In this document: positions 1 to 64,000 of the stretch, piece by piece
Layout: the number at the start of each line of letters is the position of its first letter
Position numbering within the stretch: the first letter of the stretch is position 1
IMG/VR virus record: IMGVR_UViG_3300031857_000054
Span: 32,001 to 96,000 of that record
Direction: 5' to 3' (one strand)
Length of the DNA: 64,000 nt
Source of the DNA: a virus
Position numbers and translations under genes: made by a program
Notes under the pieces: generated by a model
Database searches by the model: none
Seen by the model: only the letters and a program-made list of their open reading frames with translations
Told to the model about the DNA's origin: nothing

Positions 1-335
1 CGTATATAACCCTATCTGTAGTTTATCTATATTAAGTCGTTGTCAGTTATCTTAACCTAATGCAATTTAGAGTGAAGAGATAAAACTATGGGGGGATGAG
101 TCCCCATCTCTCTAATGCATTCATTATCAATTAGTTATGAGAATCAATTCTTTGCTTTTTGCTGTAGTTTAGTGCACAAATATGCAATTCTCAGGCACTT
201 TATTTGGTGTAAAATAGCGATAAATTGCATGAATTAGCTTCAAATAAGTGGCTTATGATTAGAACGTAAGATGTTAGAGCAGTTGCTTTTTTACTCTCTT
301 TGGTTCCTACTGTTATTGTCTCTCTCTATATAGGG

Positions 336-361
336 GAAAACAAAAGCACCCCGAAGGGTGC
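336..361 (-). terminator. Intrinsic terminator (UUCG loop) downstream of the 375-956 gene
   Basis: Minus strand GCACCC-TTCG-GGGTGC-TTTTGTTTT. Confidence 0.75.
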
Positions 362-374
362 TCTTGGTTAACTG

Positions 375-956
375 TTAGAAGGGAACATCGTCCGCATTCG
401 CAGTTTCTTCTGCGGGAACATTCTCTGTAAGTGAAGAGAGGTCCGCTGTAGTACGCTGTGCGACAACCATTACTTTGTCAGCGTAGTCCTTGGTATCAGG
501 GCGCAAGAAGCACTTACGATACACAAAGTTGCCGTGTCCGTCAGTAACACGCTGTTTGGTTTCTCTGTCCAATTTGAAGGCAGATTCACGAACAATGTAG
601 TTACCGTTAGCGTCCTTTTCATTGATGATTTTGTAACTAACGGCTTCGTTAAAGTCAGCAGTTTCAATGATTTGGATACGCACAGCACGACCGAAAACAG
701 ATTCCAAGTTTACAGGGCTGATGCCGTTGTCTTGGAATTTGTAGGGTTCGCTAGAAGAGGTATGCGAAATTTCGTCGGCTTTAATGCCAAAGGCTTTTTC
801 GAATACATCCATAGAGAATGTGTGAATAGCGGTACGCAATAAACGAGATTGCAAACCGAGTGAGAAGGCGGATAGTGAGTCGGATTCTACGCCACATAGA
901 ACGCTAACGGAACCTTTTCCGTTAACCCAAGCCGAATAAGCGTTAACTGTGCTCAT
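375..956 (-). CDS. Putative single-stranded DNA-binding protein or SSB-tail protein
   Basis: 193 aa, beta-rich, acidic tail ending DDVPF like bacterial SSB C-termini; flanked by motif B and a terminator. Confidence 0.45.
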   Translation of the reverse strand: MSTVNAYSAWVNGKGSVSVLCGVESDSLSAFSLGLQSRLLRTAIHTFSMDVFEKAFGIKADEISHTSSSEPYKFQDNGISPVNLESVFGRAVRIQIIETADFNEAVSYKIINEKDANGNYIVRESAFKLDRETKQRVTDGHGNFVYRKCFLRPDTKDYADKVMVVAQRTTADLSSLTENVPAEETANADDVPF

Positions 957-981
957 ACTGAATAGTAATTAGGCAAAAAGG

Positions 982-1006
982 AAAAGAAAAAACCCCCGTA
1001 GGGGGG
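982..1006 (-). terminator. Terminator-like hairpin (UACG loop) fused to motif B
   Basis: Minus strand CCCC-TACG-GGGG-TTTTTTCTTTT. Confidence 0.55.
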
Positions 1007-1324
1007 ATATCGGCCGTTAGGCGTAAGACCGTTAAACGCAAATGACCGAGCGAAGCGAGGTCTTATTGGCTTTGTTTAACTTTTATTTGTCTCAACACGG
1101 GGAATTTTTTGACTAGCCCTGTTTTGTTTAACTTTTTGTTTAACGTTTGGCTTACAAACTTACACAAACTTGTACCTGTTAAGCCGTAATTAGGACGTAA
1201 GATTGTAGTGTAGGCTTATCTTTTTTAGAGAAGAGGTGGTAATAGTAGGAAGGAAAAGAAAAAACGGAGGACGGTGATTAGGACTTAAGATGGTAGTGTA
1301 GGATGTCCTAGAGTACCAAAGGAG

Positions 1325-1612
1325 TCAGTCAGACTCCCTTGGATACACTATGAGACCTTTAGGTGTTAGTTCCGCTAGATCTTCCACAAAGCCGTCAACA
1401 AGTGTCTCTATTAGAGTGTACTTGTCAAAGACCATTACTAGAACTACACCGTGGTGAGTTTTAGTTGCTGTGTAGGATATGGGATGCATGTCTTTTACGA
1501 CATTACTTACGAAGGTTGAGTCATCTGATGTCATCTTCAATGAATCATTGACTTGTTGTCCACATGCTGTACAAGCCATGGACAAGAATAGGATTACGAA
1601 TAATGTTCTCAT
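1325..1612 (-). CDS. Small exported protein (signal peptide or lipoprotein)
   Basis: MRTLFVILFLSMACTACGQQ: basic start, hydrophobic stretch, Cys then Gln; motif B directly upstream. Confidence 0.7.
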   Translation of the reverse strand: MRTLFVILFLSMACTACGQQVNDSLKMTSDDSTFVSNVVKDMHPISYTATKTHHGVVLVMVFDKYTLIETLVDGFVEDLAELTPKGLIVYPRESD

Positions 1613-1620
1613 AGGATAAG

Positions 1621-1646
1621 AAAGAATAAACCCCCCGAAGGGGGTT
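1621..1646 (-). terminator. Intrinsic terminator (UUCG loop) fused to motif B
   Basis: Minus strand AACCCCC-TTCG-GGGGGTT-TATTCTTT. Confidence 0.7.
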
Positions 1647-1650
1647 ATTG

Positions 1651-1998
1651 TTAGTCTTTACGTGGTCTACCCCGTTTGCCTTTAGGCTTGTCACTCTCTT
1701 CAGGTTCTACTGCTACTTCAGGTTCCACGTAATCCCAAGGCTTACCGAAGTACTCGAGATATGTTCTCTCCATTTCACGCAAGGTAGCACCGATGCTTTC
1801 TTGGTATTTGAACTGTTGAGTGAGTGTGAACTCTGACTGAAGGTTGCCGAGCATTTTAGACACGGTTCTTTCTTTGGTCAATTTGTAGAAATCTAATTGA
1901 CGTTCGATAGTGTAGCGCATTTCCATTTCTAGATTCTCTGCGTGTTTTTGAAGCATGTCGTTAATCAACGATTTAGCTTCGGGTGAGTTGGCTCTCAT
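1651..1998 (-). CDS. Hypothetical helical protein with C-terminal AT-hook-like motif
   Basis: 115 aa ending KPKGKRGRPRKD; motif B upstream. Confidence 0.7.
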   Translation of the reverse strand: MRANSPEAKSLINDMLQKHAENLEMEMRYTIERQLDFYKLTKERTVSKMLGNLQSEFTLTQQFKYQESIGATLREMERTYLEYFGKPWDYVEPEVAVEPEESDKPKGKRGRPRKD

Positions 1999-2026
1999 AG
2001 CAGTAGGGAAAAGAAAAAAGAAGTCG

Positions 2027-2305
2027 TTAGACTTCCTTAAACTTTTTTAGTTGGTTAGTAAGAGTAGTCCATTCTATTCTTACTGTTGCCATCACCATCC
2101 TTAATGCTTTACTTTGTCTTTCGTTTCTTTCTTTCTCTTCTTGATTTAGTCCGATGAGTGGATTTTTACCTACTCTTTCCCTTCTTCTGTTTTCCACCTC
2201 AATCCTGTAAGTTTCCTTTTCTACCTTTGCTAATTGTCTACCTAACTTACCCAGAATGTCTTCCACAATCTGTAGCCGTAGTTCTAACATTATTTTTGAT
2301 TCCAT
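2027..2305 (-). CDS. Hypothetical coiled-coil protein
   Basis: 92 aa, K/R/E-rich heptads; motif B 18 nt upstream of ATG. Confidence 0.7.
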   Translation of the reverse strand: MESKIMLELRLQIVEDILGKLGRQLAKVEKETYRIEVENRRRERVGKNPLIGLNQEEKERNERQSKALRMVMATVRIEWTTLTNQLKKFKEV

Positions 2306-2327
2306 ATAATAGGAAAGAAAAAAGGTC

Positions 2328-2516
2328 TTACGACCCTTTCTCTATCAACTCACGGTATTTCCTAGCCTCATGCAGTAGATCTACTACATTGGATAGGAAC
2401 GACCGTTCAAGTCGAGCCAACGCTTTGTGTGAGTCATTCTCTGACTCATTAAGTTCTAATTGGATATCTACCACGATAGACTCCAACGCATCGAATACAT
2501 ATTCATATTTCTCCAT
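2328..2516 (-). CDS. Hypothetical protein, 62 aa (start corrected from 2576 to ATG at 2516)
   Basis: Motif B lies 18 nt before the ATG at 2516 (MEKYEYVF...), as in the other cassettes. Confidence 0.65.
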   Translation of the reverse strand: MEKYEYVFDALESIVVDIQLELNESENDSHKALARLERSFLSNVVDLLHEARKYRELIEKGS

Positions 2517-2583
2517 ACAATGAGAAAGAAAAAACTCTCTATCGTAGTTAGTTCTTAAGATTACAGTGCAGCCCAATCCAAGT

Positions 2584-2603
2584 TAAAAGGGGCTTTCGCC
2601 CCT
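2584..2603 (-). terminator. Intrinsic terminator (GAAA loop)
   Basis: Minus strand AGGGGC-GAAA-GCCCCT-TTT just after the stop at 2608. Confidence 0.7.
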
Positions 2604-2607
2604 GATG

Positions 2608-2727
2608 TTAGAATTTGTTGAACTCGTTGTGCCAGTAATTCTTGTTTGACTTGCTACAACTGTGACCACGACCTGATGCGCAGGACATCAGTCCCACAAT
2701 CACCACTGCTACTATTAGATATCTCAT
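2608..2727 (-). CDS. 39-aa lipoprotein (not in ORF track)
   Basis: MRYLIVAVVIVGLMSCASGRGHSCSKSNKNYWHNEFNKF*; lipobox LMSC; motif B 18 nt upstream, terminator downstream. Confidence 0.7.
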   Translation of the reverse strand: MRYLIVAVVIVGLMSCASGRGHSCSKSNKNYWHNEFNKF

Positions 2728-2734
2728 ACAATAG

Positions 2735-2768
2735 AAAAGAAAAAACTACCCTGATATGCAGGGTAGTT
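2735..2768 (-). terminator. Intrinsic terminator fused to motif B
   Basis: Minus strand AACTACCCTG-CATAT-CAGGGTAGTT-TTTCTTTT, 10-bp stem. Confidence 0.7.
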
Positions 2769-2871
2769 GTAAGGGCGCTACCCCATGTTGTGGTCTTACG
2801 TGAACTAGCTTTACGTTCACCGCACTTTGGCAGATGAGTACATAATAGTAGGATATCCCTACTACTATAAG

Positions 2872-2897
2872 AAAGAAAAAAAGCCCGTGAGGGCTTT
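2872..2897 (-). terminator. Intrinsic terminator fused to motif B
   Basis: Minus strand AAAGCCC-TCAC-GGGCTTT-TTTTCTTT just after the stop at 2901. Confidence 0.65.
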
Positions 2898-2900
2898 CTT

Positions 2901-3074
2901 CTAGGCTTTCTTTCGAGGCCAACTCAATAGTGCAAGTGCCCAGTAACCTAGTGCAATACATGCACTGAAGTACTGAATAGGACTACCAATAGGACACGCT
3001 GTCAAGGCAACCCATGCAGCCATCAAGCCCAATCCTATCAGGAACAAGCTTGGAATCTCTCTGTATTTACTCAT
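2901..3074 (-). CDS. 57-aa two-helix membrane protein (not in ORF track)
   Basis: MSKYREIPSLFLIGLGLMAAWVALTACPIGSPIQYFSACIALGYWALALLSWPRKKA*; motif B 21 nt upstream. Confidence 0.7.
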   Translation of the reverse strand: MSKYREIPSLFLIGLGLMAAWVALTACPIGSPIQYFSACIALGYWALALLSWPRKKA

Positions 3075-3101
3075 AGCACTATGAGAAAGAATAAACCGTC
3101 G

Positions 3102-3332
3102 TTAGACGGTTCTTCTTCTCTTTGTGTGTGCCATATCAATCCAGGTCAGCACTGCAATTGGCACCATCCATCCGAAGGCGAAGACCCACTCTACGACCTT
3201 GGTGAACTCTTCGCCCCAATCCGCGACCATTCCTGCTCTGAAATACACAGTCATGAAGCCACTTGCTACTACCCAAACCAAACCACTGATTGCCGCAATG
3301 GCAATCAATGTACTCTTTATTATTCTATTCAT
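3102..3332 (-). CDS. 76-aa two-helix membrane protein (start corrected to ATG at 3332)
   Basis: MNRIIKSTLIAIAAISGLVWVV...; two hydrophobic segments and a basic tail; motif B 18 nt upstream. Confidence 0.7.
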   Translation of the reverse strand: MNRIIKSTLIAIAAISGLVWVVASGFMTVYFRAGMVADWGEEFTKVVEWVFAFGWMVPIAVLTWIDMAHTKRRRTV

Positions 3333-3358
3333 AGAATAAGAAAGAAAAAACAATAGGA

Positions 3359-3541
3359 CTAATGTCCTATTGCTTTTGACTTACAATAATAGTAGGCATC
3401 CATAGCATCGGATGTTGTTTCATCCCATTCTACTCTTGTCTCTAGTTTAGGGTTCTTCTCGCAGAACTCATTGTAAGTCATTCCTTCTGTGTAGACCAAT
3501 GTCTCATCATTGTACGCTACTTGCGTGATTGTTATCTTCAT
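3359..3541 (-). CDS. Hypothetical protein, 60 aa
   Basis: ORF preceded by motif B at the canonical spacing. Confidence 0.65.
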   Translation of the reverse strand: MKITITQVAYNDETLVYTEGMTYNEFCEKNPKLETRVEWDETTSDAMDAYYYCKSKAIGH

Positions 3542-3549
3542 ACTATGGA

Positions 3550-3577
3550 ACAGAATAAACCTGCCCCGAAGGGCAGG
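3550..3577 (-). terminator. Intrinsic terminator (UUCG loop) fused to motif B
   Basis: Minus strand CCTGCCC-TTCG-GGGCAGG-TTTATTCTGT. Confidence 0.7.
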
Positions 3578-3587
3578 CTCTCTCTCT

Positions 3588-3902
3588 CTAGAACGGCAGC
3601 TCGTCGACCTCTTCTTCTCTTGCCTCGAATGGACTTGCTGCTTCTACTATCATTGGCTCGTCCTTCATCCACCCACCATCTATCCAAGTATAGTAGTAGG
3701 TAGTGTAATCCATACAGTACTCAGGCATGTGTTGGTTCTCGTCTGGATGATATACAGCATACTCTCTCCATGTCCCAACTCGCACGATGCCTCCGTGTCC
3801 TTCCACCTGAACTTCCATCCCACTGACATCAAGACCCATCTCGTTCCACGAAGTTGCCATCTCTTCCGCGACAGCAACTAACTTTTTAAATTTATCTATC
3901 AT
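3588..3902 (-). CDS. Acidic hypothetical protein with SSB-like C-terminal tip
   Basis: 104 aa ending EEEVDELPF; motif B 21 nt upstream. Confidence 0.7.
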   Translation of the reverse strand: MIDKFKKLVAVAEEMATSWNEMGLDVSGMEVQVEGHGGIVRVGTWREYAVYHPDENQHMPEYCMDYTTYYYTWIDGGWMKDEPMIVEAASPFEAREEEVDELPF

Positions 3903-4082
3903 AGCAGGATAGAACAGAATAAACTCCTCTGAAATGACGGGGGGTACCCCGACACTCTATCGGAAGATGGGGGGATCTAATCTAACATCCCCCACCCTCG
4001 TATAGACATCCTAAAATTGTGGGGGTTGAAAATTTTGGGGGTGATTTGGCTGTTGAGGTGCTTGGGACCGAAATAGGTAAGA

Positions 4083-4700
4083 TTAGTTACCAGGAACTAC
4101 ATCGTAGTAGTAGCTATCGGTATCTTCTGATACCCATCTGTCTGATTGGTTCTCTACACTTGGGTGTTCTGTGTCTACTTTTATAGCAGTAGGACTTACA
4201 GGGAAGGGTTTAGTTACCCAGTTAGAATCTTTCCAGAATATGCGGTTATTGGGCATGCATAGTAGGTATCCCTCATCTGCTACTAGTATATGCCCTGCCT
4301 TATAGTCGGAAGGCTCATCACTGTATGGGTTATTGTACCAGTCTACTGTGAACAGGTAATTGGCCCAAATCAAACTTTTGTCTTTAAGGATTACCTGGCA
4401 TCTATGCTCGCTTAGGAAATCATAATGAACTATGCTTACGTTTTCACTAAAGCAGTCCCACAGTTGTTTGAAGTGATAGGGAATGTCATTTTCAGTTTCT
4501 TTTAAGTAGAGTTCACTTATAGGTACTCTAGATCTAAGCATTCCGTAGTCTGTAATAACGTGAAAGGTAAGGATTTTACCTGCTACACTCTGTATGGCAA
4601 AGGCATATACGTTGTCGTATTCTAAATCTTCAGAGTTTTTAGTAAAGTAAGAACGTTTGACTAGAGCCTTAAAGTGTGGGATGTTGGAGTTTAGTTGCAT
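4083..4700 (-). CDS. Conserved phage protein of unknown function (likely start ATG 4700)
   Basis: Motifs QLWDCFS, YLFTVDW and PNNRIFW resemble a family seen in aquatic phages; TAACTTTG (-7-like) just upstream on the minus strand at 4707-4714. Confidence 0.7.
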   Translation of the reverse strand: MQLNSNIPHFKALVKRSYFTKNSEDLEYDNVYAFAIQSVAGKILTFHVITDYGMLRSRVPISELYLKETENDIPYHFKQLWDCFSENVSIVHYDFLSEHRCQVILKDKSLIWANYLFTVDWYNNPYSDEPSDYKAGHILVADEGYLLCMPNNRIFWKDSNWVTKPFPVSPTAIKVDTEHPSVENQSDRWVSEDTDSYYYDVVPGN

Positions 4701-4987
4701 TGTATACAAAGTTAGTAAATATTTATTTGGTGGATTTCTTTATAGGGTAGTTACGATGGAAGTAGAAGTGGTCTTATTTTATCGGTAAAATGCGGTTCCC
4801 TGCGGGGTTCCCTCTATCCTTAGGTGTGAATAACTTCTTCTTTCCTTTCTCTTGATTTTCTACTTACCTTTGGGGGACTACAGGGGGTTAGGGTGACATA
4901 CCAAGTAAACTGTAGTTAAATCCTTGGGTCCTACTAGTAGTTGAGTTTTCCTTATTAAGGGGTAGTGTGCCTTGTTGGTTTTACCTC

Positions 4988-5017
4988 TTGACTTTAATCT
5001 GTAAAGTGATATATTTG
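4988..5017 (+). promoter_or_regulatory. Bacteroidota sigma-A-type promoter
   Basis: TTG-N19-TATATTTG matches the -33/-7 consensus TTG...TAnnTTTG; 18 nt before ATG 5036. Confidence 0.75.
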
Positions 5018-5035
5018 TAGTAAGTATCTTTAACT

Positions 5036-5374
5036 ATGAGAGAAAGGCTTCACTTAATGGGTAATGGCTATGCTGGTGAGCTGGTTAGTCTTATAAAAAG
5101 TAAGAGAAGCGAGAATGTAATGATGAGTCCTTATGACTTTAATGTAATTAGAGCTAAGGTTCACTTACTGGATGGGGTTAGTTTGAGTGGAAAGGAATTG
5201 TACATTGAGTCGGTTGATGGGAACTATACAACGTATATTGGAATTAGTTCTACAATGCCGAATGGCAGTATGTACTTTAGCGATCCATACAGAACAGTAG
5301 CCTATCTGCTTTATGACGGCATAGACGAGAATGGATACTTAGTCACAGAAAATGACGAAAGGCTTTTGATATAA
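5036..5374 (+). CDS. Hypothetical protein, probably tail-fibre associated
   Basis: 112 aa; C-terminal YLVTENDERLLI; stop overlaps the start of the fibre gene. Confidence 0.6.
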   Translation: MRERLHLMGNGYAGELVSLIKSKRSENVMMSPYDFNVIRAKVHLLDGVSLSGKELYIESVDGNYTTYIGISSTMPNGSMYFSDPYRTVAYLLYDGIDENGYLVTENDERLLI

Positions 5375-6675
5375 TGGCAACCAAAGAAACAAGAGTATCC
5401 CAATTACCTCAAGCAGGGTCTTTAGCAAGTACTGATAAAGTAGTTGTGTTGAAGGCTGGTATTACGTCAATTGCTGATGTGGGTACAGTTACCTCTGCTG
5501 CTTTCTTGGGAAAGACTACTGATGCATTGCCTGAAGGAGGAAATCTTTACTTTACAAACAGTAGAGTTAAAGCTAAGGTCTTCCAAATGATTCAAGCTGG
5601 TACTGGTGTTTCTTTTGCAATCAACGATACAGCCGAGACCATTACAATCAGTGCACTAGGAGATGTAAGAAGCGTCAATACCAAAACAGGATTTGTAAGT
5701 TTGAATACAGACGATATCCCTGAGGGCACTACTAATAAATACATTACCAATCCAAGAATTGATGCTAGAGTAGCAGACTTGTTAAAAGCAGGTGCCAATG
5801 TTACTCTGAACTATAACCCAGGATTGGGGACATTGACCATTAATAGTACGGGTAATGTAAGAAGTGTAAACACGTTAACAGGAGATGTTATACTCACTAC
5901 TGATACTATAACTCAGGGAGTTAGTAATTTCTATTATACAGAAACAAAGTTTGATGCTTCGTTAGCTACCAAAACAACAACCAATTTAGCTGAAGGCACT
6001 AACCAATACTTTACTCCAGCTAGAGTTCGCACTACTGTCCTTACGGGATTTAGCAGTGGAGCCGATGCTCAGGTAGAAGGAACTGATACTGTATTACAGG
6101 GTTTTGGTAAACTACAGACTCAAGTTAGTTCTGCTAAAAACACAACAAACGCACACATAGCAAATACGTCTAATCCTCACAACGTTACTAAGGCACAGGT
6201 AGGATTGGATAACGTACCTAACGTAAATGCTACTGTTGCTTCAAACATAACAAGTGGATTACTTCCAGATGCGAGACTATCGGCAAACGTAACCCAACAA
6301 GGAAATACGTTTAATGGAGTAAACCAATTAGTTAGATTAGACGGATCAGGAAAGCTTCCTGCAATTGATGGTTCTCAGTTGACAGGATTGATTTCTCAAA
6401 TCGCTAATCTTTCTGACGTTCAACTTACTAGTTTACAGATAGGACAAAGCTTATCTTATAACGGAACAAAGTGGGTCAACTCTGCTGTGACGGCAACTGT
6501 ACGACACGATTATCAAGGAGTGTATTCTTACGTAGGAAGAGCACCTCAGTTAAGTTCTGAAGGAGCAAACGTTTGGAAAATAACAAGAATTCAAGTCCTA
6601 ACAGATGGTAACGTACTAATCACCCAAGCATTGAGTGTGTCTTGGAGTGGCAGATTAACACATACATATTCATAA
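5374..6675 (+). CDS. Tail or head fibre protein
   Basis: Four TTDxLxEGxNxYFT-like repeats, two VRSVNxxTGxVxL repeats and HIANTSNPHNVTKAQVGL, all typical of phage fibre shafts. Confidence 0.75.
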   Translation: MATKETRVSQLPQAGSLASTDKVVVLKAGITSIADVGTVTSAAFLGKTTDALPEGGNLYFTNSRVKAKVFQMIQAGTGVSFAINDTAETITISALGDVRSVNTKTGFVSLNTDDIPEGTTNKYITNPRIDARVADLLKAGANVTLNYNPGLGTLTINSTGNVRSVNTLTGDVILTTDTITQGVSNFYYTETKFDASLATKTTTNLAEGTNQYFTPARVRTTVLTGFSSGADAQVEGTDTVLQGFGKLQTQVSSAKNTTNAHIANTSNPHNVTKAQVGLDNVPNVNATVASNITSGLLPDARLSANVTQQGNTFNGVNQLVRLDGSGKLPAIDGSQLTGLISQIANLSDVQLTSLQIGQSLSYNGTKWVNSAVTATVRHDYQGVYSYVGRAPQLSSEGANVWKITRIQVLTDGNVLITQALSVSWSGRLTHTYS

Positions 6676-6694
6676 ATTATAAAATTAGAAACTT

Positions 6695-6991
6695 ATGGCA
6701 ATCATATCAACCAAACCAACCATTGTAGACGGGGTAGAGTATCCTCTACTTCTAGTTAACTTAGCCATATCTCCACTTGTTCAAGAAGGAGGAATCATCG
6801 GAGCATCAGTTGCTATGCGTTTGACTCCTTACAGAGACTTGGGAGGAAACATCGAACAACTTCCTGACTACGCTAAGGCTGTTTCTTACTTTGATGTTTT
6901 TAAAGAAGCTGAGTCTGACCCTGAAATCGCATCTGCGGTAGGAAAGATCATGACAGGTCTTCAAGAGTTTATTACTGATAAAGGACTTTAA
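6695..6991 (+). CDS. Small fibre-associated protein (possible chaperone)
   Basis: 98 aa between fibre genes, coupled to the next gene by TAATG. Confidence 0.55.
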   Translation: MAIISTKPTIVDGVEYPLLLVNLAISPLVQEGGIIGASVAMRLTPYRDLGGNIEQLPDYAKAVSYFDVFKEAESDPEIASAVGKIMTGLQEFITDKGL

Positions 6992-8781
6992 TGGCACAAA
7001 GGGCTGCAATAGCATCTGGTAACTGGAGTAATCCAGCTATTTGGAACGGGGGAGTACTTCCTGAACCTGGAGATGTTGTTGCTTCTAACGGCTTTACAGT
7101 TACTATTGACCAGAATATTAACGTAGATTCAATTACAAATGCGGCAACTACGGTAGGAACCGAAGTTCCTTTAATGACTTCTAATACCGCACCTAGTGGT
7201 ATTGCTTCTAATAATGGTACAGGAGGTTTTGCAAGTTTTTCTGCTTATTTGTCTTTTGATCGTAGTTTTGGTCTTTGTTATTATCCAGGACCAGTTACAG
7301 GGGATTGGATTGCATACGAATTTGCTACTGCTAAAAAAATAGGAAGATTCGGTGTATCTTTTAATGGAGGTTCAAATACTGTTAGTTATAGCTTAGAAGC
7401 ATGGAATGGTTCTACTTGGATTGTTATTGGAACTCATACAGCAAATGGTAGTTTTACCAGTCCATATTTTGTAAATACAACTGCATATCTTAAGTATAGA
7501 ATAGTACTTTCTGGCACTAATACAGGAGCTCAAATAACTGAGTTTTATTTGTACGATGCCTTGTCTGTAGCTGCAACAGCAGGAGGAGGATTTATTGTAG
7601 ACGCAACTAGAACTTTAACTTTTACAAGTAGTGTCTATAGTATTTCAGCAGGAACGGTAACTTGTTTAACTTACTCTGGAAATTCAAGTACTACATTAAC
7701 TATAAGTGCAGGAGTTGGGGGTATCAGTAGTGTATCTGCTACGAATCGGGGCTGTATTGAGGTTACGGGAGGTGGGAATGTAAATATTACTGCTAATTTA
7801 AATTACTTGCAGGTTTGGGCAACAAATAATTCAAGACTAAGACTTGTAAGTGCAGGCACTGTAAATATAACAGGAGCTTTATTAGCAGGAGGACAGGGAG
7901 GATATGCTGTACATGTAGTAGGTAATAATATAACACTTAATGTAGTAGGTAATTTGTTTGGAGGAGGAGATAATGATGCCTATGCTATTTCAGCTTCTGG
8001 TTTAAATAATACTATTACTGTTGTAGGGAATCTTTATCCTAGTGGAGCTAACAGAGCAGGAGGAATTAATATGGCTAGTACAGGAACTTTAAATGTTACA
8101 GGTAATGTTTATGGAGGATATAATCCTGGACAACCTGGTTACGGCATCCTACTAGCAGCTGTTTGTACTTGTAATATTACAGGAAATATTACCTTAGAAG
8201 GTACACAAAGCGCTCCTGCTTTTTATTCTAACGTAGCTTCTTATGTAAATCATATTGGAGCTATAAGTTCCAGCGTAACAACTTCTACATCACAAATTTT
8301 TATATCACTTAATGCCTCAGCTATTAATATTTTAACAGGGCCTTTTATTTCTTCTCCTACAGGAGGTCAACCTCTTTATGTATCTCGTATGCACTACAGG
8401 AGAACAATGGGTTCTTATTTTGAGTTTAGAAATAACAGTACAAATGGAGCTTTACCTCCAGCTGCTCCTGCTCCTGCTACTAGATTGGTAAGTCCAGATA
8501 CAGTAGCAGACTCTCCTATTCCTGCAAATGTACGACAAGGAACAGTTTATTCATTAGGTTCTCAAACAGGCACAATGATAGTACCTTCTCCGTCTAACGT
8601 AGCCAACAATGTACCTGTAGACAACACAGTAGGAACAGCAGTCCTTGACCCTAACGCTATATGGGCTGTCCCACTAACTTCCATCAATACCTTAAATAGT
8701 ATAGGAAGAAGAGTTAAAAACGCTGCTACAGTAGAAACTACTGGAGCACAAATTCAAACCACATTAAATAATAACGAGTAA
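6991..8781 (+). CDS. Tail spike / receptor-binding protein, paralog 1
   Basis: ASGNWSNPAIWNGG start, discoidin/CBM-like segment (WIAYEF...YLKYRI), GTLNVTGNVYGG beta-helix repeats. Confidence 0.65.
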   Translation: MAQRAAIASGNWSNPAIWNGGVLPEPGDVVASNGFTVTIDQNINVDSITNAATTVGTEVPLMTSNTAPSGIASNNGTGGFASFSAYLSFDRSFGLCYYPGPVTGDWIAYEFATAKKIGRFGVSFNGGSNTVSYSLEAWNGSTWIVIGTHTANGSFTSPYFVNTTAYLKYRIVLSGTNTGAQITEFYLYDALSVAATAGGGFIVDATRTLTFTSSVYSISAGTVTCLTYSGNSSTTLTISAGVGGISSVSATNRGCIEVTGGGNVNITANLNYLQVWATNNSRLRLVSAGTVNITGALLAGGQGGYAVHVVGNNITLNVVGNLFGGGDNDAYAISASGLNNTITVVGNLYPSGANRAGGINMASTGTLNVTGNVYGGYNPGQPGYGILLAAVCTCNITGNITLEGTQSAPAFYSNVASYVNHIGAISSSVTTSTSQIFISLNASAINILTGPFISSPTGGQPLYVSRMHYRRTMGSYFEFRNNSTNGALPPAAPAPATRLVSPDTVADSPIPANVRQGTVYSLGSQTGTMIVPSPSNVANNVPVDNTVGTAVLDPNAIWAVPLTSINTLNSIGRRVKNAATVETTGAQIQTTLNNNE

Positions 8782-10547
8782 TGGCACTAAGAGCAGCAAT
8801 AGCATCTGGTAACTGGTCAAACCCAGCAACGTGGAATGGAGGAGTTCTTCCTGGCCCAGGAGATATAGTAGCGTCAAATAACTTCACAGTTACAATAGAT
8901 CAAAATATTAATGTTGATACTTTAACAAACACAGCACAAAGTCTAATTACAGCTGTTCCTTTAATGACTTCTAATACAACACCAAGTGGTATTGTCACAG
9001 GGTTAGGAGGAACAAGTGCTTACATTGCTTTTAATGGGTCAGTCTCACAAAACAGTTTTACCAATGCGAATCCAGGTGACTTTTTTGGATATGAATTTAC
9101 TTCACCAAAAGCAATTGACATGTTTACTTTTGTTTTGGGAGGAAGTATCACAACTAATATCTCTTTCCAAAGTTGGGATGGTTCTGCTTGGATTACTTTA
9201 TATACTGCTGTACTTGCAGGTGTAAACACATTTACCAGTCCTCTTATAGGCAATAGTGTTGCTTACATAAAATACAGGTTTTTAATAAATACCACTGCTA
9301 CTTTACAAATGAGGGAAACTTATTTGTATGAGTATTTATCAACTACTGCAGCAGTAGCTGGCGGTGGATTTATTTTAAATAGTGGAATCACAGTAACTAC
9401 TACAGGGGAAACAGGACTATCTGCTGGGTCTACTGACTTAATTACTTTTTCAAGTAGTGGCACGGCAACAATAAATTGTGGTACTGGAAATATACTAAGA
9501 CCGACATCTGCTTCAGCTATTTCTACAATAAAGGTAACAGGAGGAGGTACGTTAAGTATTACAGGAAATTTAGAACCAGGTTCAACGAATGGTACTAGCA
9601 GGATCCTACATATTACAACAACAGCAGGAGCAGTTGTTAACGTGACAGGAAGAGTATATGGTGGAAATTCAAACGGTATTTTAACAGACGTAAGTTGTAC
9701 ATTAAATGTCATTGGCAATGTACTTGGAACTAATACTAACGGACCAGTAGCAAGTATTTGGTTTGGTGCAGGAGGCACATTGAATGTTACAGGAAATATT
9801 TATGGAAGCGAAGGATTTAACAACAATGGTTACGGAATTTATTTTAATATAGGCAATCTTAATATTACTGGAAACGTATATGGTGGTGAAAACCAAGGAG
9901 TGAATGATTGGGGAATACAAATAGTAGGGATTGCAACTGTCTATATTACAGGTAATCTTTTTTCAGGAAACTCTCCTAGCACAAATAATTTTCCAGCAAT
10001 AAACTGTACTACCGCCTCTTACATAAATCAAGTAGGAGCTATCTATGCAGGAAGAAACTCTGTCGGTTTTGTCTCTTCAAGTAGTACTGCTATAAACCTA
10101 TTAACAGGACCTTTTGTATGTAATGAGTATGGATTCTTTCCTTACCAAGTTGTAAGAATGCATTTAATACCTAGTACAAGTTCTTATTTTGAATTTAGAG
10201 ACGAGACAACCAATGGTGCAATACAACCTGGCGCTATTGCACCTGCTACTCGTTTAGTATCTCCTGCAACTTTAGTAGATAACTTAGCAGTTTCTGATGT
10301 GCGGTTTGGTACTACCTACGCTTTAGGTACATTGACTGGGACTTTGAGAATGCCTAGTGCAAACCAAGTAACCTTTGGAATTCCTGTAGATAATACTTTT
10401 GGAAACGCAGTATTGACCGCTGCTTCTGTTTGGGATTATCTAGTATCAAACATTACAGTAGAGAACAGTATAGGAATGAGACTAAAGAACGTAGCTACTC
10501 CTCAAAGTGTTGGAGAACAGCTAGAAGCTTTTCTAAGATTAGATTAA
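8781..10547 (+). CDS. Tail spike / receptor-binding protein, paralog 2
   Basis: Same architecture as 6991-8781 with near-identical N-terminus and conserved C-terminal part. Confidence 0.65.
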   Translation: MALRAAIASGNWSNPATWNGGVLPGPGDIVASNNFTVTIDQNINVDTLTNTAQSLITAVPLMTSNTTPSGIVTGLGGTSAYIAFNGSVSQNSFTNANPGDFFGYEFTSPKAIDMFTFVLGGSITTNISFQSWDGSAWITLYTAVLAGVNTFTSPLIGNSVAYIKYRFLINTTATLQMRETYLYEYLSTTAAVAGGGFILNSGITVTTTGETGLSAGSTDLITFSSSGTATINCGTGNILRPTSASAISTIKVTGGGTLSITGNLEPGSTNGTSRILHITTTAGAVVNVTGRVYGGNSNGILTDVSCTLNVIGNVLGTNTNGPVASIWFGAGGTLNVTGNIYGSEGFNNNGYGIYFNIGNLNITGNVYGGENQGVNDWGIQIVGIATVYITGNLFSGNSPSTNNFPAINCTTASYINQVGAIYAGRNSVGFVSSSSTAINLLTGPFVCNEYGFFPYQVVRMHLIPSTSSYFEFRDETTNGAIQPGAIAPATRLVSPATLVDNLAVSDVRFGTTYALGTLTGTLRMPSANQVTFGIPVDNTFGNAVLTAASVWDYLVSNITVENSIGMRLKNVATPQSVGEQLEAFLRLD

Positions 10548-10570
10548 TTTAAAGTAAGTAGTAAAAGTAC

Positions 10571-10600
10571 TTGACTTATTTTTTCAATAGTTTATTTTTG
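10571..10600 (+). promoter_or_regulatory. Bacteroidota sigma-A-type promoter of the lysis/envelope operon
   Basis: TTG-N19-TATTTTTG. Confidence 0.7.
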
Positions 10601-10622
10601 TTGTCAAACAAACTATTGACCT

Positions 10623-10877
10623 ATGAAATTTGTAAACTTTATTGGAGGACTTTTCAAAGACGAAAAGGGTAACGTCTCCATGAAACGTTTGTGCGGCTTA
10701 TTTTGCACATTGACTTTGTGCGCTACTTTGTACGCCAATTCTTTTACCGAAGCACACTTTGCTCCTTCTACTCCTTTGGTAGATGCTGTAGCTTTGTTGG
10801 CTTTTGGTTGTTTGGGTTTGACTTCTGTTGAGAAGATCATGAAAAAACCTGAATCTAACTCTACTTCAGCTGAATAA
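10623..10877 (+). CDS. Putative holin
   Basis: 84 aa, two hydrophobic helices, charged C-terminus, directly upstream of the putative endolysin. Confidence 0.5.
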   Translation: MKFVNFIGGLFKDEKGNVSMKRLCGLFCTLTLCATLYANSFTEAHFAPSTPLVDAVALLAFGCLGLTSVEKIMKKPESNSTSAE

Positions 10878-10885
10878 TTAATCTT

Positions 10886-11524
10886 ATGAACTATACAAGA
10901 GAACAAATTGAAGCCGCAGTAAAAGCCAAGGGCTATGCTTACTTTGATGGCACAAAAGACTACGATGTAAATATCATCGGAGTACGTAACTCTTCTACTG
11001 GTAACGATGTTACTAACTTGTTTGATGACACTATGACTGTTGCTTACAAAGTAGGAGGCAAATGGGTATTTCACCAATGGATGGCTACCACAGATCCAGG
11101 TACTAAAGGTGTTAGAGAATTTCACAATGCTGGTGGAGTAGCAAGACTAGTTCCAGGTCAGTACAGAGGTTCACACGGTATTGGTCTACACCAAGGTAAG
11201 TACGAAGCTTTGAAGCAAGCTAAACCAGTGAAGGTTTATCGTGATGCTAACAAAGACATGACTTACGATGAGAATACCATCACTGAGGGTATCTACGGTA
11301 TCAACATCCACAAAGCTGGTGCAGATTCTACTTTTGTAGAAAACTGGAGCGAAGGATGCCAAGTGTTTAAGCGTGAGAAAGATTTTAACCAATTTATGGA
11401 AATCTGTAAACAAGCTCGTGGCATTCATGGTAACTCTTTCACTTACACCTTGATTGAGTCTGGTGACTTTATTGTTGCTGACAAAGTAAAAGGCGAAGCT
11501 AAAAGAGCTGCTAAGAAAAAATAA
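10886..11524 (+). CDS. Putative endolysin (L,D-transpeptidase/YkuD-like cysteine peptidase)
   Basis: GINIH-x(10)-WSEGCQV catalytic-type His/Cys motif; no signal peptide; next to holin-like gene. Confidence 0.6.
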   Translation: MNYTREQIEAAVKAKGYAYFDGTKDYDVNIIGVRNSSTGNDVTNLFDDTMTVAYKVGGKWVFHQWMATTDPGTKGVREFHNAGGVARLVPGQYRGSHGIGLHQGKYEALKQAKPVKVYRDANKDMTYDENTITEGIYGINIHKAGADSTFVENWSEGCQVFKREKDFNQFMEICKQARGIHGNSFTYTLIESGDFIVADKVKGEAKRAAKKK

Positions 11525-11979
11525 TGAAAAGACTACTCGTTAGTCTTTTAATATTCTTGACTATCTCCTGCAAAGCACAAACTATTGCTAAGGCAGGAGA
11601 TGGTTGGGATTTAAAGATTGACTCAGCCATACAACTTATAAAGACCATTGACCCTGAAAAGTACAAAGTCTTTACAGATGTATGTCAAAGAGTTGATTTT
11701 TGGAAAAGTTCTTTTTCTTCCACAGGTGTAGTCGAAGGAGACTATACCATACTAGTAGCAGACGCAGACATTAAGTTAAAGTCTATCAATAACTTAGCGG
11801 CTGTGTTAGTTCACGAAAGTATGCATTTAGTATTTGTTTTACAAGATGCAGTCATGAGTGAAAAGGAAGAAGAGTATAAGTGCTATTTGTATGAATTATC
11901 CTTTATTAAAAACATCCCAACCCCCGAGCCTTGGTTACTGGCAAACCTTTATGAAAAATTGCAAAAATATAAACCATGA
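11524..11979 (+). CDS. Secreted zincin-like (HExxH) protein
   Basis: Signal peptide ending KA|Q; LVHESMH followed by EEEYKCY as a possible third ligand. Confidence 0.65.
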   Translation: MKRLLVSLLIFLTISCKAQTIAKAGDGWDLKIDSAIQLIKTIDPEKYKVFTDVCQRVDFWKSSFSSTGVVEGDYTILVADADIKLKSINNLAAVLVHESMHLVFVLQDAVMSEKEEEYKCYLYELSFIKNIPTPEPWLLANLYEKLQKYKP

Positions 11980-13865
11980 AAAAAATACTTTTGTTTGCGT
12001 TGGGATTGTTTATCCTCACTACTAACTTATTTGCACAAAGTGCAAACACTTCTCCTGGAACTGGGCATTGGGTTGTTATCGACTCAGGTTATCAAGTAGC
12101 TACAACTACTGTAGGTAAAACTGTTGCTCCGTTACATTTCTACAACACTTCTACTAGTGAAAAAATTACAGGTATGCAGTTTCGTGTATTTTACGATAAC
12201 ACTGCATTTACTGGTGTTGTACCTTCTTTGAAGATTTCTACTTCAGATCAGTATCTTCAGTATGTAGATAGTAATTTACAAGGATTTTTAACTGTAACTC
12301 TAGCTTACACAGGTTCTAGTTCTACTTTTAACTATTCTGACGGTGCTACATTTGATTTAACTTTTACTCACGCTGCCGAAGCTATATTTAACAACTTAGA
12401 TTCTATCAAGACTTTGAAAGTTGCAGGTGTGAAATCATTTGCAAATAGAGCTGCTACTAACTGGGGTAACGATACCACTTTGGTTGTCTACTCTTATGGT
12501 GGTCGTTTCAACCAAAAGGTTCTTCGCTTTGCTGCTAAGTTTAAAAACGTTACGGGTTCTGATGCTAAGAATCTTTGGGTATCTTTAGAAAAGAAAGCTC
12601 CTACAGGTTCTTGGACACATGTAGAGTCAAAATCAACTAACTCATTGGGCCACGTAGTATTTAAGAAATTTATTGATACTACCTACTGGGATGTAAGAAT
12701 GGTTGTTAAAGGCGATACAATGACTCCTGGTAACGTATTCTCTACTGCTGATGCACAAAAGATTAACCAAGCAATCCTTGCACAATATACTCCAACAGGA
12801 TTTGACTACTACACTATGGATGTAAACGGAACTAGCGGAGACATTTCTATTGCTGACGTTTACTCTGTATACGGACGTTTGGCAGGAAGATTCTCTTCTT
12901 GGCCCAACTCTAAAAAAGACGTAATGTTCTTTACAGTAGCTGAGTATAATGCTATCAACGGTGCTACTGCTAATCCAACCTCTACTTACGCAACTGTTAA
13001 CAACTTCAACTATTCTATTGACGGTAAAGACTCTATTACTTACTACGTAGCAGTTAAAGGAGACGCAAACTCTACAGGATTTAAAATGGCTCGTTTGACT
13101 CCTATTAAAATTGTTAACCAAGCAAATGCTAAGAACTACATCATTGACAAAACAGTAAGCTATGATGATCCTTCTTTGGAGACAGTAGAAATCAATATGC
13201 CCAAAGTAAAAGTAGAGGATGGCAATTTGGTGAGCGTACCAGTTAAAGTTTTAACTAACGGTAAAGACCTTACTGCTCTTCAGTTAGACCTTAAATATGA
13301 TACTGCTTACTTGTCTTTCAAACAGATTGAAGTAACAGAAAAAATCATGAAGTGGACTGCCTACACAAACCCTTCTAATGGAGTTGTGTCTTGGGGAGGA
13401 GCTGACCTTACAAATGACAATCTGTTAAAAGACGGAGAACAAGTATTTACTCTTCAGTTCATTGCTAAGAAACCACAGGATTCTTGGGCTACAGCAGCCA
13501 TCTGGACAGCAGAAAAGTACGTAGGTGATAACAAGGCTAAGGATATGAACATTAGACCTACTATGGGCATTGTTGAGGTTCGTAGAAAAGGATTGGTATC
13601 TATCAACCAAGTAAGTGACCTAATAGCATTTCCAAATCCTTCAGAAGGTGCTATCCAAGTACAATTCAAGATAGCCGAAGAGTCTGATGTAAACTTGTCT
13701 TTGTACAATGAGGTAGGTCAGTTAGTCCAAAATATTCTAGACAAGCACATGCCTGTAGGAAACTATAAGTATAGTGTAGATTTAGAAAGATTACCTGACG
13801 GAGTTTATATCTTAACTCTTAAAACAGAAAAACAATTCCTAGATTCTAAACTATTAATCATATGA
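11976..13865 (+). CDS. Cohesin/dockerin-like surface protein with type IX secretion C-terminal domain
   Basis: Signal peptide FA|Q; two cohesin-like domains (ITGMQFRVFYD; VSVPVKV...LTALQLDLKYD); dockerin-like loop DVNGTSGDISIAD; CTD AFPNP...LYNEVGQLV...LPDGVYILTL...KLLII. Confidence 0.75.
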   Translation: MKKILLFALGLFILTTNLFAQSANTSPGTGHWVVIDSGYQVATTTVGKTVAPLHFYNTSTSEKITGMQFRVFYDNTAFTGVVPSLKISTSDQYLQYVDSNLQGFLTVTLAYTGSSSTFNYSDGATFDLTFTHAAEAIFNNLDSIKTLKVAGVKSFANRAATNWGNDTTLVVYSYGGRFNQKVLRFAAKFKNVTGSDAKNLWVSLEKKAPTGSWTHVESKSTNSLGHVVFKKFIDTTYWDVRMVVKGDTMTPGNVFSTADAQKINQAILAQYTPTGFDYYTMDVNGTSGDISIADVYSVYGRLAGRFSSWPNSKKDVMFFTVAEYNAINGATANPTSTYATVNNFNYSIDGKDSITYYVAVKGDANSTGFKMARLTPIKIVNQANAKNYIIDKTVSYDDPSLETVEINMPKVKVEDGNLVSVPVKVLTNGKDLTALQLDLKYDTAYLSFKQIEVTEKIMKWTAYTNPSNGVVSWGGADLTNDNLLKDGEQVFTLQFIAKKPQDSWATAAIWTAEKYVGDNKAKDMNIRPTMGIVEVRRKGLVSINQVSDLIAFPNPSEGAIQVQFKIAEESDVNLSLYNEVGQLVQNILDKHMPVGNYKYSVDLERLPDGVYILTLKTEKQFLDSKLLII

Positions 13866-14212
13866 AACTAAAAGAAAAATTAGGTTTTGGCCAAGCAGAA
13901 CCCGTAGCAGTAGCAGACAACAATCGTTTCTACTACATGTTGCAACAAATGCAAGCCAATCGTTGGAAAATTACAGCTATTGTATTGGGGTTGTTTACCT
14001 TAATCATAGTTGGTATTAATGCTGCTGTCTTTGTAGGAGCTTCTATTGGAGAAGACTGGAAAGAAATGTTACTTATCCTCTTAGGAGCTTTTGTAGGTAA
14101 CTTGAACAAAGTAGTTGACTACTGGTTCAACTCTGAAGATAGAGACAAAATGTTAATACAGAAGGTGGATGAGGAGGATGGTGTATCTTTGTCAAACACA
14201 ACTAATCCATAA
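13862..14212 (+). CDS. Two-helix membrane protein
   Basis: Two hydrophobic segments; LLGAFVGNLNKVVDYWF. Confidence 0.65.
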   Translation: MKLKEKLGFGQAEPVAVADNNRFYYMLQQMQANRWKITAIVLGLFTLIIVGINAAVFVGASIGEDWKEMLLILLGAFVGNLNKVVDYWFNSEDRDKMLIQKVDEEDGVSLSNTTNP

Positions 14213-14216
14213 TATT

Positions 14217-14540
14217 ATGTCAGAAGAACAAGAAGAAGGCGGAATGTCTGGTGTAAAGAAGGCAATCATCGGAGCAATTACCACAGCGGTAACTGCAGGT
14301 GGTGCTTGGTTTGCTACTCACTTAGGTGGTGGCGAAGATGAAAAACCAGAAACTCCAGCAGCTGTAGCTGCTCCCGCACCTGTGATTAACATCACTACGA
14401 ACAACGAACAGAAGCAACAGGCAAACACTGGTGGCGGTAATACCGTCATCATTAAGGAAAAGGTAGCACCTGCTGCATCTACTCCTGCCCCTGCTGCTCC
14501 TGCATCTAAACCCCAAGCAGATGAAGAAGATCCTTGGTAG
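14217..14540 (+). CDS. Single-pass membrane protein with Pro/Ala-rich extended tail (start ATG 14217)
   Basis: KKAIIGAITTAVTAGGAWFAT helix, then P/A-rich segments, ending EEDPW. Confidence 0.65.
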   Translation: MSEEQEEGGMSGVKKAIIGAITTAVTAGGAWFATHLGGGEDEKPETPAAVAAPAPVINITTNNEQKQQANTGGGNTVIIKEKVAPAASTPAPAAPASKPQADEEDPW

Positions 14541-15210
14541 CCTACTGTTAATAATCCTTATCTATGGTTGTGGTTCTATGAAGACCACAACCGAGGATGA
14601 GGTTATTGAGAAAAAAGATATTTCTAGCGTGTCTGGATATACTGATTCTATTAAGAAGAACGTACAAGTAATTAGCATGGACATGACTAAAGTGTTGGCT
14701 ATGTACCCAAGTCTTCAAGAGAAAAATGTAGGTTTAGGTTTTGCAGAATCCGTATTAGATTATTTAGATGAAACAAATCGTTTTGTATTTACTGAAGAGA
14801 AGGGTGAAATCAAGGAAAGGATGGTAACTCAATTCAAAGCTTCTAAAAAAGGAGTCTTTGAAGAACCTATTGACGGCAAAGGAAAAATTAAAGCTGCCCA
14901 CTACTTTGTTTATGTAACCGTTGCTGATTTTGCAGTAGACGAGGACGAGACTGTACAAGGTGGAAAAGCTAAAGTAGTGGTAACTACTTTTATCCGTTTG
15001 CAAGTTCGATTTGTAGACGCTAAAACAGGACAAATTTACATTGGTTCTGGTGAAGGCGAATCTATAAAAGTAGGAGAGTCGTTCTTAAAATCTCTAGACG
15101 ATATGAAGTTTTCTCAAAGTACCGTAGGTAAGGCAACACGAAAGTCGCTTGAAACAGCAACTACCAAAGTGATTGAAAACCTTATTAGAAACGGTGTCTT
15201 TAAGAGCTAA
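14521..15210 (+). CDS. CsgG/HfaB-like lipoprotein
   Basis: Lipobox IYGC; NRFVFTEE, then LQVRFVDAKTGQIY and a terminal helix GKATRKSLETA, the layout of the CsgG-like family. Confidence 0.7.
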   Translation: MKKILGSLLLIILIYGCGSMKTTTEDEVIEKKDISSVSGYTDSIKKNVQVISMDMTKVLAMYPSLQEKNVGLGFAESVLDYLDETNRFVFTEEKGEIKERMVTQFKASKKGVFEEPIDGKGKIKAAHYFVYVTVADFAVDEDETVQGGKAKVVVTTFIRLQVRFVDAKTGQIYIGSGEGESIKVGESFLKSLDDMKFSQSTVGKATRKSLETATTKVIENLIRNGVFKS

Positions 15211-16636
15211 CATATTAATCTTACTATTGAGTATAGGACTGAGTTTAAAAGCTCAGTCCTTTACTTACTCGTACAAAGATCCGTGTACAAAAGAATTAAA
15301 GTTCATTCTTGCTGATATGAACTCTCCGATAGTAATAAGTTACTACGGACAAGTAAAAAACTTCAGTTACACAGAATTGCAGGACGGTACATTTGACGCT
15401 TGGTTAAATTATACTTATGCCAATTACAAAACAACAACCCCATGTCAAGGAGTTTTTGCAACAACTACTACAACTACAAGCACAGCAACTATAACTTCTT
15501 TAGTAAATAATGTGATGAATCTTAACTCTTTAACGAGTTTAGATTTATCTTCGACTTCGCTAGGATCAAGTACTTCAGTAGGAAGTACAACATCTTCTGG
15601 CACAAATGTAAAAAATGACTCTAAAAATGGAAGCTCGAATAACAAAGTTGGTAGTAATGGAAACAATAGTACTACTGATAATTCTGGGAATAATTCTAGT
15701 AACAGTGACCAGTCATCTGGACAAGGGTCCAATACGTCGTCGGAAGGACAAGTAGGCAATGGAAGCAACTCAGGTAATAATTCTAATGGCTCTAATGATG
15801 CTGGGGGTAACTCTGGGAGTGGCTCTAGTTCTTCTTCTAGTGGTGGTGGTAATGGTTCTGGTGGAGGTGGTGGTTCAGGCACCGCAGGTGATAAGAAACC
15901 TGAAGAAAAAACTCCTGAAAAGATAGAAGAACAAAAGAGTGAAACTCAACAAGCAGGTGGAAGTTCGTCTGCAAAAGCCGCTGCTAAAGGGAAAGTAGAA
16001 ACTCAAAAACCAGCTATTCTAGTTACAGGAGATATAGTTGGAGTCCAAACAGTGCAAGATAAAGCACAAGACGCTAGGGCAACAATGTCCTTTACTAGAG
16101 TTAAAGGAGACGGTACTGCCTCTGTTGGACTTGCAGCTGACTATATGGTCAATGCTAAAATAGGAAACTTTAACGGCGTGCGTTCTTGGATGGGCGTTAA
16201 CAAGAAAGGCAACAAACATATCAATGTTCTTTCGGCAGGAATTAACCTCATGCCAAAGTCTTACAACGGTTCTTTGTTGTTTGTAAGGGTAAACTCGCTG
16301 AAGAACTTTACAGCGCTCTACGGAGCCGCCGCATCGTATGGCGAGTTATTTCAAGAAGAAGTTATATCTACCCTACTGATAGGCGGTTTTATGTATAAGG
16401 GACAACTTACTAAACACATAGATGCTACTATTATTGCCGCTAGTGTTTACGCTCCTTATACAAAGTATTACACAGAATCTTTATTTGAATCTCAACCAAT
16501 TATAGTTCCTTTTCTAAACATCAACTACTCACTTACAAAAACTTTTAAGTTCGGACTTACAGGAGGAGGCACGTACATCGCCAATCAGGATGTCGTCAAT
16601 TATCAAATCTTAATGGGAGGTAAGTTAAAGATATGA
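15194..16636 (+). CDS. Secreted protein with S/G/N-rich linker and putative C-terminal outer-membrane beta-barrel (start GTG 15194 or TTG 15173)
   Basis: Signal peptide KA|Q; long low-complexity linker; last ~200 aa are amphipathic strands ending YQILMGGKLKI. Confidence 0.6.
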   Translation: MSLRANILILLLSIGLSLKAQSFTYSYKDPCTKELKFILADMNSPIVISYYGQVKNFSYTELQDGTFDAWLNYTYANYKTTTPCQGVFATTTTTTSTATITSLVNNVMNLNSLTSLDLSSTSLGSSTSVGSTTSSGTNVKNDSKNGSSNNKVGSNGNNSTTDNSGNNSSNSDQSSGQGSNTSSEGQVGNGSNSGNNSNGSNDAGGNSGSGSSSSSSGGGNGSGGGGGSGTAGDKKPEEKTPEKIEEQKSETQQAGGSSSAKAAAKGKVETQKPAILVTGDIVGVQTVQDKAQDARATMSFTRVKGDGTASVGLAADYMVNAKIGNFNGVRSWMGVNKKGNKHINVLSAGINLMPKSYNGSLLFVRVNSLKNFTALYGAAASYGELFQEEVISTLLIGGFMYKGQLTKHIDATIIAASVYAPYTKYYTESLFESQPIIVPFLNINYSLTKTFKFGLTGGGTYIANQDVVNYQILMGGKLKI

Positions 16637-17835
16637 GATGGCTAGTCATTCTACTCTTGTTTGCAAGTCCTCTGAAGGCTCAATTTACTTATTCTGGATA
16701 CTTGTACAATGCAAACGGTTCGGGCGCCTCTAACGTTCCCGTAAAAATATACAAGAGTACAGCAGGTGCTACTACTAAGTCAGGTACTTTTGCTAAGATA
16801 ACTTCAGGTATTCCTTCAGATAGAGGACGAGGAACTTCAGTACTTCACTCAACTGCTAACACAGATGAAAAGTCTGTGGCTATTACATTTCCTTCTGGCT
16901 TTAGTCCTTCTTACGCAGGAACTAGCTATTCTTCAGGCCACGTTAACGCTAACTCTTGGTTTACTTTTGGAACAAGTTCTAGTACTGGATACAACGGAAA
17001 TGCTACTAGTCCTAATCAACCTACTATCCATATTGGGTCGGTGGATAATGGCTCAACAGATAACAACGTTTCTTATGTATCAACTGAAAGTTACACTGAT
17101 GGAACTTACGGTGATGTGTTTAGAGTAAGATACGAGGGTAACTGTAAGTACAACCAAACGGGAATCAATTATGTTTGGGATTTATACTTTATTAAAAACC
17201 AAGCCTCAAAGCAGATAGTGGTTTGGAGAACATTCACCGCAGACGGTTCCAACCAAGAAATAATGGGTATATCTACAGGTAGTGCTTGGATGGCAAGTAC
17301 TCTCGTTACTACTGGTTCTTTTTCTGGCACTAGTTGGGAGATAAACACAACCTCAACCACTACAACAAGTTCTAATGTACTTGACGCTACTGCATATACT
17401 AACTCATCGGGATACTACTCTTTCTCAAGAACTACAGTAGCAGGTAATCAATTCACTATTCAAGTCGATGCTCCAACTAGGATTCAAGCCTACACAAACT
17501 CAGACATCCAAGCAATATCAGACCTCATCCTCAATAAAGTGGTTAAGACTGGGTTGACTTTTCAGATGTTTGACGTAAACGATGACTCTAAAATAACTGT
17601 AGCAGATAAATACTACGTAGCGGCAAGAAAGGCTGGAAGATTTTCTAAGTGGAGAATAGCACCTGATGTCCGTATCTTTACAACAGCACAATATGATGCT
17701 ATCAAAGCTGCCACAACAAATGTAAGAGGAACTTATCCTGGAGTCAGTACTTATACTACTTCTACTCTTACTTCTGGAGGAAGTTTAAGTCTTTACCTAA
17801 TAGCACCTGGTTATGCAGGACAAGTAACATACTAA
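16633..17835 (+). CDS. Secreted dockerin-like protein with an inserted ~200-aa domain; partial paralog of 11976-13865
   Basis: Signal peptide KA|Q; DVNDDSKITVAD Ca-loop; AGRFSKW...DVRIFTTAQYDAI aligns with AGRFSSW...DVMFFTVAEYNAI. Confidence 0.65.
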   Translation: MRWLVILLLFASPLKAQFTYSGYLYNANGSGASNVPVKIYKSTAGATTKSGTFAKITSGIPSDRGRGTSVLHSTANTDEKSVAITFPSGFSPSYAGTSYSSGHVNANSWFTFGTSSSTGYNGNATSPNQPTIHIGSVDNGSTDNNVSYVSTESYTDGTYGDVFRVRYEGNCKYNQTGINYVWDLYFIKNQASKQIVVWRTFTADGSNQEIMGISTGSAWMASTLVTTGSFSGTSWEINTTSTTTTSSNVLDATAYTNSSGYYSFSRTTVAGNQFTIQVDAPTRIQAYTNSDIQAISDLILNKVVKTGLTFQMFDVNDDSKITVADKYYVAARKAGRFSKWRIAPDVRIFTTAQYDAIKAATTNVRGTYPGVSTYTTSTLTSGGSLSLYLIAPGYAGQVTY

Positions 17836-17836
17836 C

Positions 17837-18277
17837 ATGAAAAAACTAATCATACTCTTAATCCTAGCATTTGCAGGTTCGTTGAATGCACAATGCTACA
17901 AAATTGACACCGTTAGAAACCACACACAACTAAGAACTATTGCAGGTAGGCCTGTAGACTTTGGTATAGTGGCAACGGCTGAACAACTTATCTCTGCCAA
18001 GTATTCGCTGTGCGATACAGGCATTGGAGTTGACCTTGCAATTAACACAATTGCTATGCCTCAAAGACTAATTAACATTGCAGGGTTGCAGTTTTTAAAG
18101 AGGGACTATGTAGTCAATATGTCCATCACAGCTAATAACATTACACATTATTCTAGGAACGTAAAGACCGTTTATGTCAATGCTATGTTCCTAACTGTAG
18201 AGGACATTCCTCACAACAAAAAAGCATACTCTAGGGCAGTAGAGAAGTGCTTAATAGATTTAGTTAAGGAGTTGTAG
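17837..18277 (+). CDS. Small secreted alpha/beta protein
   Basis: Signal peptide NA|Q; terminal helix YSRAVEKCLIDLVKEL; last gene of the operon. Confidence 0.65.
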   Translation: MKKLIILLILAFAGSLNAQCYKIDTVRNHTQLRTIAGRPVDFGIVATAEQLISAKYSLCDTGIGVDLAINTIAMPQRLINIAGLQFLKRDYVVNMSITANNITHYSRNVKTVYVNAMFLTVEDIPHNKKAYSRAVEKCLIDLVKEL

Positions 18278-18366
18278 CCCGTATTTACTGGGGTTTCCAG
18301 TTATAATCTTATCTTAACTTTAGTTGTTAAGTTTTTAGCTTAACTTACTTAGTTATAACTTTAGAC

Positions 18367-18396
18367 TTGACTTTTTATATTAGGATAGTATATTTG
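18367..18396 (+). promoter_or_regulatory. Bacteroidota sigma-A-type promoter
   Basis: TTG-N19-TATATTTG. Confidence 0.75.
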
Positions 18397-18426
18397 CATT
18401 AGTTGTAACAGACAACCAACCATATT

Positions 18427-18807
18427 ATGAAAAAACTTTTGCGAAAGTACCCTGACCCTATTTTAATTCACAGGGATTACATTGATGTCTTGCTGAGGCT
18501 AGCAGGTTATCGCTTATCTGATTTATCAGTAACAATTTTAGCATACTCTAGTTACAGAAAAGCATTGACCTCTGAGACTAAGAAAGAGATTGCGGAAAAG
18601 TTTAACACAAGCATCCAAGTAATTTCTAACACAATCACCAAGTTAAGAAAACAACAGTTATTGTTGAAGAACAACTTGAATCCTAAATTGAAACCAGAAA
18701 ACGACAACCAATCAGCATTAACCATTTATTTTACTCTAGAGCCTAAAACTAAAATAAGAAAAACTGTATTGTCAGAAAGTAACATAACGGAACAGACTCC
18801 TGCATGA
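18427..18807 (+). CDS. Helix-turn-helix DNA-binding protein
   Basis: KKEIAEKFNTSIQVISNTITKLRKQQLL winged-HTH pattern. Confidence 0.65.
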   Translation: MKKLLRKYPDPILIHRDYIDVLLRLAGYRLSDLSVTILAYSSYRKALTSETKKEIAEKFNTSIQVISNTITKLRKQQLLLKNNLNPKLKPENDNQSALTIYFTLEPKTKIRKTVLSESNITEQTPA

Positions 18808-19364
18808 GAAAAGACCTTCAAATAGAACTCAAGGTATTTGGATTGTATAGTACGGCAGCCAAAGAGTTAAAGTGCACTAGCTCAGAGGTAGATGAAGTTT
18901 ATTCTTGGTATTTAGGAGAAATCGTAGAATCCCTAAAGAAGACCGAGACCAAACAAGTCTACCTCAAAGGCTTAGGACGCTTAAGAGCTAATCCTGCATG
19001 CATACCAAATATCCTATACTATAATATTGTAAGGTACATAGACATGGCTGGGTTTATGGTAAAGTTCCCAAAATACCACACCAAAAGTAGAGCAAACTTT
19101 ATGACTGTTATCTACGAGAACTACAAAAAACTATACGAAGAGGGTTTGAAGAAGATGGACATTCTTATAAATGAACCTATATTTGATAAGCCTATGTATC
19201 ACAAACAAAGACAAAGGCTAGTTAACTTTAACCAAGACAGATTAGAAAAACTATATGAATCCATTTGCAGACTACATGAAGCTGCTGAAGCAGGGAGTAA
19301 AGAACGCGGACAAGATAATCGAGGGGATCAGCAACAAGACATTGAAAGAATTCAATTTACTTAA
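18804..19364 (+). CDS. HU/IHF-like protein
   Basis: Two helices then VYLKGLGRL, the HU/IHF strand motif; IHF-like genes are common in crAss-like structural regions. Confidence 0.5.
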   Translation: MRKDLQIELKVFGLYSTAAKELKCTSSEVDEVYSWYLGEIVESLKKTETKQVYLKGLGRLRANPACIPNILYYNIVRYIDMAGFMVKFPKYHTKSRANFMTVIYENYKKLYEEGLKKMDILINEPIFDKPMYHKQRQRLVNFNQDRLEKLYESICRLHEAAEAGSKERGQDNRGDQQQDIERIQFT

Positions 19365-19629
19365 TGAAGATGATCAGAACCGTATCTCAAACCGAATGGA
19401 CATATGTAACGCTTGTCCCTTCAACTCTACTAATGCTAGAGTATCTCCAGAGTACATGGCACTCACGGGTGTCCCATACGCTACTGGAAGAACCGAATCA
19501 CACTGTGCGTTATGTGGTTGTGTAATTGAATTTAAAACATCTTGTTTGAGTTGTAACTGTGGAATAGAAACTTGGAACCAAAGACATCCAGAAAAGAAAC
19601 AAGAACTAAAGTGGACCAAAAAACCTTAA
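19255..19629 (+). CDS. Cys-rich putative zinc-binding protein
   Basis: RMDICNACP...HCALCGC...C...W pattern. Confidence 0.6.
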   Translation: MNPFADYMKLLKQGVKNADKIIEGISNKTLKEFNLLNEDDQNRISNRMDICNACPFNSTNARVSPEYMALTGVPYATGRTESHCALCGCVIEFKTSCLSCNCGIETWNQRHPEKKQELKWTKKP

Positions 19630-19640
19630 CACCTACTAAT

Positions 19641-19799
19641 ATGAAAAAACCATCAATCAAATCAAGAGCTAACAAGGTAGAAAACCTTAAGAAAGCTTTC
19701 CGTATCCTTAACGGTTGCGGAGGAAACAAAGGCACTAAGTGCGGAGTTGAAGTTTACTATATGCCAGCAGATAGTAAGCTACAAGAGATTAAAGCTTAA
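19641..19799 (+). CDS. Small basic hypothetical protein (start ATG 19641)
   Basis: 52 aa in operon context. Confidence 0.5.
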   Translation: MKKPSIKSRANKVENLKKAFRILNGCGGNKGTKCGVEVYYMPADSKLQEIKA

Positions 19800-19802
19800 C
19801 CA

Positions 19803-20006
19803 ATGACAAAACAACCAACCAACCGTTTAAAACCTGAGAGTAAACCTACTTTCCAAGACAAGTTATTTCTAGTAACTAAAGTCTTTTGGAAAGCAGGTTA
19901 CTCCTATGGTAAAACAGGAAGGAATGAAGATTTTTATGCTCGTGTACTGGAAGACTTTGCAGTCATGCCTGAAGACGAGTTTATAGAAAAATACGAATCG
20001 CTTTAG
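19803..20006 (+). CDS. Hypothetical protein
   Basis: 67 aa, tightly packed in the operon. Confidence 0.55.
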   Translation: MTKQPTNRLKPESKPTFQDKLFLVTKVFWKAGYSYGKTGRNEDFYARVLEDFAVMPEDEFIEKYESL

Positions 20007-20007
20007 T

Positions 20008-20325
20008 ATGGCACAGAAAAAACAATCTTACATCTCAGCTGAACTAGAGTGGGCAGAGGAGAAACTTAGAGAATGGAGACAGTATGTGGATTCAAATCCA
20101 CTACATTCTTTAAAAGACCGAGTAGAATGGAAACCAACTTCTAAAGGTGGTTCTATTCCTATGGTAATTGCTTCTATTGAACAACAGATTAAATCAATAC
20201 GTGATACCATGAAAGAGTATCTTGCTCTTTTAGATGTGGTAGATAAACTTCGTGAGAAAGAAGAAGCCAAACTTGAGATACGTGGTTCTCAAGAAGTTAA
20301 TGGCAAGATGAGTAAATTTATGTAA
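20008..20325 (+). CDS. Putative terminase small subunit or conserved helical protein
   Basis: 105 aa helical protein immediately upstream of terL; function from position only. Confidence 0.4.
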   Translation: MAQKKQSYISAELEWAEEKLREWRQYVDSNPLHSLKDRVEWKPTSKGGSIPMVIASIEQQIKSIRDTMKEYLALLDVVDKLREKEEAKLEIRGSQEVNGKMSKFM

Positions 20326-20326
20326 T

Positions 20327-22327
20327 ATGCATTTAGATAGTCCAGAGTTTTTTGTCAATATGAAGTCTGTTCCTGATAAGGAATCGTCAGAATATGTTTC
20401 TTTTTGGGAAGCAGAAGATAAAAAGATTACAGAGGGTATTACCATTAATGGGTTTCACTTTTCTCCTTTTATCTATTGGCATTTAAATTACTGGTCTATT
20501 TATGTAGATACAATGGTAGGCAAAAGACAAGTTCGTAAGTTAGATCGCCCTCAGTTATGGGATACTTACTTGGCTGTCGATGAAACTATCAATAGAGCAG
20601 AAAATCATCCTGACGGAAAGAAGGGAGTTGTGATGGTAGGTTCACGACGTATCTCTAAGTCAGTATTGACTTCCTCGTATATGACCCATAAAGCAGTAAC
20701 CCAAAAAGGTAGCGACAATCTTATCTCTGCTTTGAATGGGCCTGACTTAAAAATTATAACAGAGTACGTAGACTTAGGTTTACGTAATCTTCCAGAATAC
20801 TTTAAGTTTCCCCGTATTGAAGATGATTGGAAGAGACAAGTAACTCTTGGATACAAAGACAAACAAAACGTAAGACATGAATGGTCTAAATTTCACATCC
20901 GAAACTTTGACGAAGGCAACAATACGGAAGCAGCTGCTGGTCTTACTCTATCTTCTTTTATGTTGGAAGAAGGAGGAAAAGGAAAGATTCTCAATTGTTT
21001 GGCGGCAACTACTCCTTGTTTTGACAGTCCATATGGATGGCGTTGTTCTCCTTTTGTCATTGGGACTTCGGGAGATATGACAAAGGCAGGGGATTTGGAA
21101 GAGCTTTTCAATAACCCTGAAGCATACAATTTTCTTCCTGTAGAGTCACTTGACTCTGGTAAATCCTATGGTTTGTTTATCCCAGGAACTAAATCTTTGA
21201 AGGTACCAAAAGAACCAAAATCTCTTGGACTTTACTTAGAGAATGCGGAACCATCGGAATTAGACGATATAACAATTTGGGTATCTGATGAAGACAAAGG
21301 AAAAGAATTAATCTTAAAGTCTAGAGAACAAATTAAGAAATCTAGTGGTCTAGAAGCATACTTGAAGGAGGTAATGTATTATCCTCTGACACACGAAGAA
21401 TGTTTCCTAGAACTTTCGCAAAACATCTTTCCTGTGGATCTTCTTCAGGAACAATTGCAAAAGATTACATCACTAGATGCAAATCCAGATTACGTAGAAC
21501 TAGTGCAGAAGTCAGATGGAAGCATTGGTCATAAGTTTACAGATAAGAAACCAGTTCAAAACTTTCCTTCTAAACCAACAGATAACTTAGAAGGTGCAGT
21601 TCAGATTTGGGAGTATCCTATACTAGGGGCACCCTATGGTCTTTATACGGCAGGAACTGACCCATATAAACAGTCACAAGCTAAATACTCAACCTCTTTA
21701 GGCTCTACTTATATTTACAAACGTGTGCATGATATTGCAGGGGAAGGGTGGCAGAACATAGTAGTAGCAGCGTACACAGGTCGTCCTAAAAAGATTGAAC
21801 AGTGGTATGAGATGACAAAGATGTTATTGAAGTACTATAACGCTAAGACACTTTGTGAAAACATGGATATGGGATTCATTCAGCATTGTATTGAAAAGAA
21901 CGAATCTGCTTTTTTCTTAGAACGCACACCCTCATTCTTAAATGACATCCACCCTAGTAGTGCAGTAAATCGTGAGTATGGAATACATATGACCAGTGAT
22001 ATTAAAGATTACTTGAACTCACTGATTATAGAATACATCACAGAAGTTATAGAAAGAGAGACAGATGCAGAGGGTAACGTCGTAAAAGAAAGATTAGGAG
22101 TTACTAGAATACTTGACCCTCTACTGCTTAAAGAATTAATTAAGTTTACTCCCAAATTAAACGTCGACCGAGTTATTTCTTTTGGCCTTACTCTTGCTAT
22201 GGCAAAATCCTTAAACAGCAAATCAGTAATAGTATCTTCTACACAGGATTCTCGCATGCAAGAGTACTTTAAATCCATGAAATCAAAACAACTTTTCAGG
22301 ACAACAAGAAGCCCTTTTAGGTATTAA
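20327..22327 (+). CDS. terL: Terminase large subunit
   Basis: Walker A-like VGSRRISKS, Walker B FMLEEGG, coupling motif GTSG, nuclease motifs AGTDPY and VDRVISFG; upstream of portal. Confidence 0.92.
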   Translation: MHLDSPEFFVNMKSVPDKESSEYVSFWEAEDKKITEGITINGFHFSPFIYWHLNYWSIYVDTMVGKRQVRKLDRPQLWDTYLAVDETINRAENHPDGKKGVVMVGSRRISKSVLTSSYMTHKAVTQKGSDNLISALNGPDLKIITEYVDLGLRNLPEYFKFPRIEDDWKRQVTLGYKDKQNVRHEWSKFHIRNFDEGNNTEAAAGLTLSSFMLEEGGKGKILNCLAATTPCFDSPYGWRCSPFVIGTSGDMTKAGDLEELFNNPEAYNFLPVESLDSGKSYGLFIPGTKSLKVPKEPKSLGLYLENAEPSELDDITIWVSDEDKGKELILKSREQIKKSSGLEAYLKEVMYYPLTHEECFLELSQNIFPVDLLQEQLQKITSLDANPDYVELVQKSDGSIGHKFTDKKPVQNFPSKPTDNLEGAVQIWEYPILGAPYGLYTAGTDPYKQSQAKYSTSLGSTYIYKRVHDIAGEGWQNIVVAAYTGRPKKIEQWYEMTKMLLKYYNAKTLCENMDMGFIQHCIEKNESAFFLERTPSFLNDIHPSSAVNREYGIHMTSDIKDYLNSLIIEYITEVIERETDAEGNVVKERLGVTRILDPLLLKELIKFTPKLNVDRVISFGLTLAMAKSLNSKSVIVSSTQDSRMQEYFKSMKSKQLFRTTRSPFRY

Positions 22328-22426
22328 ACTACACTTATTTTAAAATTTTGGGTATCAAAATTAAGATTTGGTATTATTTTTACCGCTAGTTATACTTTAT
22401 AAGTTAATACATTAACATCCATTGTT

Positions 22427-24877
22427 ATGATCATAGAAGCACTCAAAGAGTACACTGATGCACTGAATCACGCATACTTTTATCCAGAGCAATTTGTTTC
22501 TGCAGCCAAGAAACAAAAGCCTCAGTGGATTAAATCTACCCTTGACTACTTTGCAAATATTGCATTTGCCCAGTACCGACAAAACATAAAATTCAGAAAA
22601 AACTACCGTCTATTTAACGGAGAGTTTAACTTTGATGATTACACCAATGAGCCCCAGATACAAGAAATTATTAGTTACCTTTCAGATACTCCTGATCAAG
22701 AGCCAGAAATTCCTCAGCATCTTAAGCATTATCCAATAGTCAACCCACCTATCAATCAATTAAAGGGTGAGTTAATTAACAGACCATTTAAGTATAAGGT
22801 CAAAGCTGTTGACGATGCGAGTGTAGATGAGAACATTGACTTCCGTACTGACTTAATTAAAGAGTTCTTCATGAATAAAATGATGGCTCGTTTAGAAGGA
22901 GTACCTGAAGAACAGTTACAGCAGATTCAAGAAGAGATGATGGCTGAGATTCAAAACAAAATCTTGGACTACACTTCTACTGCCGAAGAGTGGGGCAACA
23001 AAGTACTTAATGCACTTAAGTATAGTTTCCGTTTAAAAGAAAAGTCTAGTCAAGGTTTCTTAGATTTCTTGATTACAGGACAAGAGTTTCACCACTTCTA
23101 CCCAGACAATTCAAGAATCGGATTTAACTACAAAGTAGAAAACCCATCTAACGTATGGTACTTAGCTAATCGTAATGCTATGTATACTACTGATTGTTGG
23201 GCTTTAGGTACTATTGAAGTTCTTTCTATGTCTGAAATAGTAGAGAGATATAATCTTTCTGGTGAAGAAGTTAAGCACTTGAATAGTCGTTCTTTACAGA
23301 ATCTTCGTAACAACGAATATTCTCCATTGTCTCCTGCACTTCCAGACCCTAATGACCCATTGTGGCAGTTGACATTTGAGAACGTGGGTGACTTTGCCAA
23401 TGGAGGTATTGACCACAACGTATTCTCGTTCAACTCTCAACACGCCTACACAGTAGTTACTTGTTACTGGCAGTCTAAAAAGAAGATATATAAGCGTCAG
23501 TACATAGACGAACAAGGATACCTTCAAGAACAATTTGTAAGTGAAGACTACAAGTACGATAAAACTATGGGCGATATTGCTCTAGATGAGTTGTGGATTA
23601 ACGAATGGTGGAAGGGTATTAAGATTGGTGCTGACATCTACATTGATGTAGAGCCTCTAGAGTATAGCCAAACTCCTCCAATTGTAGGTATTGTAAACAC
23701 TACTCGTAATACGCAAGGCAAATCCTTGCTTGATCTTCTTAAGCCTTACCAAGTTCTTTACAACATTTGTATGAACCAGTTGTGGGAGTTACTTGAGAAA
23801 GAGATTGGTGTGGTATTCTTGGGTGACTTAAAAGTAGTGCCTAAGAAAGATTCTCAAGATCCAATTGAGACAATGCTTTGGAATGCCAAGAATCGTGGTA
23901 CTTTGTTTATTGATACATCTCCAGAGAATACTGGTGGAGCTGTTCAGTTCAACCAAATGTCTCGTGTAGACTTGACTAGAACTGCAGAAATTCAATCTCG
24001 TATCCAATTGGCACAAGCTCTCCGTACAGAGGCATACGAACTTATTGGTGTAACTCGCCAGCGTCTAGGTTCAGTAACTCCCTCTGAGACGGCTACTGCT
24101 ACTAAAGAAGGACTTACTCAATCATTCTCTCAAACAGAAACATGGTTTGCTTGGCATGATAACGTAATGCAACAAGTATATCAAACAATGTTGGAGATGG
24201 CTCAGTATACAGAATTGCAAAAGCCTACCTCTACTTTGAACTACTTAAACTCAGAATTGGAAACTGTATTCTTACGTATAACTAAGAATGAGTTACTCCG
24301 TGAGTTGTTTGTATTTGTGACATCATACGCTGAGGATAGAGTAACACTTGAACAGTTGCGTTCGTTGGCTCAACCCGCACTTCAGAATGGTGCAGAGTTG
24401 ATTGAGATTTTTGACCTGTACACCGCTGCCTCAGAACGTTCACTTCGTCACGTATTAGAAGGCGTACAAGAACGTAAAGCTCAATTGCAACAACAGCAAA
24501 TGGCACAACAGCAACAACAGATGGAAATGCAACAACAACAATTCCAAACTAAACTTGCTGCAGATGCTGAACAAAAACAACAAGATGCACAACGTGAGGA
24601 TATGAACAAAGAACTCGACCGTCAGAACAGACTTGACGTAGAGCGTCTGCGTGGTATTGCTAACGAATCTTCTTTCTCACAAGACAAAGATTTGACTCCT
24701 CTATTGATACAACAAGCTAACTTGGCTAAGGAACAATCTAAGATGCGATTTGAGCAACTTAAGAATGCTGACCAAGTTAGTCTTAAGAGTAGAGAGTTAG
24801 ATTTAAAGGAAAAAGACATCGATACTAAGCTGCAAATAGCTAAGCAAAACAAGAATAAATACGATAAGAAGAAATAA
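22427..24877 (+). CDS. Portal protein (crAss-like)
   Basis: 816 aa after terL; HYPIVNPPINQLKGE, WINEWWKG, ELIGVTRQRLG; Q-rich C-terminal coiled coil. Confidence 0.9.
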   Translation: MIIEALKEYTDALNHAYFYPEQFVSAAKKQKPQWIKSTLDYFANIAFAQYRQNIKFRKNYRLFNGEFNFDDYTNEPQIQEIISYLSDTPDQEPEIPQHLKHYPIVNPPINQLKGELINRPFKYKVKAVDDASVDENIDFRTDLIKEFFMNKMMARLEGVPEEQLQQIQEEMMAEIQNKILDYTSTAEEWGNKVLNALKYSFRLKEKSSQGFLDFLITGQEFHHFYPDNSRIGFNYKVENPSNVWYLANRNAMYTTDCWALGTIEVLSMSEIVERYNLSGEEVKHLNSRSLQNLRNNEYSPLSPALPDPNDPLWQLTFENVGDFANGGIDHNVFSFNSQHAYTVVTCYWQSKKKIYKRQYIDEQGYLQEQFVSEDYKYDKTMGDIALDELWINEWWKGIKIGADIYIDVEPLEYSQTPPIVGIVNTTRNTQGKSLLDLLKPYQVLYNICMNQLWELLEKEIGVVFLGDLKVVPKKDSQDPIETMLWNAKNRGTLFIDTSPENTGGAVQFNQMSRVDLTRTAEIQSRIQLAQALRTEAYELIGVTRQRLGSVTPSETATATKEGLTQSFSQTETWFAWHDNVMQQVYQTMLEMAQYTELQKPTSTLNYLNSELETVFLRITKNELLRELFVFVTSYAEDRVTLEQLRSLAQPALQNGAELIEIFDLYTAASERSLRHVLEGVQERKAQLQQQQMAQQQQQMEMQQQQFQTKLAADAEQKQQDAQREDMNKELDRQNRLDVERLRGIANESSFSQDKDLTPLLIQQANLAKEQSKMRFEQLKNADQVSLKSRELDLKEKDIDTKLQIAKQNKNKYDKKK

Positions 24878-24922
24878 GAATTTCACTTTATCTATATTTA
24901 CACACTCACTTTTTTTAACCTA

Positions 24923-24952
24923 TTGTGTTAATTTTTTAATAGGTTAACTTTG
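24923..24952 (+). promoter_or_regulatory. Bacteroidota sigma-A-type promoter of the capsid operon
   Basis: TTG-N19-TAACTTTG. Confidence 0.7.
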
Positions 24953-24981
24953 AAAACAGACAAACCAACCAACTAATTGTC

Positions 24982-26193
24982 ATGAATAACAACCCAAACG
25001 ACGACCAATTAGGTTTAGACAACCTAGAGTTCTTTGAAAATTTTGCTACTGATGATCCCCTAGAGGATCCCCAGTTTGATCCCAACGCTAATCTTGCCCC
25101 TGATATTTTGGGTGGCGAGAAGATGGACTTAGAAGACGATGACCTTCCTATGGGAGGACAAGGTAAAAAACCAACGGCTCCTGCAACTCCTGCCACTCCT
25201 CCAGCCTCTACTCCTAATGAAGAAGAAGAGGAAGAAGAAGACGATGACAACAAGTCTGCAGGCAACCAAGAGCTAGAAGATGATGACTTAGAAGATGATT
25301 CTGACGACATTAACTACTACGAAGCTTTTGGTAAAGGATTGCTGAAGTCAGGACATTTTGATTTAGGTGAGGAAATTGATCCTGACCAAGTAGAATGGAC
25401 TGAAGAAAGTTTCCTTGAAATGATGTCTGCTACCGTTGAGAACAAAGCGTGGAAACAACTAGAGGAAATTGCTACTGAGGCTTATGGTCCAGAAGGACTT
25501 GAATTGGTGAAAGACCTTTTCATTAATAAAGTCCCTGTACAACAATACCTTTCTAAGTTCAACGAACAAGTTGCACTTGAAAATGTTGACTTGACTAATC
25601 CTCAGAACCAAGAAGCTATCTTCCGTGAGTATCTTTCTCGCACTGGTTTAGACCAAGATGAGATTGATGAACAACTTGAATATGCTGTCAAGACTAATAA
25701 ACTTGAGAACTTCTCAGAAAAGTACTACGTAAAATTACTTGAACGTAGTAGACAAGAGAGAGAAGTGTTAGCAGAACAAAGTGCTCAGAAACAAAGAGAA
25801 GCACAAGAAAGAGAAAATGCAAGACAAGAATCTTACATTAAAACTTTGGAAGGTGCAATCAAGACAGGAGATATTAACGGCTTCCCTATCAATCAGAATG
25901 AAGCAGCTAACTTATTTGACTATGTAACTAACAAAAGTTATCAGTTACCTAACGGTCAAAAGATTAGCGAGTTTGAGTTTACCTTGGCAAAGATGCGTCA
26001 AGAAGATCCTCAAAAGTTTCTAGCAGTAGCAAGGTTAGTTCAATCTAACTTAGACCTAGCTCCAGTTAAGAAGAAAGGTGTAAGTGAGGAGACTAACTCA
26101 ATTTTCCAAGAACTGCAAAAAAAGTCTAAAAAAGGACCTAAAGGAGAACCTAGAAAAGAGACCCAACTCTTTAGTAATTTCTTCGGTAGATAA
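24982..26193 (+). CDS. Acidic putative capsid scaffolding protein
   Basis: D/E-rich N-terminus and helical C-terminus, between portal and MCP as in crAss-like genomes. Confidence 0.65.
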   Translation: MNNNPNDDQLGLDNLEFFENFATDDPLEDPQFDPNANLAPDILGGEKMDLEDDDLPMGGQGKKPTAPATPATPPASTPNEEEEEEEDDDNKSAGNQELEDDDLEDDSDDINYYEAFGKGLLKSGHFDLGEEIDPDQVEWTEESFLEMMSATVENKAWKQLEEIATEAYGPEGLELVKDLFINKVPVQQYLSKFNEQVALENVDLTNPQNQEAIFREYLSRTGLDQDEIDEQLEYAVKTNKLENFSEKYYVKLLERSRQEREVLAEQSAQKQREAQERENARQESYIKTLEGAIKTGDINGFPINQNEAANLFDYVTNKSYQLPNGQKISEFEFTLAKMRQEDPQKFLAVARLVQSNLDLAPVKKKGVSEETNSIFQELQKKSKKGPKGEPRKETQLFSNFFGR

Positions 26194-26222
26194 AATATAA
26201 GCACACATAAACTAAAAATAAA

Positions 26223-27752
26223 ATGCCTAATCAATCCATTACCAGAGTTAACGGTCGCGTTATAGCTAATGCGCACGTTACCAGCTCTTACTATTCTAAG
26301 AATAGTTTGGGTAAGTTGACCGACAAAAACTTTGTCGAGTCAATGTTGAAAACTAAACCAGACCAGTATGACAAAGTTATGTTGCGTCTGTTCACTGACA
26401 CTCGCTTGTATTCTAACGATTTGTTGGATCTTGTGATGAAGAACGGTAAGCCATTTATGGTTAACGACCCTAATGGTGTCTTCACTTACAAAATCAAGAA
26501 GCGTGCTGAACTTCCAAAAATCATTGCCAACTTTGCTACAACTGTTGCAAAACCTGGTATTGATGGTCAAGAGTTCGAAATCGTATTTGACAAACAAGGT
26601 TTTGTTGTAAACGATATCATCAGCGCACACCGTTATGAGCAAGAGACTTTGGTACAAATCGTATCTGAGCCTGAGCGTTACCAAAATGGTTTCAAATACC
26701 GTTGCCGTGCCGTTGCCGCTAGTAGCACTGACTTCGTTAACCAACGTTTCTTGGTTGTAGGTACTGAGTACTTCAAAGTAGGTAACGTATTGGGTGAGTA
26801 CACCACTTCATTCTCTAGCTTGGGATTGTTCGATGGTCACTTGGAAGTTATGGCTGACGTATTGAGTCAATATGGTGTTGAACACACTATCACTGACTGG
26901 GCTGATGCTACTAAACTTGGTATGCAAACTGACGCTACTGGTAATCCTATGGACTTGACTTACTACACTTTGACTGATCCTACTGCTGAAGCAGAGAAGA
27001 CAAAGATCGTAGGTTGGGAACCAACTGTATCTCGTTTGTTGCGTATGGAAATGATGCGCATGAAAGCAAACATGTTGATGTGGGGTCGCCAAGGTCAAGC
27101 TAAAGACGAAAGAGGTCGCTCTACTCGTATGAAGCAAGGTTTGTGGCAGCAATTGCACTTGGGTAACATTATCCAATACGATCGTGGTCAATTCTCTTTG
27201 AACTTGATTCGTACTGCAATTGGTGACTTGTTCTACAACCGTGTATTGATTGCTGATCGTAAAGTAAAAGTTTACACCAACCGTGCAGGTATGGAGTTGG
27301 CTTCTTCTGCTATCAAAAAAGACTTCAACAGTGCGAACTTTATGGTTAACGCTGATAAGTTCATGGATGGTAAAGATCGCTTGAAGCAAGGTTATGCTTT
27401 CCAATTTGACCACTACATGACTACCGAAACTGGTCCTGTTGAGTTCGTAGAATTGGAACAGTTGAACATGCATGCTACTTTCTTGGAATTGGGACCTAAT
27501 AAGAAAACTCCTCCAATCTTTATCGTACTTGACGTATCTGGTCAAGAAGATTCAGGTATCCGTGAGGTTAAGTTGTCTACTCGTCCTAACATGTACTACC
27601 AGTACATCCCAGGTTCAGTAGGATTCGGAAGCCAACAAACCGTAATTGCTAACAAAGATCCTTATAGCACTTACATCATGAAAGACTTCTGTGGTGTCTT
27701 CTTGGAAGATCCAACCAGAACTGTAATCATTAAAGAATACCCACGCCTCTAA
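26223..27752 (+). CDS. Major capsid protein (crAss-like)
   Basis: 509 aa, strongly biased codon use, LMWGR...GLWQQL and VYTNRAG motifs, synteny, downstream hairpin. Confidence 0.88.
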   Translation: MPNQSITRVNGRVIANAHVTSSYYSKNSLGKLTDKNFVESMLKTKPDQYDKVMLRLFTDTRLYSNDLLDLVMKNGKPFMVNDPNGVFTYKIKKRAELPKIIANFATTVAKPGIDGQEFEIVFDKQGFVVNDIISAHRYEQETLVQIVSEPERYQNGFKYRCRAVAASSTDFVNQRFLVVGTEYFKVGNVLGEYTTSFSSLGLFDGHLEVMADVLSQYGVEHTITDWADATKLGMQTDATGNPMDLTYYTLTDPTAEAEKTKIVGWEPTVSRLLRMEMMRMKANMLMWGRQGQAKDERGRSTRMKQGLWQQLHLGNIIQYDRGQFSLNLIRTAIGDLFYNRVLIADRKVKVYTNRAGMELASSAIKKDFNSANFMVNADKFMDGKDRLKQGYAFQFDHYMTTETGPVEFVELEQLNMHATFLELGPNKKTPPIFIVLDVSGQEDSGIREVKLSTRPNMYYQYIPGSVGFGSQQTVIANKDPYSTYIMKDFCGVFLEDPTRTVIIKEYPRL

Positions 27753-27770
27753 TCTAGGCGGTCTTTAGAG

Positions 27771-27794
27771 GGGGAGGGTTCTCGGACTCTCCCC
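27771..27794 (+). terminator. Stem-loop after MCP, without a U-tract
   Basis: GGGGAGGGTT-CTCG-GACTCTCCCC. Confidence 0.5.
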
Positions 27795-27835
27795 TGATAA
27801 AGATATTAGATTAACCAAAACAATCAACCAAAATA

Positions 27836-28777
27836 ATGAAAGGACAAGAAATCGCACGCGGAACAAAGGTTATTAAACCTTACCGCAAAGAACCTGCAAA
27901 CTCTAGGAGTTTAGAAGGATCACTGTACAGGGAGGGATTTAATTTCATCCCAGGTACATCAAAAAAGTTTTACCCTCGTGTTGATTCACGTGGAGTAATA
28001 CGAACAGGACTAGATGAAAACGCAATGAAGTTGCGAGCAATCGAAGACCCTGAAGTAAGAGAGCAAGAGATGAACCGTATTAAGACTTTAAAAACTTACT
28101 ACGAATCTATTTTAGATGAATCTCTTGACCCTACTAGTACGTTCTATGACGAAATAAAAGAGAATGGGTACACCCTAGAAGATGGAGACAATATCTTTAA
28201 CTTGGAGAATCCCCGTGATGCAATTAACTTCTTTTGGTTACTTGAAACGGATATGGTTGCTCACAGTATAGACGATATTGAAACTGGAAAAGCTGACGGA
28301 TCTATTGTACGTTTTTATGTACACGATGGTGAAGTAGAATCTAAATCCGCTTTTGAACGTAAAAAGCGAATTAACAGTGCGATTGCAGAGTTAGATAGAA
28401 TGACTGCAGTTAAACGTAAGAAGATTCAAAAGCTTTTAGGTTTAGGATTGGCTGGAGATGCAAGTGAGGAAGAAGTATACAATGCTCTAGACGAGTATTT
28501 GCGTATTCCTGCTACTGCTCTTGACCAAGACCCAATCGCTGCGTTTACGAAAATCACTAAGTACAGTGAAGAGACCTTGGCTATCAAGTCTCTAATCCGT
28601 GAGTTGATTGACTACAACGTTATAAGAGTTAAAGGTTCTGTAGTTTATGAAGGAGAGCACGTATGGGCTAGATCAGTAGAAGAGTTAGAATTAACTTTGG
28701 CTGACCCTAAGAACTCCGACATTTACGATGCCTTTAAAGACAAAGTAAAAAACAAAATGAAACTATCCGTTATCTAA
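27836..28777 (+). CDS. Conserved crAss-like protein downstream of MCP
   Basis: 313 aa; synteny with the crAss capsid block. Confidence 0.6.
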   Translation: MKGQEIARGTKVIKPYRKEPANSRSLEGSLYREGFNFIPGTSKKFYPRVDSRGVIRTGLDENAMKLRAIEDPEVREQEMNRIKTLKTYYESILDESLDPTSTFYDEIKENGYTLEDGDNIFNLENPRDAINFFWLLETDMVAHSIDDIETGKADGSIVRFYVHDGEVESKSAFERKKRINSAIAELDRMTAVKRKKIQKLLGLGLAGDASEEEVYNALDEYLRIPATALDQDPIAAFTKITKYSEETLAIKSLIRELIDYNVIRVKGSVVYEGEHVWARSVEELELTLADPKNSDIYDAFKDKVKNKMKLSVI

Positions 28778-28786
28778 TAACCGAAG

Positions 28787-29503
28787 ATGATACCAGTACA
28801 AGAGTTGATATACGAGTTTAAGTTAAGCTTAAATAAGATGGACAGGCAAGACAACGTGCAAGTCCCTCTAGAAGATATTTTGGTTTTCTTAAATCAGGCT
28901 CAATTATCTTGGGTAGAATCTAAAGTAGGAGAAAACAACATTTTCAGACACGGATACGAAGGGACAAGAAAGAGAATTGAAGACTTGCAAGTATTGAAAG
29001 TTGACGATGTTTCTTTGACACTAGTAAAAACAACAGACGTTCTTTATAAAGGCTACAAAGCCAGTTTGAAATCTCTCCCTAACTACATGATGTATGTAAT
29101 GTCGCATGTAGGTGCAAGGAAAGAAGATTGTAAAGCAGGTTTAACAGTAGATTTAATTAGACAAAACGATCTGTCAACATTATACTTTGATGCAAACTTC
29201 AGCCCCTCCTTTGAATGGAGAAACACATTTGCAACAATCGGCCAAGATAACATCACTGTATACACTGACGAAAGTTTTGAAATTGAGAATCTTTACCTTA
29301 CTTACTTAAGATATCCAAAGCCAATAGATTCAGAAGGCTACATCAACTTAGATGGATTGGATTCAGTAAATATGGACTGTGAACTTCCTTACTATGCTAA
29401 ATCAGATATTCTGAATTTAGCTATTAAGTTTGCCGCACAATCAGTAGACAACCAAGGCCAAGCAGCTTTTGCAGAGGACAGAAGTGTTAAAAACTCAGAA
29501 TAA
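28787..29503 (+). CDS. Tail ring / head-tail connector protein
   Basis: FLNQAQ...YEGTRKRIEDL...YLRYPK...CELP pattern of podovirus/crAss ring proteins. Confidence 0.65.
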   Translation: MIPVQELIYEFKLSLNKMDRQDNVQVPLEDILVFLNQAQLSWVESKVGENNIFRHGYEGTRKRIEDLQVLKVDDVSLTLVKTTDVLYKGYKASLKSLPNYMMYVMSHVGARKEDCKAGLTVDLIRQNDLSTLYFDANFSPSFEWRNTFATIGQDNITVYTDESFEIENLYLTYLRYPKPIDSEGYINLDGLDSVNMDCELPYYAKSDILNLAIKFAAQSVDNQGQAAFAEDRSVKNSE

Positions 29504-29520
29504 ACTAATAATATAAAAAA

Positions 29521-30939
29521 ATGAACTACGATTTCACCCAAGTATTTGTTCCGACTAACAAATACACTACAACTGGAAACGGATTCGATGCACTAGGTGC
29601 TCGTATCTTCGGCGTATTTACTCCTACCTATGTCGCTAACACCGATCAGTTGGTAGGCTTTCAATCTGTTAACTACACTACTGGTGCTCCAACTCCTTCT
29701 ACTACACAACCTTTCAAAGAGATTGTGTTGGCTATGGGTACAGGTACTTCTTACCCTGCCAATAAGTTTGGTAGCTTTAAGTCTCCTGTAATCAGAAAAG
29801 GTAAGTTGACTCAAGTTTCTTACGTGCCTGCTGATGCAAGTGCTGCTAAACAACAAATTACTTATCTTGGTTATGATGAGGTTAACGATTTCAAATCACC
29901 TAGTTTTTCTTGTGATGAGGAATACGTTGTAACCATCAAAATCGATGAGTACTGGTCTAAAGGTGTATTCCAACCAATGATTCAAGAGTCAGTTCGTGTT
30001 AAAACTGTAAACTGCTCAGAGTGCGGTGGTGGTTGTGATGCATTGGATTGCTATGATATTATGGCTTCTGTAGCTAGTAAGATCAATGCTAATCCTTTGT
30101 TGAGCAAGTACGTAAATGCTACTCACGTATTCAAAGGTTCTGCACCTTCTTACAAGTACACTTTGACTTTGCCTGATGCTGGTAACTCTACTGCAGAAAA
30201 CGCTGTGTTGACTGCTTTGCAAGCTTACTACCCATCTGCTACTTACGGTACTATTGCTATCACAACTACTGATACTGATGGTGACACTGATGCTGATGCA
30301 TTGGGTAACATCTTGTACGAAATTGCAACTCCTTTGATTGCAAACGTAGCTGATATGCCTACTTACTTAGGTGTAGCTTGGGAGTCAGTTAAGTCAAGTG
30401 CTGGTTCAGTAACTGCTTGTGGTGTTAAATTGGAAGGTAAAGCATTGGATGCTTTCGGAAACGCTTGTGTTCCTGATGCTGTTCCTTACGTATTCAACTT
30501 GGTTCGTTTCCAAGTAGTTGCGGCTAAAGGTCCTTTCACTACCCAAGACTTCGATATCAACGACTTGACTGGTCCTTGGTATGTTACTAAAACTCAAGAT
30601 GTTAAGTATGCAATTGGTGCTGGTTCTGCTATGGCTGAATTGGAGCGTCACTTCTTCCGTAACAACTTGCCTAACGTAGCTGAGTCTGTGTACTACTGGA
30701 ATCCTATCTACAACGAGGATGTAAACCAGTTCTTGTATGTAAACAGCACTTTGTTGTACAACGTACTTTCTGTTAAATTCTTGGATGATTCTCCAGTAGG
30801 ATTTGAAAAGAAATCAGTAAATAGCCATGAGGTATTGATTATGGTAGACACAACTAACGAAGCTGCTAATAGTGTTATTAGTAGTGCAGGTAGTGTTTCT
30901 GCAAACATTCTTGCCTTCTTTAACTATTTCGCTGCCTAA
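29521..30939 (+). CDS. Abundant virion structural protein (auxiliary capsid-like)
   Basis: 472 aa, MCP-like codon bias, crAss-like position, followed by a terminator. Confidence 0.55.
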   Translation: MNYDFTQVFVPTNKYTTTGNGFDALGARIFGVFTPTYVANTDQLVGFQSVNYTTGAPTPSTTQPFKEIVLAMGTGTSYPANKFGSFKSPVIRKGKLTQVSYVPADASAAKQQITYLGYDEVNDFKSPSFSCDEEYVVTIKIDEYWSKGVFQPMIQESVRVKTVNCSECGGGCDALDCYDIMASVASKINANPLLSKYVNATHVFKGSAPSYKYTLTLPDAGNSTAENAVLTALQAYYPSATYGTIAITTTDTDGDTDADALGNILYEIATPLIANVADMPTYLGVAWESVKSSAGSVTACGVKLEGKALDAFGNACVPDAVPYVFNLVRFQVVAAKGPFTTQDFDINDLTGPWYVTKTQDVKYAIGAGSAMAELERHFFRNNLPNVAESVYYWNPIYNEDVNQFLYVNSTLLYNVLSVKFLDDSPVGFEKKSVNSHEVLIMVDTTNEAANSVISSAGSVSANILAFFNYFAA

Positions 30940-30952
30940 TTAGACGAATAAT

Positions 30953-30977
30953 GGGGGGACTGAACTCCCCCCTTTTT
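30953..30977 (+). terminator. Intrinsic terminator
   Basis: GGGGGGA-CTGAAC-TCCCCCC-TTTTT. Confidence 0.75.
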
Positions 30978-31001
30978 CTAACTTTTAAAAAATAAAAAAT
31001 C

Positions 31002-31451
31002 ATGGCAAAAGATATTATTCTTAAACTCGGCACCTACATGACCACTGTTAATAACAAAGACATTGCTGCAGGTGCTATCCCAGGAGCTTCTTTAGAGAAG
31101 TTTGTTGTTAACCTTTTAAAGAGCCCTACTTGCTGCGTTAAGTATGTAACGTTAAGCAAAGGAACTGTAACACAGTCAGGTAGTATTACTACTGCAGTTA
31201 CATTGAACCAGCCTGCTGGTGAGATTACAACTGTAAGTGCTACTATTGCTGCAGGTGCAATGTCCTCTTTTACACTTAACAATAGTTTTATTAAAGCTGA
31301 TTCTGTAATTATGGCTACAGTTAACGACACTACTGGTACTGGTCTATTGGCCGTACAAGTTGATGGTATTGTTGCAGGTTCTTGCACAGTATCTCTTGGA
31401 GGTGTTGTTGCGAATACTGGAGTTGTAATCGTTGGATTTGCAATTATGTAA
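31002..31451 (+). CDS. Putative capsid decoration / head fibre protein
   Basis: Small-residue-rich beta protein with GTVTQSGSITTAVTLN; flanked by terminators. Confidence 0.45.
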   Translation: MAKDIILKLGTYMTTVNNKDIAAGAIPGASLEKFVVNLLKSPTCCVKYVTLSKGTVTQSGSITTAVTLNQPAGEITTVSATIAAGAMSSFTLNNSFIKADSVIMATVNDTTGTGLLAVQVDGIVAGSCTVSLGGVVANTGVVIVGFAIM

Positions 31452-31456
31452 TTAAC

Positions 31457-31479
31457 AGGGGAGAGAAATCTCCCCTTTT
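31457..31479 (+). terminator. Intrinsic terminator
   Basis: AGGGGAGA-GAAA-TCTCCCCT-TTT. Confidence 0.75.
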
Positions 31480-31491
31480 AAAATGAATTAA

Positions 31492-32001
31492 ATGGCTAAC
31501 TTACAAAGAAATATAGAAGTTTTAAAAGCTAAGGATTGTGCTTACTTATCAATCCTAGATACCTCGTACTATCCTGAAACTTTAGACGAGGCAAACATTC
31601 AAATCACTGCACCTGGTTATGATATTCCATTTGAATTTGCTTTTACTTTAAATGAAGTAAACGTATACAATTCATACACTTTTGGATTCACTACCAATGC
31701 AACGGCAGATTTTGTAGAATTGCCAGATGGTTTATATACTTTGAACTTAACTACTTGCCCTGACACAGGAGTATGTACTAGATATCACCTACGCACTTGT
31801 AGGATTGATTGTAGACTTGCTGTACAATGGGCTAAGTATGCACAAGATTGTGAGGATGAAAAAATCCTTTACTATCTAGATAAGATTGAGTTTCTGCTAC
31901 GGGGAGGAGAAGCTAACGCAGATTTATGTAACCCCGAAAAAGCAATTGAATTATACAGAAAAGCAGATGACTTACTTAGACGATTTGAACTTGACTGTTA
32001 A
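31492..32001 (+). CDS. Putative tail hub / fibre attachment protein
   Basis: LPDGLYTL motif, Cys-rich helical end; position before fibre genes. Confidence 0.45.
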   Translation: MANLQRNIEVLKAKDCAYLSILDTSYYPETLDEANIQITAPGYDIPFEFAFTLNEVNVYNSYTFGFTTNATADFVELPDGLYTLNLTTCPDTGVCTRYHLRTCRIDCRLAVQWAKYAQDCEDEKILYYLDKIEFLLRGGEANADLCNPEKAIELYRKADDLLRRFELDC

Positions 32002-32155
32002 AGAAAAACTTGCTAAGGCGGCAGTAAAAGAAATGCAGCATATCAAGTACTTAACAAAACCATACTACAAAAAATCTAGGAAGTATATGCGTTTCTTGAA
32101 ACTAGCACATTGCTTAGATTGTGTAGACACAAACAACCTTAAAATTAAACTATAA
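31967..32155 (+). CDS. Small hypothetical protein (start ATG 31967)
   Basis: 62 aa, basic, CxxC near the C-terminus. Confidence 0.5.
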   Translation: MTYLDDLNLTVKEKLAKAAVKEMQHIKYLTKPYYKKSRKYMRFLKLAHCLDCVDTNNLKIKL

Positions 32156-32167
32156 CTACGAAAAATA

Positions 32168-32731
32168 ATGGCAAACAAAGCATACAAACCTTGCTGCGAA
32201 CCTAACAACTGTGGAGAGATTATTCCTTCAAAGTGTGTTAAGTATACTGGAACTCCTACTACGGATGGTCCTATTGATAAAGAGTTTACTTGTACTCCTT
32301 ATCTGAATGACGTTATTCATTTATTTGATGATAATCTTAAAGACATTATTGGAAAAATCGGTATTAGCAAAACTGCGCTTGATGGTGCTAACTCATCTTG
32401 TGGTCTTAATTTGGTTAATACTGGTTCTCTTACTACATATGAAGTTAATGATACTAGGTATGTTCAAAGTGAGGTAGTTGTACAACTGTTGAATGTTGTA
32501 TGTGCTTTACAAAAACAAGTTAATTACTTGAAGAATGAGAATGTTACTACAGATAGTGGTAATGTATTCTGGCTTGATTTGCCTTTAGACCAAGATTTTA
32601 AAACATGGTTAAGTATAAACGGACAATGCGTTTTAACGGAACCTTGTGTACCTGCTGGTGGTATTACTACTTTACGTGGTTTACTTCAAGCTATGATAAC
32701 TAAACTTTGTGACTGTTGCCCAAATCCATAA
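32168..32731 (+). CDS. Cys-rich structural protein
   Basis: 187 aa with 12 Cys; N-terminal C...CVxYxG motif shared with the next gene. Confidence 0.55.
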   Translation: MANKAYKPCCEPNNCGEIIPSKCVKYTGTPTTDGPIDKEFTCTPYLNDVIHLFDDNLKDIIGKIGISKTALDGANSSCGLNLVNTGSLTTYEVNDTRYVQSEVVVQLLNVVCALQKQVNYLKNENVTTDSGNVFWLDLPLDQDFKTWLSINGQCVLTEPCVPAGGITTLRGLLQAMITKLCDCCPNP

Positions 32732-32742
32732 TCTAAAATATA

Positions 32743-34668
32743 ATGAGTACTTGTCTTGACTGCTACGGAACCAACACAATAGAACCATGTGCTGAAATTG
32801 GATGCCTTTCCACAAATTTTGGAAAGTGCGTTACTTACTCAGGCACAGGTTTGTATTGTTCTCTAGGTCCAATTAATACCTTTACCTATTCGGGTACTGC
32901 TGTTGCTATAGTTTCTGAAGTTACCGTGGTAGTTGGTGCTACTGGCGGTTCTGGTTCAGGTGCTACTTTTAGTGTAACTAGAGGACCATCTTCTACATCA
33001 TACACAATCTCTATTGTAAATAAAGGTAGCGGATATGCAATAGGAGAAACTCTTACCATTGCTGGTACAGCTGTAGGTGGTACGGCTCCTGCGAATAACA
33101 TTTCAATTGTAGTAACTACACTATCAGCTATTATTGATAGCACCTATACAATGGATGCGGCTATCAAGAATTTGCATGATCGTATCTGTAACTTAACTCC
33201 AACTGGTCTTTTATACAGTGGATTTAACTATGCTTGTCTTCGTCAAGGAGGTAACTTAGAGTCAGTAGGTGCGTCTATTACTACTGCACAAGGATTTGCT
33301 GAATCTTCTTCTGCTGCGTTGTGTGCGTTAAACACACGTTTAAAAGCAGTAGAGACTCCAACCTTTACTGTGCCTGGTTGTGTAACAGGATTAACTTCTG
33401 GTGTTTCTACTCTAGGAGCAATCTTAACTGAGTATGGTAACAAACTTTGTGCTATTGCAGGAGGAACAGGAGGTATTACCATCACTGGAGTAACAGTTCC
33501 AGGTAGTTGTACAATGACTACTATCCCCTCATCAACTGCCCCTATTGGTACTTGGTTTGATTGGGTAGTAGACAATATGTGCTCAATCACCACGGGATTG
33601 AATGCGGCAATTACTTCAACTAACTCAACCGTAAGTACTATAACTACTTTCTTGGGTAGTACCACGAAATTTAATAACAGTGCAAACTGTTTGACTGCCT
33701 TGGGAGGTACAGCAACTGATTCTGCTCATGCTACTATTGGTTATCTTACCACTAAGGTATGTGCAGTAGACACAACCGTTAACGCTATTCCTTCTTATAT
33801 TAAGACTGATAGTGTTGCTCTTAACTGGGTAGGTTGTTTTGGTTCTGCACCATATAGTTACGCTAACACTGCAACTACAATTCAAACTCAATTACAAAGA
33901 ATTGTAGCCGTATTGAATGCTGAGAAAACTGCATACTCTGCAGACTTTGTACTAACTACAGCAGGTTGTGGTTCCAAGATTGTGTCTTTGGCTCCTACTG
34001 CTGCTTTCTCTTGTAGTTCACTTTCTACTTGTTCCATCAATTCTCTTGGAGATGTAATAGTAACCACTCCTGTGAATCCTGATGTACTTTACTATAACGG
34101 AACTAACTGGGTTAATAAAAATATTAACGCATTGGTTACTATGTCAAGTACTGACGGCACAGTGGCAATTACTCCAACTACAACTGCAGGTAACGTAAAC
34201 TACGATTTGAGTGTTACTGGTTTGACAGCTACTAGAGCAAACCTTACTGCAATAGCAGTAACTGGAGCAAACAACACATTCCCTGCAGCTTACCCAACTA
34301 GTCCTGGTACTGGATACGCTCAAGTAACTAAACAAGGTAGTATTGTGACTTTAGCAGGTAGTATTGAGTTGGTGGTGACAAGTGGACTTACATTAGCTTT
34401 TGGTACACCTGTACCTATCGCAACTGTGCCTGCTGGATTTAGACCTATAACAGGGCCTATCAGTTTCTACTCAAGAGCATTTAAAAAGGGAACTGCTCCA
34501 TACAATGATCCTGATGGTTCTTTTGATGCAAGAATTACCATTGACATAGCAGGTACTGTAAATATAATTCCTTATCCTACATACCCTGCAGCAAGTTTAG
34601 TGCTTGCTACTGCTGGTAGTAAGGTAGAAATATTGTTAGGAGCACACTCCTATAGTATCCTACCATAA
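32743..34668 (+). CDS. Cys-rich tail fibre protein
   Basis: T/G/S-rich; GSGYAIGETLTI, LGDV...VLYYNGTNWVN and tip-like VTLAG...IATVPAGFRP motifs. Confidence 0.7.
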   Translation: MSTCLDCYGTNTIEPCAEIGCLSTNFGKCVTYSGTGLYCSLGPINTFTYSGTAVAIVSEVTVVVGATGGSGSGATFSVTRGPSSTSYTISIVNKGSGYAIGETLTIAGTAVGGTAPANNISIVVTTLSAIIDSTYTMDAAIKNLHDRICNLTPTGLLYSGFNYACLRQGGNLESVGASITTAQGFAESSSAALCALNTRLKAVETPTFTVPGCVTGLTSGVSTLGAILTEYGNKLCAIAGGTGGITITGVTVPGSCTMTTIPSSTAPIGTWFDWVVDNMCSITTGLNAAITSTNSTVSTITTFLGSTTKFNNSANCLTALGGTATDSAHATIGYLTTKVCAVDTTVNAIPSYIKTDSVALNWVGCFGSAPYSYANTATTIQTQLQRIVAVLNAEKTAYSADFVLTTAGCGSKIVSLAPTAAFSCSSLSTCSINSLGDVIVTTPVNPDVLYYNGTNWVNKNINALVTMSSTDGTVAITPTTTAGNVNYDLSVTGLTATRANLTAIAVTGANNTFPAAYPTSPGTGYAQVTKQGSIVTLAGSIELVVTSGLTLAFGTPVPIATVPAGFRPITGPISFYSRAFKKGTAPYNDPDGSFDARITIDIAGTVNIIPYPTYPAASLVLATAGSKVEILLGAHSYSILP

Positions 34669-34714
34669 GATCTTGACAGTTTACTAGGGTTGGTTGTCTG
34701 TCAAAACCCCGAAT

Positions 34715-34739
34715 AGAGCCTAGGCAACTAGGCTCTTTT
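34715..34739 (+). terminator. Intrinsic terminator
   Basis: AGAGCCTAG-GCAA-CTAGGCTCT-TTT. Confidence 0.8.
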
Positions 34740-34756
34740 GGTTTAATTAAAAGTAA

Positions 34757-34787
34757 TTGACATTAGTAACAGTTTAAATTATATTTG
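34757..34787 (+). promoter_or_regulatory. Bacteroidota sigma-A-type promoter
   Basis: TTG-N20-TATATTTG. Confidence 0.7.
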
Positions 34788-34812
34788 TACAAAAACTAAC
34801 TTCAAGTAAATT

Positions 34813-35442
34813 ATGACAATATCAGATGTAATATCCAGAGTTAGGATTTCTAATAAGTTCATTAGCGATGATGATTTCATGTCTGATAGATTTATTTACA
34901 ATACCTTAAAAACTAAGGCAAGTGCAATTCTTAGAAGAGAAATTAATCTTCGTAAGTTATTAAATTCAGACAATGTATACAGTGCGTATGAATGCATTGA
35001 GTTAATACTAGCCCCAGGTGCTGAGTGTGATTTGAATTGTGACATTCGTCGTAGTAAGAAAAAGCTGCCTAAAATAGAAGAAGGGCTATATTCTTATTTT
35101 ATTCAAGGGGTATTCAATACATCTAACTCAGAAGAACTCTTCCCTACTACTATCAGGGATTTTATTAACCACACTAGACTTAGAGTTAAGACTAACCGTT
35201 CTTATTACACAATAAGAAACGGCTACTTGTATGTGTTGAATCCAGATGTAGAGGCAGTCAATATGTACGCTTACTTTACAGAACCTTTAAATCCTAAACC
35301 TTGTTCAAGTATGTATGAGCAAGATTTTAAATTCCCTGAGTACTTGTTGGATAGTTTATTAGAAATGACTAACCAAAGTTTAGTTAACTTCCATAAACTT
35401 CCTCAAGAACCATTTAGTGATAATAAGGATGACGCAATCTAA
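34813..35442 (+). CDS. Tail ring protein (crAss-like)
   Basis: 209 aa; RSKKKLP and YYTIRNGYLYV motifs; synteny. Confidence 0.5.
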   Translation: MTISDVISRVRISNKFISDDDFMSDRFIYNTLKTKASAILRREINLRKLLNSDNVYSAYECIELILAPGAECDLNCDIRRSKKKLPKIEEGLYSYFIQGVFNTSNSEELFPTTIRDFINHTRLRVKTNRSYYTIRNGYLYVLNPDVEAVNMYAYFTEPLNPKPCSSMYEQDFKFPEYLLDSLLEMTNQSLVNFHKLPQEPFSDNKDDAI

Positions 35443-35869
35443 GGAAAAACTCTCTTTGAAGTCGGATGTCAATCCTTCTTCAATACAGGCTTATAAGAAG
35501 TTTGTAAAGGAGACAGGTCGCTCTGACATTTCCTATGACAAGTTCCGAAACATTATTCTAAAAGTAAACGAGAAAGTTCTTGAAAAAGTAATGACAGGTA
35601 GATACAAAATTAGATTTCCTAAGATTGGACTACTGTCACTCATCAAGGTAACTCCTACTAAATTATTAAAGAAGATAGACTGGGGACGTTATCACAAAGA
35701 TGGAGTGTACACAACATTTAAAAACTACCATACAGATGGTATGATGTATAGAATTTTCTTTTACTTGTACGAAAGAAAGTATCCTTACTTTGGTTTTTAT
35801 AATTTTAGGTTAAGCAAACCTAACCAAGTAATGTTAGGTCAAAAAATTAAAAACAATGAAATACGATAA
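35429..35869 (+). CDS. IHF-like protein (start ATG 35429)
   Basis: IRFPKIGLLSLIK...KIDWG...NYHTDG; crAss-like position before the tail tubular gene. Confidence 0.55.
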   Translation: MTQSKEKLSLKSDVNPSSIQAYKKFVKETGRSDISYDKFRNIILKVNEKVLEKVMTGRYKIRFPKIGLLSLIKVTPTKLLKKIDWGRYHKDGVYTTFKNYHTDGMMYRIFFYLYERKYPYFGFYNFRLSKPNQVMLGQKIKNNEIR

Positions 35870-36689
35870 CATTAACTATATAACCTCTGAGCCTTTGATT
35901 GCTGAAGTTAAGCAAGAGTTAAAGACTTACTTTGAAGCTGGTGCTGTAAGTGAGGTTTTAATACCTTCGTTTATAGATCAAGCCCTGAGAAAACTTAAGG
36001 TACTTGCTCTTAAGCCTGAAGAGGCAGTTATTCGTTTTGAGGATTATAAGTCAGAGTTGCCTTATGATTTTTATTTATTAGACTATGCTCTTTCGTATTC
36101 ATCAGATGTTTACTGGGACAATGCAGTGAACTCTCTGACAGGTTCTTGGTATAAAAGTATACAAGCTGATGGCTGTGTTACTGATGCTACTAGCATAGAA
36201 ATGTACGAAGCAATTACAGTACCCATGCCTGGCTTTAGAATCTCTCTTAAACAACCTAGATGGGTTAGAGTTTATGCTGACTCTACTTCTTTGTGTGTGG
36301 ATGGATGTCCTAACTTAAAAGCATCTAGTACTGATATCATTAAAATTAATCAACATAAGAAAGCAAGTGCCACCTTCCAAGAGGGTTGTGTATATCTTAA
36401 ATACTTTTCAAGACCTGTAGATGACTACGGTATTCCAATGATTCCAGAAATTTTGGAAGTAGAAGAGTATATTAAAGCTTACTTAAAGTATAAATTCTTT
36501 GAACAAATGTGGCATTCAGTAATGGATGAGTCCACAAAACAAGTAACTGATAAATTAACCTACTACAAAAGAGAGCAGTTAGAGAAACTTCAAGCTGCAT
36601 TTAACTATCTAATGACTAAATCTAAGCAACAGATAGCAGACTCAATTGTACGTACTCGTAATCGTTTTAGTAAATTCCACATTAGATAA
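35856..36689 (+). CDS. Tail tubular / ring protein
   Basis: 277 aa; YLKYFSRPVDDYGIPMIP; precedes the muzzle gene. Confidence 0.65.
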   Translation: MKYDNINYITSEPLIAEVKQELKTYFEAGAVSEVLIPSFIDQALRKLKVLALKPEEAVIRFEDYKSELPYDFYLLDYALSYSSDVYWDNAVNSLTGSWYKSIQADGCVTDATSIEMYEAITVPMPGFRISLKQPRWVRVYADSTSLCVDGCPNLKASSTDIIKINQHKKASATFQEGCVYLKYFSRPVDDYGIPMIPEILEVEEYIKAYLKYKFFEQMWHSVMDESTKQVTDKLTYYKREQLEKLQAAFNYLMTKSKQQIADSIVRTRNRFSKFHIR

Positions 36690-39600
36690 TGGAAATTAAA
36701 GGTAATCAAAATACCAAAGGTCTTAACCTAGACTCTTTAAACTGGCAAGTAGAAGGTAGCCAGTTGACATGGGCATTGAACGCAAATATCATGTCCCATG
36801 ATGGTAATACATTTACCTATACAAACGAGATGTCCAACCAAGTTTGTGTGGATTTTAGCTCGTTTAAGAACGGATACAAAATTAACGGCCTACTAAATAT
36901 AATAGAACAGAATAAAGTAGTTGTGTTCTTAGTAGGTCCAGATGGAAAAGGAGAGATAGGAGTAATTACAAATAACGGTTTAGATTGTGTTGAGTTAGAT
37001 TCAATAGAAACTGACTGTGGTTGTGTAGGCGGTAAAGTAATTAAAGACACAGTTGTCAAAGCAACAACTACAGTTACAGCAAACTCAACTACTTGTTTCT
37101 ATGGTATTATTAACGAGACTATAGATGATGGTTCTGGTAACTACGTAAATAACTATGCATTTCACTATGTAGACTGTAATGGAAATAGAGTAAGTGGCAA
37201 TACAAGTAGCCTCGTATTTAAAACAACACAAGAGTGGTATGCCGACTTAGGTTATACCAGTTTTGATGCCAACATGAGTCCTACTTATTTGTCTAAAGTA
37301 GTATCTATGATATGCTATGATTCTGTAGCAACTATAGACTACATTAATGAACTAGGCACTTCAAGTAATGTGACCCCAATGCAGCATCCTCAACCGTTGT
37401 TGTATGATACATTTCCCTGTGAAGCTACAGTTGTAGAAAAGACTTGTTGCGATTACGAACCTGTGTTAATTGATGAGTGTTGTCAAGATTGTTGTCAAGA
37501 TTGTTATACTGTTACCTTGCAAACAGTAAATCCATCAATACCTTCTGGAGGATCTACAGGTCAAGTAGTAATTGAATATACAGACTGTAATGGTATAGTT
37601 AGAGGCATAGAAGTACCTGAAAATACATTTGAAGGGTACGGTTCATTTAACATGATTAAGGACTCTTGGAGAGTAATCCAAAGAGGAAAACCTGGTGTTG
37701 ATGTAGTAGTTGCAGTAGAACAAGTTTACTCTACAGGAAACTGCAATCCTTGTTTGAATCCTTCTCCTGAGAATTGCTGTTTGAACTTCGATATTGACTA
37801 TCCTATTTATGCGACTTATAGAGTAGATCAGTGTGAAACTAGAGTATACTTTGTACAGAAGAATAATCCTCCTAGATACTTATCATTGGAGTTTCCTCTA
37901 AATAGAGATTCCTGTGGTGAGTCACAAGATTGTGGAGGCAAGAAACTTGTAACAAAGAAGACTTGTAAAGAGTTAAATATTTTTCCTGATACCTGCCATC
38001 CTAAAGTAACTCCAACCAATGTTTCTAATGGAGGTCAACTTAAAGCAGGTAACTATCAGTTTGCTATTGCATATACAGATGAAGAAGGGGCTGAGTTAAC
38101 TGATTACTTTGACTTTAGTCAGCCTATTCCAATTTTTGAAAAGAAACTTACCAACCTTACTGACTACGTTACTAACTATTCTATTACAGTTCAGATAGAC
38201 CATAAGGTTAATATCTTTGACTATTTTAATTTAGTAGTAGCGGAGACAATCCAAGGGGCCACTACAAACTATCATTTGATTGGCAACTATAGAGTACAAA
38301 AACAGTACTTGATGGATTCTATTGTTTACACAGGAGAATACAAATCTACCTTTAGTTCTATTTCTCCTTTGATTAGAACTCCGCACTATAAGAATGCAGG
38401 TATCATTGAGAATCAGAATGATATCTTGATGATTGCAGATTTGGAAAGAGAGTATCAGTATAACTTCCAGCCTTTTGCAAACAAACTTAAATTGCAGTGG
38501 GAAACAGTAAAGATGCCCCACGGAGACAAGTGGGACTACTCTAATCCTGAGATAGTACACATGTTCCGTACTTATCAAAGGGACGAGGTATATGCTTTCG
38601 GTATTAAGTTTAAACTAAAGACAGGTAAGTATACTGAAGTATTCCATATTCCTGGCAGAGCAAAGAACGCTGCACTTGGAGATACCACTTCGGTTCCTAC
38701 TTCTAGTACCGATTACTTTATAGAAGAAGGAGACTGTTCTGATGTAGCAGCACCTAAAGAAAAGTGGGAAGTATACAACACAGCAGGTAACGGTCAGGTA
38801 TTTGTATCAAACAATCCTACTGAACTAGAGAAACAATTCTCTTGTGCAATTTTTAACGACAAACGTGGAGAGTTTGCTTATTGGGAATCAAAAGAACTCT
38901 ATCCATGTAATGAAGAGATTTGGGATACTGATGCTTATGGTAATCCTTTGGCAGGACAACCGATTCGTTTTCACAAGTTTCCTGATTCTTTGATATCTCA
39001 CATTCATGATGGTTTATTTAGTACGGGTAATGTTTTTCCTGCTTTTGATAACCAATCTAATATCTATCCTATAGGAGTAAGAGTAGACGCAGATGCATTC
39101 AACAATCTACTCAACACTTTAACTATTGCTAATCCTGGAGATCCTGCTAACCCTTTCTATGCCAAAGACCTTATCTGCGGATTTGAGTTAGTGTTTGCTT
39201 CTCGTGTAGGACATAAATCTGTAGTAGCAAAAGGACTTCTTTATGACGTAGGACACTATACCACAGATGACGGTAGTAAAGAATACTACTATCCTAACTA
39301 TCCTTTCAACGATATTAACTGGAGAGGAAGTAGTTCTGTAACAGATCCTTACTTGAGAACATCTGCAGATTGGTACAAACGTCAAGATAGAAGACGTGCT
39401 TTTAGCGGAGACCTAGGAGAGTTTGCACACAATGGTTTTGTAGACAACAACATTATTAACTACAAGCATAATAGATTTACATTCCATTCTCCTGACACAC
39501 ACTTCTCATATCCTAAAATCGGTTCAGAACTTAAGTTAGAGACACTTGAGATTGGTTCTGTATTGGGACACTTTGTAGAAGTAGAAGAACATAGTAAGAT

Positions 39601-42286
39601 TAAGTTGTACACGGATAAAGTACAGACTATATCTAATCTACTGTCTATGATACTCAACATCAAAGACTATCGTATCATGACTGAGAACTACTTCCAAGAC
39701 AAGGAAATGTTTGCTCAGTTGATAGAAAGATTTACTCCTAAAGTAAACCTTGCTTGGCAGTATAATGGTGTCGCTAAGTATAACGGATACTTAACTATTC
39801 CAAACTCAGGACATAAACGTAGGTCTGTTAAATTTGGTAATTACGCTCCTAGTGAAATCCTAAACTTTGGGCAAGGAGAAAAACCATTCCACAACAGATA
39901 CAGAGAGTCAAGTGTATATCTTTCACTGAATAGTTCTTTCGATCATCACCACCCTACTCTTTTAGACAACTCTAGATACCTAGCATCTGAACACAACAAG
40001 TCTAATCCAACTGATATAGATGATAGTAGAACTACTAGAGCATACTACGGTTCAGTAAAAGTTTATCGTCCAAACCAATATGGACCACTAACTAATTTGC
40101 GTTACCTATCTACAGGGTACTCTGTTGATATTGAAATAAATCCGAATAATGGTTTAGGTCAAGTAGTACAAACTTACTACCCTGCATTTGGTGGTGACAC
40201 GTTTATTAACGCATTTGCCCTCAAACGTAAGCATGCTTTCTTCCGTCAGAATCTTGCAGGTAAGCCAGACGACATTCCATTTAACTATTACCTATTCCCC
40301 AACTTAGGATATCCAAGTCATTTCTATGGATTCAATGCTGCAGCTCAAGACGTAGAAGCAGTTTTACAAAGTAGGATTGATCTTATGGTTGCTGCTATAG
40401 CAATTGTTGCAGCTGCAGCTCTTCTTAATTCTGCATTTGGTGATGGTATTGCATTTGGAGAAACAACTACTGCTTTAGCTACAACTGCAGGAAAAATTCT
40501 TGTGCTTGATATAGTCAATGATTTGTTAGCGTCTACTAAACCTTACATATTCCTAGATAAGGATGAGACGTTTGACAATACTTGGTTAGGAGTAGGTGTA
40601 GGGGGAACATATTTCTACTACAAGGGAATGGTGTATCTGTTTTCTTATGGACTTCCTATCTTTTTTGTTGAGTCTGATGTAAACGTAGATTTCCGTCATG
40701 GCAGAAATGACCGTGAGGAAAACTTCTACGGAGCAAAAGAACTAGGAGAGATTCCTGACCAGTGGTTACAAGAAGTAAACGTACCAATTAAGTACGATAA
40801 CTTTTACCACTACAATCCTACTTATTCTGCTCAGAACGTAATCAATCCAAACTTTGTATATAATGAAGATTGGCCAGAGTTGTATTGCGAAACTGATTTG
40901 TATAACCGAGTAGTATACTCAGATCCAGCAGGTAAATACGGCAAAGGAGATCCTTGGTTAAACTACAGAAGAGGTAACTACTATGACTTTCCTAAAACTC
41001 ATGGTAAGTTAATTGCTTTGAATGGTGTGGAGAATAGCAAAGTGTATGCTCGTTTTGAGAATAACACTAAAGTATACAACGCTATCATTACACTCGACAG
41101 CACTAATCCTATTGCAATGGAGATTGGTGATGCCAGTATGTTTAAAAGCAAGCCTTTGGAAATGTCTACTGCAGACATTGGATACTTGGGAAGCCAACAC
41201 AAAGCGTTTATTAAAACAACTCATGGTGGGTTCTGGGTAGACGCACGTAGAGGTCACGTATACCAAGTAACTAGTGGAGGTGTAGATGAAATTTCTTTAA
41301 GAGGTTCTATGCAATGGTTTAAAGAAAATCTACCATTTAAGATTCTTAAGGACTTCCCTGACTTCCCTGTAGACAATAACTTCAAAGGTATTGGTATTGC
41401 ATTGGGATGGGATGAACGTTTCCACCGTGTGTTCTTAACTAAACTGGACTTCAGAGTTAAAGAACAATACAGAGGTTTTGTTACTTACGAGAACAAGAAG
41501 TTCTATTACAATGATACTGAGATTGCATTTGCAGATTTGACTTACTTTGAGAATCATTCATTTACAATCTCTTATAGCGTTCTTCTTAAAGCATGGATTT
41601 CATTCCACTCTTTCTTGCCAAACGCTTACATATCTTTTATAGACCATTTCCAAACAACAACACAGACTGGAACATGGAACCACAACTTGTCTCCACTCAC
41701 TTACCAAACTTATTACAATCGTTTCTATCCTTACATTATTGAATATACTGTAAATAATCTACCTAACACACACGTAGTTAATTCAATTACTTACAATCAA
41801 GATATTCATAAGTACTACAATAGAAACGACTATTACTCTTTGGGTTCTTACAACGATAAGAATACTCCAAACTTTACTAAGGCTATTGTTTATAACAAAG
41901 AGCAAACATCAGGATTGGTTAATCTAATACCTCAACTTCCTAATGACGCTCGCCAACGTTTGTTGTATCCTAGAGTAACTAGATTTGGTATGGAAGTATT
42001 AGTAGGCAAGAGAGACAATAAGAATACCTTTAACGGATTCTGGGACGCTACTAATAACAAAGAAAACTTCCAAACACTATTCAGTACTAAGTGGGACGAT
42101 CTAAGCGCTGACTATCCAATCGATAAAGTAGTAAATCCAAAAGCAATTATCACAACTACTAGACTAGGAGGAAAGCAAAAGATTCGTGCACCATTCTGTA
42201 AGGTTCGTCTTATTCAAGATAAATTTAACAGATACAAATTCATCAACAACCTACAACTAACACAAACCACTAACTCAGCAATATGA
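36689..42286 (+). CDS. Tail stabilization (muzzle) protein
   Basis: 1865 aa; KGLNLD...ALNA start, GGDTFI, YLGSQH...FWVDARRG, WISFHSFLP; crAss-like synteny. Confidence 0.75.
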   Translation: MEIKGNQNTKGLNLDSLNWQVEGSQLTWALNANIMSHDGNTFTYTNEMSNQVCVDFSSFKNGYKINGLLNIIEQNKVVVFLVGPDGKGEIGVITNNGLDCVELDSIETDCGCVGGKVIKDTVVKATTTVTANSTTCFYGIINETIDDGSGNYVNNYAFHYVDCNGNRVSGNTSSLVFKTTQEWYADLGYTSFDANMSPTYLSKVVSMICYDSVATIDYINELGTSSNVTPMQHPQPLLYDTFPCEATVVEKTCCDYEPVLIDECCQDCCQDCYTVTLQTVNPSIPSGGSTGQVVIEYTDCNGIVRGIEVPENTFEGYGSFNMIKDSWRVIQRGKPGVDVVVAVEQVYSTGNCNPCLNPSPENCCLNFDIDYPIYATYRVDQCETRVYFVQKNNPPRYLSLEFPLNRDSCGESQDCGGKKLVTKKTCKELNIFPDTCHPKVTPTNVSNGGQLKAGNYQFAIAYTDEEGAELTDYFDFSQPIPIFEKKLTNLTDYVTNYSITVQIDHKVNIFDYFNLVVAETIQGATTNYHLIGNYRVQKQYLMDSIVYTGEYKSTFSSISPLIRTPHYKNAGIIENQNDILMIADLEREYQYNFQPFANKLKLQWETVKMPHGDKWDYSNPEIVHMFRTYQRDEVYAFGIKFKLKTGKYTEVFHIPGRAKNAALGDTTSVPTSSTDYFIEEGDCSDVAAPKEKWEVYNTAGNGQVFVSNNPTELEKQFSCAIFNDKRGEFAYWESKELYPCNEEIWDTDAYGNPLAGQPIRFHKFPDSLISHIHDGLFSTGNVFPAFDNQSNIYPIGVRVDADAFNNLLNTLTIANPGDPANPFYAKDLICGFELVFASRVGHKSVVAKGLLYDVGHYTTDDGSKEYYYPNYPFNDINWRGSSSVTDPYLRTSADWYKRQDRRRAFSGDLGEFAHNGFVDNNIINYKHNRFTFHSPDTHFSYPKIGSELKLETLEIGSVLGHFVEVEEHSKIKLYTDKVQTISNLLSMILNIKDYRIMTENYFQDKEMFAQLIERFTPKVNLAWQYNGVAKYNGYLTIPNSGHKRRSVKFGNYAPSEILNFGQGEKPFHNRYRESSVYLSLNSSFDHHHPTLLDNSRYLASEHNKSNPTDIDDSRTTRAYYGSVKVYRPNQYGPLTNLRYLSTGYSVDIEINPNNGLGQVVQTYYPAFGGDTFINAFALKRKHAFFRQNLAGKPDDIPFNYYLFPNLGYPSHFYGFNAAAQDVEAVLQSRIDLMVAAIAIVAAAALLNSAFGDGIAFGETTTALATTAGKILVLDIVNDLLASTKPYIFLDKDETFDNTWLGVGVGGTYFYYKGMVYLFSYGLPIFFVESDVNVDFRHGRNDREENFYGAKELGEIPDQWLQEVNVPIKYDNFYHYNPTYSAQNVINPNFVYNEDWPELYCETDLYNRVVYSDPAGKYGKGDPWLNYRRGNYYDFPKTHGKLIALNGVENSKVYARFENNTKVYNAIITLDSTNPIAMEIGDASMFKSKPLEMSTADIGYLGSQHKAFIKTTHGGFWVDARRGHVYQVTSGGVDEISLRGSMQWFKENLPFKILKDFPDFPVDNNFKGIGIALGWDERFHRVFLTKLDFRVKEQYRGFVTYENKKFYYNDTEIAFADLTYFENHSFTISYSVLLKAWISFHSFLPNAYISFIDHFQTTTQTGTWNHNLSPLTYQTYYNRFYPYIIEYTVNNLPNTHVVNSITYNQDIHKYYNRNDYYSLGSYNDKNTPNFTKAIVYNKEQTSGLVNLIPQLPNDARQRLLYPRVTRFGMEVLVGKRDNKNTFNGFWDATNNKENFQTLFSTKWDDLSADYPIDKVVNPKAIITTTRLGGKQKIRAPFCKVRLIQDKFNRYKFINNLQLTQTTNSAI

Positions 42287-42660
42287 CACCAGAAGTAATT
42301 AGCTCTATGAGACCTGAAGTGTACTTAGGGCAATTTTTCCAATCGAGAGATATCATACACCTTGCACATCTCCAAACAACTTCATACTCAGAGCATGAAG
42401 CTTTAAACAAATACTATGATGGCCTACTTGGTCTTCTAGATAGCATGATTGAGTCTTACTTTGGCTGTATCGGAAAAAGAGTCAATATTAAGATTCCTGC
42501 ATCTGATTACATAAATGCAGAAACACATCTAAAACAGTTTAAAGAATATGTCAAGAAACATCGCGGAGTTCTAGGTATGGACAGGACAGATGTACAGAAT
42601 ATTTTAGATGAAATAATCGCTTTGATTAATAAGACATTATATTTGCTTAGCTTAACTTAA
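42283..42660 (+). CDS. Ferritin/Dps-like four-helix protein (DUF5856-like)
   Basis: HLAHLQTTSYSEHEALNKYYD...NILDEI...YLLSL. Confidence 0.7.
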   Translation: MTPEVISSMRPEVYLGQFFQSRDIIHLAHLQTTSYSEHEALNKYYDGLLGLLDSMIESYFGCIGKRVNIKIPASDYINAETHLKQFKEYVKKHRGVLGMDRTDVQNILDEIIALINKTLYLLSLT

Positions 42661-42668
42661 TTATTAAT

Positions 42669-42908
42669 ATGGGTAACTCTAGTTTAAAAGATATGTACTA
42701 TGCCAAGAAAGGCATGGAGATGAAAAAAGGTGGTAAGTGGATTCAAAAAGCTATTCAAAAGCCAGGATCATTTACAGCACAAGCGAAGCGTGCAGGTATG
42801 TCTACTAGTGCATTCAGAGAAAAAGTATTAGCTAACAAAGGAAAGTTTTCATCAACTACAGTAAAAAGAGCTAACCTAGCGAAAACTTTATCTAAAATGA
42901 AAAAGTAA
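42669..42908 (+). CDS. Small basic virion-associated protein
   Basis: MKKGGKWIQKAIQKPG...KRANLAKTL. Confidence 0.6.
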   Translation: MGNSSLKDMYYAKKGMEMKKGGKWIQKAIQKPGSFTAQAKRAGMSTSAFREKVLANKGKFSSTTVKRANLAKTLSKMKK

Positions 42909-44362
42909 TGAAGTCTTCTCTATTTGAACACTACAAAAAGAAGTATGCTGCTGGTGGTAAACTACCAGTACGTAAGACTGGTATGTGGTATCAAGACGGG
43001 GACGTTGTAGTTCCTTCAAACGAGATTACTATGAAGGGTCCAGATGGAGAAAAAGATTACTTTGATTCCCCAATTCTAGGTATTGGACTTTTGTCTGGAG
43101 ACACACAAGTAATGGAGCCAGGTAAGGACTACTTGTTTCCTAAAGACAATGCAGTACTAGAAAAGAAAATGCAGATGGGTGCAAAGGTTGCTTCTAAGGA
43201 TATGACTCCTGAGCAACAAGCAAGATTCAATGCATACGTGAGAAGTTCAAATCCTAGCAACATAGCAACTCCTGAGTGGTTAGGTCTTTCTTCTGGCGCT
43301 ACTAATTATGCCCGTAGACTTAATAACATGAGTCAAGAAGATATGATGGGTATGCCTGGAGATATATCAAGCAGAGTAAGTGATGCATTCAAAAGTGGAA
43401 TAGACTATTCTGTTAACTATGGATTACCAAAAAACACAGGTCAAATTACTACAGAAGGTAACTATAATCCTTTTGGACAAAATACTTTAGATAGTTTATA
43501 TGGCGGTTTGTCTTACAGTCAATCTTTTCCAAAAGGCTCTGTAAGGTTAACTCCTGAGAAACAGGAGGTAAGACTTAGAGGTAAGGCAGGCAATCTTAAA
43601 TATAAGAGAGAAATGTCTGACGAAGAAGTTATCTCTAACTTAGCTTTTGACGTTAACGTTCTTCCTGAAGCACTTAACTTATATGGCGAGGGTAGTATCT
43701 CAGATCTTGGAGTAACTAAAGACCCAACAGGTAAGACTCTTAACTATAAGGATATGCAGACGAATCCTCAATACAATGTGAGAGCAGGTATCAGAGGAGA
43801 TGTAGGGCCTTTAAACTATAACTTAAGTGGAAGTTATAATCCAGAAACAGGCTATACTTATAACGGAGATGCTGAGTTAGCTTTACTTAAAGACAGATTA
43901 ACTCTTAGTGGAAGTGTTGCAGGAAGCCAAGCAAAAGGTATGGAATCTATGACTGCAGAAGCAAGAGCAAAACTTGCTAAGAATCTAAATGTAAGAGCAG
44001 GATATAGACAGTCTGGAAATGAACCTGGAAACTTTAATGTAGGTCTAACTTATAATAAGTTTTTTGAAGAAGGAGGCGAAGTTGAAGATGAGGAAGACGA
44101 ACGTGAGAACGACAAGGAGATGGTAGAAGGTATTGCAGATATCTTAAGAAGAGTTAAAGATAAAAAGAATAGAAAACAAATTGCCAAGAAGATGGTAGAA
44201 GACTTTGACGAAGAAGAAGTTGAATACAATCTTGACAATTTTATGAAGGCTGCTAAACTCATGCAGATGGGTGGCATGTCTATACCAGGAGTAAATGGTG
44301 TTATTGTAGCTAACAGTAGCCCAACAAGTTTAAAGAGTGCCTACAAGAATAAGAAAAAATGA
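42908..44362 (+). CDS. Putative cargo protein with xxxGG motifs and a beta-strand-rich core
   Basis: YAAGG, MQMGA, FEEGG, MQMGG; ITMKG module; amphipathic strands in the middle. Confidence 0.55.
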   Translation: MKSSLFEHYKKKYAAGGKLPVRKTGMWYQDGDVVVPSNEITMKGPDGEKDYFDSPILGIGLLSGDTQVMEPGKDYLFPKDNAVLEKKMQMGAKVASKDMTPEQQARFNAYVRSSNPSNIATPEWLGLSSGATNYARRLNNMSQEDMMGMPGDISSRVSDAFKSGIDYSVNYGLPKNTGQITTEGNYNPFGQNTLDSLYGGLSYSQSFPKGSVRLTPEKQEVRLRGKAGNLKYKREMSDEEVISNLAFDVNVLPEALNLYGEGSISDLGVTKDPTGKTLNYKDMQTNPQYNVRAGIRGDVGPLNYNLSGSYNPETGYTYNGDAELALLKDRLTLSGSVAGSQAKGMESMTAEARAKLAKNLNVRAGYRQSGNEPGNFNVGLTYNKFFEEGGEVEDEEDERENDKEMVEGIADILRRVKDKKNRKQIAKKMVEDFDEEEVEYNLDNFMKAAKLMQMGGMSIPGVNGVIVANSSPTSLKSAYKNKKK

Positions 44363-46005
44363 AAAAGCAAATGATAAAACGGGCTGACGGTTCCTACTCT
44401 CAACGAGGATTGTGGGATAACATTAGAGCGAATAGAGGTAGTGGTAAGAAACCTACCGCAGAAATGCTTAAGCAAGAACGTAAGATTAAATCTAAAATGG
44501 AAGAAGGTGGTGTTAACAACCCAGGCTTCAAAGCATTGCCAGGATATGTTCAAGCTAAAATCAAAGCCAACATGCAAGAAGGTGGAATGACAGGTTCTGC
44601 TGTTGTAGATATCATGGGTAATCAAATGCAAAAACCTATGATGCAGATGGGAGCAGTAATGCCTCAAACATCAGCAGGACAATCAGTACTTCAAGAAGCT
44701 ATGATGAACAAGATGCAGTCTGGTGGTAAGATGCCAGCCGACATTGCACGTGCTCGTTTTATGGCTGCTGCTAAAGGTAACGTAAGTCAAGCTAAAGAAA
44801 CTGCATCTAGATATGGATACAAAATGCAGAACGGTGCTATGAACTTAATGGGAGTTCCTAACATGAATGCAGGTACAGCAGGATTTAATTTCTCTAAAGC
44901 CTCTGCATATGCTATGGCACCCAAAGAGGAGGTTCCTACTGATATAGAAAGAATGGAAGCCGTAGACATCAGAAGAAAACGTTCTTTCTTTGATAGAATG
45001 AAAGGCAACATAAGAAAAGCAGGAAGAGCAGTAGGTATAGGTAGTCCAGCTCCTAAGACAGATTCTCAGCAAGTAATGGATGAAGTAATCGGTCAAGTTA
45101 GAGCAGACGAACAAGCACGTATAAAATCTAACGCACCTACTAGTGCCGAGAAAAGTAGAACTGCATTTAATAAAATTAAGTCAGGTGATGTATCAATGCA
45201 AAACATTGGTGACTACATGGAAGGTTTTGGTACTTACTTAAATGCAAGTAGCGATAGAAATGTAGTAACCGACTTGTTTGATATTACAGCAAAAGGTGCT
45301 GCTGCAGTTGGTGCTGGTAATGCAGCAAGTAATATTCTACAAACTAAACAAGCTGCACAAGCAGCAATGCAATCTCCTGTTGGAGCAGCCGTAGATTTAG
45401 TAAATCCTTTAAGTATTGGAGCTAACTTGTTATCAGGTACAACAGATGCAATTGGAGAATTGTCTGCAGGTAACTATGAAGAAGCTACTGGCGTTGCTGC
45501 TAAAACAGCAGCACTTGCCGCTTTAAAAGGTAAAGCAGGAAATGTATCTAAAAATGCTCTAGGTAGAACAGCTAATGCTATTGGTAAAACCAGAGTAGGA
45601 AGTGCTGCAAGTAACGCTATTGGTTCTGCTACTAAACATGGAGTAGGACATCAACTTGAGCATGCAGGACAACACATGTTACTTTCTCCTCTTCTAGCAC
45701 ATAAGAATGGAGGTACTATTAAAGATATGTACTACATGAAGAAGGGAGGTCAGTTCCCAGACCGTTACAAGAAGATGGGATTTTCTGGAGTGGATCAACC
45801 AAAAAGAACTACTAGTGGTGGTAAAAGTCATGCAGTAGTTACTAAAGTTGGAGGAAACTATAAGTTAATTCGCTTTGGTCAAGCAGGTGTATCAGGCTCT
45901 CCTGAAGGTTCTGCAAGAAACAAAGCATTCAAAGCACGTCACGCAAAGAATATAGCTAAAGGAAAATCTTCAGCTGCATACTGGGCTAATAAAGTAAAGT
46001 GGTAA
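44359..46005 (+). CDS. Putative cargo protein: mosaic of small modules separated by xxxGG motifs
   Basis: Seven xxxG(G/A) motifs; A/G-rich segment; C-terminal KLIRFGQ...FKARH...AAYWA module. Confidence 0.55.
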   Translation: MKKQMIKRADGSYSQRGLWDNIRANRGSGKKPTAEMLKQERKIKSKMEEGGVNNPGFKALPGYVQAKIKANMQEGGMTGSAVVDIMGNQMQKPMMQMGAVMPQTSAGQSVLQEAMMNKMQSGGKMPADIARARFMAAAKGNVSQAKETASRYGYKMQNGAMNLMGVPNMNAGTAGFNFSKASAYAMAPKEEVPTDIERMEAVDIRRKRSFFDRMKGNIRKAGRAVGIGSPAPKTDSQQVMDEVIGQVRADEQARIKSNAPTSAEKSRTAFNKIKSGDVSMQNIGDYMEGFGTYLNASSDRNVVTDLFDITAKGAAAVGAGNAASNILQTKQAAQAAMQSPVGAAVDLVNPLSIGANLLSGTTDAIGELSAGNYEEATGVAAKTAALAALKGKAGNVSKNALGRTANAIGKTRVGSAASNAIGSATKHGVGHQLEHAGQHMLLSPLLAHKNGGTIKDMYYMKKGGQFPDRYKKMGFSGVDQPKRTTSGGKSHAVVTKVGGNYKLIRFGQAGVSGSPEGSARNKAFKARHAKNIAKGKSSAAYWANKVKW

Positions 46006-46006
46006 T

Positions 46007-46159
46007 ATGGCAACTAAAAAATCTACCAAAGTAACTTCTAATTCTTCTTTGTATAAAGAGAAAGGAAAAGTTAGTCGTCCTGGAGTTCACGCTAAAACTA
46101 AATCTTCTAAGTTAAAGCAAAGCAAGAACTACCATAAGGCGAGCAGAGGTCAAGGCTAA
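46007..46159 (+). CDS. 50-aa basic protein (not in ORF track)
   Basis: MATKKSTKVTSNSSLYKEKGKVSRPGVHAKTKSSKLKQSKNYHKASRGQG*. Confidence 0.6.
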   Translation: MATKKSTKVTSNSSLYKEKGKVSRPGVHAKTKSSKLKQSKNYHKASRGQG

Positions 46160-46166
46160 GTAAGGC

Positions 46167-46196
46167 TTGATTTTTCTTGACAATAGAGTATATTTG
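46167..46196 (+). promoter_or_regulatory. Bacteroidota sigma-A-type promoter of the cargo/RNAP operon
   Basis: TTG-N19-TATATTTG. Confidence 0.75.
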
Positions 46197-46257
46197 TATT
46201 TAAACTTTTTAAGTTCAAGTATACTTAACTTCTAAAGTTAATTAATATTTTAAGTTA

Positions 46258-49137
46258 ATGAATACTGGAAAAAACAGAGTTAAGGGTCTAAAGACGGAAC
46301 TTTTTAAGAAGAAGTACCAAACAGATCCTATGGTTAAGAATCCAACAGATATGTTGGGTATACCTGATATTACTAAAGATATATCTCAGTCATTGCCTAG
46401 TAAAGGTACTCCATACGATTGGAGTACTGGGGCAGAACCTAACGTTAAACTCCCTGAGTATAACCCAGTTACTATTGATACAAAAGCTGAGAAAGCAGGA
46501 GATGAAAAAATTAATATAGTAGGGGCAGAAGCAGAACCTTACAAAAGAGATTGGAGAGATTATGCCCGTATGGCTGTAGGTACAACCTCAGCTATTAAAG
46601 GTATTTACGATGACATCCAAACTCGTCAAGACAATACCGAACGTATTCAAAACTTAAATGACCGTCCTCGTTACATGCCTAATGAATATGAGTACATGGC
46701 AAGACCAGGAAGCCAAGGTGTAATCTATGCTAAGCATGGTGCAGAGATTCGCACAGGTACAGATTCAGGTGCAGAAGAAGCAGAGTTAGAGCGTGGTGAG
46801 ATGTTTATGATGCCTAACATGGACACATACATAGTAGGAGGAAAGAAGCATTCTCAAGGAGGTGAAAACTTTGTATTGCCTGAAGGTACTATTGTATTCT
46901 CTGACCATCTTAAAGTTCCAGGGTTAAACAAGACGTTTAGCGATGAAGCTAAAAAATACGACATTACTAAGTACAAAAAAATTCTAGACAACCCACACGC
47001 TAAAGCTGTTGATAGAAGTACTGCAGAAGTTTTGTTTGATAGAAACATGAAAAAACTTCAAGAGTTGTTTCAGATTCAACAAGGAATAAACGGCAACTCT
47101 ACTGGTGAAATGGAACCTGAAGGTATGAGAAAAGGTCAGTTTGGTATGGGCAATCCTTCTGCAATCTTTACACCACAACAGCAAGAACAATTTCGCATTA
47201 ATAACGCAAAGTTTTTTGGTCCTAATGCTCCAGTAGTTTTAACTCCAGAACAACAAAAAGGGTTCTACATGGGTCAAGGAATGTTCAACAATCCTAACTA
47301 TACCGAACAAGCGGTGACAAAGAGGGATTTTTCTACGCCTTACTCTAGTTGGAATGAAGAGAACTTAAGTACTAAAGCTGATGAAGCTGAAGCAGAGACT
47401 AAAAGACAAAAAGACTTTTTAGACAATCTAAAAGACACTGTAGATAATGCAGTAGCCAACAGCAGAATAGATGCAGATACAGGTATTAGAATGCTTGGCA
47501 ATATGGAAGATAACTATTCTTTCTACAACGCTGCACAGAATCAACCAAACAACCCTGCCACTTTAGGCGCTACTGCTACTCCTAGTCTTAATACAGCCAC
47601 TGAGCAGAATAAGCAAGTACTAAGTGACGAGACAGGAACTCAAAGTAAGACTAATGCAGCAGACCCTAGTTCTGTATACTACAAAACTTTACCTAATGGT
47701 AAGAAGATCTTTATTGAGAACCAAGGAGAATTTGCAGGTAAACAATTAGCCGAGCAATATGGCAATGACCCTACTAACTTATTAAGAAATAGATTGAATG
47801 AGTTTGGAGACGAACTCAATCCATTGTTAACAGATGCATTCAACAATACTGTAAAGAATGAAGGCTTAAAAATCAGTAGTGCCGACGAACTAGTAAATAT
47901 CCTAGAAGGTGGAAACTCAGACCTAACAGCTATCCGTAACTTCTATAAAGGTATGGGCCAAGAGGCTGAGTTGTTTGACTTCCAGTTAGACAAGGGATAC
48001 GATCCAGATATCCAAAGACAAAAGGCTGCTGAGAAGTACAAAGCTTATATAGAATCTTCACAGTTTGTTGAGGATGTAAAGGCAGGTAGAACTAGTCCTA
48101 ACTCTTTGCCTTTTTTGAAGAATAAGCCAGTAGCATACAAAGATGCTAATGGTCAGACTAGGTATAAGATAGATAACCCTGAGTTAAACCTTGATGCTGT
48201 ACAAAAGTATCAAGCTGCTTACAAAGCAATTGCTTCTGTAAAACAAGCAGAGAAAAAAAGAGGTAAAGACAAGGACCGTCTTAGAGGATTTAAAGTAGCC
48301 CCCGAAGGTTTAGCAGACCAAATGTTTTTAGGTATGCCTATCTCTGATGATGATAGACGACACGGTAATACTGCTATGGGCCAATTGTTAGGCTTTGAGG
48401 ACGAACCTTTGAAACCTAAAGAGAAACCAGGAGAAGAGCGTAAACGCAAAGATCCAGGAAAAGGTTATAATAAACAACTTGAAGGTGCTACAATGGGTAA
48501 GTACAACCCTGAAGGTTTTGACTATCCTCAGTTAGCTCCTGAGATTTACGGTGTAGCAGCATCTCAGATGTTTGCATATGCACCTATGGACTATAATGCT
48601 CCTTACTTGATGCCTCAAACATTAAACATTCAACCTCAGTTACAAGATATTGACAATTCTTATGTAGCTGCTATGAATGCAGGAGGAGATCCAAACACAG
48701 CTTTGATTGCTACACTTGGTGCTAAGCAGAGAGTATTCTCTGAGAAGCAAAACTTTGATGCACAACAAAGAGCAGCTGCTGACCAGTATAACGCACAAAG
48801 TAGATTCCAAGAAGATGTTTACGATATGCAATCTTTGGATAGAGTATACAATACTTTGATTGCACAAGCAGATGACGCAGTTACTGCACAACGTCAAGCG
48901 TTGATTGCCTCTGCTAGTCAGAAGAGGTCTGTATGGAAACAGGAAGAAGCACGTAAACAATTCTGGTATAACAACTTTGTACGTAGCTTTGACTACGATC
49001 CTAAGACTCGTTCCTTGACAGTAAAGAAAGATGCTGACAAAGAATTTGCAGCTCAACTAGAAGGTATGTATAGTAATACCGCAGGTATCCCAGAAGTAGA
49101 TAAAGCTAAAAAGACTACAAATACCAAAACCAAATAA
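46258..49137 (+). CDS. Cargo (ejection) protein
   Basis: 959 aa; AELERGE...GKKHSQGG...IVFSDHL module; position upstream of the giant cargo genes. Confidence 0.6.
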   Translation: MNTGKNRVKGLKTELFKKKYQTDPMVKNPTDMLGIPDITKDISQSLPSKGTPYDWSTGAEPNVKLPEYNPVTIDTKAEKAGDEKINIVGAEAEPYKRDWRDYARMAVGTTSAIKGIYDDIQTRQDNTERIQNLNDRPRYMPNEYEYMARPGSQGVIYAKHGAEIRTGTDSGAEEAELERGEMFMMPNMDTYIVGGKKHSQGGENFVLPEGTIVFSDHLKVPGLNKTFSDEAKKYDITKYKKILDNPHAKAVDRSTAEVLFDRNMKKLQELFQIQQGINGNSTGEMEPEGMRKGQFGMGNPSAIFTPQQQEQFRINNAKFFGPNAPVVLTPEQQKGFYMGQGMFNNPNYTEQAVTKRDFSTPYSSWNEENLSTKADEAEAETKRQKDFLDNLKDTVDNAVANSRIDADTGIRMLGNMEDNYSFYNAAQNQPNNPATLGATATPSLNTATEQNKQVLSDETGTQSKTNAADPSSVYYKTLPNGKKIFIENQGEFAGKQLAEQYGNDPTNLLRNRLNEFGDELNPLLTDAFNNTVKNEGLKISSADELVNILEGGNSDLTAIRNFYKGMGQEAELFDFQLDKGYDPDIQRQKAAEKYKAYIESSQFVEDVKAGRTSPNSLPFLKNKPVAYKDANGQTRYKIDNPELNLDAVQKYQAAYKAIASVKQAEKKRGKDKDRLRGFKVAPEGLADQMFLGMPISDDDRRHGNTAMGQLLGFEDEPLKPKEKPGEERKRKDPGKGYNKQLEGATMGKYNPEGFDYPQLAPEIYGVAASQMFAYAPMDYNAPYLMPQTLNIQPQLQDIDNSYVAAMNAGGDPNTALIATLGAKQRVFSEKQNFDAQQRAAADQYNAQSRFQEDVYDMQSLDRVYNTLIAQADDAVTAQRQALIASASQKRSVWKQEEARKQFWYNNFVRSFDYDPKTRSLTVKKDADKEFAAQLEGMYSNTAGIPEVDKAKKTTNTKTK

Positions 49138-49149
49138 GATAAGTAACCT

Positions 49150-50838
49150 ATGGCTATTTCAGCACAACATACTAGATTTGTCACCAACGATTACGTAAAT
49201 GCTCTTCCTGCAGACGACCTTATAAAGGTTGCAATGAAGAAGCAGGAGATGTATGACGAAGGTCGAAAGCAAATCAAACAGAATCTAGATAACTACGGAA
49301 AACTCCGTGGTATGTTATTGACAGATGACGAACGTAATTACTTTGACCAAGAGTTAAATAAGTTAGTTAAGAACGTACAGGAGAATGCAGGTTTGGATTT
49401 CTCAAACATGAATAACGTAGAGGCTGTTATTAACTTGGGTAAACCTTTTGAAAATGATGAGTACATTAAGGCAGGTATTGATTGGGGAGTAGAGTATCAG
49501 AATCGCCAAAAGCAATTGTCTGGTGTTGCTAAAGAAAAAAGAAACGCAGATAACGATTTAGTTTACATGTACGATATCCAAGAACACATTGAGAAAGGTG
49601 GTCTTGGTAAAAAAGTGCAGAAGAACAAAGCCTATGTAGAGTACACAGATATTACAAAGGAGTTACGTGAGATTGAAGAGAAGGTATCTGCTGAAACTGC
49701 TACTGTATTTAAAGAAGGTCCTGCAGGATATATTCAACAGGTTGATGTTAAAAGAAAAACTAGAGAGCAAATCATGGCTCGTCTTCAAAACAGTTTAACT
49801 CCTGCACAGCAAGCCCAACTTCAGATACACGCACAAGCTAATATGTATCGTTTAGGTAACGATGTTCTTTATCAAACTTGGGTAGGTCACAACAAAGAAG
49901 AGAAGTTGATGTACGACCAAGCTAAGAAAGAAGCAATGCAAGAACGTTCTAGGCTAACGTCTATAGACCCAAAAAAGATGACTGCCCAAGATAAAGCAAA
50001 CTTGAGAGAAGTAGAAAGCATTATTCAAAAGAGTGAGAATTACATAACTGCAGCTAACGAAAACATTAATATGAACCCAGATGATTTTGATATGGGTGAA
50101 TATGTTCCGTTCTTCACTAGCAGGTTTATCAGTGGTATTGCAGGTAACTTGACTAAAGAAGAAGTTAAAGTAGAGTTGAAAGAAGATAGAGTGTACATGG
50201 AGAACATGAAACACAGAAACAGATTAGGTGAGATTGCTGCCCAAGGTGCACAGAGTAGATTGACTAAACAGTTTGAGTTTGAGCAAGAGAACTATTCTGT
50301 AGGTAGTCAAGTAAGCTTGAATAGTTTGAAACGAGTTACCAATTACATGAGTAAGGACTTTAAACTAGACACAAGCAAGAAACCTTCTGAACAAATTGAT
50401 CAGGTTATCAATCAACTTTATAACTTAAATAACGAGAATGCCGCAAAACTTAGTCCTACTCAAGTAGAACTTTATGCAAGAGAGTTAAGAACTTTGCAAG
50501 CTGTTTACAGAACTTACGAAGGTTCTAAAGGAAGTAAAGATAAAGTATCATTAAACAGATCACAGGGATTGGGTAGAGTGGAAACATCAATAGATGATTT
50601 CCTAACTAGACCTGTAACTGATATCTTTAACTCTGGTTTAACTTTGGAGACAATGCAGTTTCGTAAAGACCTAGGAGGTTCTAAAAGTAGCGGAGGTGCC
50701 ACTCCATCAGAAACAGTACAAAAAGAGTGGAATACAAACTACGAAAGAGCAATCAAGTTAGGTCAATCAGAAGAGCAAGCTAGAGCGTCAGCTAATGCAG
50801 CAATGAAGAAAAAACTTGAAGGAAAAGAGACCGAATAA
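49150..50838 (+). CDS. Cargo (ejection) protein, helical
   Basis: 562 aa; YVNALP...KQEMYD start; two genes upstream of the virion RNAP. Confidence 0.6.
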   Translation: MAISAQHTRFVTNDYVNALPADDLIKVAMKKQEMYDEGRKQIKQNLDNYGKLRGMLLTDDERNYFDQELNKLVKNVQENAGLDFSNMNNVEAVINLGKPFENDEYIKAGIDWGVEYQNRQKQLSGVAKEKRNADNDLVYMYDIQEHIEKGGLGKKVQKNKAYVEYTDITKELREIEEKVSAETATVFKEGPAGYIQQVDVKRKTREQIMARLQNSLTPAQQAQLQIHAQANMYRLGNDVLYQTWVGHNKEEKLMYDQAKKEAMQERSRLTSIDPKKMTAQDKANLREVESIIQKSENYITAANENINMNPDDFDMGEYVPFFTSRFISGIAGNLTKEEVKVELKEDRVYMENMKHRNRLGEIAAQGAQSRLTKQFEFEQENYSVGSQVSLNSLKRVTNYMSKDFKLDTSKKPSEQIDQVINQLYNLNNENAAKLSPTQVELYARELRTLQAVYRTYEGSKGSKDKVSLNRSQGLGRVETSIDDFLTRPVTDIFNSGLTLETMQFRKDLGGSKSSGGATPSETVQKEWNTNYERAIKLGQSEEQARASANAAMKKKLEGKETE

Positions 50839-50849
50839 TTAGATTCTAA

Positions 50850-53800
50850 ATGTACACCCCAGGAACAATCAAAGCAATTGGACTGATGTCAAAAGGCGTT
50901 AGTTCAGATAGGGCATTTGCAGAAGGCCGTAATATAGATTTACAAGCAGCACAAACTAGAATAAACTTCTATACTCAAGAAAGTTTAAAGTCTAGTATGC
51001 TTACTAGTTTACCTAGTACTGCCTCTAGCACTAATATAAATACGCCAGGGGTAGCTTCTACAACTCCTGCAAAGGTTACTAATCCCACCCCTTCTACTAC
51101 TATTAGTAAAACGTGGGATGACATGATAAAAGAAGGCTACAAAAGAAACACAGGAGACGGTTCTTACCTAGCCAATGCACCTGGTATGGTTCAAGCACCC
51201 GTAGCAACTGGTTCACAAAAGAAGTTAAAAACTTTTTTTGATGATAGGTATATGCCTACACAGAAAGAGTTAGAGCAACAAAAGAACATTGAAGTAAAAG
51301 ATGATTTACTTTATATAGAGAATTCACTGAAGAATAATGGTTGGGGAGTAAAGAATGCAAATGAAGGGATTCAAGTAGCAGCTCAAAGAACTGCTTCTAT
51401 CCTAAGTAAGCCTGTGTCTGAGACTAGCTTAGTCGGAGATTTAACTAGTATGTTGACTCCTGAAAAACAAGCCGAAGTAAAAGAACAAGAGAAACAGAGA
51501 GTAAAGTCTTTTGAAACTAGTGCTAGTAATTACTTTAAATCTACCAGTATTCCTGATTTAGTAAAAACTAAGAAGTTACTTTATACCGATATTGATGGTC
51601 AACTAAAAGATTTAGAGGAACAGTCTAAGTATTGGAGTCAGTCAGCTATTCGAAGTGGAGATCAACAATCTATTAAGGATAGCCAAGAAAGAGTAGGTAA
51701 GATTACTGCAAAGAAACTTGAGTTAAACAAACTTAAGAATTCTCTTGAGGATACCTACGAAAAGAGAGTTACTGCTATTAAGAGTAAAGAAACAGTTGGT
51801 GCGTTAGAACAGTTAAGAACTAACTTTAAAACAGACGAAGATTTCTTAAAAAGTCTAGACTCTTTTAAAAACAAAGCAGGTGGATTGGCTACTGTTAGTA
51901 GCGACTTTACTAAGGTACTTAAAGACATCTACAACGAAAACTACCTTGATAGAGCACTAACTGAAGCGGACATTGAAACAGGGGGTAAGAAGGTAATAAA
52001 TGAAATTGCTCTTCAGAGATTTCTAGAAGGCACTCCATTGACTACTGGTGCTTTAGGAGAAGTTAATGAAAGTAGGTATGATGGCTTTAAAGGAGATTTA
52101 ATCAAATCGCACCTACAATTAGGTCAAGGTATTACTACTGAGTTGACCAATAAAGTTATTACTGCGGTAAAAAGACAAGAACAACTTGTTAAAGAAGCTG
52201 AGTCGTCTACTATAACTCCAAACAGACTACAGGAGATTCAGAAAGAAATCTCAGTACTGCAACAAAGTGTTGACTTTAATAAAAAGTTGATTGACAAAAC
52301 TAGTGAGATTCATAATCCAGAAGCATTTAAGACAAACAAAGAGCTTACTAACTTCTTAGGTACATATGTAGAAAGAGAAGAAAAGAAAGAAGCTTTAAGT
52401 AAGTTTTACTTTAAGCAGGATTATGGAGTAGCTAAAGGAGCTTATATAGTAGGACGTACTGGTCAAAAGGTAGCACAGGGAGTAGCTCAGCAGTTTTTAG
52501 GAAACATAATTGAAGGACTAGGAGGTGCTACAGGCTGGGAATGGCTAGAGACAAAAGGACGTAGATTCAATAACGCAGTTACAGTTGAAGAATTAGTAAA
52601 CTTTGATAAGGTTAACTCTAGAGGACAATATCAAACTACTGCAGATTTTATTTTTGAAGATGCTGAAGGTAACAGAGAGTACAACCCAAGTGCATTAGTA
52701 TTCCAAGGAGGTGAGATGTTACCTCTAATAGTAGGGTCAATGTATGGTGGTGGTGCCATTGCAGGTGGTGCTGGCCGATTAATGGCTAGGAATTTAAAGA
52801 CTCTAACTGCAAAAGGAATGATGAGTAGTGCAAGAGCAGCACAATTCACAGGCACACTTGCAAAGACTGGTAGTTATAGAGCAGCATTTCAAAATGTAAC
52901 AGCAGCTAGTAAGAATCCATTAGTACAACAGTTGAGTGCAAGAGTACCTAACGCAATGAGTATGACTGCAATTGTTTACCCCCAACAGTTTGTCGCTACT
53001 TATAGAGACTTATACGAGAAGGGCGTAGAGAATGCTAGAACTAAGGCACATGCAATTGCGAGTATATCTACAGGAATAGAAGTTCTTACAGAGAACATAT
53101 TTCCTGATATGAAGTACTTAGATGATTTTGCGGAGAAAGGTATCTTCGGCAAAGCCTGGGTAGGTAGTTATCAGCAATACAGAACTTTATATGGCAATGT
53201 TTTTGGTGATGCTTTTAGTCCTACGACTTTAGATTACTTAGCTACAAGATCTTTGAATCTAGCTGGTAAGGGAGCTTCTGTAGGTAGGTTTATGTTGGCT
53301 CGTGGAACTGAGGAAGGAATAGAAGAAGTGTCAGCAGAGTTAATGAACTTCTTTGCTGATAACGAAGGGCTAGCAAACTTAAAAGGAGAACCTGCAAAAG
53401 AATTAACAGTTGATGGTTTGATTACAGCATTTTCAGGAAGTTACTTTACGTTTCCAATCGGAGCAGGTAAACAGATAAAGGCACATAATGAAAATAGAAA
53501 GTATGGTGAGATGTACGACATCATGCTTAATGCTCAGTACTATAAAAACAAAATAGACCAAGAGTTAAAGGCAGGTAAGATAACAGCCGACAAAGCTGCT
53601 ACTGCTTTAGGTAAGATACAAGAGTTAGAGGCAATAGAAAAAGAATACGGAGTTCGTAATCTTAAGAATCTAGACAATAAGAAACTAGAGCAGCTAACAG
53701 ATTTAATGGAAGATCAACATCTTCAGTTTGATTACTTTAAGAACATCTTAAAGAAAAACTCAATTGATGAGAAACTTACTTCCTTAGACAAACAGACTTA

Positions 53801-56800
53801 TACTGAAGACCAAAAGAAAGAGCTGATAGCTATGTCTGAAGAGGCAGCTAAGACAATAGACCAGTATAAAAAGAAGTCTGATTTCTACAGTCAATTAACA
53901 GATGAAGATAAAAAAGGAGTTCTTGACAATAGTATTAATGGTAAGTTACAGTTAACTCGTTTTGCTAGAACGGAAGACATAGAAAACTTAGGATCAAATC
54001 TTGAGGACTATGCGGCGACGGTTGTTGCAAGTAGAAGACCTGGTTACTTTGTTGAAAGTATTAGACAGTACAGAGATAACGTCAAAAAGATTAAAGATGA
54101 AAGAGAGCAGGCCGAGCAAGATGCAATTGCAGGAGGCACTTATAATCCTTTAGTTGACGCTATAGAGAACAAAACTCCCACCACTACTCCTACTAGTATT
54201 ACATCACAAGATGAACTTCAAGGAGTATTAGCACAAGCTGTCATGGCTCCAGACAGAGGCGGAGACTTAGTTGCTTATTTTAATGGATCATTTGATCAGC
54301 AGTTAGAAGCAATTGAAGCAGATACAGAAAGAGTTACTGCAATGTACTTAGAGTCAGTATCTAGCTCAGGACAAAGTGGTGACACTATAGAAATGCAACC
54401 TGATGGTACTGAAGAAATCAGTACTCAAGAAAGAGATCCTATAGACAACGATAAGCGAATTGCGGACTTAACAGAAGAACAGCAAGATGAGTTGGCTGAG
54501 ATGCTTGCTGAACTTAATAATCAATACGATGATGTTTTAGAAAGAAAGCAAACTATTGCTAAGGTAGTTGGAACTGCTATAGACGCTGTAGCACCTAGCG
54601 AGATAATGGGAATGACTGATGCAGCTGCTCAGACAGAAGCTTACACAGAGTGGGTTAAAGACTTACTTACTAAAGTAACAGAGGAAGCAGAAGCTGTTAG
54701 GCAAGTTATGGCTGATGATACTTCTTTAGCTCAGAGTGTTTTCTACGACAAGATATCTTATCTTGAATATAAAGCAGACAATAAAGAAAAAATTGACAAG
54801 AAGTTAGCTGAGATTAAAAAAATTAAAGAAGAGAGAAAAGCTGCTGAAACTCCAACTGTAGAAGAAACAAGAAATAATGTAACTGCTAAAGAGAAGTCAG
54901 AGGAAACTGGCAAAGAAGTTAGCATTGAAGTTCCAGAGTTGATTCAATCAGATGTAACTCCAGAGTTTGCACAAGGTCTTACTGCGTTGGAAACTATGCC
55001 AAAGAGTAGACTTACAGCAACAGCAAGTCAAGCAGCAGGAGATATTGTTACAGATGAAGAGTACAATGCCCAACGTGGTGTTGTTATTCAAAACCTATTA
55101 GGAGAAGTTCTAGGTTCTACTTCCTTGGATTCTGCTTTGGCTAAGATGTACTCTATTATGGAGGCGGCCGAAGTATCAGTAGAAGAGAAAGCAAAAACCT
55201 TAGAGTTAATGAAGAAGGTTGCAAACAGTGAGCCTGTGCTTGAAGAGGACTACACTCACATGTTTGAGTTACTTTTAATCAAAGCAAACCTTGACTTAGC
55301 AAAGCTTAAGTTTACAGGTCCCGAAGCAGAAGTTGAGGTACCAGCAATAGTAGCAACACAGGTTGACGAAAGAACTGCCGAAGAGATAGAAAGAACTACT
55401 GCCATTCCTGCTCCTGTAACTAAGAAAGCAAAGACTAAAAAAGTAGAGGCTAAGATTAGTTTACCTGCAGAACAACCTACTGCTGAAACAAATGTTATTG
55501 ATACACTAGCAAACAATCAAAAGATTGTAAGTGAAGTTAAAGTAGAAGTAGCTACAACAGAGGAAGCAAAATCTGAAGTACAGAGTAAGAATCAAATAGT
55601 AAGTACTAGTAAAATATATAGGCCTGGTGACCCAAATGCTAGAACTGCAGAGCATTTTACTATCCAAGAAAAAATTATTGAGTCTGTAGACAAAGAGTTT
55701 AGGACTGTTAATACAGCAGTAGTAGATTTGTTTACTATTGTGGAGCAAGTCTTAGGAGCAGAAACTTTAGTTAAGATGGAAGAAATCTTTGACGAAGTAC
55801 AATCTAAACCTACACCAGAAAGACTGCAAGAGTTACGTGGGCAGTTCTTAAAACTATTCCCTGCAAACTTTATGGATATTGGGAAAATTGAATATATGTT
55901 TGATACTCAGATGGTTAAGAATGTTTCTCAGTCTGACTTAACACAAGTTAATGAAAGAAACCTTAATGCTACTGAAACTGAAATTTACCAGGTAAACAAA
56001 GGAAGAAAAGTTCCAGAAGTAAAACTAAAAGATGGTCGTATCATAAAAGATACTGTAGTAAGAGAGAGTAATGGAAAATTACTTTTGTTAAAAGCAGTAG
56101 ATGTACTGGATGCAAAAGGTAAACCGATTACAGATAAAGAAGGTAAACCTATTGTTGATAAAACTTGGATTCGTTTTGAGCAAATAGCAAATCCTACTGA
56201 GATACTTGCCTACCCAATAATAGGAACAGAGCCAATGACTTTTACTGCTTTAAATGTACTAACGTTTACAGTATTAGATGGTGATGGAAAAGTTCAGAAG
56301 TATAACAACAATGGGGATAAGACAGAGTCAGGTAATAAAGTATTGATAACTTATTTGCCTACAAGTAAAGGAAAAGCAAATCCTACCCCACAGCAAAAAG
56401 CATTTGATACTATGAGGAATTCAGTATCCCAAGGAGAAAGAGTAGTACACAATGTAAAGATTACAGGACCTAGTGATAGTGATTCTGAAGTTACAATGCC
56501 AGACAAAACTGTTAAAAAAGGAAACTATGGATTTACATTCAGTACAGAAACTTTAACCCCTGTAGATAAGACATTACCTATAGCAGAAGTTGAAGAAGAA
56601 AAAGCAGTTACTCAAATTATTGCAAATAAAGGGAATCAACAAGATTCTGTAAATGCTTTAGAGGTTCTAGTAAAGAAAGCTAAAACTATACCAGATCCTT
56701 CTAAAGAAGGTTACTTAATTGACGGAGAAAGATATGAGCGTCAGTCAGGCTTCACTAGACGTGTTATGGGTAAGACTCAAGTAGATACAGAAGATTCTGT

Positions 56801-57704
56801 TATCAACATGGAAAAGGGAGCTGCTGTAGGTAACTTGTTAGACATCATTGGACGTGATGTTCTTGGAGGTCGTACCGTAAAATCTTTGAGTGAGTATATC
56901 AAAGAAGCAGAAGGTATGGGTAAATCTCTGAGAGAAGGTAAAGGATACAAACTTGAGTTTACACAAGAACAGTTTGATGCTTTAGTAGCAGAACTAGAAA
57001 GTGTTAAAAAAGAACTTACTCGTCAGGGATACAAAGTATATACTGAAGGACTTGTAATCTATCGTAAGTACACTCAGGAAGAAAAGGTAGCTACAGGTTT
57101 TGCTGGTGTTGCAGGTGCTATGGATATTGTAGCAGTAGACAAAGACGGAGGTGTTCATATCATTGACTTCAAGAACAAGAAGTTTAAGAATACTCAAACG
57201 TTTAAGTCAAGCATGTATAACTCCAATGAACGTTTCCCTTCTAACATTAGTAAGTGGGGTACGCAGCAAACTGCATACGGTGTATTATCAGGTGACTTTG
57301 GTTTACCTATTCGTTCAATTAATATCTTAGCTTTTGCTTCTCAGTATGAAGAAAGTAATGGAGTTATTACAGTTAATATGTTGAGTAAAGGTAGTGACCA
57401 GGTTCCTGTGTTAGCACAGAACAAGAGTGACATTTCTGACTCAATTATTAGATTAAAATATGATAGCAAAATTGCTGCACAAATTAATTCACGTACAGTA
57501 AAGCCTACTCCTCAACCACTTAACAAGGAAGCTGATAAAGTACAACTAGAGACTATCAAAGAAAATGTTCCTGATTTGACTGATTCAGAAGCTAGAAACG
57601 CTAGTCTTGTATTATCTTCGCTAGGTATGAATTTAAACAATGTAAAATCTGGTTTAGATTCTAAAGACGAAAATCCCACCACTAAAAATCCCCCTACCTG
57701 TTAA
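50850..57704 (+). CDS. Giant virion cargo protein with C-terminal PD-(D/E)xK nuclease-like domain
   Basis: 2284 aa; G/A-rich hydrophobic segments, EGIEE motif; GVAGAMDIV...IIDFK...QQTAY near the end. Confidence 0.65.
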   Translation: MYTPGTIKAIGLMSKGVSSDRAFAEGRNIDLQAAQTRINFYTQESLKSSMLTSLPSTASSTNINTPGVASTTPAKVTNPTPSTTISKTWDDMIKEGYKRNTGDGSYLANAPGMVQAPVATGSQKKLKTFFDDRYMPTQKELEQQKNIEVKDDLLYIENSLKNNGWGVKNANEGIQVAAQRTASILSKPVSETSLVGDLTSMLTPEKQAEVKEQEKQRVKSFETSASNYFKSTSIPDLVKTKKLLYTDIDGQLKDLEEQSKYWSQSAIRSGDQQSIKDSQERVGKITAKKLELNKLKNSLEDTYEKRVTAIKSKETVGALEQLRTNFKTDEDFLKSLDSFKNKAGGLATVSSDFTKVLKDIYNENYLDRALTEADIETGGKKVINEIALQRFLEGTPLTTGALGEVNESRYDGFKGDLIKSHLQLGQGITTELTNKVITAVKRQEQLVKEAESSTITPNRLQEIQKEISVLQQSVDFNKKLIDKTSEIHNPEAFKTNKELTNFLGTYVEREEKKEALSKFYFKQDYGVAKGAYIVGRTGQKVAQGVAQQFLGNIIEGLGGATGWEWLETKGRRFNNAVTVEELVNFDKVNSRGQYQTTADFIFEDAEGNREYNPSALVFQGGEMLPLIVGSMYGGGAIAGGAGRLMARNLKTLTAKGMMSSARAAQFTGTLAKTGSYRAAFQNVTAASKNPLVQQLSARVPNAMSMTAIVYPQQFVATYRDLYEKGVENARTKAHAIASISTGIEVLTENIFPDMKYLDDFAEKGIFGKAWVGSYQQYRTLYGNVFGDAFSPTTLDYLATRSLNLAGKGASVGRFMLARGTEEGIEEVSAELMNFFADNEGLANLKGEPAKELTVDGLITAFSGSYFTFPIGAGKQIKAHNENRKYGEMYDIMLNAQYYKNKIDQELKAGKITADKAATALGKIQELEAIEKEYGVRNLKNLDNKKLEQLTDLMEDQHLQFDYFKNILKKNSIDEKLTSLDKQTYTEDQKKELIAMSEEAAKTIDQYKKKSDFYSQLTDEDKKGVLDNSINGKLQLTRFARTEDIENLGSNLEDYAATVVASRRPGYFVESIRQYRDNVKKIKDEREQAEQDAIAGGTYNPLVDAIENKTPTTTPTSITSQDELQGVLAQAVMAPDRGGDLVAYFNGSFDQQLEAIEADTERVTAMYLESVSSSGQSGDTIEMQPDGTEEISTQERDPIDNDKRIADLTEEQQDELAEMLAELNNQYDDVLERKQTIAKVVGTAIDAVAPSEIMGMTDAAAQTEAYTEWVKDLLTKVTEEAEAVRQVMADDTSLAQSVFYDKISYLEYKADNKEKIDKKLAEIKKIKEERKAAETPTVEETRNNVTAKEKSEETGKEVSIEVPELIQSDVTPEFAQGLTALETMPKSRLTATASQAAGDIVTDEEYNAQRGVVIQNLLGEVLGSTSLDSALAKMYSIMEAAEVSVEEKAKTLELMKKVANSEPVLEEDYTHMFELLLIKANLDLAKLKFTGPEAEVEVPAIVATQVDERTAEEIERTTAIPAPVTKKAKTKKVEAKISLPAEQPTAETNVIDTLANNQKIVSEVKVEVATTEEAKSEVQSKNQIVSTSKIYRPGDPNARTAEHFTIQEKIIESVDKEFRTVNTAVVDLFTIVEQVLGAETLVKMEEIFDEVQSKPTPERLQELRGQFLKLFPANFMDIGKIEYMFDTQMVKNVSQSDLTQVNERNLNATETEIYQVNKGRKVPEVKLKDGRIIKDTVVRESNGKLLLLKAVDVLDAKGKPITDKEGKPIVDKTWIRFEQIANPTEILAYPIIGTEPMTFTALNVLTFTVLDGDGKVQKYNNNGDKTESGNKVLITYLPTSKGKANPTPQQKAFDTMRNSVSQGERVVHNVKITGPSDSDSEVTMPDKTVKKGNYGFTFSTETLTPVDKTLPIAEVEEEKAVTQIIANKGNQQDSVNALEVLVKKAKTIPDPSKEGYLIDGERYERQSGFTRRVMGKTQVDTEDSVINMEKGAAVGNLLDIIGRDVLGGRTVKSLSEYIKEAEGMGKSLREGKGYKLEFTQEQFDALVAELESVKKELTRQGYKVYTEGLVIYRKYTQEEKVATGFAGVAGAMDIVAVDKDGGVHIIDFKNKKFKNTQTFKSSMYNSNERFPSNISKWGTQQTAYGVLSGDFGLPIRSINILAFASQYEESNGVITVNMLSKGSDQVPVLAQNKSDISDSIIRLKYDSKIAAQINSRTVKPTPQPLNKEADKVQLETIKENVPDLTDSEARNASLVLSSLGMNLNNVKSGLDSKDENPTTKNPPTC

Positions 57705-57706
57705 CA

Positions 57707-60700
57707 ATGAACGCTTGTAGCATAAAAGGAACGCCCTACGAAGAAGAGTACAGACAGTTTATGTCTGAGGGTCGAATGATATTTGCATGGAATAAAAACA
57801 ATGAACAGCCTCTAGATAAAATAAAAGTAGGTAATGAAGTTGTAGAAAATCCATTGTACACCGAGTTGATGGCTCATCCTATTACACAAGGTAATAGGAC
57901 AGAGGCATTAAAAATCATTGCCGAGACATTTCAAAGCGACTTTACAAGTAAGTATACTCCAGGAGATAATGGACAGTTTTCTTTAGTTCAAGTTATAGAT
58001 TACCTACAGCAAAAACAAAAGAGAATTGAGGATGCTTTAGCTCAGAAGATACAGAGTGTAAACGTAACTACAAGTAAAAGTATTAACTTCTATGAGGCTC
58101 AGATTAACGGAACCCCGACAGAGATTCACTTTAGTGATGCTGAAGGACAAGAAATCTTTGAAACCTTTGAGTACATGCTTGGTGAGTATGGTAGTTGGGC
58201 TGAAGTACAACAACAGTTATTAAGTCATAAGAATAACCTAATCTCTAAGATTGATCCCAACAACGCTACTAGTATAGACATTAAACAACTAAAGGCATTG
58301 GTAGAGATATCAGAAAACTTTGAGTTGTTTAGAGATTGGTATGAGGACCAAGAAGGTGTAGTAGGTATAGAAGAACTCGAAGCTGAATTAGGAGAGAGTC
58401 AAGACTGGAAGACTAAAGAGAAGTCACAGAAAGAAAGAGCAAGTAAAAGAATCCTTGCACTAGTAACTTCACTGCCGTCTTATAGAAAAGCAAGTGTAGG
58501 AGAATACAACTTTGCTGAGGAGAGACCATACAAAAGTGATGAGAAGGTAATAATCCAAGGAACATTACTAGGTTTACCTAAGTCTGGTGACTTCCAAAAG
58601 AACTGGAACTTGTTGAGTACAGCTTTATCGGGAATTACCGATTATACAAAACAATATGATGAGATTGCAATCTTAGCAAAAACTCATCCTCAGTTTAACA
58701 ATCTACTAAAAAAGATTCCTAACCCACGTGTAGCAAACAGTACAAAGACAATCAAACAAATTATGTTTGCTATGGGACTAAAGAGAATCTTTAGTAACCC
58801 AGAAACAATAGCTGTATCCCTTGACGTAAGTAAGAAAGGTAACTCTGTGTTTGTTACCCAACAGATAAAAGGATTCAGAAACATCAAGAACCTATTCAAT
58901 CAATTAGACAAAAACTACTTTGCGTATAACAAAGACTACGCAATGGTGGGAGATACTGGTACAGAGTTTAACGTAGATAAATTTGTCTCTGACTTTTCAA
59001 ATCTGTTTTCTAATGATGTAGCTAAAGCTGCACTCATGATGAAGGATGTAAAGAAGAAGAAAGAACTTATCAAAGGTTTGTTTACTGGTCCTAATAAAAG
59101 TTACTACATCAATGAGTTTACTAAGTTGTTAAATGCACTAGGAGTAGGGTTATCTAATAAAGAGTATTTACTGCCTTCTAACATTGGTACAACAACTGAA
59201 ATGTATGCTGAGTACTTTGCAAGTTTCTCAAACATCTTTGCTAAGTTAAGACTAACTGCTCAAATCAATAGTGAACTTTTAAAGAACAGTAGACCTACAA
59301 TCAGTATTAAAGGTCCTTTGGCTTACATAGCAAATGCTGATGCGGCTGTTTTTCCTGATGGAAAGAACCCTTCTGAGGATGTTAAAGCGGCAGCACAACA
59401 ACTTGTTTCTGATAGAAAAACTCCATTCAAGATAGAAGGAGTATTTGGTTTCCTACAGAAGAAGCAATCAGAATTAACAAGACTCGTAGAGTACATTAGT
59501 TCTTATGATATAGAACTTCGTCCTAGTTCTTACTTGACTGCAGAAGACAAAAAGAAGTTTATAAGAGGCCCATGGTTTTACTTGACTCAAAACACAAAAG
59601 CTGTTAATGAGGCTAGTAACTATGAAGAGTTAATTACAACTCCAGGTTTTGAAAGATTTGACTACCGCAAGAATCCAGATATTCTTGGATCTGTTTGGTT
59701 GACTCGTCTATTTGGTTTACCTAAAACTGTTAGAGAGATTGAAAGTCGTCCCCTCAATAGTTATAAAAAACAAGAGAAGTTTGGACTTCCTGTAAACCTT
59801 GAAATTAGAGACTTCAATGGTATAGAGTTCAAGAACATGGGAGAAAAGGTAGGTAAAACTACCACTAACCTACATCCTGGTGATAAAGTTATGCAGGACT
59901 TTATGAGTTTCTTTCAAAGCACAGAGATGGAGAACATCCGTTTTGGAGACAAGTCAAGTTCATTTAGCATTTACTTCAGTAACCCTGTACTTGGAGAGAA
60001 GATATATGTCCCTATCTCTACTAGTAGATTAGAAGGAAAGCCTGATGGTGACGCAGAGATAAGTGCTAAGCAGCAATTCCTAGATACAATGACAGGGTAT
60101 TTGCAATCTGAGTTCACTAGAGTTTTGGATTTGATTAGTAACCCTCAGTCAGCAAATACTACCTATCAGAAGTACGGTAAGAACCTATTTATCTTCGGAG
60201 AGATTCTACCTGATATAGCAGACAAAGTAAAAAATGCAGAGACAAGAGAGCAACTAGTTAGTTTGTACGAACTTGCTGTACAATCACTTCCTGCAGCTTT
60301 AGATAACTATTTTAAGAAAGAAGCAAGTAATCTTGTACGTACTATGGTTAAGACTATGTCTTTGCCTATAGACAGACAATCTAGACCTACTGATGAAAGA
60401 ACTAGATTGTTGAGTACAGTTGCATCTTTGAATAAGTTAAAGTTTGTTAACAGCCAGTTACTTCCAAAAGGCTATGACTTAAAAGTAACTGCAAATAACC
60501 TACAGTATCTTGCTGAGTTGTACATAAAGAATGGATTCATCAACAACGTAGAGTTTATGAAATTCTTTGTAGGTGACTTAGCAAACTTCAATAAGACAGA
60601 CAAAGATGCTCGTGAGGTATTTAAACGTATTCCTTTTACTTCTTCTCCTGGAACTCCTCCATATTGGGATAGCGCTTTACAAGAATTTTTCAAAGAAGAT

Positions 60701-63700
60701 GCTAACCAAGATTCTTTAAGTAGAATCTACACAGGCACATCACACGCATTTAGTCCTATTGTAAGAACTGTAGTATACAACGATATACTTACGTTTGAGG
60801 CAGACGAGTTTGAGAAGTATAAAGAAGTCTATAACAGTGGTCTATGGGATTCTCTTTCAGAGAACGAACGTTACGAGTATGATGCATACGTAAACAAAAG
60901 TGACGAAGAGGCAAATGCTCAAGGTGTAGTTACTTTAGATTTCTACAGAAACTATCTTATTTCTATTGAAGGTTGGAGTGACGCACAAGAAAAGTCATTC
61001 AATGACCAAGTAAGGATAGCTCAGATTACCCAAGACCTAAAGAACAATCCTGCTAACGCACAAGACTTAATAGAAGAGCGTAGAGGACTTATTGAAAAGA
61101 CAGGTAACGTACCATTCCCTCCTCTTAAGTTGGGACACTATGGACCTATAGTAGAAGATCCAAAGTTGAATGCTTTACACAAGTATTCTTTGGTTCCACT
61201 AATACCGAGTGCAATCATTGGCAAACAACTTGAAAAACAGTTAGAGTTAATGTATCAGAACAGAGTTGACTATTATACTTTTAAATCTGGTTCTAAGATG
61301 GCTAACTACGGAGAGATGTTAGATTTCTACAAAGTAGCTGAAGATGCTGATGGCAATCAAATGAAAGTAATGAATGATGCTCTTTCTGATAGGAACGTAA
61401 CATCTATTCACTTACATAACCTAAGACAGCAGCAGTACCAAGCACCTAAGTTTAAAGGAGAAAGTACTCTATCAACTCAGATGATGAAGTTGGTATTTGG
61501 AGATTTCTATGAGTTTGGTGAACTCTCTACTGATTTTACAGAACCTACTAGACAGTATGTAAGTAGTTTGTACGATAGGTTTAAGACTTCGTTGAACGAC
61601 TTAGTTAAGTTTGAGCAAGTACGTCTAGAAAGAAAACTAGGAGTAACTAGAAACGCTGAAGGTAAGATAGAAAACATCAATCAACTTCAGTTGGCAAACT
61701 ACCTTGCAAAAGAGTTTGAAAAGAAAGAAGTATCAGAATCACTTCGTAAGTATATCCAGGTAGATGATAAAGGTAACTTTAAGTACCCACTAGACGCTAT
61801 CAATGACAGAAGTCAGATAGAATCTATGTTGTTGAATCTAATCAACAGCAAAGTTATTAGTCAAAAAATCTTTGGAGAAAGTTATATTCAGATTGCAGGT
61901 TCTGGATTTGAAGCATCACGTTTTGCTAAACCTACTAAAGAACAGTTAGAGAAGTATGGTGCAAACGACTTACAGTTCTACAGAGTAGATCCTGTTACAG
62001 GTGAGACTCTTCCTATGGAAGTAAGAGTAGGATTCAATCCTGAGAAACATAGCGGTTTACTTAAACTTATGTATAAGGAAAAACCAGTGGGTACTCTTGA
62101 GAATCTAAATGAGATTCTTAAGTCAGACAATCCATTGGCTCTTAAGTTTAAGGAGAAGTACAAAGAGCAGTTGACTATGGTTGGAGTACGTATTCCTGTA
62201 CAAGGATTCCAATCAATGGAACATGTAATTGTAAAAGAGTTTCTTCCAGAGTCTGCAGGTGCAATTATGATTCTTCCTGCACAGATTGTAGTTAAATCAG
62301 GGGGTGACTATGACATTGACAAACTTACTTTCTTTGAAACAGCGTATGACGAAAATGGTAACGTTATCGATAAAGCATTTGACTTAAAAGACTACGAGAG
62401 TAAGTTAGCTGAGCAGAGAGAACTTAAGAAAGAGAAACAACGTTTGTTAGGAATCCTTAAAGTAATCAAGGATGAGATGAACGAGAACGAGGCGTATGCT
62501 CAAAGAGAAGACTTAAAGAAAGAGTTAAAGAAGTTAGACGCTGAAGTAAAAAAATCACTAAAGAATCTTAACGGCCTACTAAATAGAGAAGAGTTCACAA
62601 AAGAAGACAAAGAAAAAGGACTCGACGAATTATCTGAAAGTAAGTATGCTTTAATGAGAGCAGTAGCTGACTTAAGGTCATTTGATGGGAAGAACGATAC
62701 TAAAGCCTTAAATGTAATGTCTGCTCTTAGAAAGGACTTAGCAGAAGTTAATAAGAAGATTAATCAAGTAGACGATTATAAAAAAGGCATAACTAACAAC
62801 CTAGTACAAACTCTAAAAGAAGTATTGTCTATTGGTGAATTGTATGACCACTTAGTAGTTCCTAACAATAATAACATCCTTACCCAGTACACAGGTAAGA
62901 GTAGACCGATTAGCACCACTCAGGTGTTTAATCCTATGACCTCTTGGAGAATCTACGCAGAGAACATCTTGTCTAAAGATGCTTTGGGTATCGATGCTAA
63001 GATTAACACTATGCAAAAGGAGTTTCAAAGAGCTAATCTTAAGTTCAACAGTAAACTCCTCAATGCCTACTATTTTCCATCAAACAAAGATGCTGAAGGT
63101 AACATACAACTAGGAGGCAAGAAAGACCAAGCAGGTAATCGTATATCTAAAATCCTAAGTGAGTTTATCAATGGTCACGTAGATATTGCAAAAGAAGATT
63201 GGATTATTCTTTTGGGTATGAACCAAGAGACAAGTCCTCTAGCGCATGCTATGATTCTTGCAGGTACTCCTGTAAAAACAGTTATTGACTTTATTAAGTC
63301 TAAGCCAATACAATTGATATTGGAGTTATCTAATCGTCCTGTAATCAACCAGAAACTAGACAAGGCATACTTTAGCAAGAACTCTGCTATTGTTTCTCTA
63401 ATAAAAAGTATAGCATACGAGATTACAGATCCAGATATTTCTAAAGAACTACAGTTAATAGCTAAGAATCAGACTGACAATCGAGTAAAAGGAAAGAAAG
63501 CATTAGGACAATACATTGAAACGTTGTTAAGTAATCCTAAGATAAACAAGTACTTAACTAATTTCAATCCAGAAGTAACACTAGTACCTGAAGAAACAGC
63601 CTTAAGAGACTTAGCTTACTATCTTCAGTTTGGTGTAGTTGTAGCACAACAAGAAAGTCTAAGAGAACTTACCAGTTTAGCTGATTTTAACACAGCCAAC

Positions 63701-64000
63701 TACAGAACTACTTTCCAAAGTGTAGAATTGTTGGACAAACAAAGCACATTGAAGAGTGCATTTAATGGAGAGGCAATTGACTTTATGTTTAAAGACTCTG
63801 CCTTGGCACAGTTTAACGTAGGTTCTTTCACTTTAGATTTGATGAGTGAGACTTTTCCTCTTTCTGACTCTAAAGAAGTACATGCTCAATTGAATAAGAT
63901 GCTTGAGTTCTCCGAGTTAGTTTCTGAGGACGAAAGAAGAGAAGCAATTACTCAGTACAAAAACAACCTACTGTACACTCACGTGGCTATGAATGCTAAG
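57707..64000 (+). CDS. Virion-associated DNA-dependent RNA polymerase (phi14:2 gp66-like), truncated by window end
   Basis: ATG at 57707 (MNACSIKG...); in-frame GVRIPVQG and catalytic GGDYDIDKL (DYDID at 62306-62320); no stop seen before 64000 (at least 2098 codons); absent from the ORF track. Confidence 0.88.
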   Translation, partial: MNACSIKGTPYEEEYRQFMSEGRMIFAWNKNNEQPLDKIKVGNEVVENPLYTELMAHPITQGNRTEALKIIAETFQSDFTSKYTPGDNGQFSLVQVIDYLQQKQKRIEDALAQKIQSVNVTTSKSINFYEAQINGTPTEIHFSDAEGQEIFETFEYMLGEYGSWAEVQQQLLSHKNNLISKIDPNNATSIDIKQLKALVEISENFELFRDWYEDQEGVVGIEELEAELGESQDWKTKEKSQKERASKRILALVTSLPSYRKASVGEYNFAEERPYKSDEKVIIQGTLLGLPKSGDFQKNWNLLSTALSGITDYTKQYDEIAILAKTHPQFNNLLKKIPNPRVANSTKTIKQIMFAMGLKRIFSNPETIAVSLDVSKKGNSVFVTQQIKGFRNIKNLFNQLDKNYFAYNKDYAMVGDTGTEFNVDKFVSDFSNLFSNDVAKAALMMKDVKKKKELIKGLFTGPNKSYYINEFTKLLNALGVGLSNKEYLLPSNIGTTTEMYAEYFASFSNIFAKLRLTAQINSELLKNSRPTISIKGPLAYIANADAAVFPDGKNPSEDVKAAAQQLVSDRKTPFKIEGVFGFLQKKQSELTRLVEYISSYDIELRPSSYLTAEDKKKFIRGPWFYLTQNTKAVNEASNYEELITTPGFERFDYRKNPDILGSVWLTRLFGLPKTVREIESRPLNSYKKQEKFGLPVNLEIRDFNGIEFKNMGEKVGKTTTNLHPGDKVMQDFMSFFQSTEMENIRFGDKSSSFSIYFSNPVLGEKIYVPISTSRLEGKPDGDAEISAKQQFLDTMTGYLQSEFTRVLDLISNPQSANTTYQKYGKNLFIFGEILPDIADKVKNAETREQLVSLYELAVQSLPAALDNYFKKEASNLVRTMVKTMSLPIDRQSRPTDERTRLLSTVASLNKLKFVNSQLLPKGYDLKVTANNLQYLAELYIKNGFINNVEFMKFFVGDLANFNKTDKDAREVFKRIPFTSSPGTPPYWDSALQEFFKEDANQDSLSRIYTGTSHAFSPIVRTVVYNDILTFEADEFEKYKEVYNSGLWDSLSENERYEYDAYVNKSDEEANAQGVVTLDFYRNYLISIEGWSDAQEKSFNDQVRIAQITQDLKNNPANAQDLIEERRGLIEKTGNVPFPPLKLGHYGPIVEDPKLNALHKYSLVPLIPSAIIGKQLEKQLELMYQNRVDYYTFKSGSKMANYGEMLDFYKVAEDADGNQMKVMNDALSDRNVTSIHLHNLRQQQYQAPKFKGESTLSTQMMKLVFGDFYEFGELSTDFTEPTRQYVSSLYDRFKTSLNDLVKFEQVRLERKLGVTRNAEGKIENINQLQLANYLAKEFEKKEVSESLRKYIQVDDKGNFKYPLDAINDRSQIESMLLNLINSKVISQKIFGESYIQIAGSGFEASRFAKPTKEQLEKYGANDLQFYRVDPVTGETLPMEVRVGFNPEKHSGLLKLMYKEKPVGTLENLNEILKSDNPLALKFKEKYKEQLTMVGVRIPVQGFQSMEHVIVKEFLPESAGAIMILPAQIVVKSGGDYDIDKLTFFETAYDENGNVIDKAFDLKDYESKLAEQRELKKEKQRLLGILKVIKDEMNENEAYAQREDLKKELKKLDAEVKKSLKNLNGLLNREEFTKEDKEKGLDELSESKYALMRAVADLRSFDGKNDTKALNVMSALRKDLAEVNKKINQVDDYKKGITNNLVQTLKEVLSIGELYDHLVVPNNNNILTQYTGKSRPISTTQVFNPMTSWRIYAENILSKDALGIDAKINTMQKEFQRANLKFNSKLLNAYYFPSNKDAEGNIQLGGKKDQAGNRISKILSEFINGHVDIAKEDWIILLGMNQETSPLAHAMILAGTPVKTVIDFIKSKPIQLILELSNRPVINQKLDKAYFSKNSAIVSLIKSIAYEITDPDISKELQLIAKNQTDNRVKGKKALGQYIETLLSNPKINKYLTNFNPEVTLVPEETALRDLAYYLQFGVVVAQQESLRELTSLADFNTANYRTTFQSVELLDKQSTLKSAFNGEAIDFMFKDSALAQFNVGSFTLDLMSETFPLSDSKEVHAQLNKMLEFSELVSEDERREAITQYKNNLLYTHVAMNAK

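Follow-up and report, generated by a model that had tools for sequence, protein, structure and literature searches.

Virion RNA polymerase promoters of coliphage N4 are template-strand DNA hairpins with a 3-nt loop and conserved bases near +1. The crAss-like phages also inject a giant RNA polymerase. The early transcripts that this enzyme makes in phi14:2 have no common upstream motif, in vitro it transcribed only single-stranded or denatured DNA, and in the literature we found no defined promoter consensus for a crAss-like virion polymerase (10.1101/2020.03.07.982082). The virion polymerase of phage P23-45 uses 14 pre-early promoters with one common motif (10.1101/2022.12.01.518664). T4-type phages carry promoter-early stem-loop (PeSL) cassettes, in which a terminator stem-loop and a promoter lie between the small ORFans of a hyperplastic early region (PMC2839356, PMC4122927). 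In these phages, recombination between the elements on either side of a cassette yields mini-circles. Promoter-coupled terminators, which are reported to be common in bacteria, have a -10 element immediately downstream of a T-tract, and transcription starts about 10 bp (8-11 bp) past the termination site (10.64898/2026.08.19.745784).

The locus described here is an array of small genes at the start of the minus arm of an uncultured crAss-like phage. The window, the whole stretch of 64,000 nucleotides that was analysed (positions 32,001 to 96,000 of IMG/VR record IMGVR_UViG_3300031857_000054), also contains a 2498-aa ORF at 57707, a homologue of the crAss-like virion RNA polymerase with DYDID at residue 1534 and tblastn matches to 'putative RNA polymerase' (E 2e-19 to 2e-9). 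Allowing one mismatch at most, TTTWTTCTKTYC has 19 matches in the window compared to 8.7 +/- 3.3 in shuffles, and 12 of the 19 are full copies on the minus strand at 975-3923. A degenerate minus-strand copy is found near 347, and four further minus-strand copies lie directly left of the window. In a search of the whole 107-kb genome, 17 copies were found on the minus strand of genome positions 29353-35923 (window -2647 to 3923) and none on the plus strand of this region; additional copies at genome 21283 and 17527 are at the heads of operons in the replication arm. A sequence-only reading had described 13 cassettes at 330-3924. The 13 copies stand, 12 of them full, but they head only ten protein genes, because the copies at 2881 and 1264 have no ORF downstream and the one near 347 is the degenerate tail of a terminator, without a gene, and the array extends beyond the left window edge by about 2.6 kb (Table 1). 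The spacing given in that reading was reproduced exactly: the box starts 18 nt before the ATG in six copies and 21 nt before it in three, with TATG context in all nine. A few copies have leaders of 15-40 nt or head non-coding RNA units. The core of the 118-nt non-coding unit is nearly identical in genome L084. The ORFs of the array evolve as genes, with 310, 213, and 634 differences at codon positions 1, 2, and 3, respectively.

Table 1. Features of the array at 325-3957 (window coordinates; +1 is the purine following the box).
Feature	Position	Strand	Remarks
Box 1 (TTTATTCTGTTCTATCCT)	3906..3923	-	+1 = G 3905, ATG 3902
Conserved hairpin	3932-3957		8 nt upstream of box 1, not adjoining
104-aa ORFan gene	3588..3902	-	present in L001, L009, L084
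Hairpin (C(UUCG)G loop, 3557-3580) + box 2 (3542-3559)	3542..3580	-	ATG 3541 = +1
60-aa gene	3359..3541	-	
Hairpin (3348-3375) + box 3 (3333-3350)	3333..3375	-	ATG 3332 = +1
76-aa gene	3102..3332	-	
Hairpin (3093-3112) + box 4 (3078-3095)	3078..3112	-	+1 = G 3077, ATG 3074
57-aa gene	2901..3074	-	different gene in its place in L001
Hairpin (2879-2898) + box 5 (2864-2881)	2864..2898	-	+1 = A 2863, no ORF downstream
118-nt non-coding unit, box 5 to next terminator	2746..2863	-	candidate small RNA
Hairpin (2744-2768) + box 6 (2728-2745)	2728..2768	-	ATG 2727 = +1
39-aa gene	2608..2727	-	present in 4/4 genomes
GNRA-loop hairpin	2588-2603		after the gene preceding box 7
Motif A	2547-2561		upstream of box 7
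Box 7, no adjoining hairpin	2517..2534	-	ATG 2516 = +1
62-aa gene	2328..2516	-	
Hairpin (GUAA loop, 2321-2338) + box 8 (2306-2323)	2306..2338	-	ATG 2305 = +1
92-aa gene	2027..2305	-	only in this genome among four compared
Hairpin (2017-2038) + box 9 (2002-2019)	2002..2038	-	+1 = G 2001, ATG 1998
115-aa gene	1651..1998	-	
Hairpin (C(UUCG)G loop, 1629-1646) + box 10 (1613-1630)	1613..1646	-	ATG 1612 = +1
95-aa gene	1325..1612	-	
Motif A	1277-1291		upstream of box 11
Box 11, no hairpin	1247..1264	-	+1 = A 1246, no ORF downstream
254-nt non-coding unit	993..1246	-	second motif A (1189-1203), GTTAAACAAA repeats, terminal hairpin 993-1006
Box 12	975..992	-	+1 = G 974, 18-nt leader, ATG 956
193-aa gene	375..956	-	
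Terminator hairpin (C(UUCG)G loop), degenerate box-like tail (CTTTTGTTTTCCCCTATATAG)	325..362	-	no gene downstream

The repeated signal is an 18-nt pyrimidine box that includes the T-run and ends at a conserved pyrimidine/purine (Y/R) step. Its consensus is T(-18..-13), C-12, T(-11..-9), Y(-8..-6), T-4, Y-1; in a weight matrix of 55 distinct copies the box consists only of pyrimidines from -18 to -6, and the C at -12 is invariant. The positions that were unconstrained by the search pattern are conserved as well (T-4 in 53/55, Y-1 in 52/55, R+1 in 52/55, Y+2 in 53/55), also in copies without an ATG. In most cassettes the purine is either the A of the ATG or lies 3 nt upstream of it (5'-GCU-AUG). 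Across four genomes, the TTCT core precedes the ATG by 14 nt in 24 cases, by 17 nt in 14, and by 16 and 18 nt once each, and more than 30 unrelated gene families have their ATG at +1 or +4. Pyrimidines make up 75% of the 18 nt upstream of the ATG in the array but only 40-44% in the other 92 genes (46-49% A), which bears out the contrast between pyrimidine-rich and A-rich leaders drawn in the sequence-only reading. A residues at -3, -6, -12, and -13 enhance initiation in Flavobacterium johnsoniae (PMC6847099); the box has pyrimidines at these four positions, and the pre-ATG composition of the array is the opposite of the Bacteroidota leader preference. The reported lack of a host promoter consensus was confirmed, as the array contains no promoter of the TTGAC-N16/17-TAnnTTTG, sigma-70, or Bacteroidota sigma-A type, and sigma-70-like sites number 8 against 11.3 expected. 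The plus arm has at least seven TTGAC-N16/17-TAnnTTTG host-type promoters with A-rich leaders of 18-38 nt.

A hairpin follows nearly every gene of the array. Hairpins adjoin about ten of the 13 box copies in the window, and not six as had been counted before; the other three or four copies have none, and the T-run is thus more than a terminator tail. Across the four genomes, about 46 of the 58 copies have a hairpin with a T-run. We counted 25 terminator-like sites where 3.8 +/- 1.9 were expected. The loops are mostly 4 nt long and on the sense strand often UUCG or GNRA (UUCG in 12 of 58 hairpins, TAAC seven times). The stem sequences are not conserved and vary by compensatory change between orthologues, and the end of the stem is 18 nt upstream of the fixed purine. 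Sense and antisense fold energies do not differ significantly (p = 0.17), so the choice of strand is not settled by energy. Judged by their sequence, the hairpins and T-runs are predicted intrinsic terminators or attenuators of the upstream genes. Because box-like tails with no gene behind them are also found at the last minus-arm terminator (genome 2291) and in the copy near window 347, the 5' half of the box may just be the local U-tract consensus.

The sequence-only reading had further suggested that the repeats could be gene-shuffling junctions, and the comparison with relatives supports the box as a recombination junction at which they probably exchange genes. Of 67 homology-block starts in three relatives, 28 lie 3-8 nt before the box core, and of 62 block ends, 28 are found 4-21 nt past the core start. 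Thus, 42-45% of the block edges are inside the box compared to 5-6% by chance, an about eightfold enrichment that has to be read with the caveat that any cassette array would break in intergenic DNA, which here is nearly all hairpin and box. The cassette map is a mosaic across the four genomes, and one cassette family (20) is found at one place of the array in L001 and at another in L084, its homology spanning from one box to the next. Integron gene cassettes (attC) were rejected because the phage genome has no match to PF00589, the tyrosine-recombinase integrase family, and the hairpins are short and terminator-like, not attC-like. An independent complete relative of 122 kb has ten exact box copies on one strand, nine of them within 4 kb. 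Relatives whose helicase is at most 60% identical have no box and A-rich leaders while the polymerase family and the small-gene array are kept, so the box cannot be a signal common to crAss-like phages in general.

With this directly observed anatomy, the restriction to one strand and arm, the fixed Y/R step, the compensatory changes in the hairpins, and the breakpoints concentrated in the box, we give an even chance to the junction being a terminator joined to a phage-specific start box, and thus a functional analogue of the T4-type PeSL cassettes. The RNA hairpin and the following T-run would form an intrinsic terminator or attenuator for the upstream gene, and the 18-nt box, T-run included, would be a promoter specific to the phage. 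RNA would start at the purine directly after the box, resulting in leaderless mRNAs where this purine is the A of the ATG and in mRNAs with a 3-nt leader where it lies 3 nt upstream. It speaks against this reading that mRNAs with a 3-nt leader are unusual substrates for initiation of the leaderless type. The box would also be the crossover point at which cassettes are gained, lost, and moved by homologous recombination between relatives, because the same 18-20 nt recur at each junction. One transcription unit per gene with a near-leaderless mRNA is consistent with the Y/R step fixed 18 nt after the T-run start and the ATG at +1 or +4, with the leader composition, with the near-universal hairpins, and with the lack of host-type promoters in the array. 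As to the enzyme, the attribution to the virion polymerase made in the earlier reading is one that we too purely infer: the injected polymerase is the leading candidate by analogy, the early genes of phi14:2 being rifampicin-resistant. That the box is the promoter of this polymerase in this lineage, with a start at the purine, leaderless first mRNAs, and a stop at a hairpin and T-run overlapping the next promoter, is put forward tentatively. The rarity of leaderless mRNAs in flavobacteria (5.5% in F. psychrophilum, PMC9723704), the early transcripts of phi14:2 without a common motif (10.1101/2020.03.07.982082), and the absence of the box in relatives with the same polymerase family count against the terminator and start-box reading.

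The array might also be transcribed as one or a few long RNAs from the host-type -7 box TAACTTTG at 4714, 6 nt upstream of the first minus-arm ATG, and perhaps from motif A, the second array motif with five exact copies. Hairpins would then be attenuators or 3' stabilisers, and the box would act in the RNA, either as an endonuclease site at whose Y/R step leaderless mRNAs are released or as a ribosome-loading tract of an unusual kind. The sense-strand UUCG and GNRA loops do show the hairpins acting in RNA, and the fixed Y/R step could equally well mark a point of cleavage or of RNA start. However, we know of no nuclease with the Y/R box specificity, and it is hard to see how more than scant read-through could reach the distal genes past at least ten serial hairpin and T-run sites. 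The box also heads non-coding units and hence is not purely a translation signal, and it has pyrimidines where leadered initiation in Bacteroidota favours A (PMC6847099). We consider this explanation unlikely. Clearly improbable in our estimate is a box without any start function, namely a U-tract and junction homogenised by recombination (concerted evolution) whose distance to the ATG is inherited and not selected. Such a history could explain why breakpoints cluster at the box and cassettes are transferred from box to box, why the box is uniform within each genome but differs between lineages (L002 carries TTTTCTCTTCTCTT), and why terminators without genes have box-like tails. It would not be expected to keep the ATG at +1 or +4 in so many unrelated families, nor T-4, Y-1, and R+1, which lie 3' of any plausible U-tract and are kept even without an ATG; in addition, there are copies without hairpin, and most array genes would be left without a promoter.

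Host RNA polymerase could read the box if its specificity factor were an alternative one or came from the phage, or if the box were a promoter-coupled terminator. The reported frequency of such terminators in bacteria (10.64898/2026.08.19.745784) would fit, as would the TAnnnT-like hexamers 3' of the T-run (TATTGT, TATTAT, TATCCT, CATAGT). The geometry of those elements was rejected because the hexamer adjoins the ATG or the fixed purine, so that RNA would start inside the ORF under sigma-70 or sigma-A spacing (in flavobacteria the -7 box lies at -12 to -5, PMC9723704). The box also lacks TAnnTTTG, while the plus arm has clear host-type promoters, and a host-read box is thus very unlikely. That the hairpins are template-strand DNA hairpins, and as such N4-like promoters of the virion polymerase, would agree with the need of the phi14:2 enzyme for single-stranded or denatured DNA (10.1101/2020.03.07.982082) and with the hairpins preceding most boxes. 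Yet the mostly 4-nt loops, which read UUCG or GNRA in the sense direction, the unconserved stems, the hairpin-less boxes, and the stem end at -18 led us to reject a hairpin promoter of the N4 type, and N4-like promoters would be highly surprising here.

If the box is a virion polymerase promoter, it would be the first defined one of the crAss-like family. In any case its 18 nt form a compact and precisely delimited candidate, for which a start base is predicted and which has the invariant C-12 and T-4, and they offer a concrete template for in vitro and reporter work. With the early promoters P1-P3 of N4 the array shares an injected polymerase and a hairpin near the start signal of the first genes, but its hairpins resemble RNA terminators of the sense strand, and some copies do without them. 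The pre-early promoters read by gp96 of Thermus phage P23-45 (10.1101/2022.12.01.518664) are similar in that many small first-expressed genes each have a conserved non-host motif, that this motif is confined to relatives of one lineage, and that a conserved motif also marks terminators at that genome end. In contrast, the P23-45 motif is AT-rich and tied to mapped transcription start sites and ChIP-seq, and its polymerase belongs to another lineage than the crAss-like one, while the candidate box described here is pyrimidine-rich. In promoter-coupled terminators (10.64898/2026.08.19.745784), too, the terminator T-tract doubles as part of the next promoter, with termination and start about 10 bp apart as predicted here, but these are of the host sigma-70 type with the stem-loop as -35 and the -10 after the T-tract. 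The PeSL cassettes (PMC2839356, PMC4122927) are similar as well. As in these, stable stem-loops with a presumed terminator or attenuator function lie between ORFans, the indel and replacement breakpoints between close relatives fall in the repeated element, and cassettes travel as element-flanked units. PeSLs have consensus sigma-70 -35 and -10 elements, an AT-rich upstream part, and leadered mRNAs; the array junctions have no such sigma-70 early promoter with an AT-rich upstream region but an 18-nt pyrimidine box without host-type hexamers, which shares its T-run with the terminator and stops either directly at the ATG or 3 nt short of it, in a phage of a different order and host phylum. The comparative data thus point to an ORFan-rich early region that is remodelled via exchange at a short repeated regulatory junction, the same logic as in the T4-type PeSLs reached independently with a different signal.

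The pyrimidine box TTTWTTCTKTYC is a repeated and strand-specific element. Allowing at most one mismatch it is matched 19 times in the window (8.7 ± 3.3 in shuffled sequences), and 12 of these matches are on the minus strand between 981 and 3923, which bears out the array of repeated pre-ATG signals described in the sequence-only reading. The minus strand carries 17 copies between genome positions 29353 and 35923, where the plus strand has none. Two further copies are found in larger gaps of the replication arm (genome 21283 and 17527) and one more, probably by chance, within a rightward gene. Few matches were found in a scan of the opposite strand for the reverse complement of the box, as a candidate antisense partner RNA, and these were judged uninformative. 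Nine copies begin at one of two set distances upstream of an ATG, 18 nt in six and 21 nt in three, always in the context TATG, as that reading had it. Its six hairpin-abutting copies were an undercount because about 10 of 13 copies abut a hairpin; the copies at 2534, 1264, and -178 do not. The units headed by the copies at 2881 and 1264 contain no ORF.

Pooled over the present genome and the three relatives in which the signal recurs (L001, L009, and L084), the distance from the TTCT core to the ATG is 14 nt in 24 cases and 17 nt in 14, 16 and 18 nt occur once each, and in a minority of copies the core is located 29-37 nt upstream. A weight matrix was built from 55 distinct copies with its anchor 14 nt after the core; at the positions free of the search pattern it contains T-18/-17, Y-6, T-4 (53/55), Y-1 (52/55), R+1 (52/55), and Y+2 (53/55). 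C-12 is invariant but was imposed by the search pattern. The +1 purine is the A of the ATG in the short class. In the +3 class it is the first base (G or A) of GCT or ACT, and this additional triplet preserves the T-N-N-T phasing. Because +1 is also A or G in copies with a long leader or without any ORF, the box ends at a fixed pyrimidine-purine step that is not set by the start codon. In the +3 class the start could be either the G of GCT or the A of the ATG.

Judging from their differences to orthologues in relatives, which are distributed as 310, 213, and 634 over codon positions 1, 2, and 3, the small ORFs of the array are real genes. In a PHROGs search with ten proteins no function was found for nine: eight array proteins had no match and one had a weak match of unknown function. 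The tenth query, a ferredoxin-like gene (phrog_3704), is located just outside the array; the 39-aa gene of the array (2608-2727) was not among the queries. Neither a megablast search of the array region against the phage collection nor an Rfam search of window 1-5400 (E <= 1) gave a match. The shorter of two non-coding units is a candidate phage small RNA (MFE -35.7 kcal/mol, z = -2.1); L084 has almost the same sequence over its central ~50 nt, with compensating changes in the hairpins on either side. As for the longer unit, early intergenic regions with high transcription are also present in the phage phi14:2 (10.1101/2020.03.07.982082). A second repeated element, motif A, has five exact copies that are confined to the minus strand of the array region, usually with ACTAC or CTACA just before. 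Three of these are 12-24 nt upstream of boxes without an abutting hairpin, and related copies are present in L001, L009, and L084. Motif A might constitute a second type of promoter or else an operator.

Features of the array and of the flanking arms (window coordinates unless marked genome)
Feature	Position	Strand	Remarks
Non-coding unit, 118 nt	2746-2863	minus	between box and next terminator; no ORF
Non-coding unit, 254 nt	993-1246	minus	behind box 11; three GTTAAACAAA repeats and one motif A copy
Motif A, ATCTTA[AC]G-NN-CTAA[CT]	2547-2561, 1277-1291, 1189-1203, 258-272, ~139 nt left of window	minus	
Last leftward-arm terminator, AGGGGGAT-ttat-ATCCCCCT	genome 2271-2310, ~29.7 kb left of window	minus	followed by box-like tail TTATTTTTTTCTATATT; no gene behind
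TTGAC-N16/17-TAnnTTTG promoters	4988-5017, 10571-10600, 18367-18396, 24923-24952, 34758-34787, 42620-42645	plus	

The source record is a single virus of 107,017 bp (the window being its bases 32001-96000), in which no terminal repeat was found. The leftward genes extend from genome position ~36,700 down to 2,350, and the rightward ones begin at 37,036 and fill the rest of the record. The array opens the leftward arm, beside the point of divergence. The rightward arm encodes structural genes and three giant proteins. One ORF of 2498 aa (57707-64000, continuing to 65203) is a putative virion RNAP based on tblastn matches of its centre to giant proteins of gut crAss-like phages (E 2e-19 to 2e-9; several annotated as 'putative RNA polymerase') and on the motif DYDID at residue 1534, which is DFDID in phi14:2. 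The identity to those polymerases is only 20-26%, and PDB sequence searches with the protein as query gave no meaningful match, the divergence being too high at the sequence level. Given the matches of this protein, the phage is crAss-like. TTGAC-N16/17-TAnnTTTG sites number at least seven in the rightward arm, with A-rich leaders of 18-38 nt; the six listed in the table head rightward operons and have leaders of 18-30 nt. TAnnTTTG is the -7 box of Bacteroidota sigma-A (PMC9723704, PMC6847099), here combined with a -35-like TTGAC, and the sites recall the host-type middle promoters of phi14:2 (10.1101/2020.03.07.982082). They fit a Bacteroidota host and transcription of middle and late genes by the host RNAP. 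Only the first leftward gene has a host-type box, TAACTTTG, 6 nt upstream of its ATG; with the -7 box at -12 to -5 it is predicted to yield a leaderless or 1-2-nt-leader mRNA by host RNAP. At this ferredoxin-like gene TAnnTTTG is found 3-6 nt before the ATG both here (4700-4714, minus strand) and in several relatives (L009, L012, and L014, just before position 10001).

The best reading, for which we see about an even chance, is a terminator combined with a phage-specific start box. Transcription of the upstream unit would end at the hairpin and T-run, and the box would set the RNA start at the purine 18 nt from the beginning of the T-run, resulting in leaderless or 3-nt-leader mRNAs. The repeat would additionally serve as recombination junction. 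The injected (virion) polymerase is the leading candidate for the enzyme reading the box, by analogy to the rifampicin-resistant early genes of phi14:2 (10.1101/2020.03.07.982082) and to the virion RNAP of P23-45, which reads a repeated non-host motif upstream of pre-early genes (10.1101/2022.12.01.518664). Over the 18 nt that precede the ATG, the pyrimidine content is 75% in the array and 40-44% (46-49% A) in the other 92 genes, so the contrast of pyrimidine-rich and A-rich leaders drawn earlier holds. Initiation in F. johnsoniae is favoured by adenines at -3, -6, -12, and -13 (PMC6847099), where the short-class cassettes have pyrimidines. Therefore, this stretch does not resemble an ordinary leader in this host, as would be expected if it were not transcribed with the gene. 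Against the start box count the lack of a common motif in phi14:2, the narrow distribution of the box, box-like tails at terminators without a gene behind, and the fact that flavobacteria rarely have leaderless mRNAs (PMC9723704).

The hairpins bear on several other explanations. Of the 58 boxes that the four genomes contain, about 46 follow a stable hairpin. On the sense strand, 12 hairpins have UUCG loops, mostly closed by C-G, and several others are of GNRA-type, while the stems of orthologous hairpins vary on both sides (e.g. CTGCCC/GGGCAG vs CTACCC/GGGTAG). Such loops and compensated stems are typical of RNA terminators or stabilisers. The box might instead act at the RNA level, as a signal for processing or for ribosome loading within a polycistronic transcript, which we regard as rather unlikely. 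Hairpin energy does not differ significantly between sense and antisense (p = 0.17) and thus does not by itself separate the strands; DNA hairpin promoters like those of N4 are highly improbable. Window 1-5400 contains 25 terminator-like sites (3.8 ± 1.9 in shuffles) and the 70-kb rightward arm only about three hairpin-plus-T-run sites. That the box is just a terminator tail homogenised by recombination is unlikely. The box is very unlikely to be read by the host RNAP, be it with a different specificity factor or in the geometry of promoter-coupled terminators; the array contains no TTGAC-N16/17-TAnnTTTG promoter and sigma-70-like sites are not enriched in 1-5400 (8 vs 11.3 in shuffles), in agreement with the previously noted absence of the host consensus. 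A further hairpin, GACG/GGGG-TACCCC-CGTC (3932-3957, minus strand), is located upstream of a 104-aa gene, is single-copy in the genome, and is kept in relatives without the pyrimidine box (L002, L012, and L014).

The ferredoxin-like gene is a widespread phage auxiliary gene and was rejected as anchor for finding relatives, most of its 80 loci being uninformative. Instead, aligning the helicase just beyond the array revealed 80 syntenic relatives. The box is restricted to the closest of these, L001/L081, L084 (78% helicase identity), and L009, and L002 has the variant TTTTCTCTTCTCTT with unchanged ATG geometry. In all relatives with at most 60% helicase identity the leaders are A-rich, hairpins are fewer, and a motif at fixed distance is lacking. 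L084 belongs to a complete genome of 122 kb, which contains the exact 12-mer ten times on one strand only, nine of these copies within 4 kb. Across 2.9 million IMG/VR contigs only 24 have the exact box-plus-ATG pattern, with arrays in the known relatives only; the remaining matches are chance or antisense coding matches.

The cassette content of relatives, whose comparison had been suggested, is a mosaic. Protein clustering reveals a conserved backbone and, between its genes, insertions of or replacements by differing cassettes. Some families are at differing array positions from genome to genome, and block ends cluster at the box. Of the internal starts of homology blocks 28 of 67 are 3-8 nt before the core, and 28 of 62 ends are 4-21 nt after the core start (uniform null 5-6% each), but intergenic DNA consists almost entirely of hairpin and box so that any gene-wise exchange would map nearby. 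Family 20 has different neighbours in L001 and L084, and homology extends from the first T of one box to the next box. The hairpin moves with the upstream gene, the box being the shared junction. An integron-like reading is rejected because no integrase (PF00589-type tyrosine recombinase) is encoded in the phage genome. The simplest mechanism is homologous exchange at the repeat, as proposed for the promoter-early stem-loop cassettes (PeSLs) of T4-type phages (PMC2839356). The array would be a functional analogue of the PeSLs but is not classed with them because its junctions lack the host-consensus promoter. With bacterial promoter-coupled terminators (10.64898/2026.08.19.745784), whose geometry is different, it would have in common that terminator DNA doubles as promoter DNA.

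Follow-up and report, generated by a model that had tools for sequence, protein, structure and literature searches.

A mobile envelope-targeted gene cassette of aquatic phages and its tentative reading as a lectin-display system

Cellulosome-type and non-cellulosomal cohesin–dockerin assemblies join a cohesin scaffold to calcium-loop dockerin partners with carbohydrate-binding modules. Two-component spanins, encoded next to the endolysin, pair a type II inner-membrane protein, whose periplasmic part forms a coiled coil, with a small, proline-rich outer-membrane lipoprotein. The flexible islands of the 'Cryophage' (Bellas et al. 2020, PMC7468147) encode T9SS type A cargo of Bacteroidota phages, with one PA14 protein, and these cargo genes vary between phage variants. 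Pelagimyophages and the methylophage Melnitz carry csgG and csgF, that is, a CsgG-family lipoprotein without curlin genes (PMC7029224; Buchholz et al. 2022, PMC9004378). The roles proposed for phage CsgG are 'sibling capture' and lysis control (PMC7029224; PMC9004378). Finally, freshwater Flavobacterium jumbophages have a 'host-interface island' of syntenic secreted and lipoprotein candidates, which was read as remodelling the host surface (bioRxiv 10.64898/2026.04.22.720137).

Our literature search did not find the cassette analysed here described as a system. The first-pass annotation, which knew of no described system of this composition, was nearly right; partial precedents are found in the T9SS cargo of phages (PMC7468147) and in the CsgG/CsgF proteins that phages carry (PMC9004378). 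The 'Cryophage' islands hold single enzyme or PA14 genes, whereas no cohesin–dockerin pair, CsgG-fold protein, barrel or membrane partners were described there (PMC7468147). The 'host-interface island', compared by description only, differs in having acyl-carrier proteins and a phosphohydrolase, with no cohesin, lectin or CsgG in its text.

The cassette (g1–g8) comprises eight tightly packed genes at positions 11524-18277, all on the plus strand and directly downstream of lysis genes, in a 64,000-nucleotide stretch (the window) of a 107-kb phage genome. The genes and their upstream neighbours are listed below (arrows mark signal peptide cleavage sites).

10623..10877, plus strand: small holin-like membrane protein, 84 aa, lying upstream of the cassette; residues 51-69 form a hydrophobic segment
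10886..11524, plus strand: endolysin-like protein, 212 aa; phrog_3000 (E 5.5e-37) and phrog_33083 'endolysin' (E 4.4e-12)
11524..11979, plus strand: g1, small secreted zincin-like protein, 151 aa; signal peptide KA↓Q, zincin-type motif
11976..13865, plus strand: g2, T9SS cargo scaffold, 629 aa; Pfam and TIGR profiles, conserved loop
13862..14212, plus strand: g3, two-helix membrane protein, 116 aa; hydrophobic 19-mer scoring 2.65
14217..14540, plus strand: g4, inner-membrane-anchored protein, 107 aa; alignment of 22 homologues
14521..15210, plus strand: g5, CsgG/LpoB-fold lipoprotein, 229 aa; lipobox, family profile
15173..16636, plus strand: g6, secreted protein, 487 aa; signal peptide KA↓Q, AF2 barrel, TTG start uncertain
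16633..17835, plus strand: g7, secreted beta-sandwich and dockerin-like protein, 400 aa; signal peptide KA↓Q, loop, profile
17837..18277, plus strand: g8, small secreted protein, 146 aa; signal peptide NA↓Q, family–family profile comparison

All eight overlapping or abutting genes claimed at first pass are thus present as ORFs. The last stop base of the endolysin-like gene (11524) is also the first base of g1. Overlaps of 4 nt link g1/g2, g2/g3 and g6/g7, while g4/g5 overlap by 20 nt, g5/g6 by 38 nt if g6 begins at TTG, and g7 is followed by g8 after a gap of 1 nt. The holin-like protein had no family match in Pfam and PHROG searches, and the endolysin-like protein had no Pfam match. In many loci, a homologue of the former sits next to the cassette, on its upstream or its downstream side. 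For the putative crAss-like nature of the phage, assumed at first pass, the features at hand are PHROG matches to terminase, portal and capsid and two proteins that exceed 2000 aa. The tie of the cassette to the lysis genes had been understated in the first-pass annotation.

Export signals were called by our own check of hydrophobicity and motifs. Five signal peptides (g1, g2, g6, g7 and g8) end in A↓Q, that of g2 being FA↓Q. The g5 lipobox reads IYGC, and g3 has a strong hydrophobic helix (19-mer, mean KD 2.65). The Gly/Ala/Thr-rich segment of g4 is weaker and lies under the hydrophobicity cut-off, yet is conserved among homologues. With these signals, the proposal that all eight products are envelope-targeted holds, and the products are therefore unlikely to be virion parts, as had also been argued. 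Outside the block, a scan of the full 107-kb genome picked up just two further A/G↓Q signal peptides; because of this scarcity and the recurrence of the set in hundreds of contigs, we regard the grouping as more than chance.

The cassette was found in approximately 300 viral contigs (122 + 176) belonging to two lineages and is common in aquatic phages. Its gene set co-occurs in three kinds of genome backbone, and the core (g7, g2, g4, g5, g6 and g8) moves together across unrelated phage backbones. Recurrence as a unit in two lineages and hundreds of independent contigs removes one earlier doubt, namely that the genes might not occur together elsewhere. The cultured carrier is Flavobacterium phage immuto, which infects Flavobacterium sp. 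LMO8, and the putative host of the window's phage is likewise a Flavobacterium-type member of the Bacteroidota. The cassette is missing from 15 of 45 close relatives, and the TerL tree forces at least five gains or losses. It is dispensable and has been repeatedly gained and lost, which is new here.

The domains encoded are typical of Bacteroidota surface proteins, and the block could in principle be a misassembled or captured host fragment, or code for virion proteins. However, its GC content is that of its flanks, identical block junctions occur in at least 26 independent contigs, and only one of 185,579 species genomes has the cassette, on a 16.5-kb contig that is itself phage-like. All soluble members have signal peptides. 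The misassembled host fragment, against which the first-pass annotation had warned, is refuted by the GC content, the junctions and the species genomes, and we assign next to no probability to this alternative as a whole.

The g2 protein has, in order, a cohesin-like module, a beta-sandwich with a dockerin-like loop, a cohesin and a type A C-terminal sorting domain. Pfam Cohesin (PF00963) was matched at 42.9 bits (cut-off 24.1; best stretch, residues 405-526), and the N-terminal cohesin module was sub-threshold (20.4 bits, E 6.5e-4). Residues 552-628 matched Por_Secre_tail (PF18962) at 44.2 bits (cut-off 27), and TIGR04183 reached 35 bits (cut-off 23). The cohesin and the T9SS sorting domain predicted earlier are therefore both in g2 and above curated cut-offs. 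Together with the N-terminal Sec signal, the sorting domain gives g2 both features of T9SS type A cargo. Both lineages conserve the loop DVNGTSGDISIAD at residue 282. In loci L122 and L131 and in immuto, g2 is divided between two proteins that each begin with a signal peptide; the C-terminal half has Cohesin (34.6 bits in L131) and Por_Secre_tail.

The beta-sandwich/dockerin region of g7 is paralogous to g2 221-343, and both proteins carry a dockerin-type calcium loop on this shared fold. The g7 loop, DVNDDSKITVAD, is conserved, and the best PDB match of the g7 profile is the dockerin module 5k39_B (E 0.0064). Pfam Dockerin_1 (PF00404) was matched by neither g2 nor g7 at E up to 1, and one orthologue reached 17 bits against a cut-off of 22.9. 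Type I dockerins have a duplicated calcium-binding loop–helix. Here, one intact loop, D-x-N-x-D-G-x-x-x-x-x-D, is conserved; the first repeat retains its helix only. As for the cohesin–dockerin pair claimed at first pass, the cohesin is secure and the dockerin is indicated by the conserved loop and a weak profile match below the reach of Pfam. No T9SS domain was found in g7 by Pfam. An exchangeable head is inserted at approximately residues 44-243. The heads of orthologues are Lectin_C, Lectin_C with Laminin_G_3, PA14 or GEVED, so that the types span C-type lectin, ConA-like, PA14 and GEVED. No family was matched by the window's own head, a type shared at 89-98% identity by more than 100 protein clusters; there are only a few head types, each of them conserved. 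From these matches, g7 is predicted to carry swappable sugar-binding (lectin-type) heads, which is new here.

The likeness to cellulosomes extends to the split g2, whose form hints at an anchor–adaptor–lectin hierarchy. In contrast to cellulosomes, the cassette is phage-encoded and enzyme-free, its anchor is a T9SS sorting domain instead of an S-layer or sortase signal, and it has one intact calcium loop only, with binding predicted from sequence.

We tentatively read the locus as a mobile late-gene cassette for displaying a lectin via the host T9SS and cohesin–dockerin docking (probability roughly 0.42). This reading was chosen because of the export signals, the above-cut-off cohesin and sorting domain, the dockerin loop, the lectin heads and the split g2. 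The g5/g8 fold, the g6 barrel, co-occurrence, dispensability, the few conserved heads and the precedent of phage T9SS cargo also argue for it. The cassette would deliver eight proteins to the host envelope, the end result being a sugar-binding protein that the infected cell displays or sheds. The g2 scaffold would use Sec to pass the inner membrane and the host T9SS to pass the outer one, and would then be held at the surface or released. Its cohesins are assumed to bind the dockerin of g7 and the dockerin of g2 itself; since g2 is naturally split into a dockerin half and a cohesin–sorting-domain half, the halves would be expected to re-associate. The T9SS moves folded proteins, and g7 could leave docked to g2 through it, or else by an outer-membrane complex of g5, g8 and g6. 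This complex may be tied to the inner membrane by g4, with g1 trimming a partner protein and g3 acting as an accessory membrane protein. The benefit would be that infected cells and debris become sticky for a conserved glycan, keeping progeny near host cells or polysaccharide particles. If lectin display is correct, many of the abundant Flavobacterium phages of fresh and brackish waters remodel the surface of their host with an exchangeable sugar-binding protein, using as borrowed tools the host type IX secretion system and the cohesin–dockerin joint. It would also be a new viral route by which cell adhesion and particle attachment are altered in aquatic carbon cycling. Phage immuto with Flavobacterium sp. 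LMO8, together with natural cassette-minus relatives, offers a testable system.

The surface-targeted products could instead serve superinfection exclusion or receptor masking, with the lectin complex or the lipoprotein shielding, on infected cells and their debris, the receptor that the phage itself uses. Receptor-blocking phage lipoproteins are established (T5 Llp, Cor), and the tail fibres and the g7 head are the sole differences between the window and its nearest relative. However, head type was uncorrelated with tail-fibre similarity over 23 loci (Spearman 0.005, Mantel p 0.46), and unrelated tail fibres accompany identical PA14 heads. Head type thus does not track tail fibres, which is new here and weakens the masking idea put forward in the first-pass annotation. 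The operon shared with lysis genes, suggesting late expression, also speaks against masking, which we consider improbable. Within the lectin-display reading, too, masking of strain-specific receptors is less likely.

The most conserved member of the cassette is g5, with its lipobox and 82-93% identity over 80 loci. Its family profile reached E. coli CsgG in PDB at E 0.0016. Among 43 family members, distant relatives matched Pfam CsgG (19) or LpoB (7), and Atlas assigns g5 to CsgG/LpoB clusters at 0.95. The g5 protein itself had no Pfam match at E up to 1, CsgG (PF03783) included, and its AF2 model was poor (pLDDT 46). No Pfam or PDB sequence match was obtained for g8, and comparison of the g8 and g5 families by hhalign gave a probability of 94.7% (E 6e-8, 120 columns); by this profile evidence, g8 is a predicted second, shorter copy of the CsgG/LpoB fold. 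In CsgG, two membrane hairpins per subunit build a 36-stranded pore. The g5 stretch that aligns with the first hairpin is shorter and contains DEDE, and 48 residues follow the aligned part, compared with 85 in CsgG. Remote homology thus upholds the CsgG-like lipoprotein of the first-pass annotation, whereas a CsgG-type oligomeric channel is unsupported, with no Pfam CsgG match, an altered hairpin stretch and a short tail. The CsgG proteins of pelagimyophages and Melnitz model as full channels paired with CsgF, whereas in g5 the hairpins are not evident, its partners are a distinct barrel protein and a further small protein of the same fold, and the hosts are Bacteroidota.

The g6 protein runs from a small N-terminal domain with a Cys pair through a Ser/Gly/Asn-rich linker of approximately 180 aa and a conserved Lys-rich segment to a C-terminal barrel. 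The claimed beta-barrel was recovered by AF2: the last 228 aa model as a 12-stranded outer-membrane barrel (pLDDT 81.6), and the preceding segment is below pLDDT 50. Foldseek matches were chiefly outer-membrane barrels with a few mitochondrial or plastid ones, and VIA-align returned outer-membrane, mitochondrial and other barrels (best Z 14.1 for PgaA and 14.0 for PelB). Atlas indicates KdgM/Tsx-type barrels.

A private outer-membrane export route, in which g5/g8 and the g6 barrel would form a type VIII-like or FapF-like channel for g7 or another unfolded substrate, draws on the remote CsgG homology of g5, the lack of a T9SS domain in g7 and the FapF/autotransporter-like architecture of g6, whose barrel follows a long linker and a Lys-rich segment. 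Foldseek matches of g6 include FapF, intimin and autotransporter barrels. A type Va autotransporter has a C-terminal 12-stranded barrel, a linker helix inside the pore and a folded passenger. However, the g6 resemblance is generic (Z 11-14 to many families), the NalP, EspP and BrkA barrels being some of many such matches, and the g6 'passenger' is a 70-aa domain plus disordered linker. CsgG hairpins are not evident in the unreliably modelled g5, and csgE, csgF and curlin families were absent from all eight proteins in Pfam and TIGR searches. We therefore hold private export to be very improbable. A multi-protein structure on the infected host surface, as first proposed, is partly supported by targeting and co-occurrence, but without the CsgG channel and with receptor masking weakened.

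Lectin display alone does not account for the core g4, g5, g6 and g8, the most conserved part of the cassette. The main rival, unlikely in our estimate, is that the cassette or this core is a lysis accessory that breaches or loosens the outer membrane at the last step, or times lysis, as a Bacteroidota counterpart of spanins. In such an accessory, g4 would be the inner-membrane arm, g5, g8 and g6 the outer-membrane arm, and g1 a cutter of envelope tethers. Holin or endolysin genes directly flank the cassette in both lineages, upstream or downstream and in varied arrangements, even where the endolysin is of another family (phrog_181, with holin phrog_199). Translational coupling to the endolysin, through the overlap at g1, and a usual position beside lysis genes would give the cassette products little time to assemble at the surface, and speak for a role in lysis. 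The scanned window genes included no recognised spanin. Behind the endolysin, at the same spot, 11 of the 15 cassette-minus relatives have a small membrane-protein pair, never found together with the cassette; in 10 of these 11, it combines a coiled-coil protein anchored in the membrane with a partner. For phage CsgG, an involvement in lysis timing has already been proposed (PMC9004378). If the lysis accessory is real, it explains how Bacteroidota phages without recognisable spanins pass the outer membrane.

As in Rz/Rz1 spanins, the inner-membrane gene g4 is directly followed by the overlapping gene of an outer-membrane lipoprotein beside holin and endolysin; g4 always stands directly before g5, except in locus L160, with a 105-aa ORF between. 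The 22 aligned g4 homologues have a conserved MSEE start, the Gly/Ala/Thr-rich helix, a low-complexity stretch and the ending E-E-D/S-P-W, with an invariant C-terminal Trp. The periplasmic stretch is Pro/Ala- and Gln/Asn-rich, and inspection of the alignment by eye revealed no coiled-coil pattern, in contrast to Rz. The 229-aa g5 is large and globular for a spanin, and its lipid anchor is not conserved, some lineage 2 members having an ordinary signal peptide in place of the lipobox. Of the traits of a two-component spanin, g4/g5 share only position; they also belong to a dispensable cassette with six other genes. Also against a lysis accessory, the immuto cassette lies approximately 6 kb from the endolysin, amid helicase, reductase and nuclease genes, no part in lysis is evident for the T9SS-sorted cohesin protein or the exchangeable lectin heads, and the alternative pair reaches an Rz-like PHROG at just E 0.035. 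In a narrower version, which we judge decidedly unlikely, the core (g4, g5, g8, g6 and perhaps the zincin g1) would be a new, non-spanin means of opening the outer membrane, interchangeable at this genomic position with the coiled-coil pair of cassette-minus relatives, and the T9SS and lectin proteins an add-on.

Two members are accessory, and both are missing from immuto-type loci. One is the zincin-like g1, relocated or inverted in lineage 2. Its 31 homologues from both lineages have an invariant HESxHL (97-102), EE (116-117) and Q19, the residue following the cleavage site, and its Pfam matches (Tox-MPTase2, SprT-like) are weak and limited to the area around the motif. The other, g3, had weak family matches only and is unusually conserved: identity to the window copy is 73-91% across both lineages, compared with g5 falling to 45%.

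The source, an IMG/VR virus record, comprises 107,017 bases (estimated 92% complete), of which the window covers bases 32001-96000. The cassette, a block of eight genes (g1 to g8) whose products bear export or membrane signals, is set among the following features (window positions):

5374-10547, + strand: three tail-fibre-like proteins, upstream of the lysis genes
10623-10877, + strand: holin-like gene, after the tail-fibre-like genes
10886-11524, + strand: endolysin-like gene, directly before g1
11524-18277, + strand: cassette, g1 to g8
13862-14212, + strand: g3, two-helix membrane protein within the cassette

The eight ORFs were found exactly where the first-pass annotation placed the block, closely packed in head-to-tail order. 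One base is common to the endolysin stop and the g1 start; overlaps of 4-20 nt were found at four junctions, and that of g5 and g6 is 38 nt given a TTG start. Downstream of g8 lie three small genes and genes for the large terminase, portal, major capsid protein and very large virion proteins. GC content is even over the block and its flanks. A tRNA search found none, an Rfam search found no family, and PADLOC returned nothing. A sigma-70 promoter/terminator scan, whose coverage does not include Bacteroidota promoters, gave 19 promoter-like sites versus 23.9 expected. No long ORFs occur at window positions 1-5000; the short ones there are mostly on the - strand, and the stretch, which has no tRNA or Rfam match, is probably a divergent early-gene region.

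Export signals were called by a simple hydrophobicity and motif check, not SignalP. The check bore out the five signal peptides ending A|Q and the lipobox proposed in the first-pass annotation, placing the former in g1, g2, g6, g7 and g8 and the latter in g5. It also gave a strong membrane helix in g3 and, in g4, a Gly/Ala/Thr-rich helix that is weakly hydrophobic yet conserved. Gln directly after the cleavage site is a known habit of Bacteroidota signal-peptidase substrates, and this residue is invariant across the g1 family. Using our own pattern, we found only two further A/G|Q signal peptides in the whole genome outside the block. A genome-wide lipobox pattern missed g5 itself and thus gives no basis for calling g5 the sole lipoprotein. 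Small exported proteins outside the block are encoded at window 1325-1612 (- strand) and genome 25620-26081 (- strand); one of them, 95 aa long, may have a lipobox.

The cassette proved to be widespread among viral contigs. A g5 protein search recovered 122 of them at 81-100% identity, and tblastn showed the window's g1-g8 order in nearly all of the 80 loci fetched (lineage 1, window-like). With a 44%-identical g5 relative as the query, 176 further viral contigs were found (lineage 2), in which the order is shuffled to g2-g4-g5-g3-g6-g8-g7 and g1 is moved or inverted. In one sub-group of lineage 2, g1 and g3 are missing, and two separate proteins, each having its own signal peptide, correspond to g2; the C-terminal half carries the Cohesin and T9SS domains. 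Cassette contigs range from tens of kilobases up to 308 kb. The cultured Flavobacterium phage immuto (host Flavobacterium sp. LMO8) also carries the cassette, as gp013-gp019; the annotation there lists a C-type lectin protein and a cohesin protein, with the other products given as hypothetical. Querying 50,697 GenBank phage records with the DNA of the block gave no match. Among 185,579 species, with one genome per species, the single match was a 16.5-kb MAG contig (RFPL01000028.1) binned as 'Sphingomonadaceae bacterium'. Because a holin, an endolysin and the remaining cassette genes (g1-g7 present) lie on this contig too, it is most likely mis-binned phage DNA. A misassembled host fragment, raised as a possibility in the first-pass annotation, is therefore refuted: the block recurs in hundreds of viral contigs, is nearly absent from species genomes, and is a phage module rather than host DNA or an assembly error.

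Gain and loss of the cassette were assessed on 49 related contigs from a terminase search. The region was covered in 45 relatives, 30 with the cassette and 15 without. The two states are interleaved on the TerL tree, where well-supported branches force at least five state changes; L195 (with) and L196 (without), for example, are sisters (support 100/99). L192, which lacks the cassette, is nested in a cassette-bearing clade, its automatic label being 'unknown' owing to a short flank.

No significant match for g3-g8 came from single-sequence scans of Pfam, NCBIfam and PHROG, and PDB profile searches gave no meaningful match for g1, g8, whole g6, g5 on a shallow alignment or the window's g7 head. 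g1 has an invariant HExxH with a downstream EE and, on that motif alone, is read as a putative small secreted zincin. g4 has a Pro/Ala-rich stretch followed by an invariant terminal Trp. The last 228 residues of g6 were modelled as twelve strands (pLDDT 81.6); this model matched mainly outer-membrane barrels by Foldseek, and outer-membrane, mitochondrial and other barrels by VIA-align, with no single barrel family standing out in either. Between-lineage conservation of g3 is far above that of its neighbours (about 77-92% identity, versus about 45% for g5 and about 27% for g6), which may reflect separate exchange or binding of a conserved host target.

The proposed CsgG-like nature of g5 held as remote homology; a CsgG-type channel was not supported. 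g5 alone had no family match; a profile including distant relatives matched E. coli CsgG (E 0.0016), 19 of 43 relatives matched Pfam CsgG and seven of 43 LpoB, and a protein-language search also pointed toward CsgG/LpoB. The stretch aligned to the first membrane hairpin of CsgG is shorter and includes four consecutive acidic residues. With only 48 residues beyond the aligned region, versus 85 in CsgG, there is no room for a second hairpin. An AF2 model on the shallow alignment was unreliable (pLDDT 46). From these sequence features, g5 is probably not a CsgG channel, and we consider it quite unlikely that the cassette forms a private export channel. The g5 lipobox is invariant in lineage 1 and replaced by a plain signal peptide in part of lineage 2. 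Against the g5 family, g8 gave an hhalign probability of 94.7% (E 6e-8) and is, by predicted homology, a shorter member of the g5 fold.

In g2, Pfam Cohesin and a T9SS sorting domain, two of the domain types named in the first-pass annotation, both exceeded curated cut-offs, and a second, sub-threshold cohesin lies at the N-terminus. A beta-sandwich is common to g2 and g7; after it come a helix, a D-x-N-x-D-G-type calcium loop, conserved in both lineages, and a second helix. Pfam Dockerin_1 was reached by neither; the best PDB match of the g7 profile was a dockerin module (E 0.0064), with cellulosomal dockerins lower in the list. The first 43 and last ~157 residues are retained among g7 orthologues and the segment between them is exchanged; there we found a C-type lectin (327-aa form, including the window's nearest relative), a C-type lectin with a ConA-like domain, PA14, GEVED, and the window's unnamed 200-aa head. 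The latter type recurs, 89-98% conserved, in >100 protein clusters whose contigs measure 100-188 kb.

Compared with its nearest relative, L002 (96-98% DNA identity elsewhere), the window differs only in the tail-fibre genes and the g7 head. The fibre difference lies in the distal genes (window 7204-10074) and is a classic host-range swap, and its pairing with the g7 head suggested that the head follows receptor specificity. This was rejected on 23 loci, where three head types, each conserved, occur with almost wholly unrelated fibres (Spearman 0.005, Mantel p 0.46). A conserved glycan is thus a more probable g7 ligand than a strain-specific receptor; receptor masking by the cassette is quite unlikely. 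We tentatively favour lectin display via the host T9SS and a cohesin-dockerin joint (probability roughly 40%), which would account for g2, g7, the swappable heads, the natural g2 split and the dispensability of the cassette. It leaves unexplained g4, g5, g6 and g8 as the best-conserved core, and the company of lysis genes.

Lysis genes directly adjoin the cassette in several arrangements:

this window: holin and endolysin upstream
L026, L088: endolysin downstream
L052, L061: holin downstream
L160: endolysin directly upstream of g2
~166-kb contigs: endolysin of another family (phrog_181) and phrog_199 holin, at most about 1 kb downstream of g8

In L038, the phrog_181 endolysin and phrog_199 holin come directly behind one small ORF after g8. 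The ~166-kb contigs have DnaB and ribonucleotide reductase genes upstream of the cassette. In immuto, about 6 kb containing small genes and tRNAs separates the cassette from the endolysin. In seven cassette-lacking relatives (L177 type; L177:6261-7004), the endolysin gene instead precedes a pair of small genes; one encodes a 93-aa membrane protein with a coiled coil, the other a 146-aa coiled-coil protein with a signal anchor. A further relative, L198 (6574-7420), has this pair in diverged form. In L196 (6757-7432) and two more relatives the pair is a different one, whose products are a 101-aa membrane protein with a coiled coil and a 121-aa thioredoxin-like protein. By tblastn, these pairs occurred in none of the fetched cassette-bearing loci, nor in the window. 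Their best family match, an Rz-like spanin PHROG, was not significant (E 0.035). We therefore withhold the name spanin and treat the pairs as candidates for a lysis or spanin-like function that has so far escaped recognition. A role of the cassette as a lysis accessory would account for its position, the g4-g5 gene pair and the mutually exclusive alternative pair, but it leaves the T9SS cargo and lectins, the lost g5 lipobox and the immuto position unexplained, and we regard it as unlikely, if credible.

Our literature search found no paper describing the cassette as a system. Phage T9SS cargo, including a PA14 protein, has been reported as variable island genes and termed a unique occurrence (Bellas et al. 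2020, PMC7468147). Phage csgG/csgF without curlin genes were described by Buchholz et al. 2022 (PMC9004378) and in a pelagimyophage study (PMC7029224), with sibling capture or lysis control as proposed roles. A 2026 preprint on Flavobacterium jumbophages (bioRxiv 10.64898/2026.04.22.720137) gives the name 'Host-interface island' to a set of candidate secreted proteins and lipoproteins; the words cohesin, lectin and CsgG are absent from the text, and the comparison with the cassette is by description only.

Some cassettes carry an insert of ~1.6-2.2 kb between g3 and g4, encoding two DUF2589 proteins as well as an 86-aa membrane protein with a coiled coil (L016:7500-9700; also L013, L014, L017, L018, L045, L047 and L057). 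The DUF2589 insert also occurs without the cassette (L192:1564-2913). In L076, g5 and g6 are separated by an inserted homing-endonuclease-like gene (10753-11352; phrog_314, E 1.1e-7).
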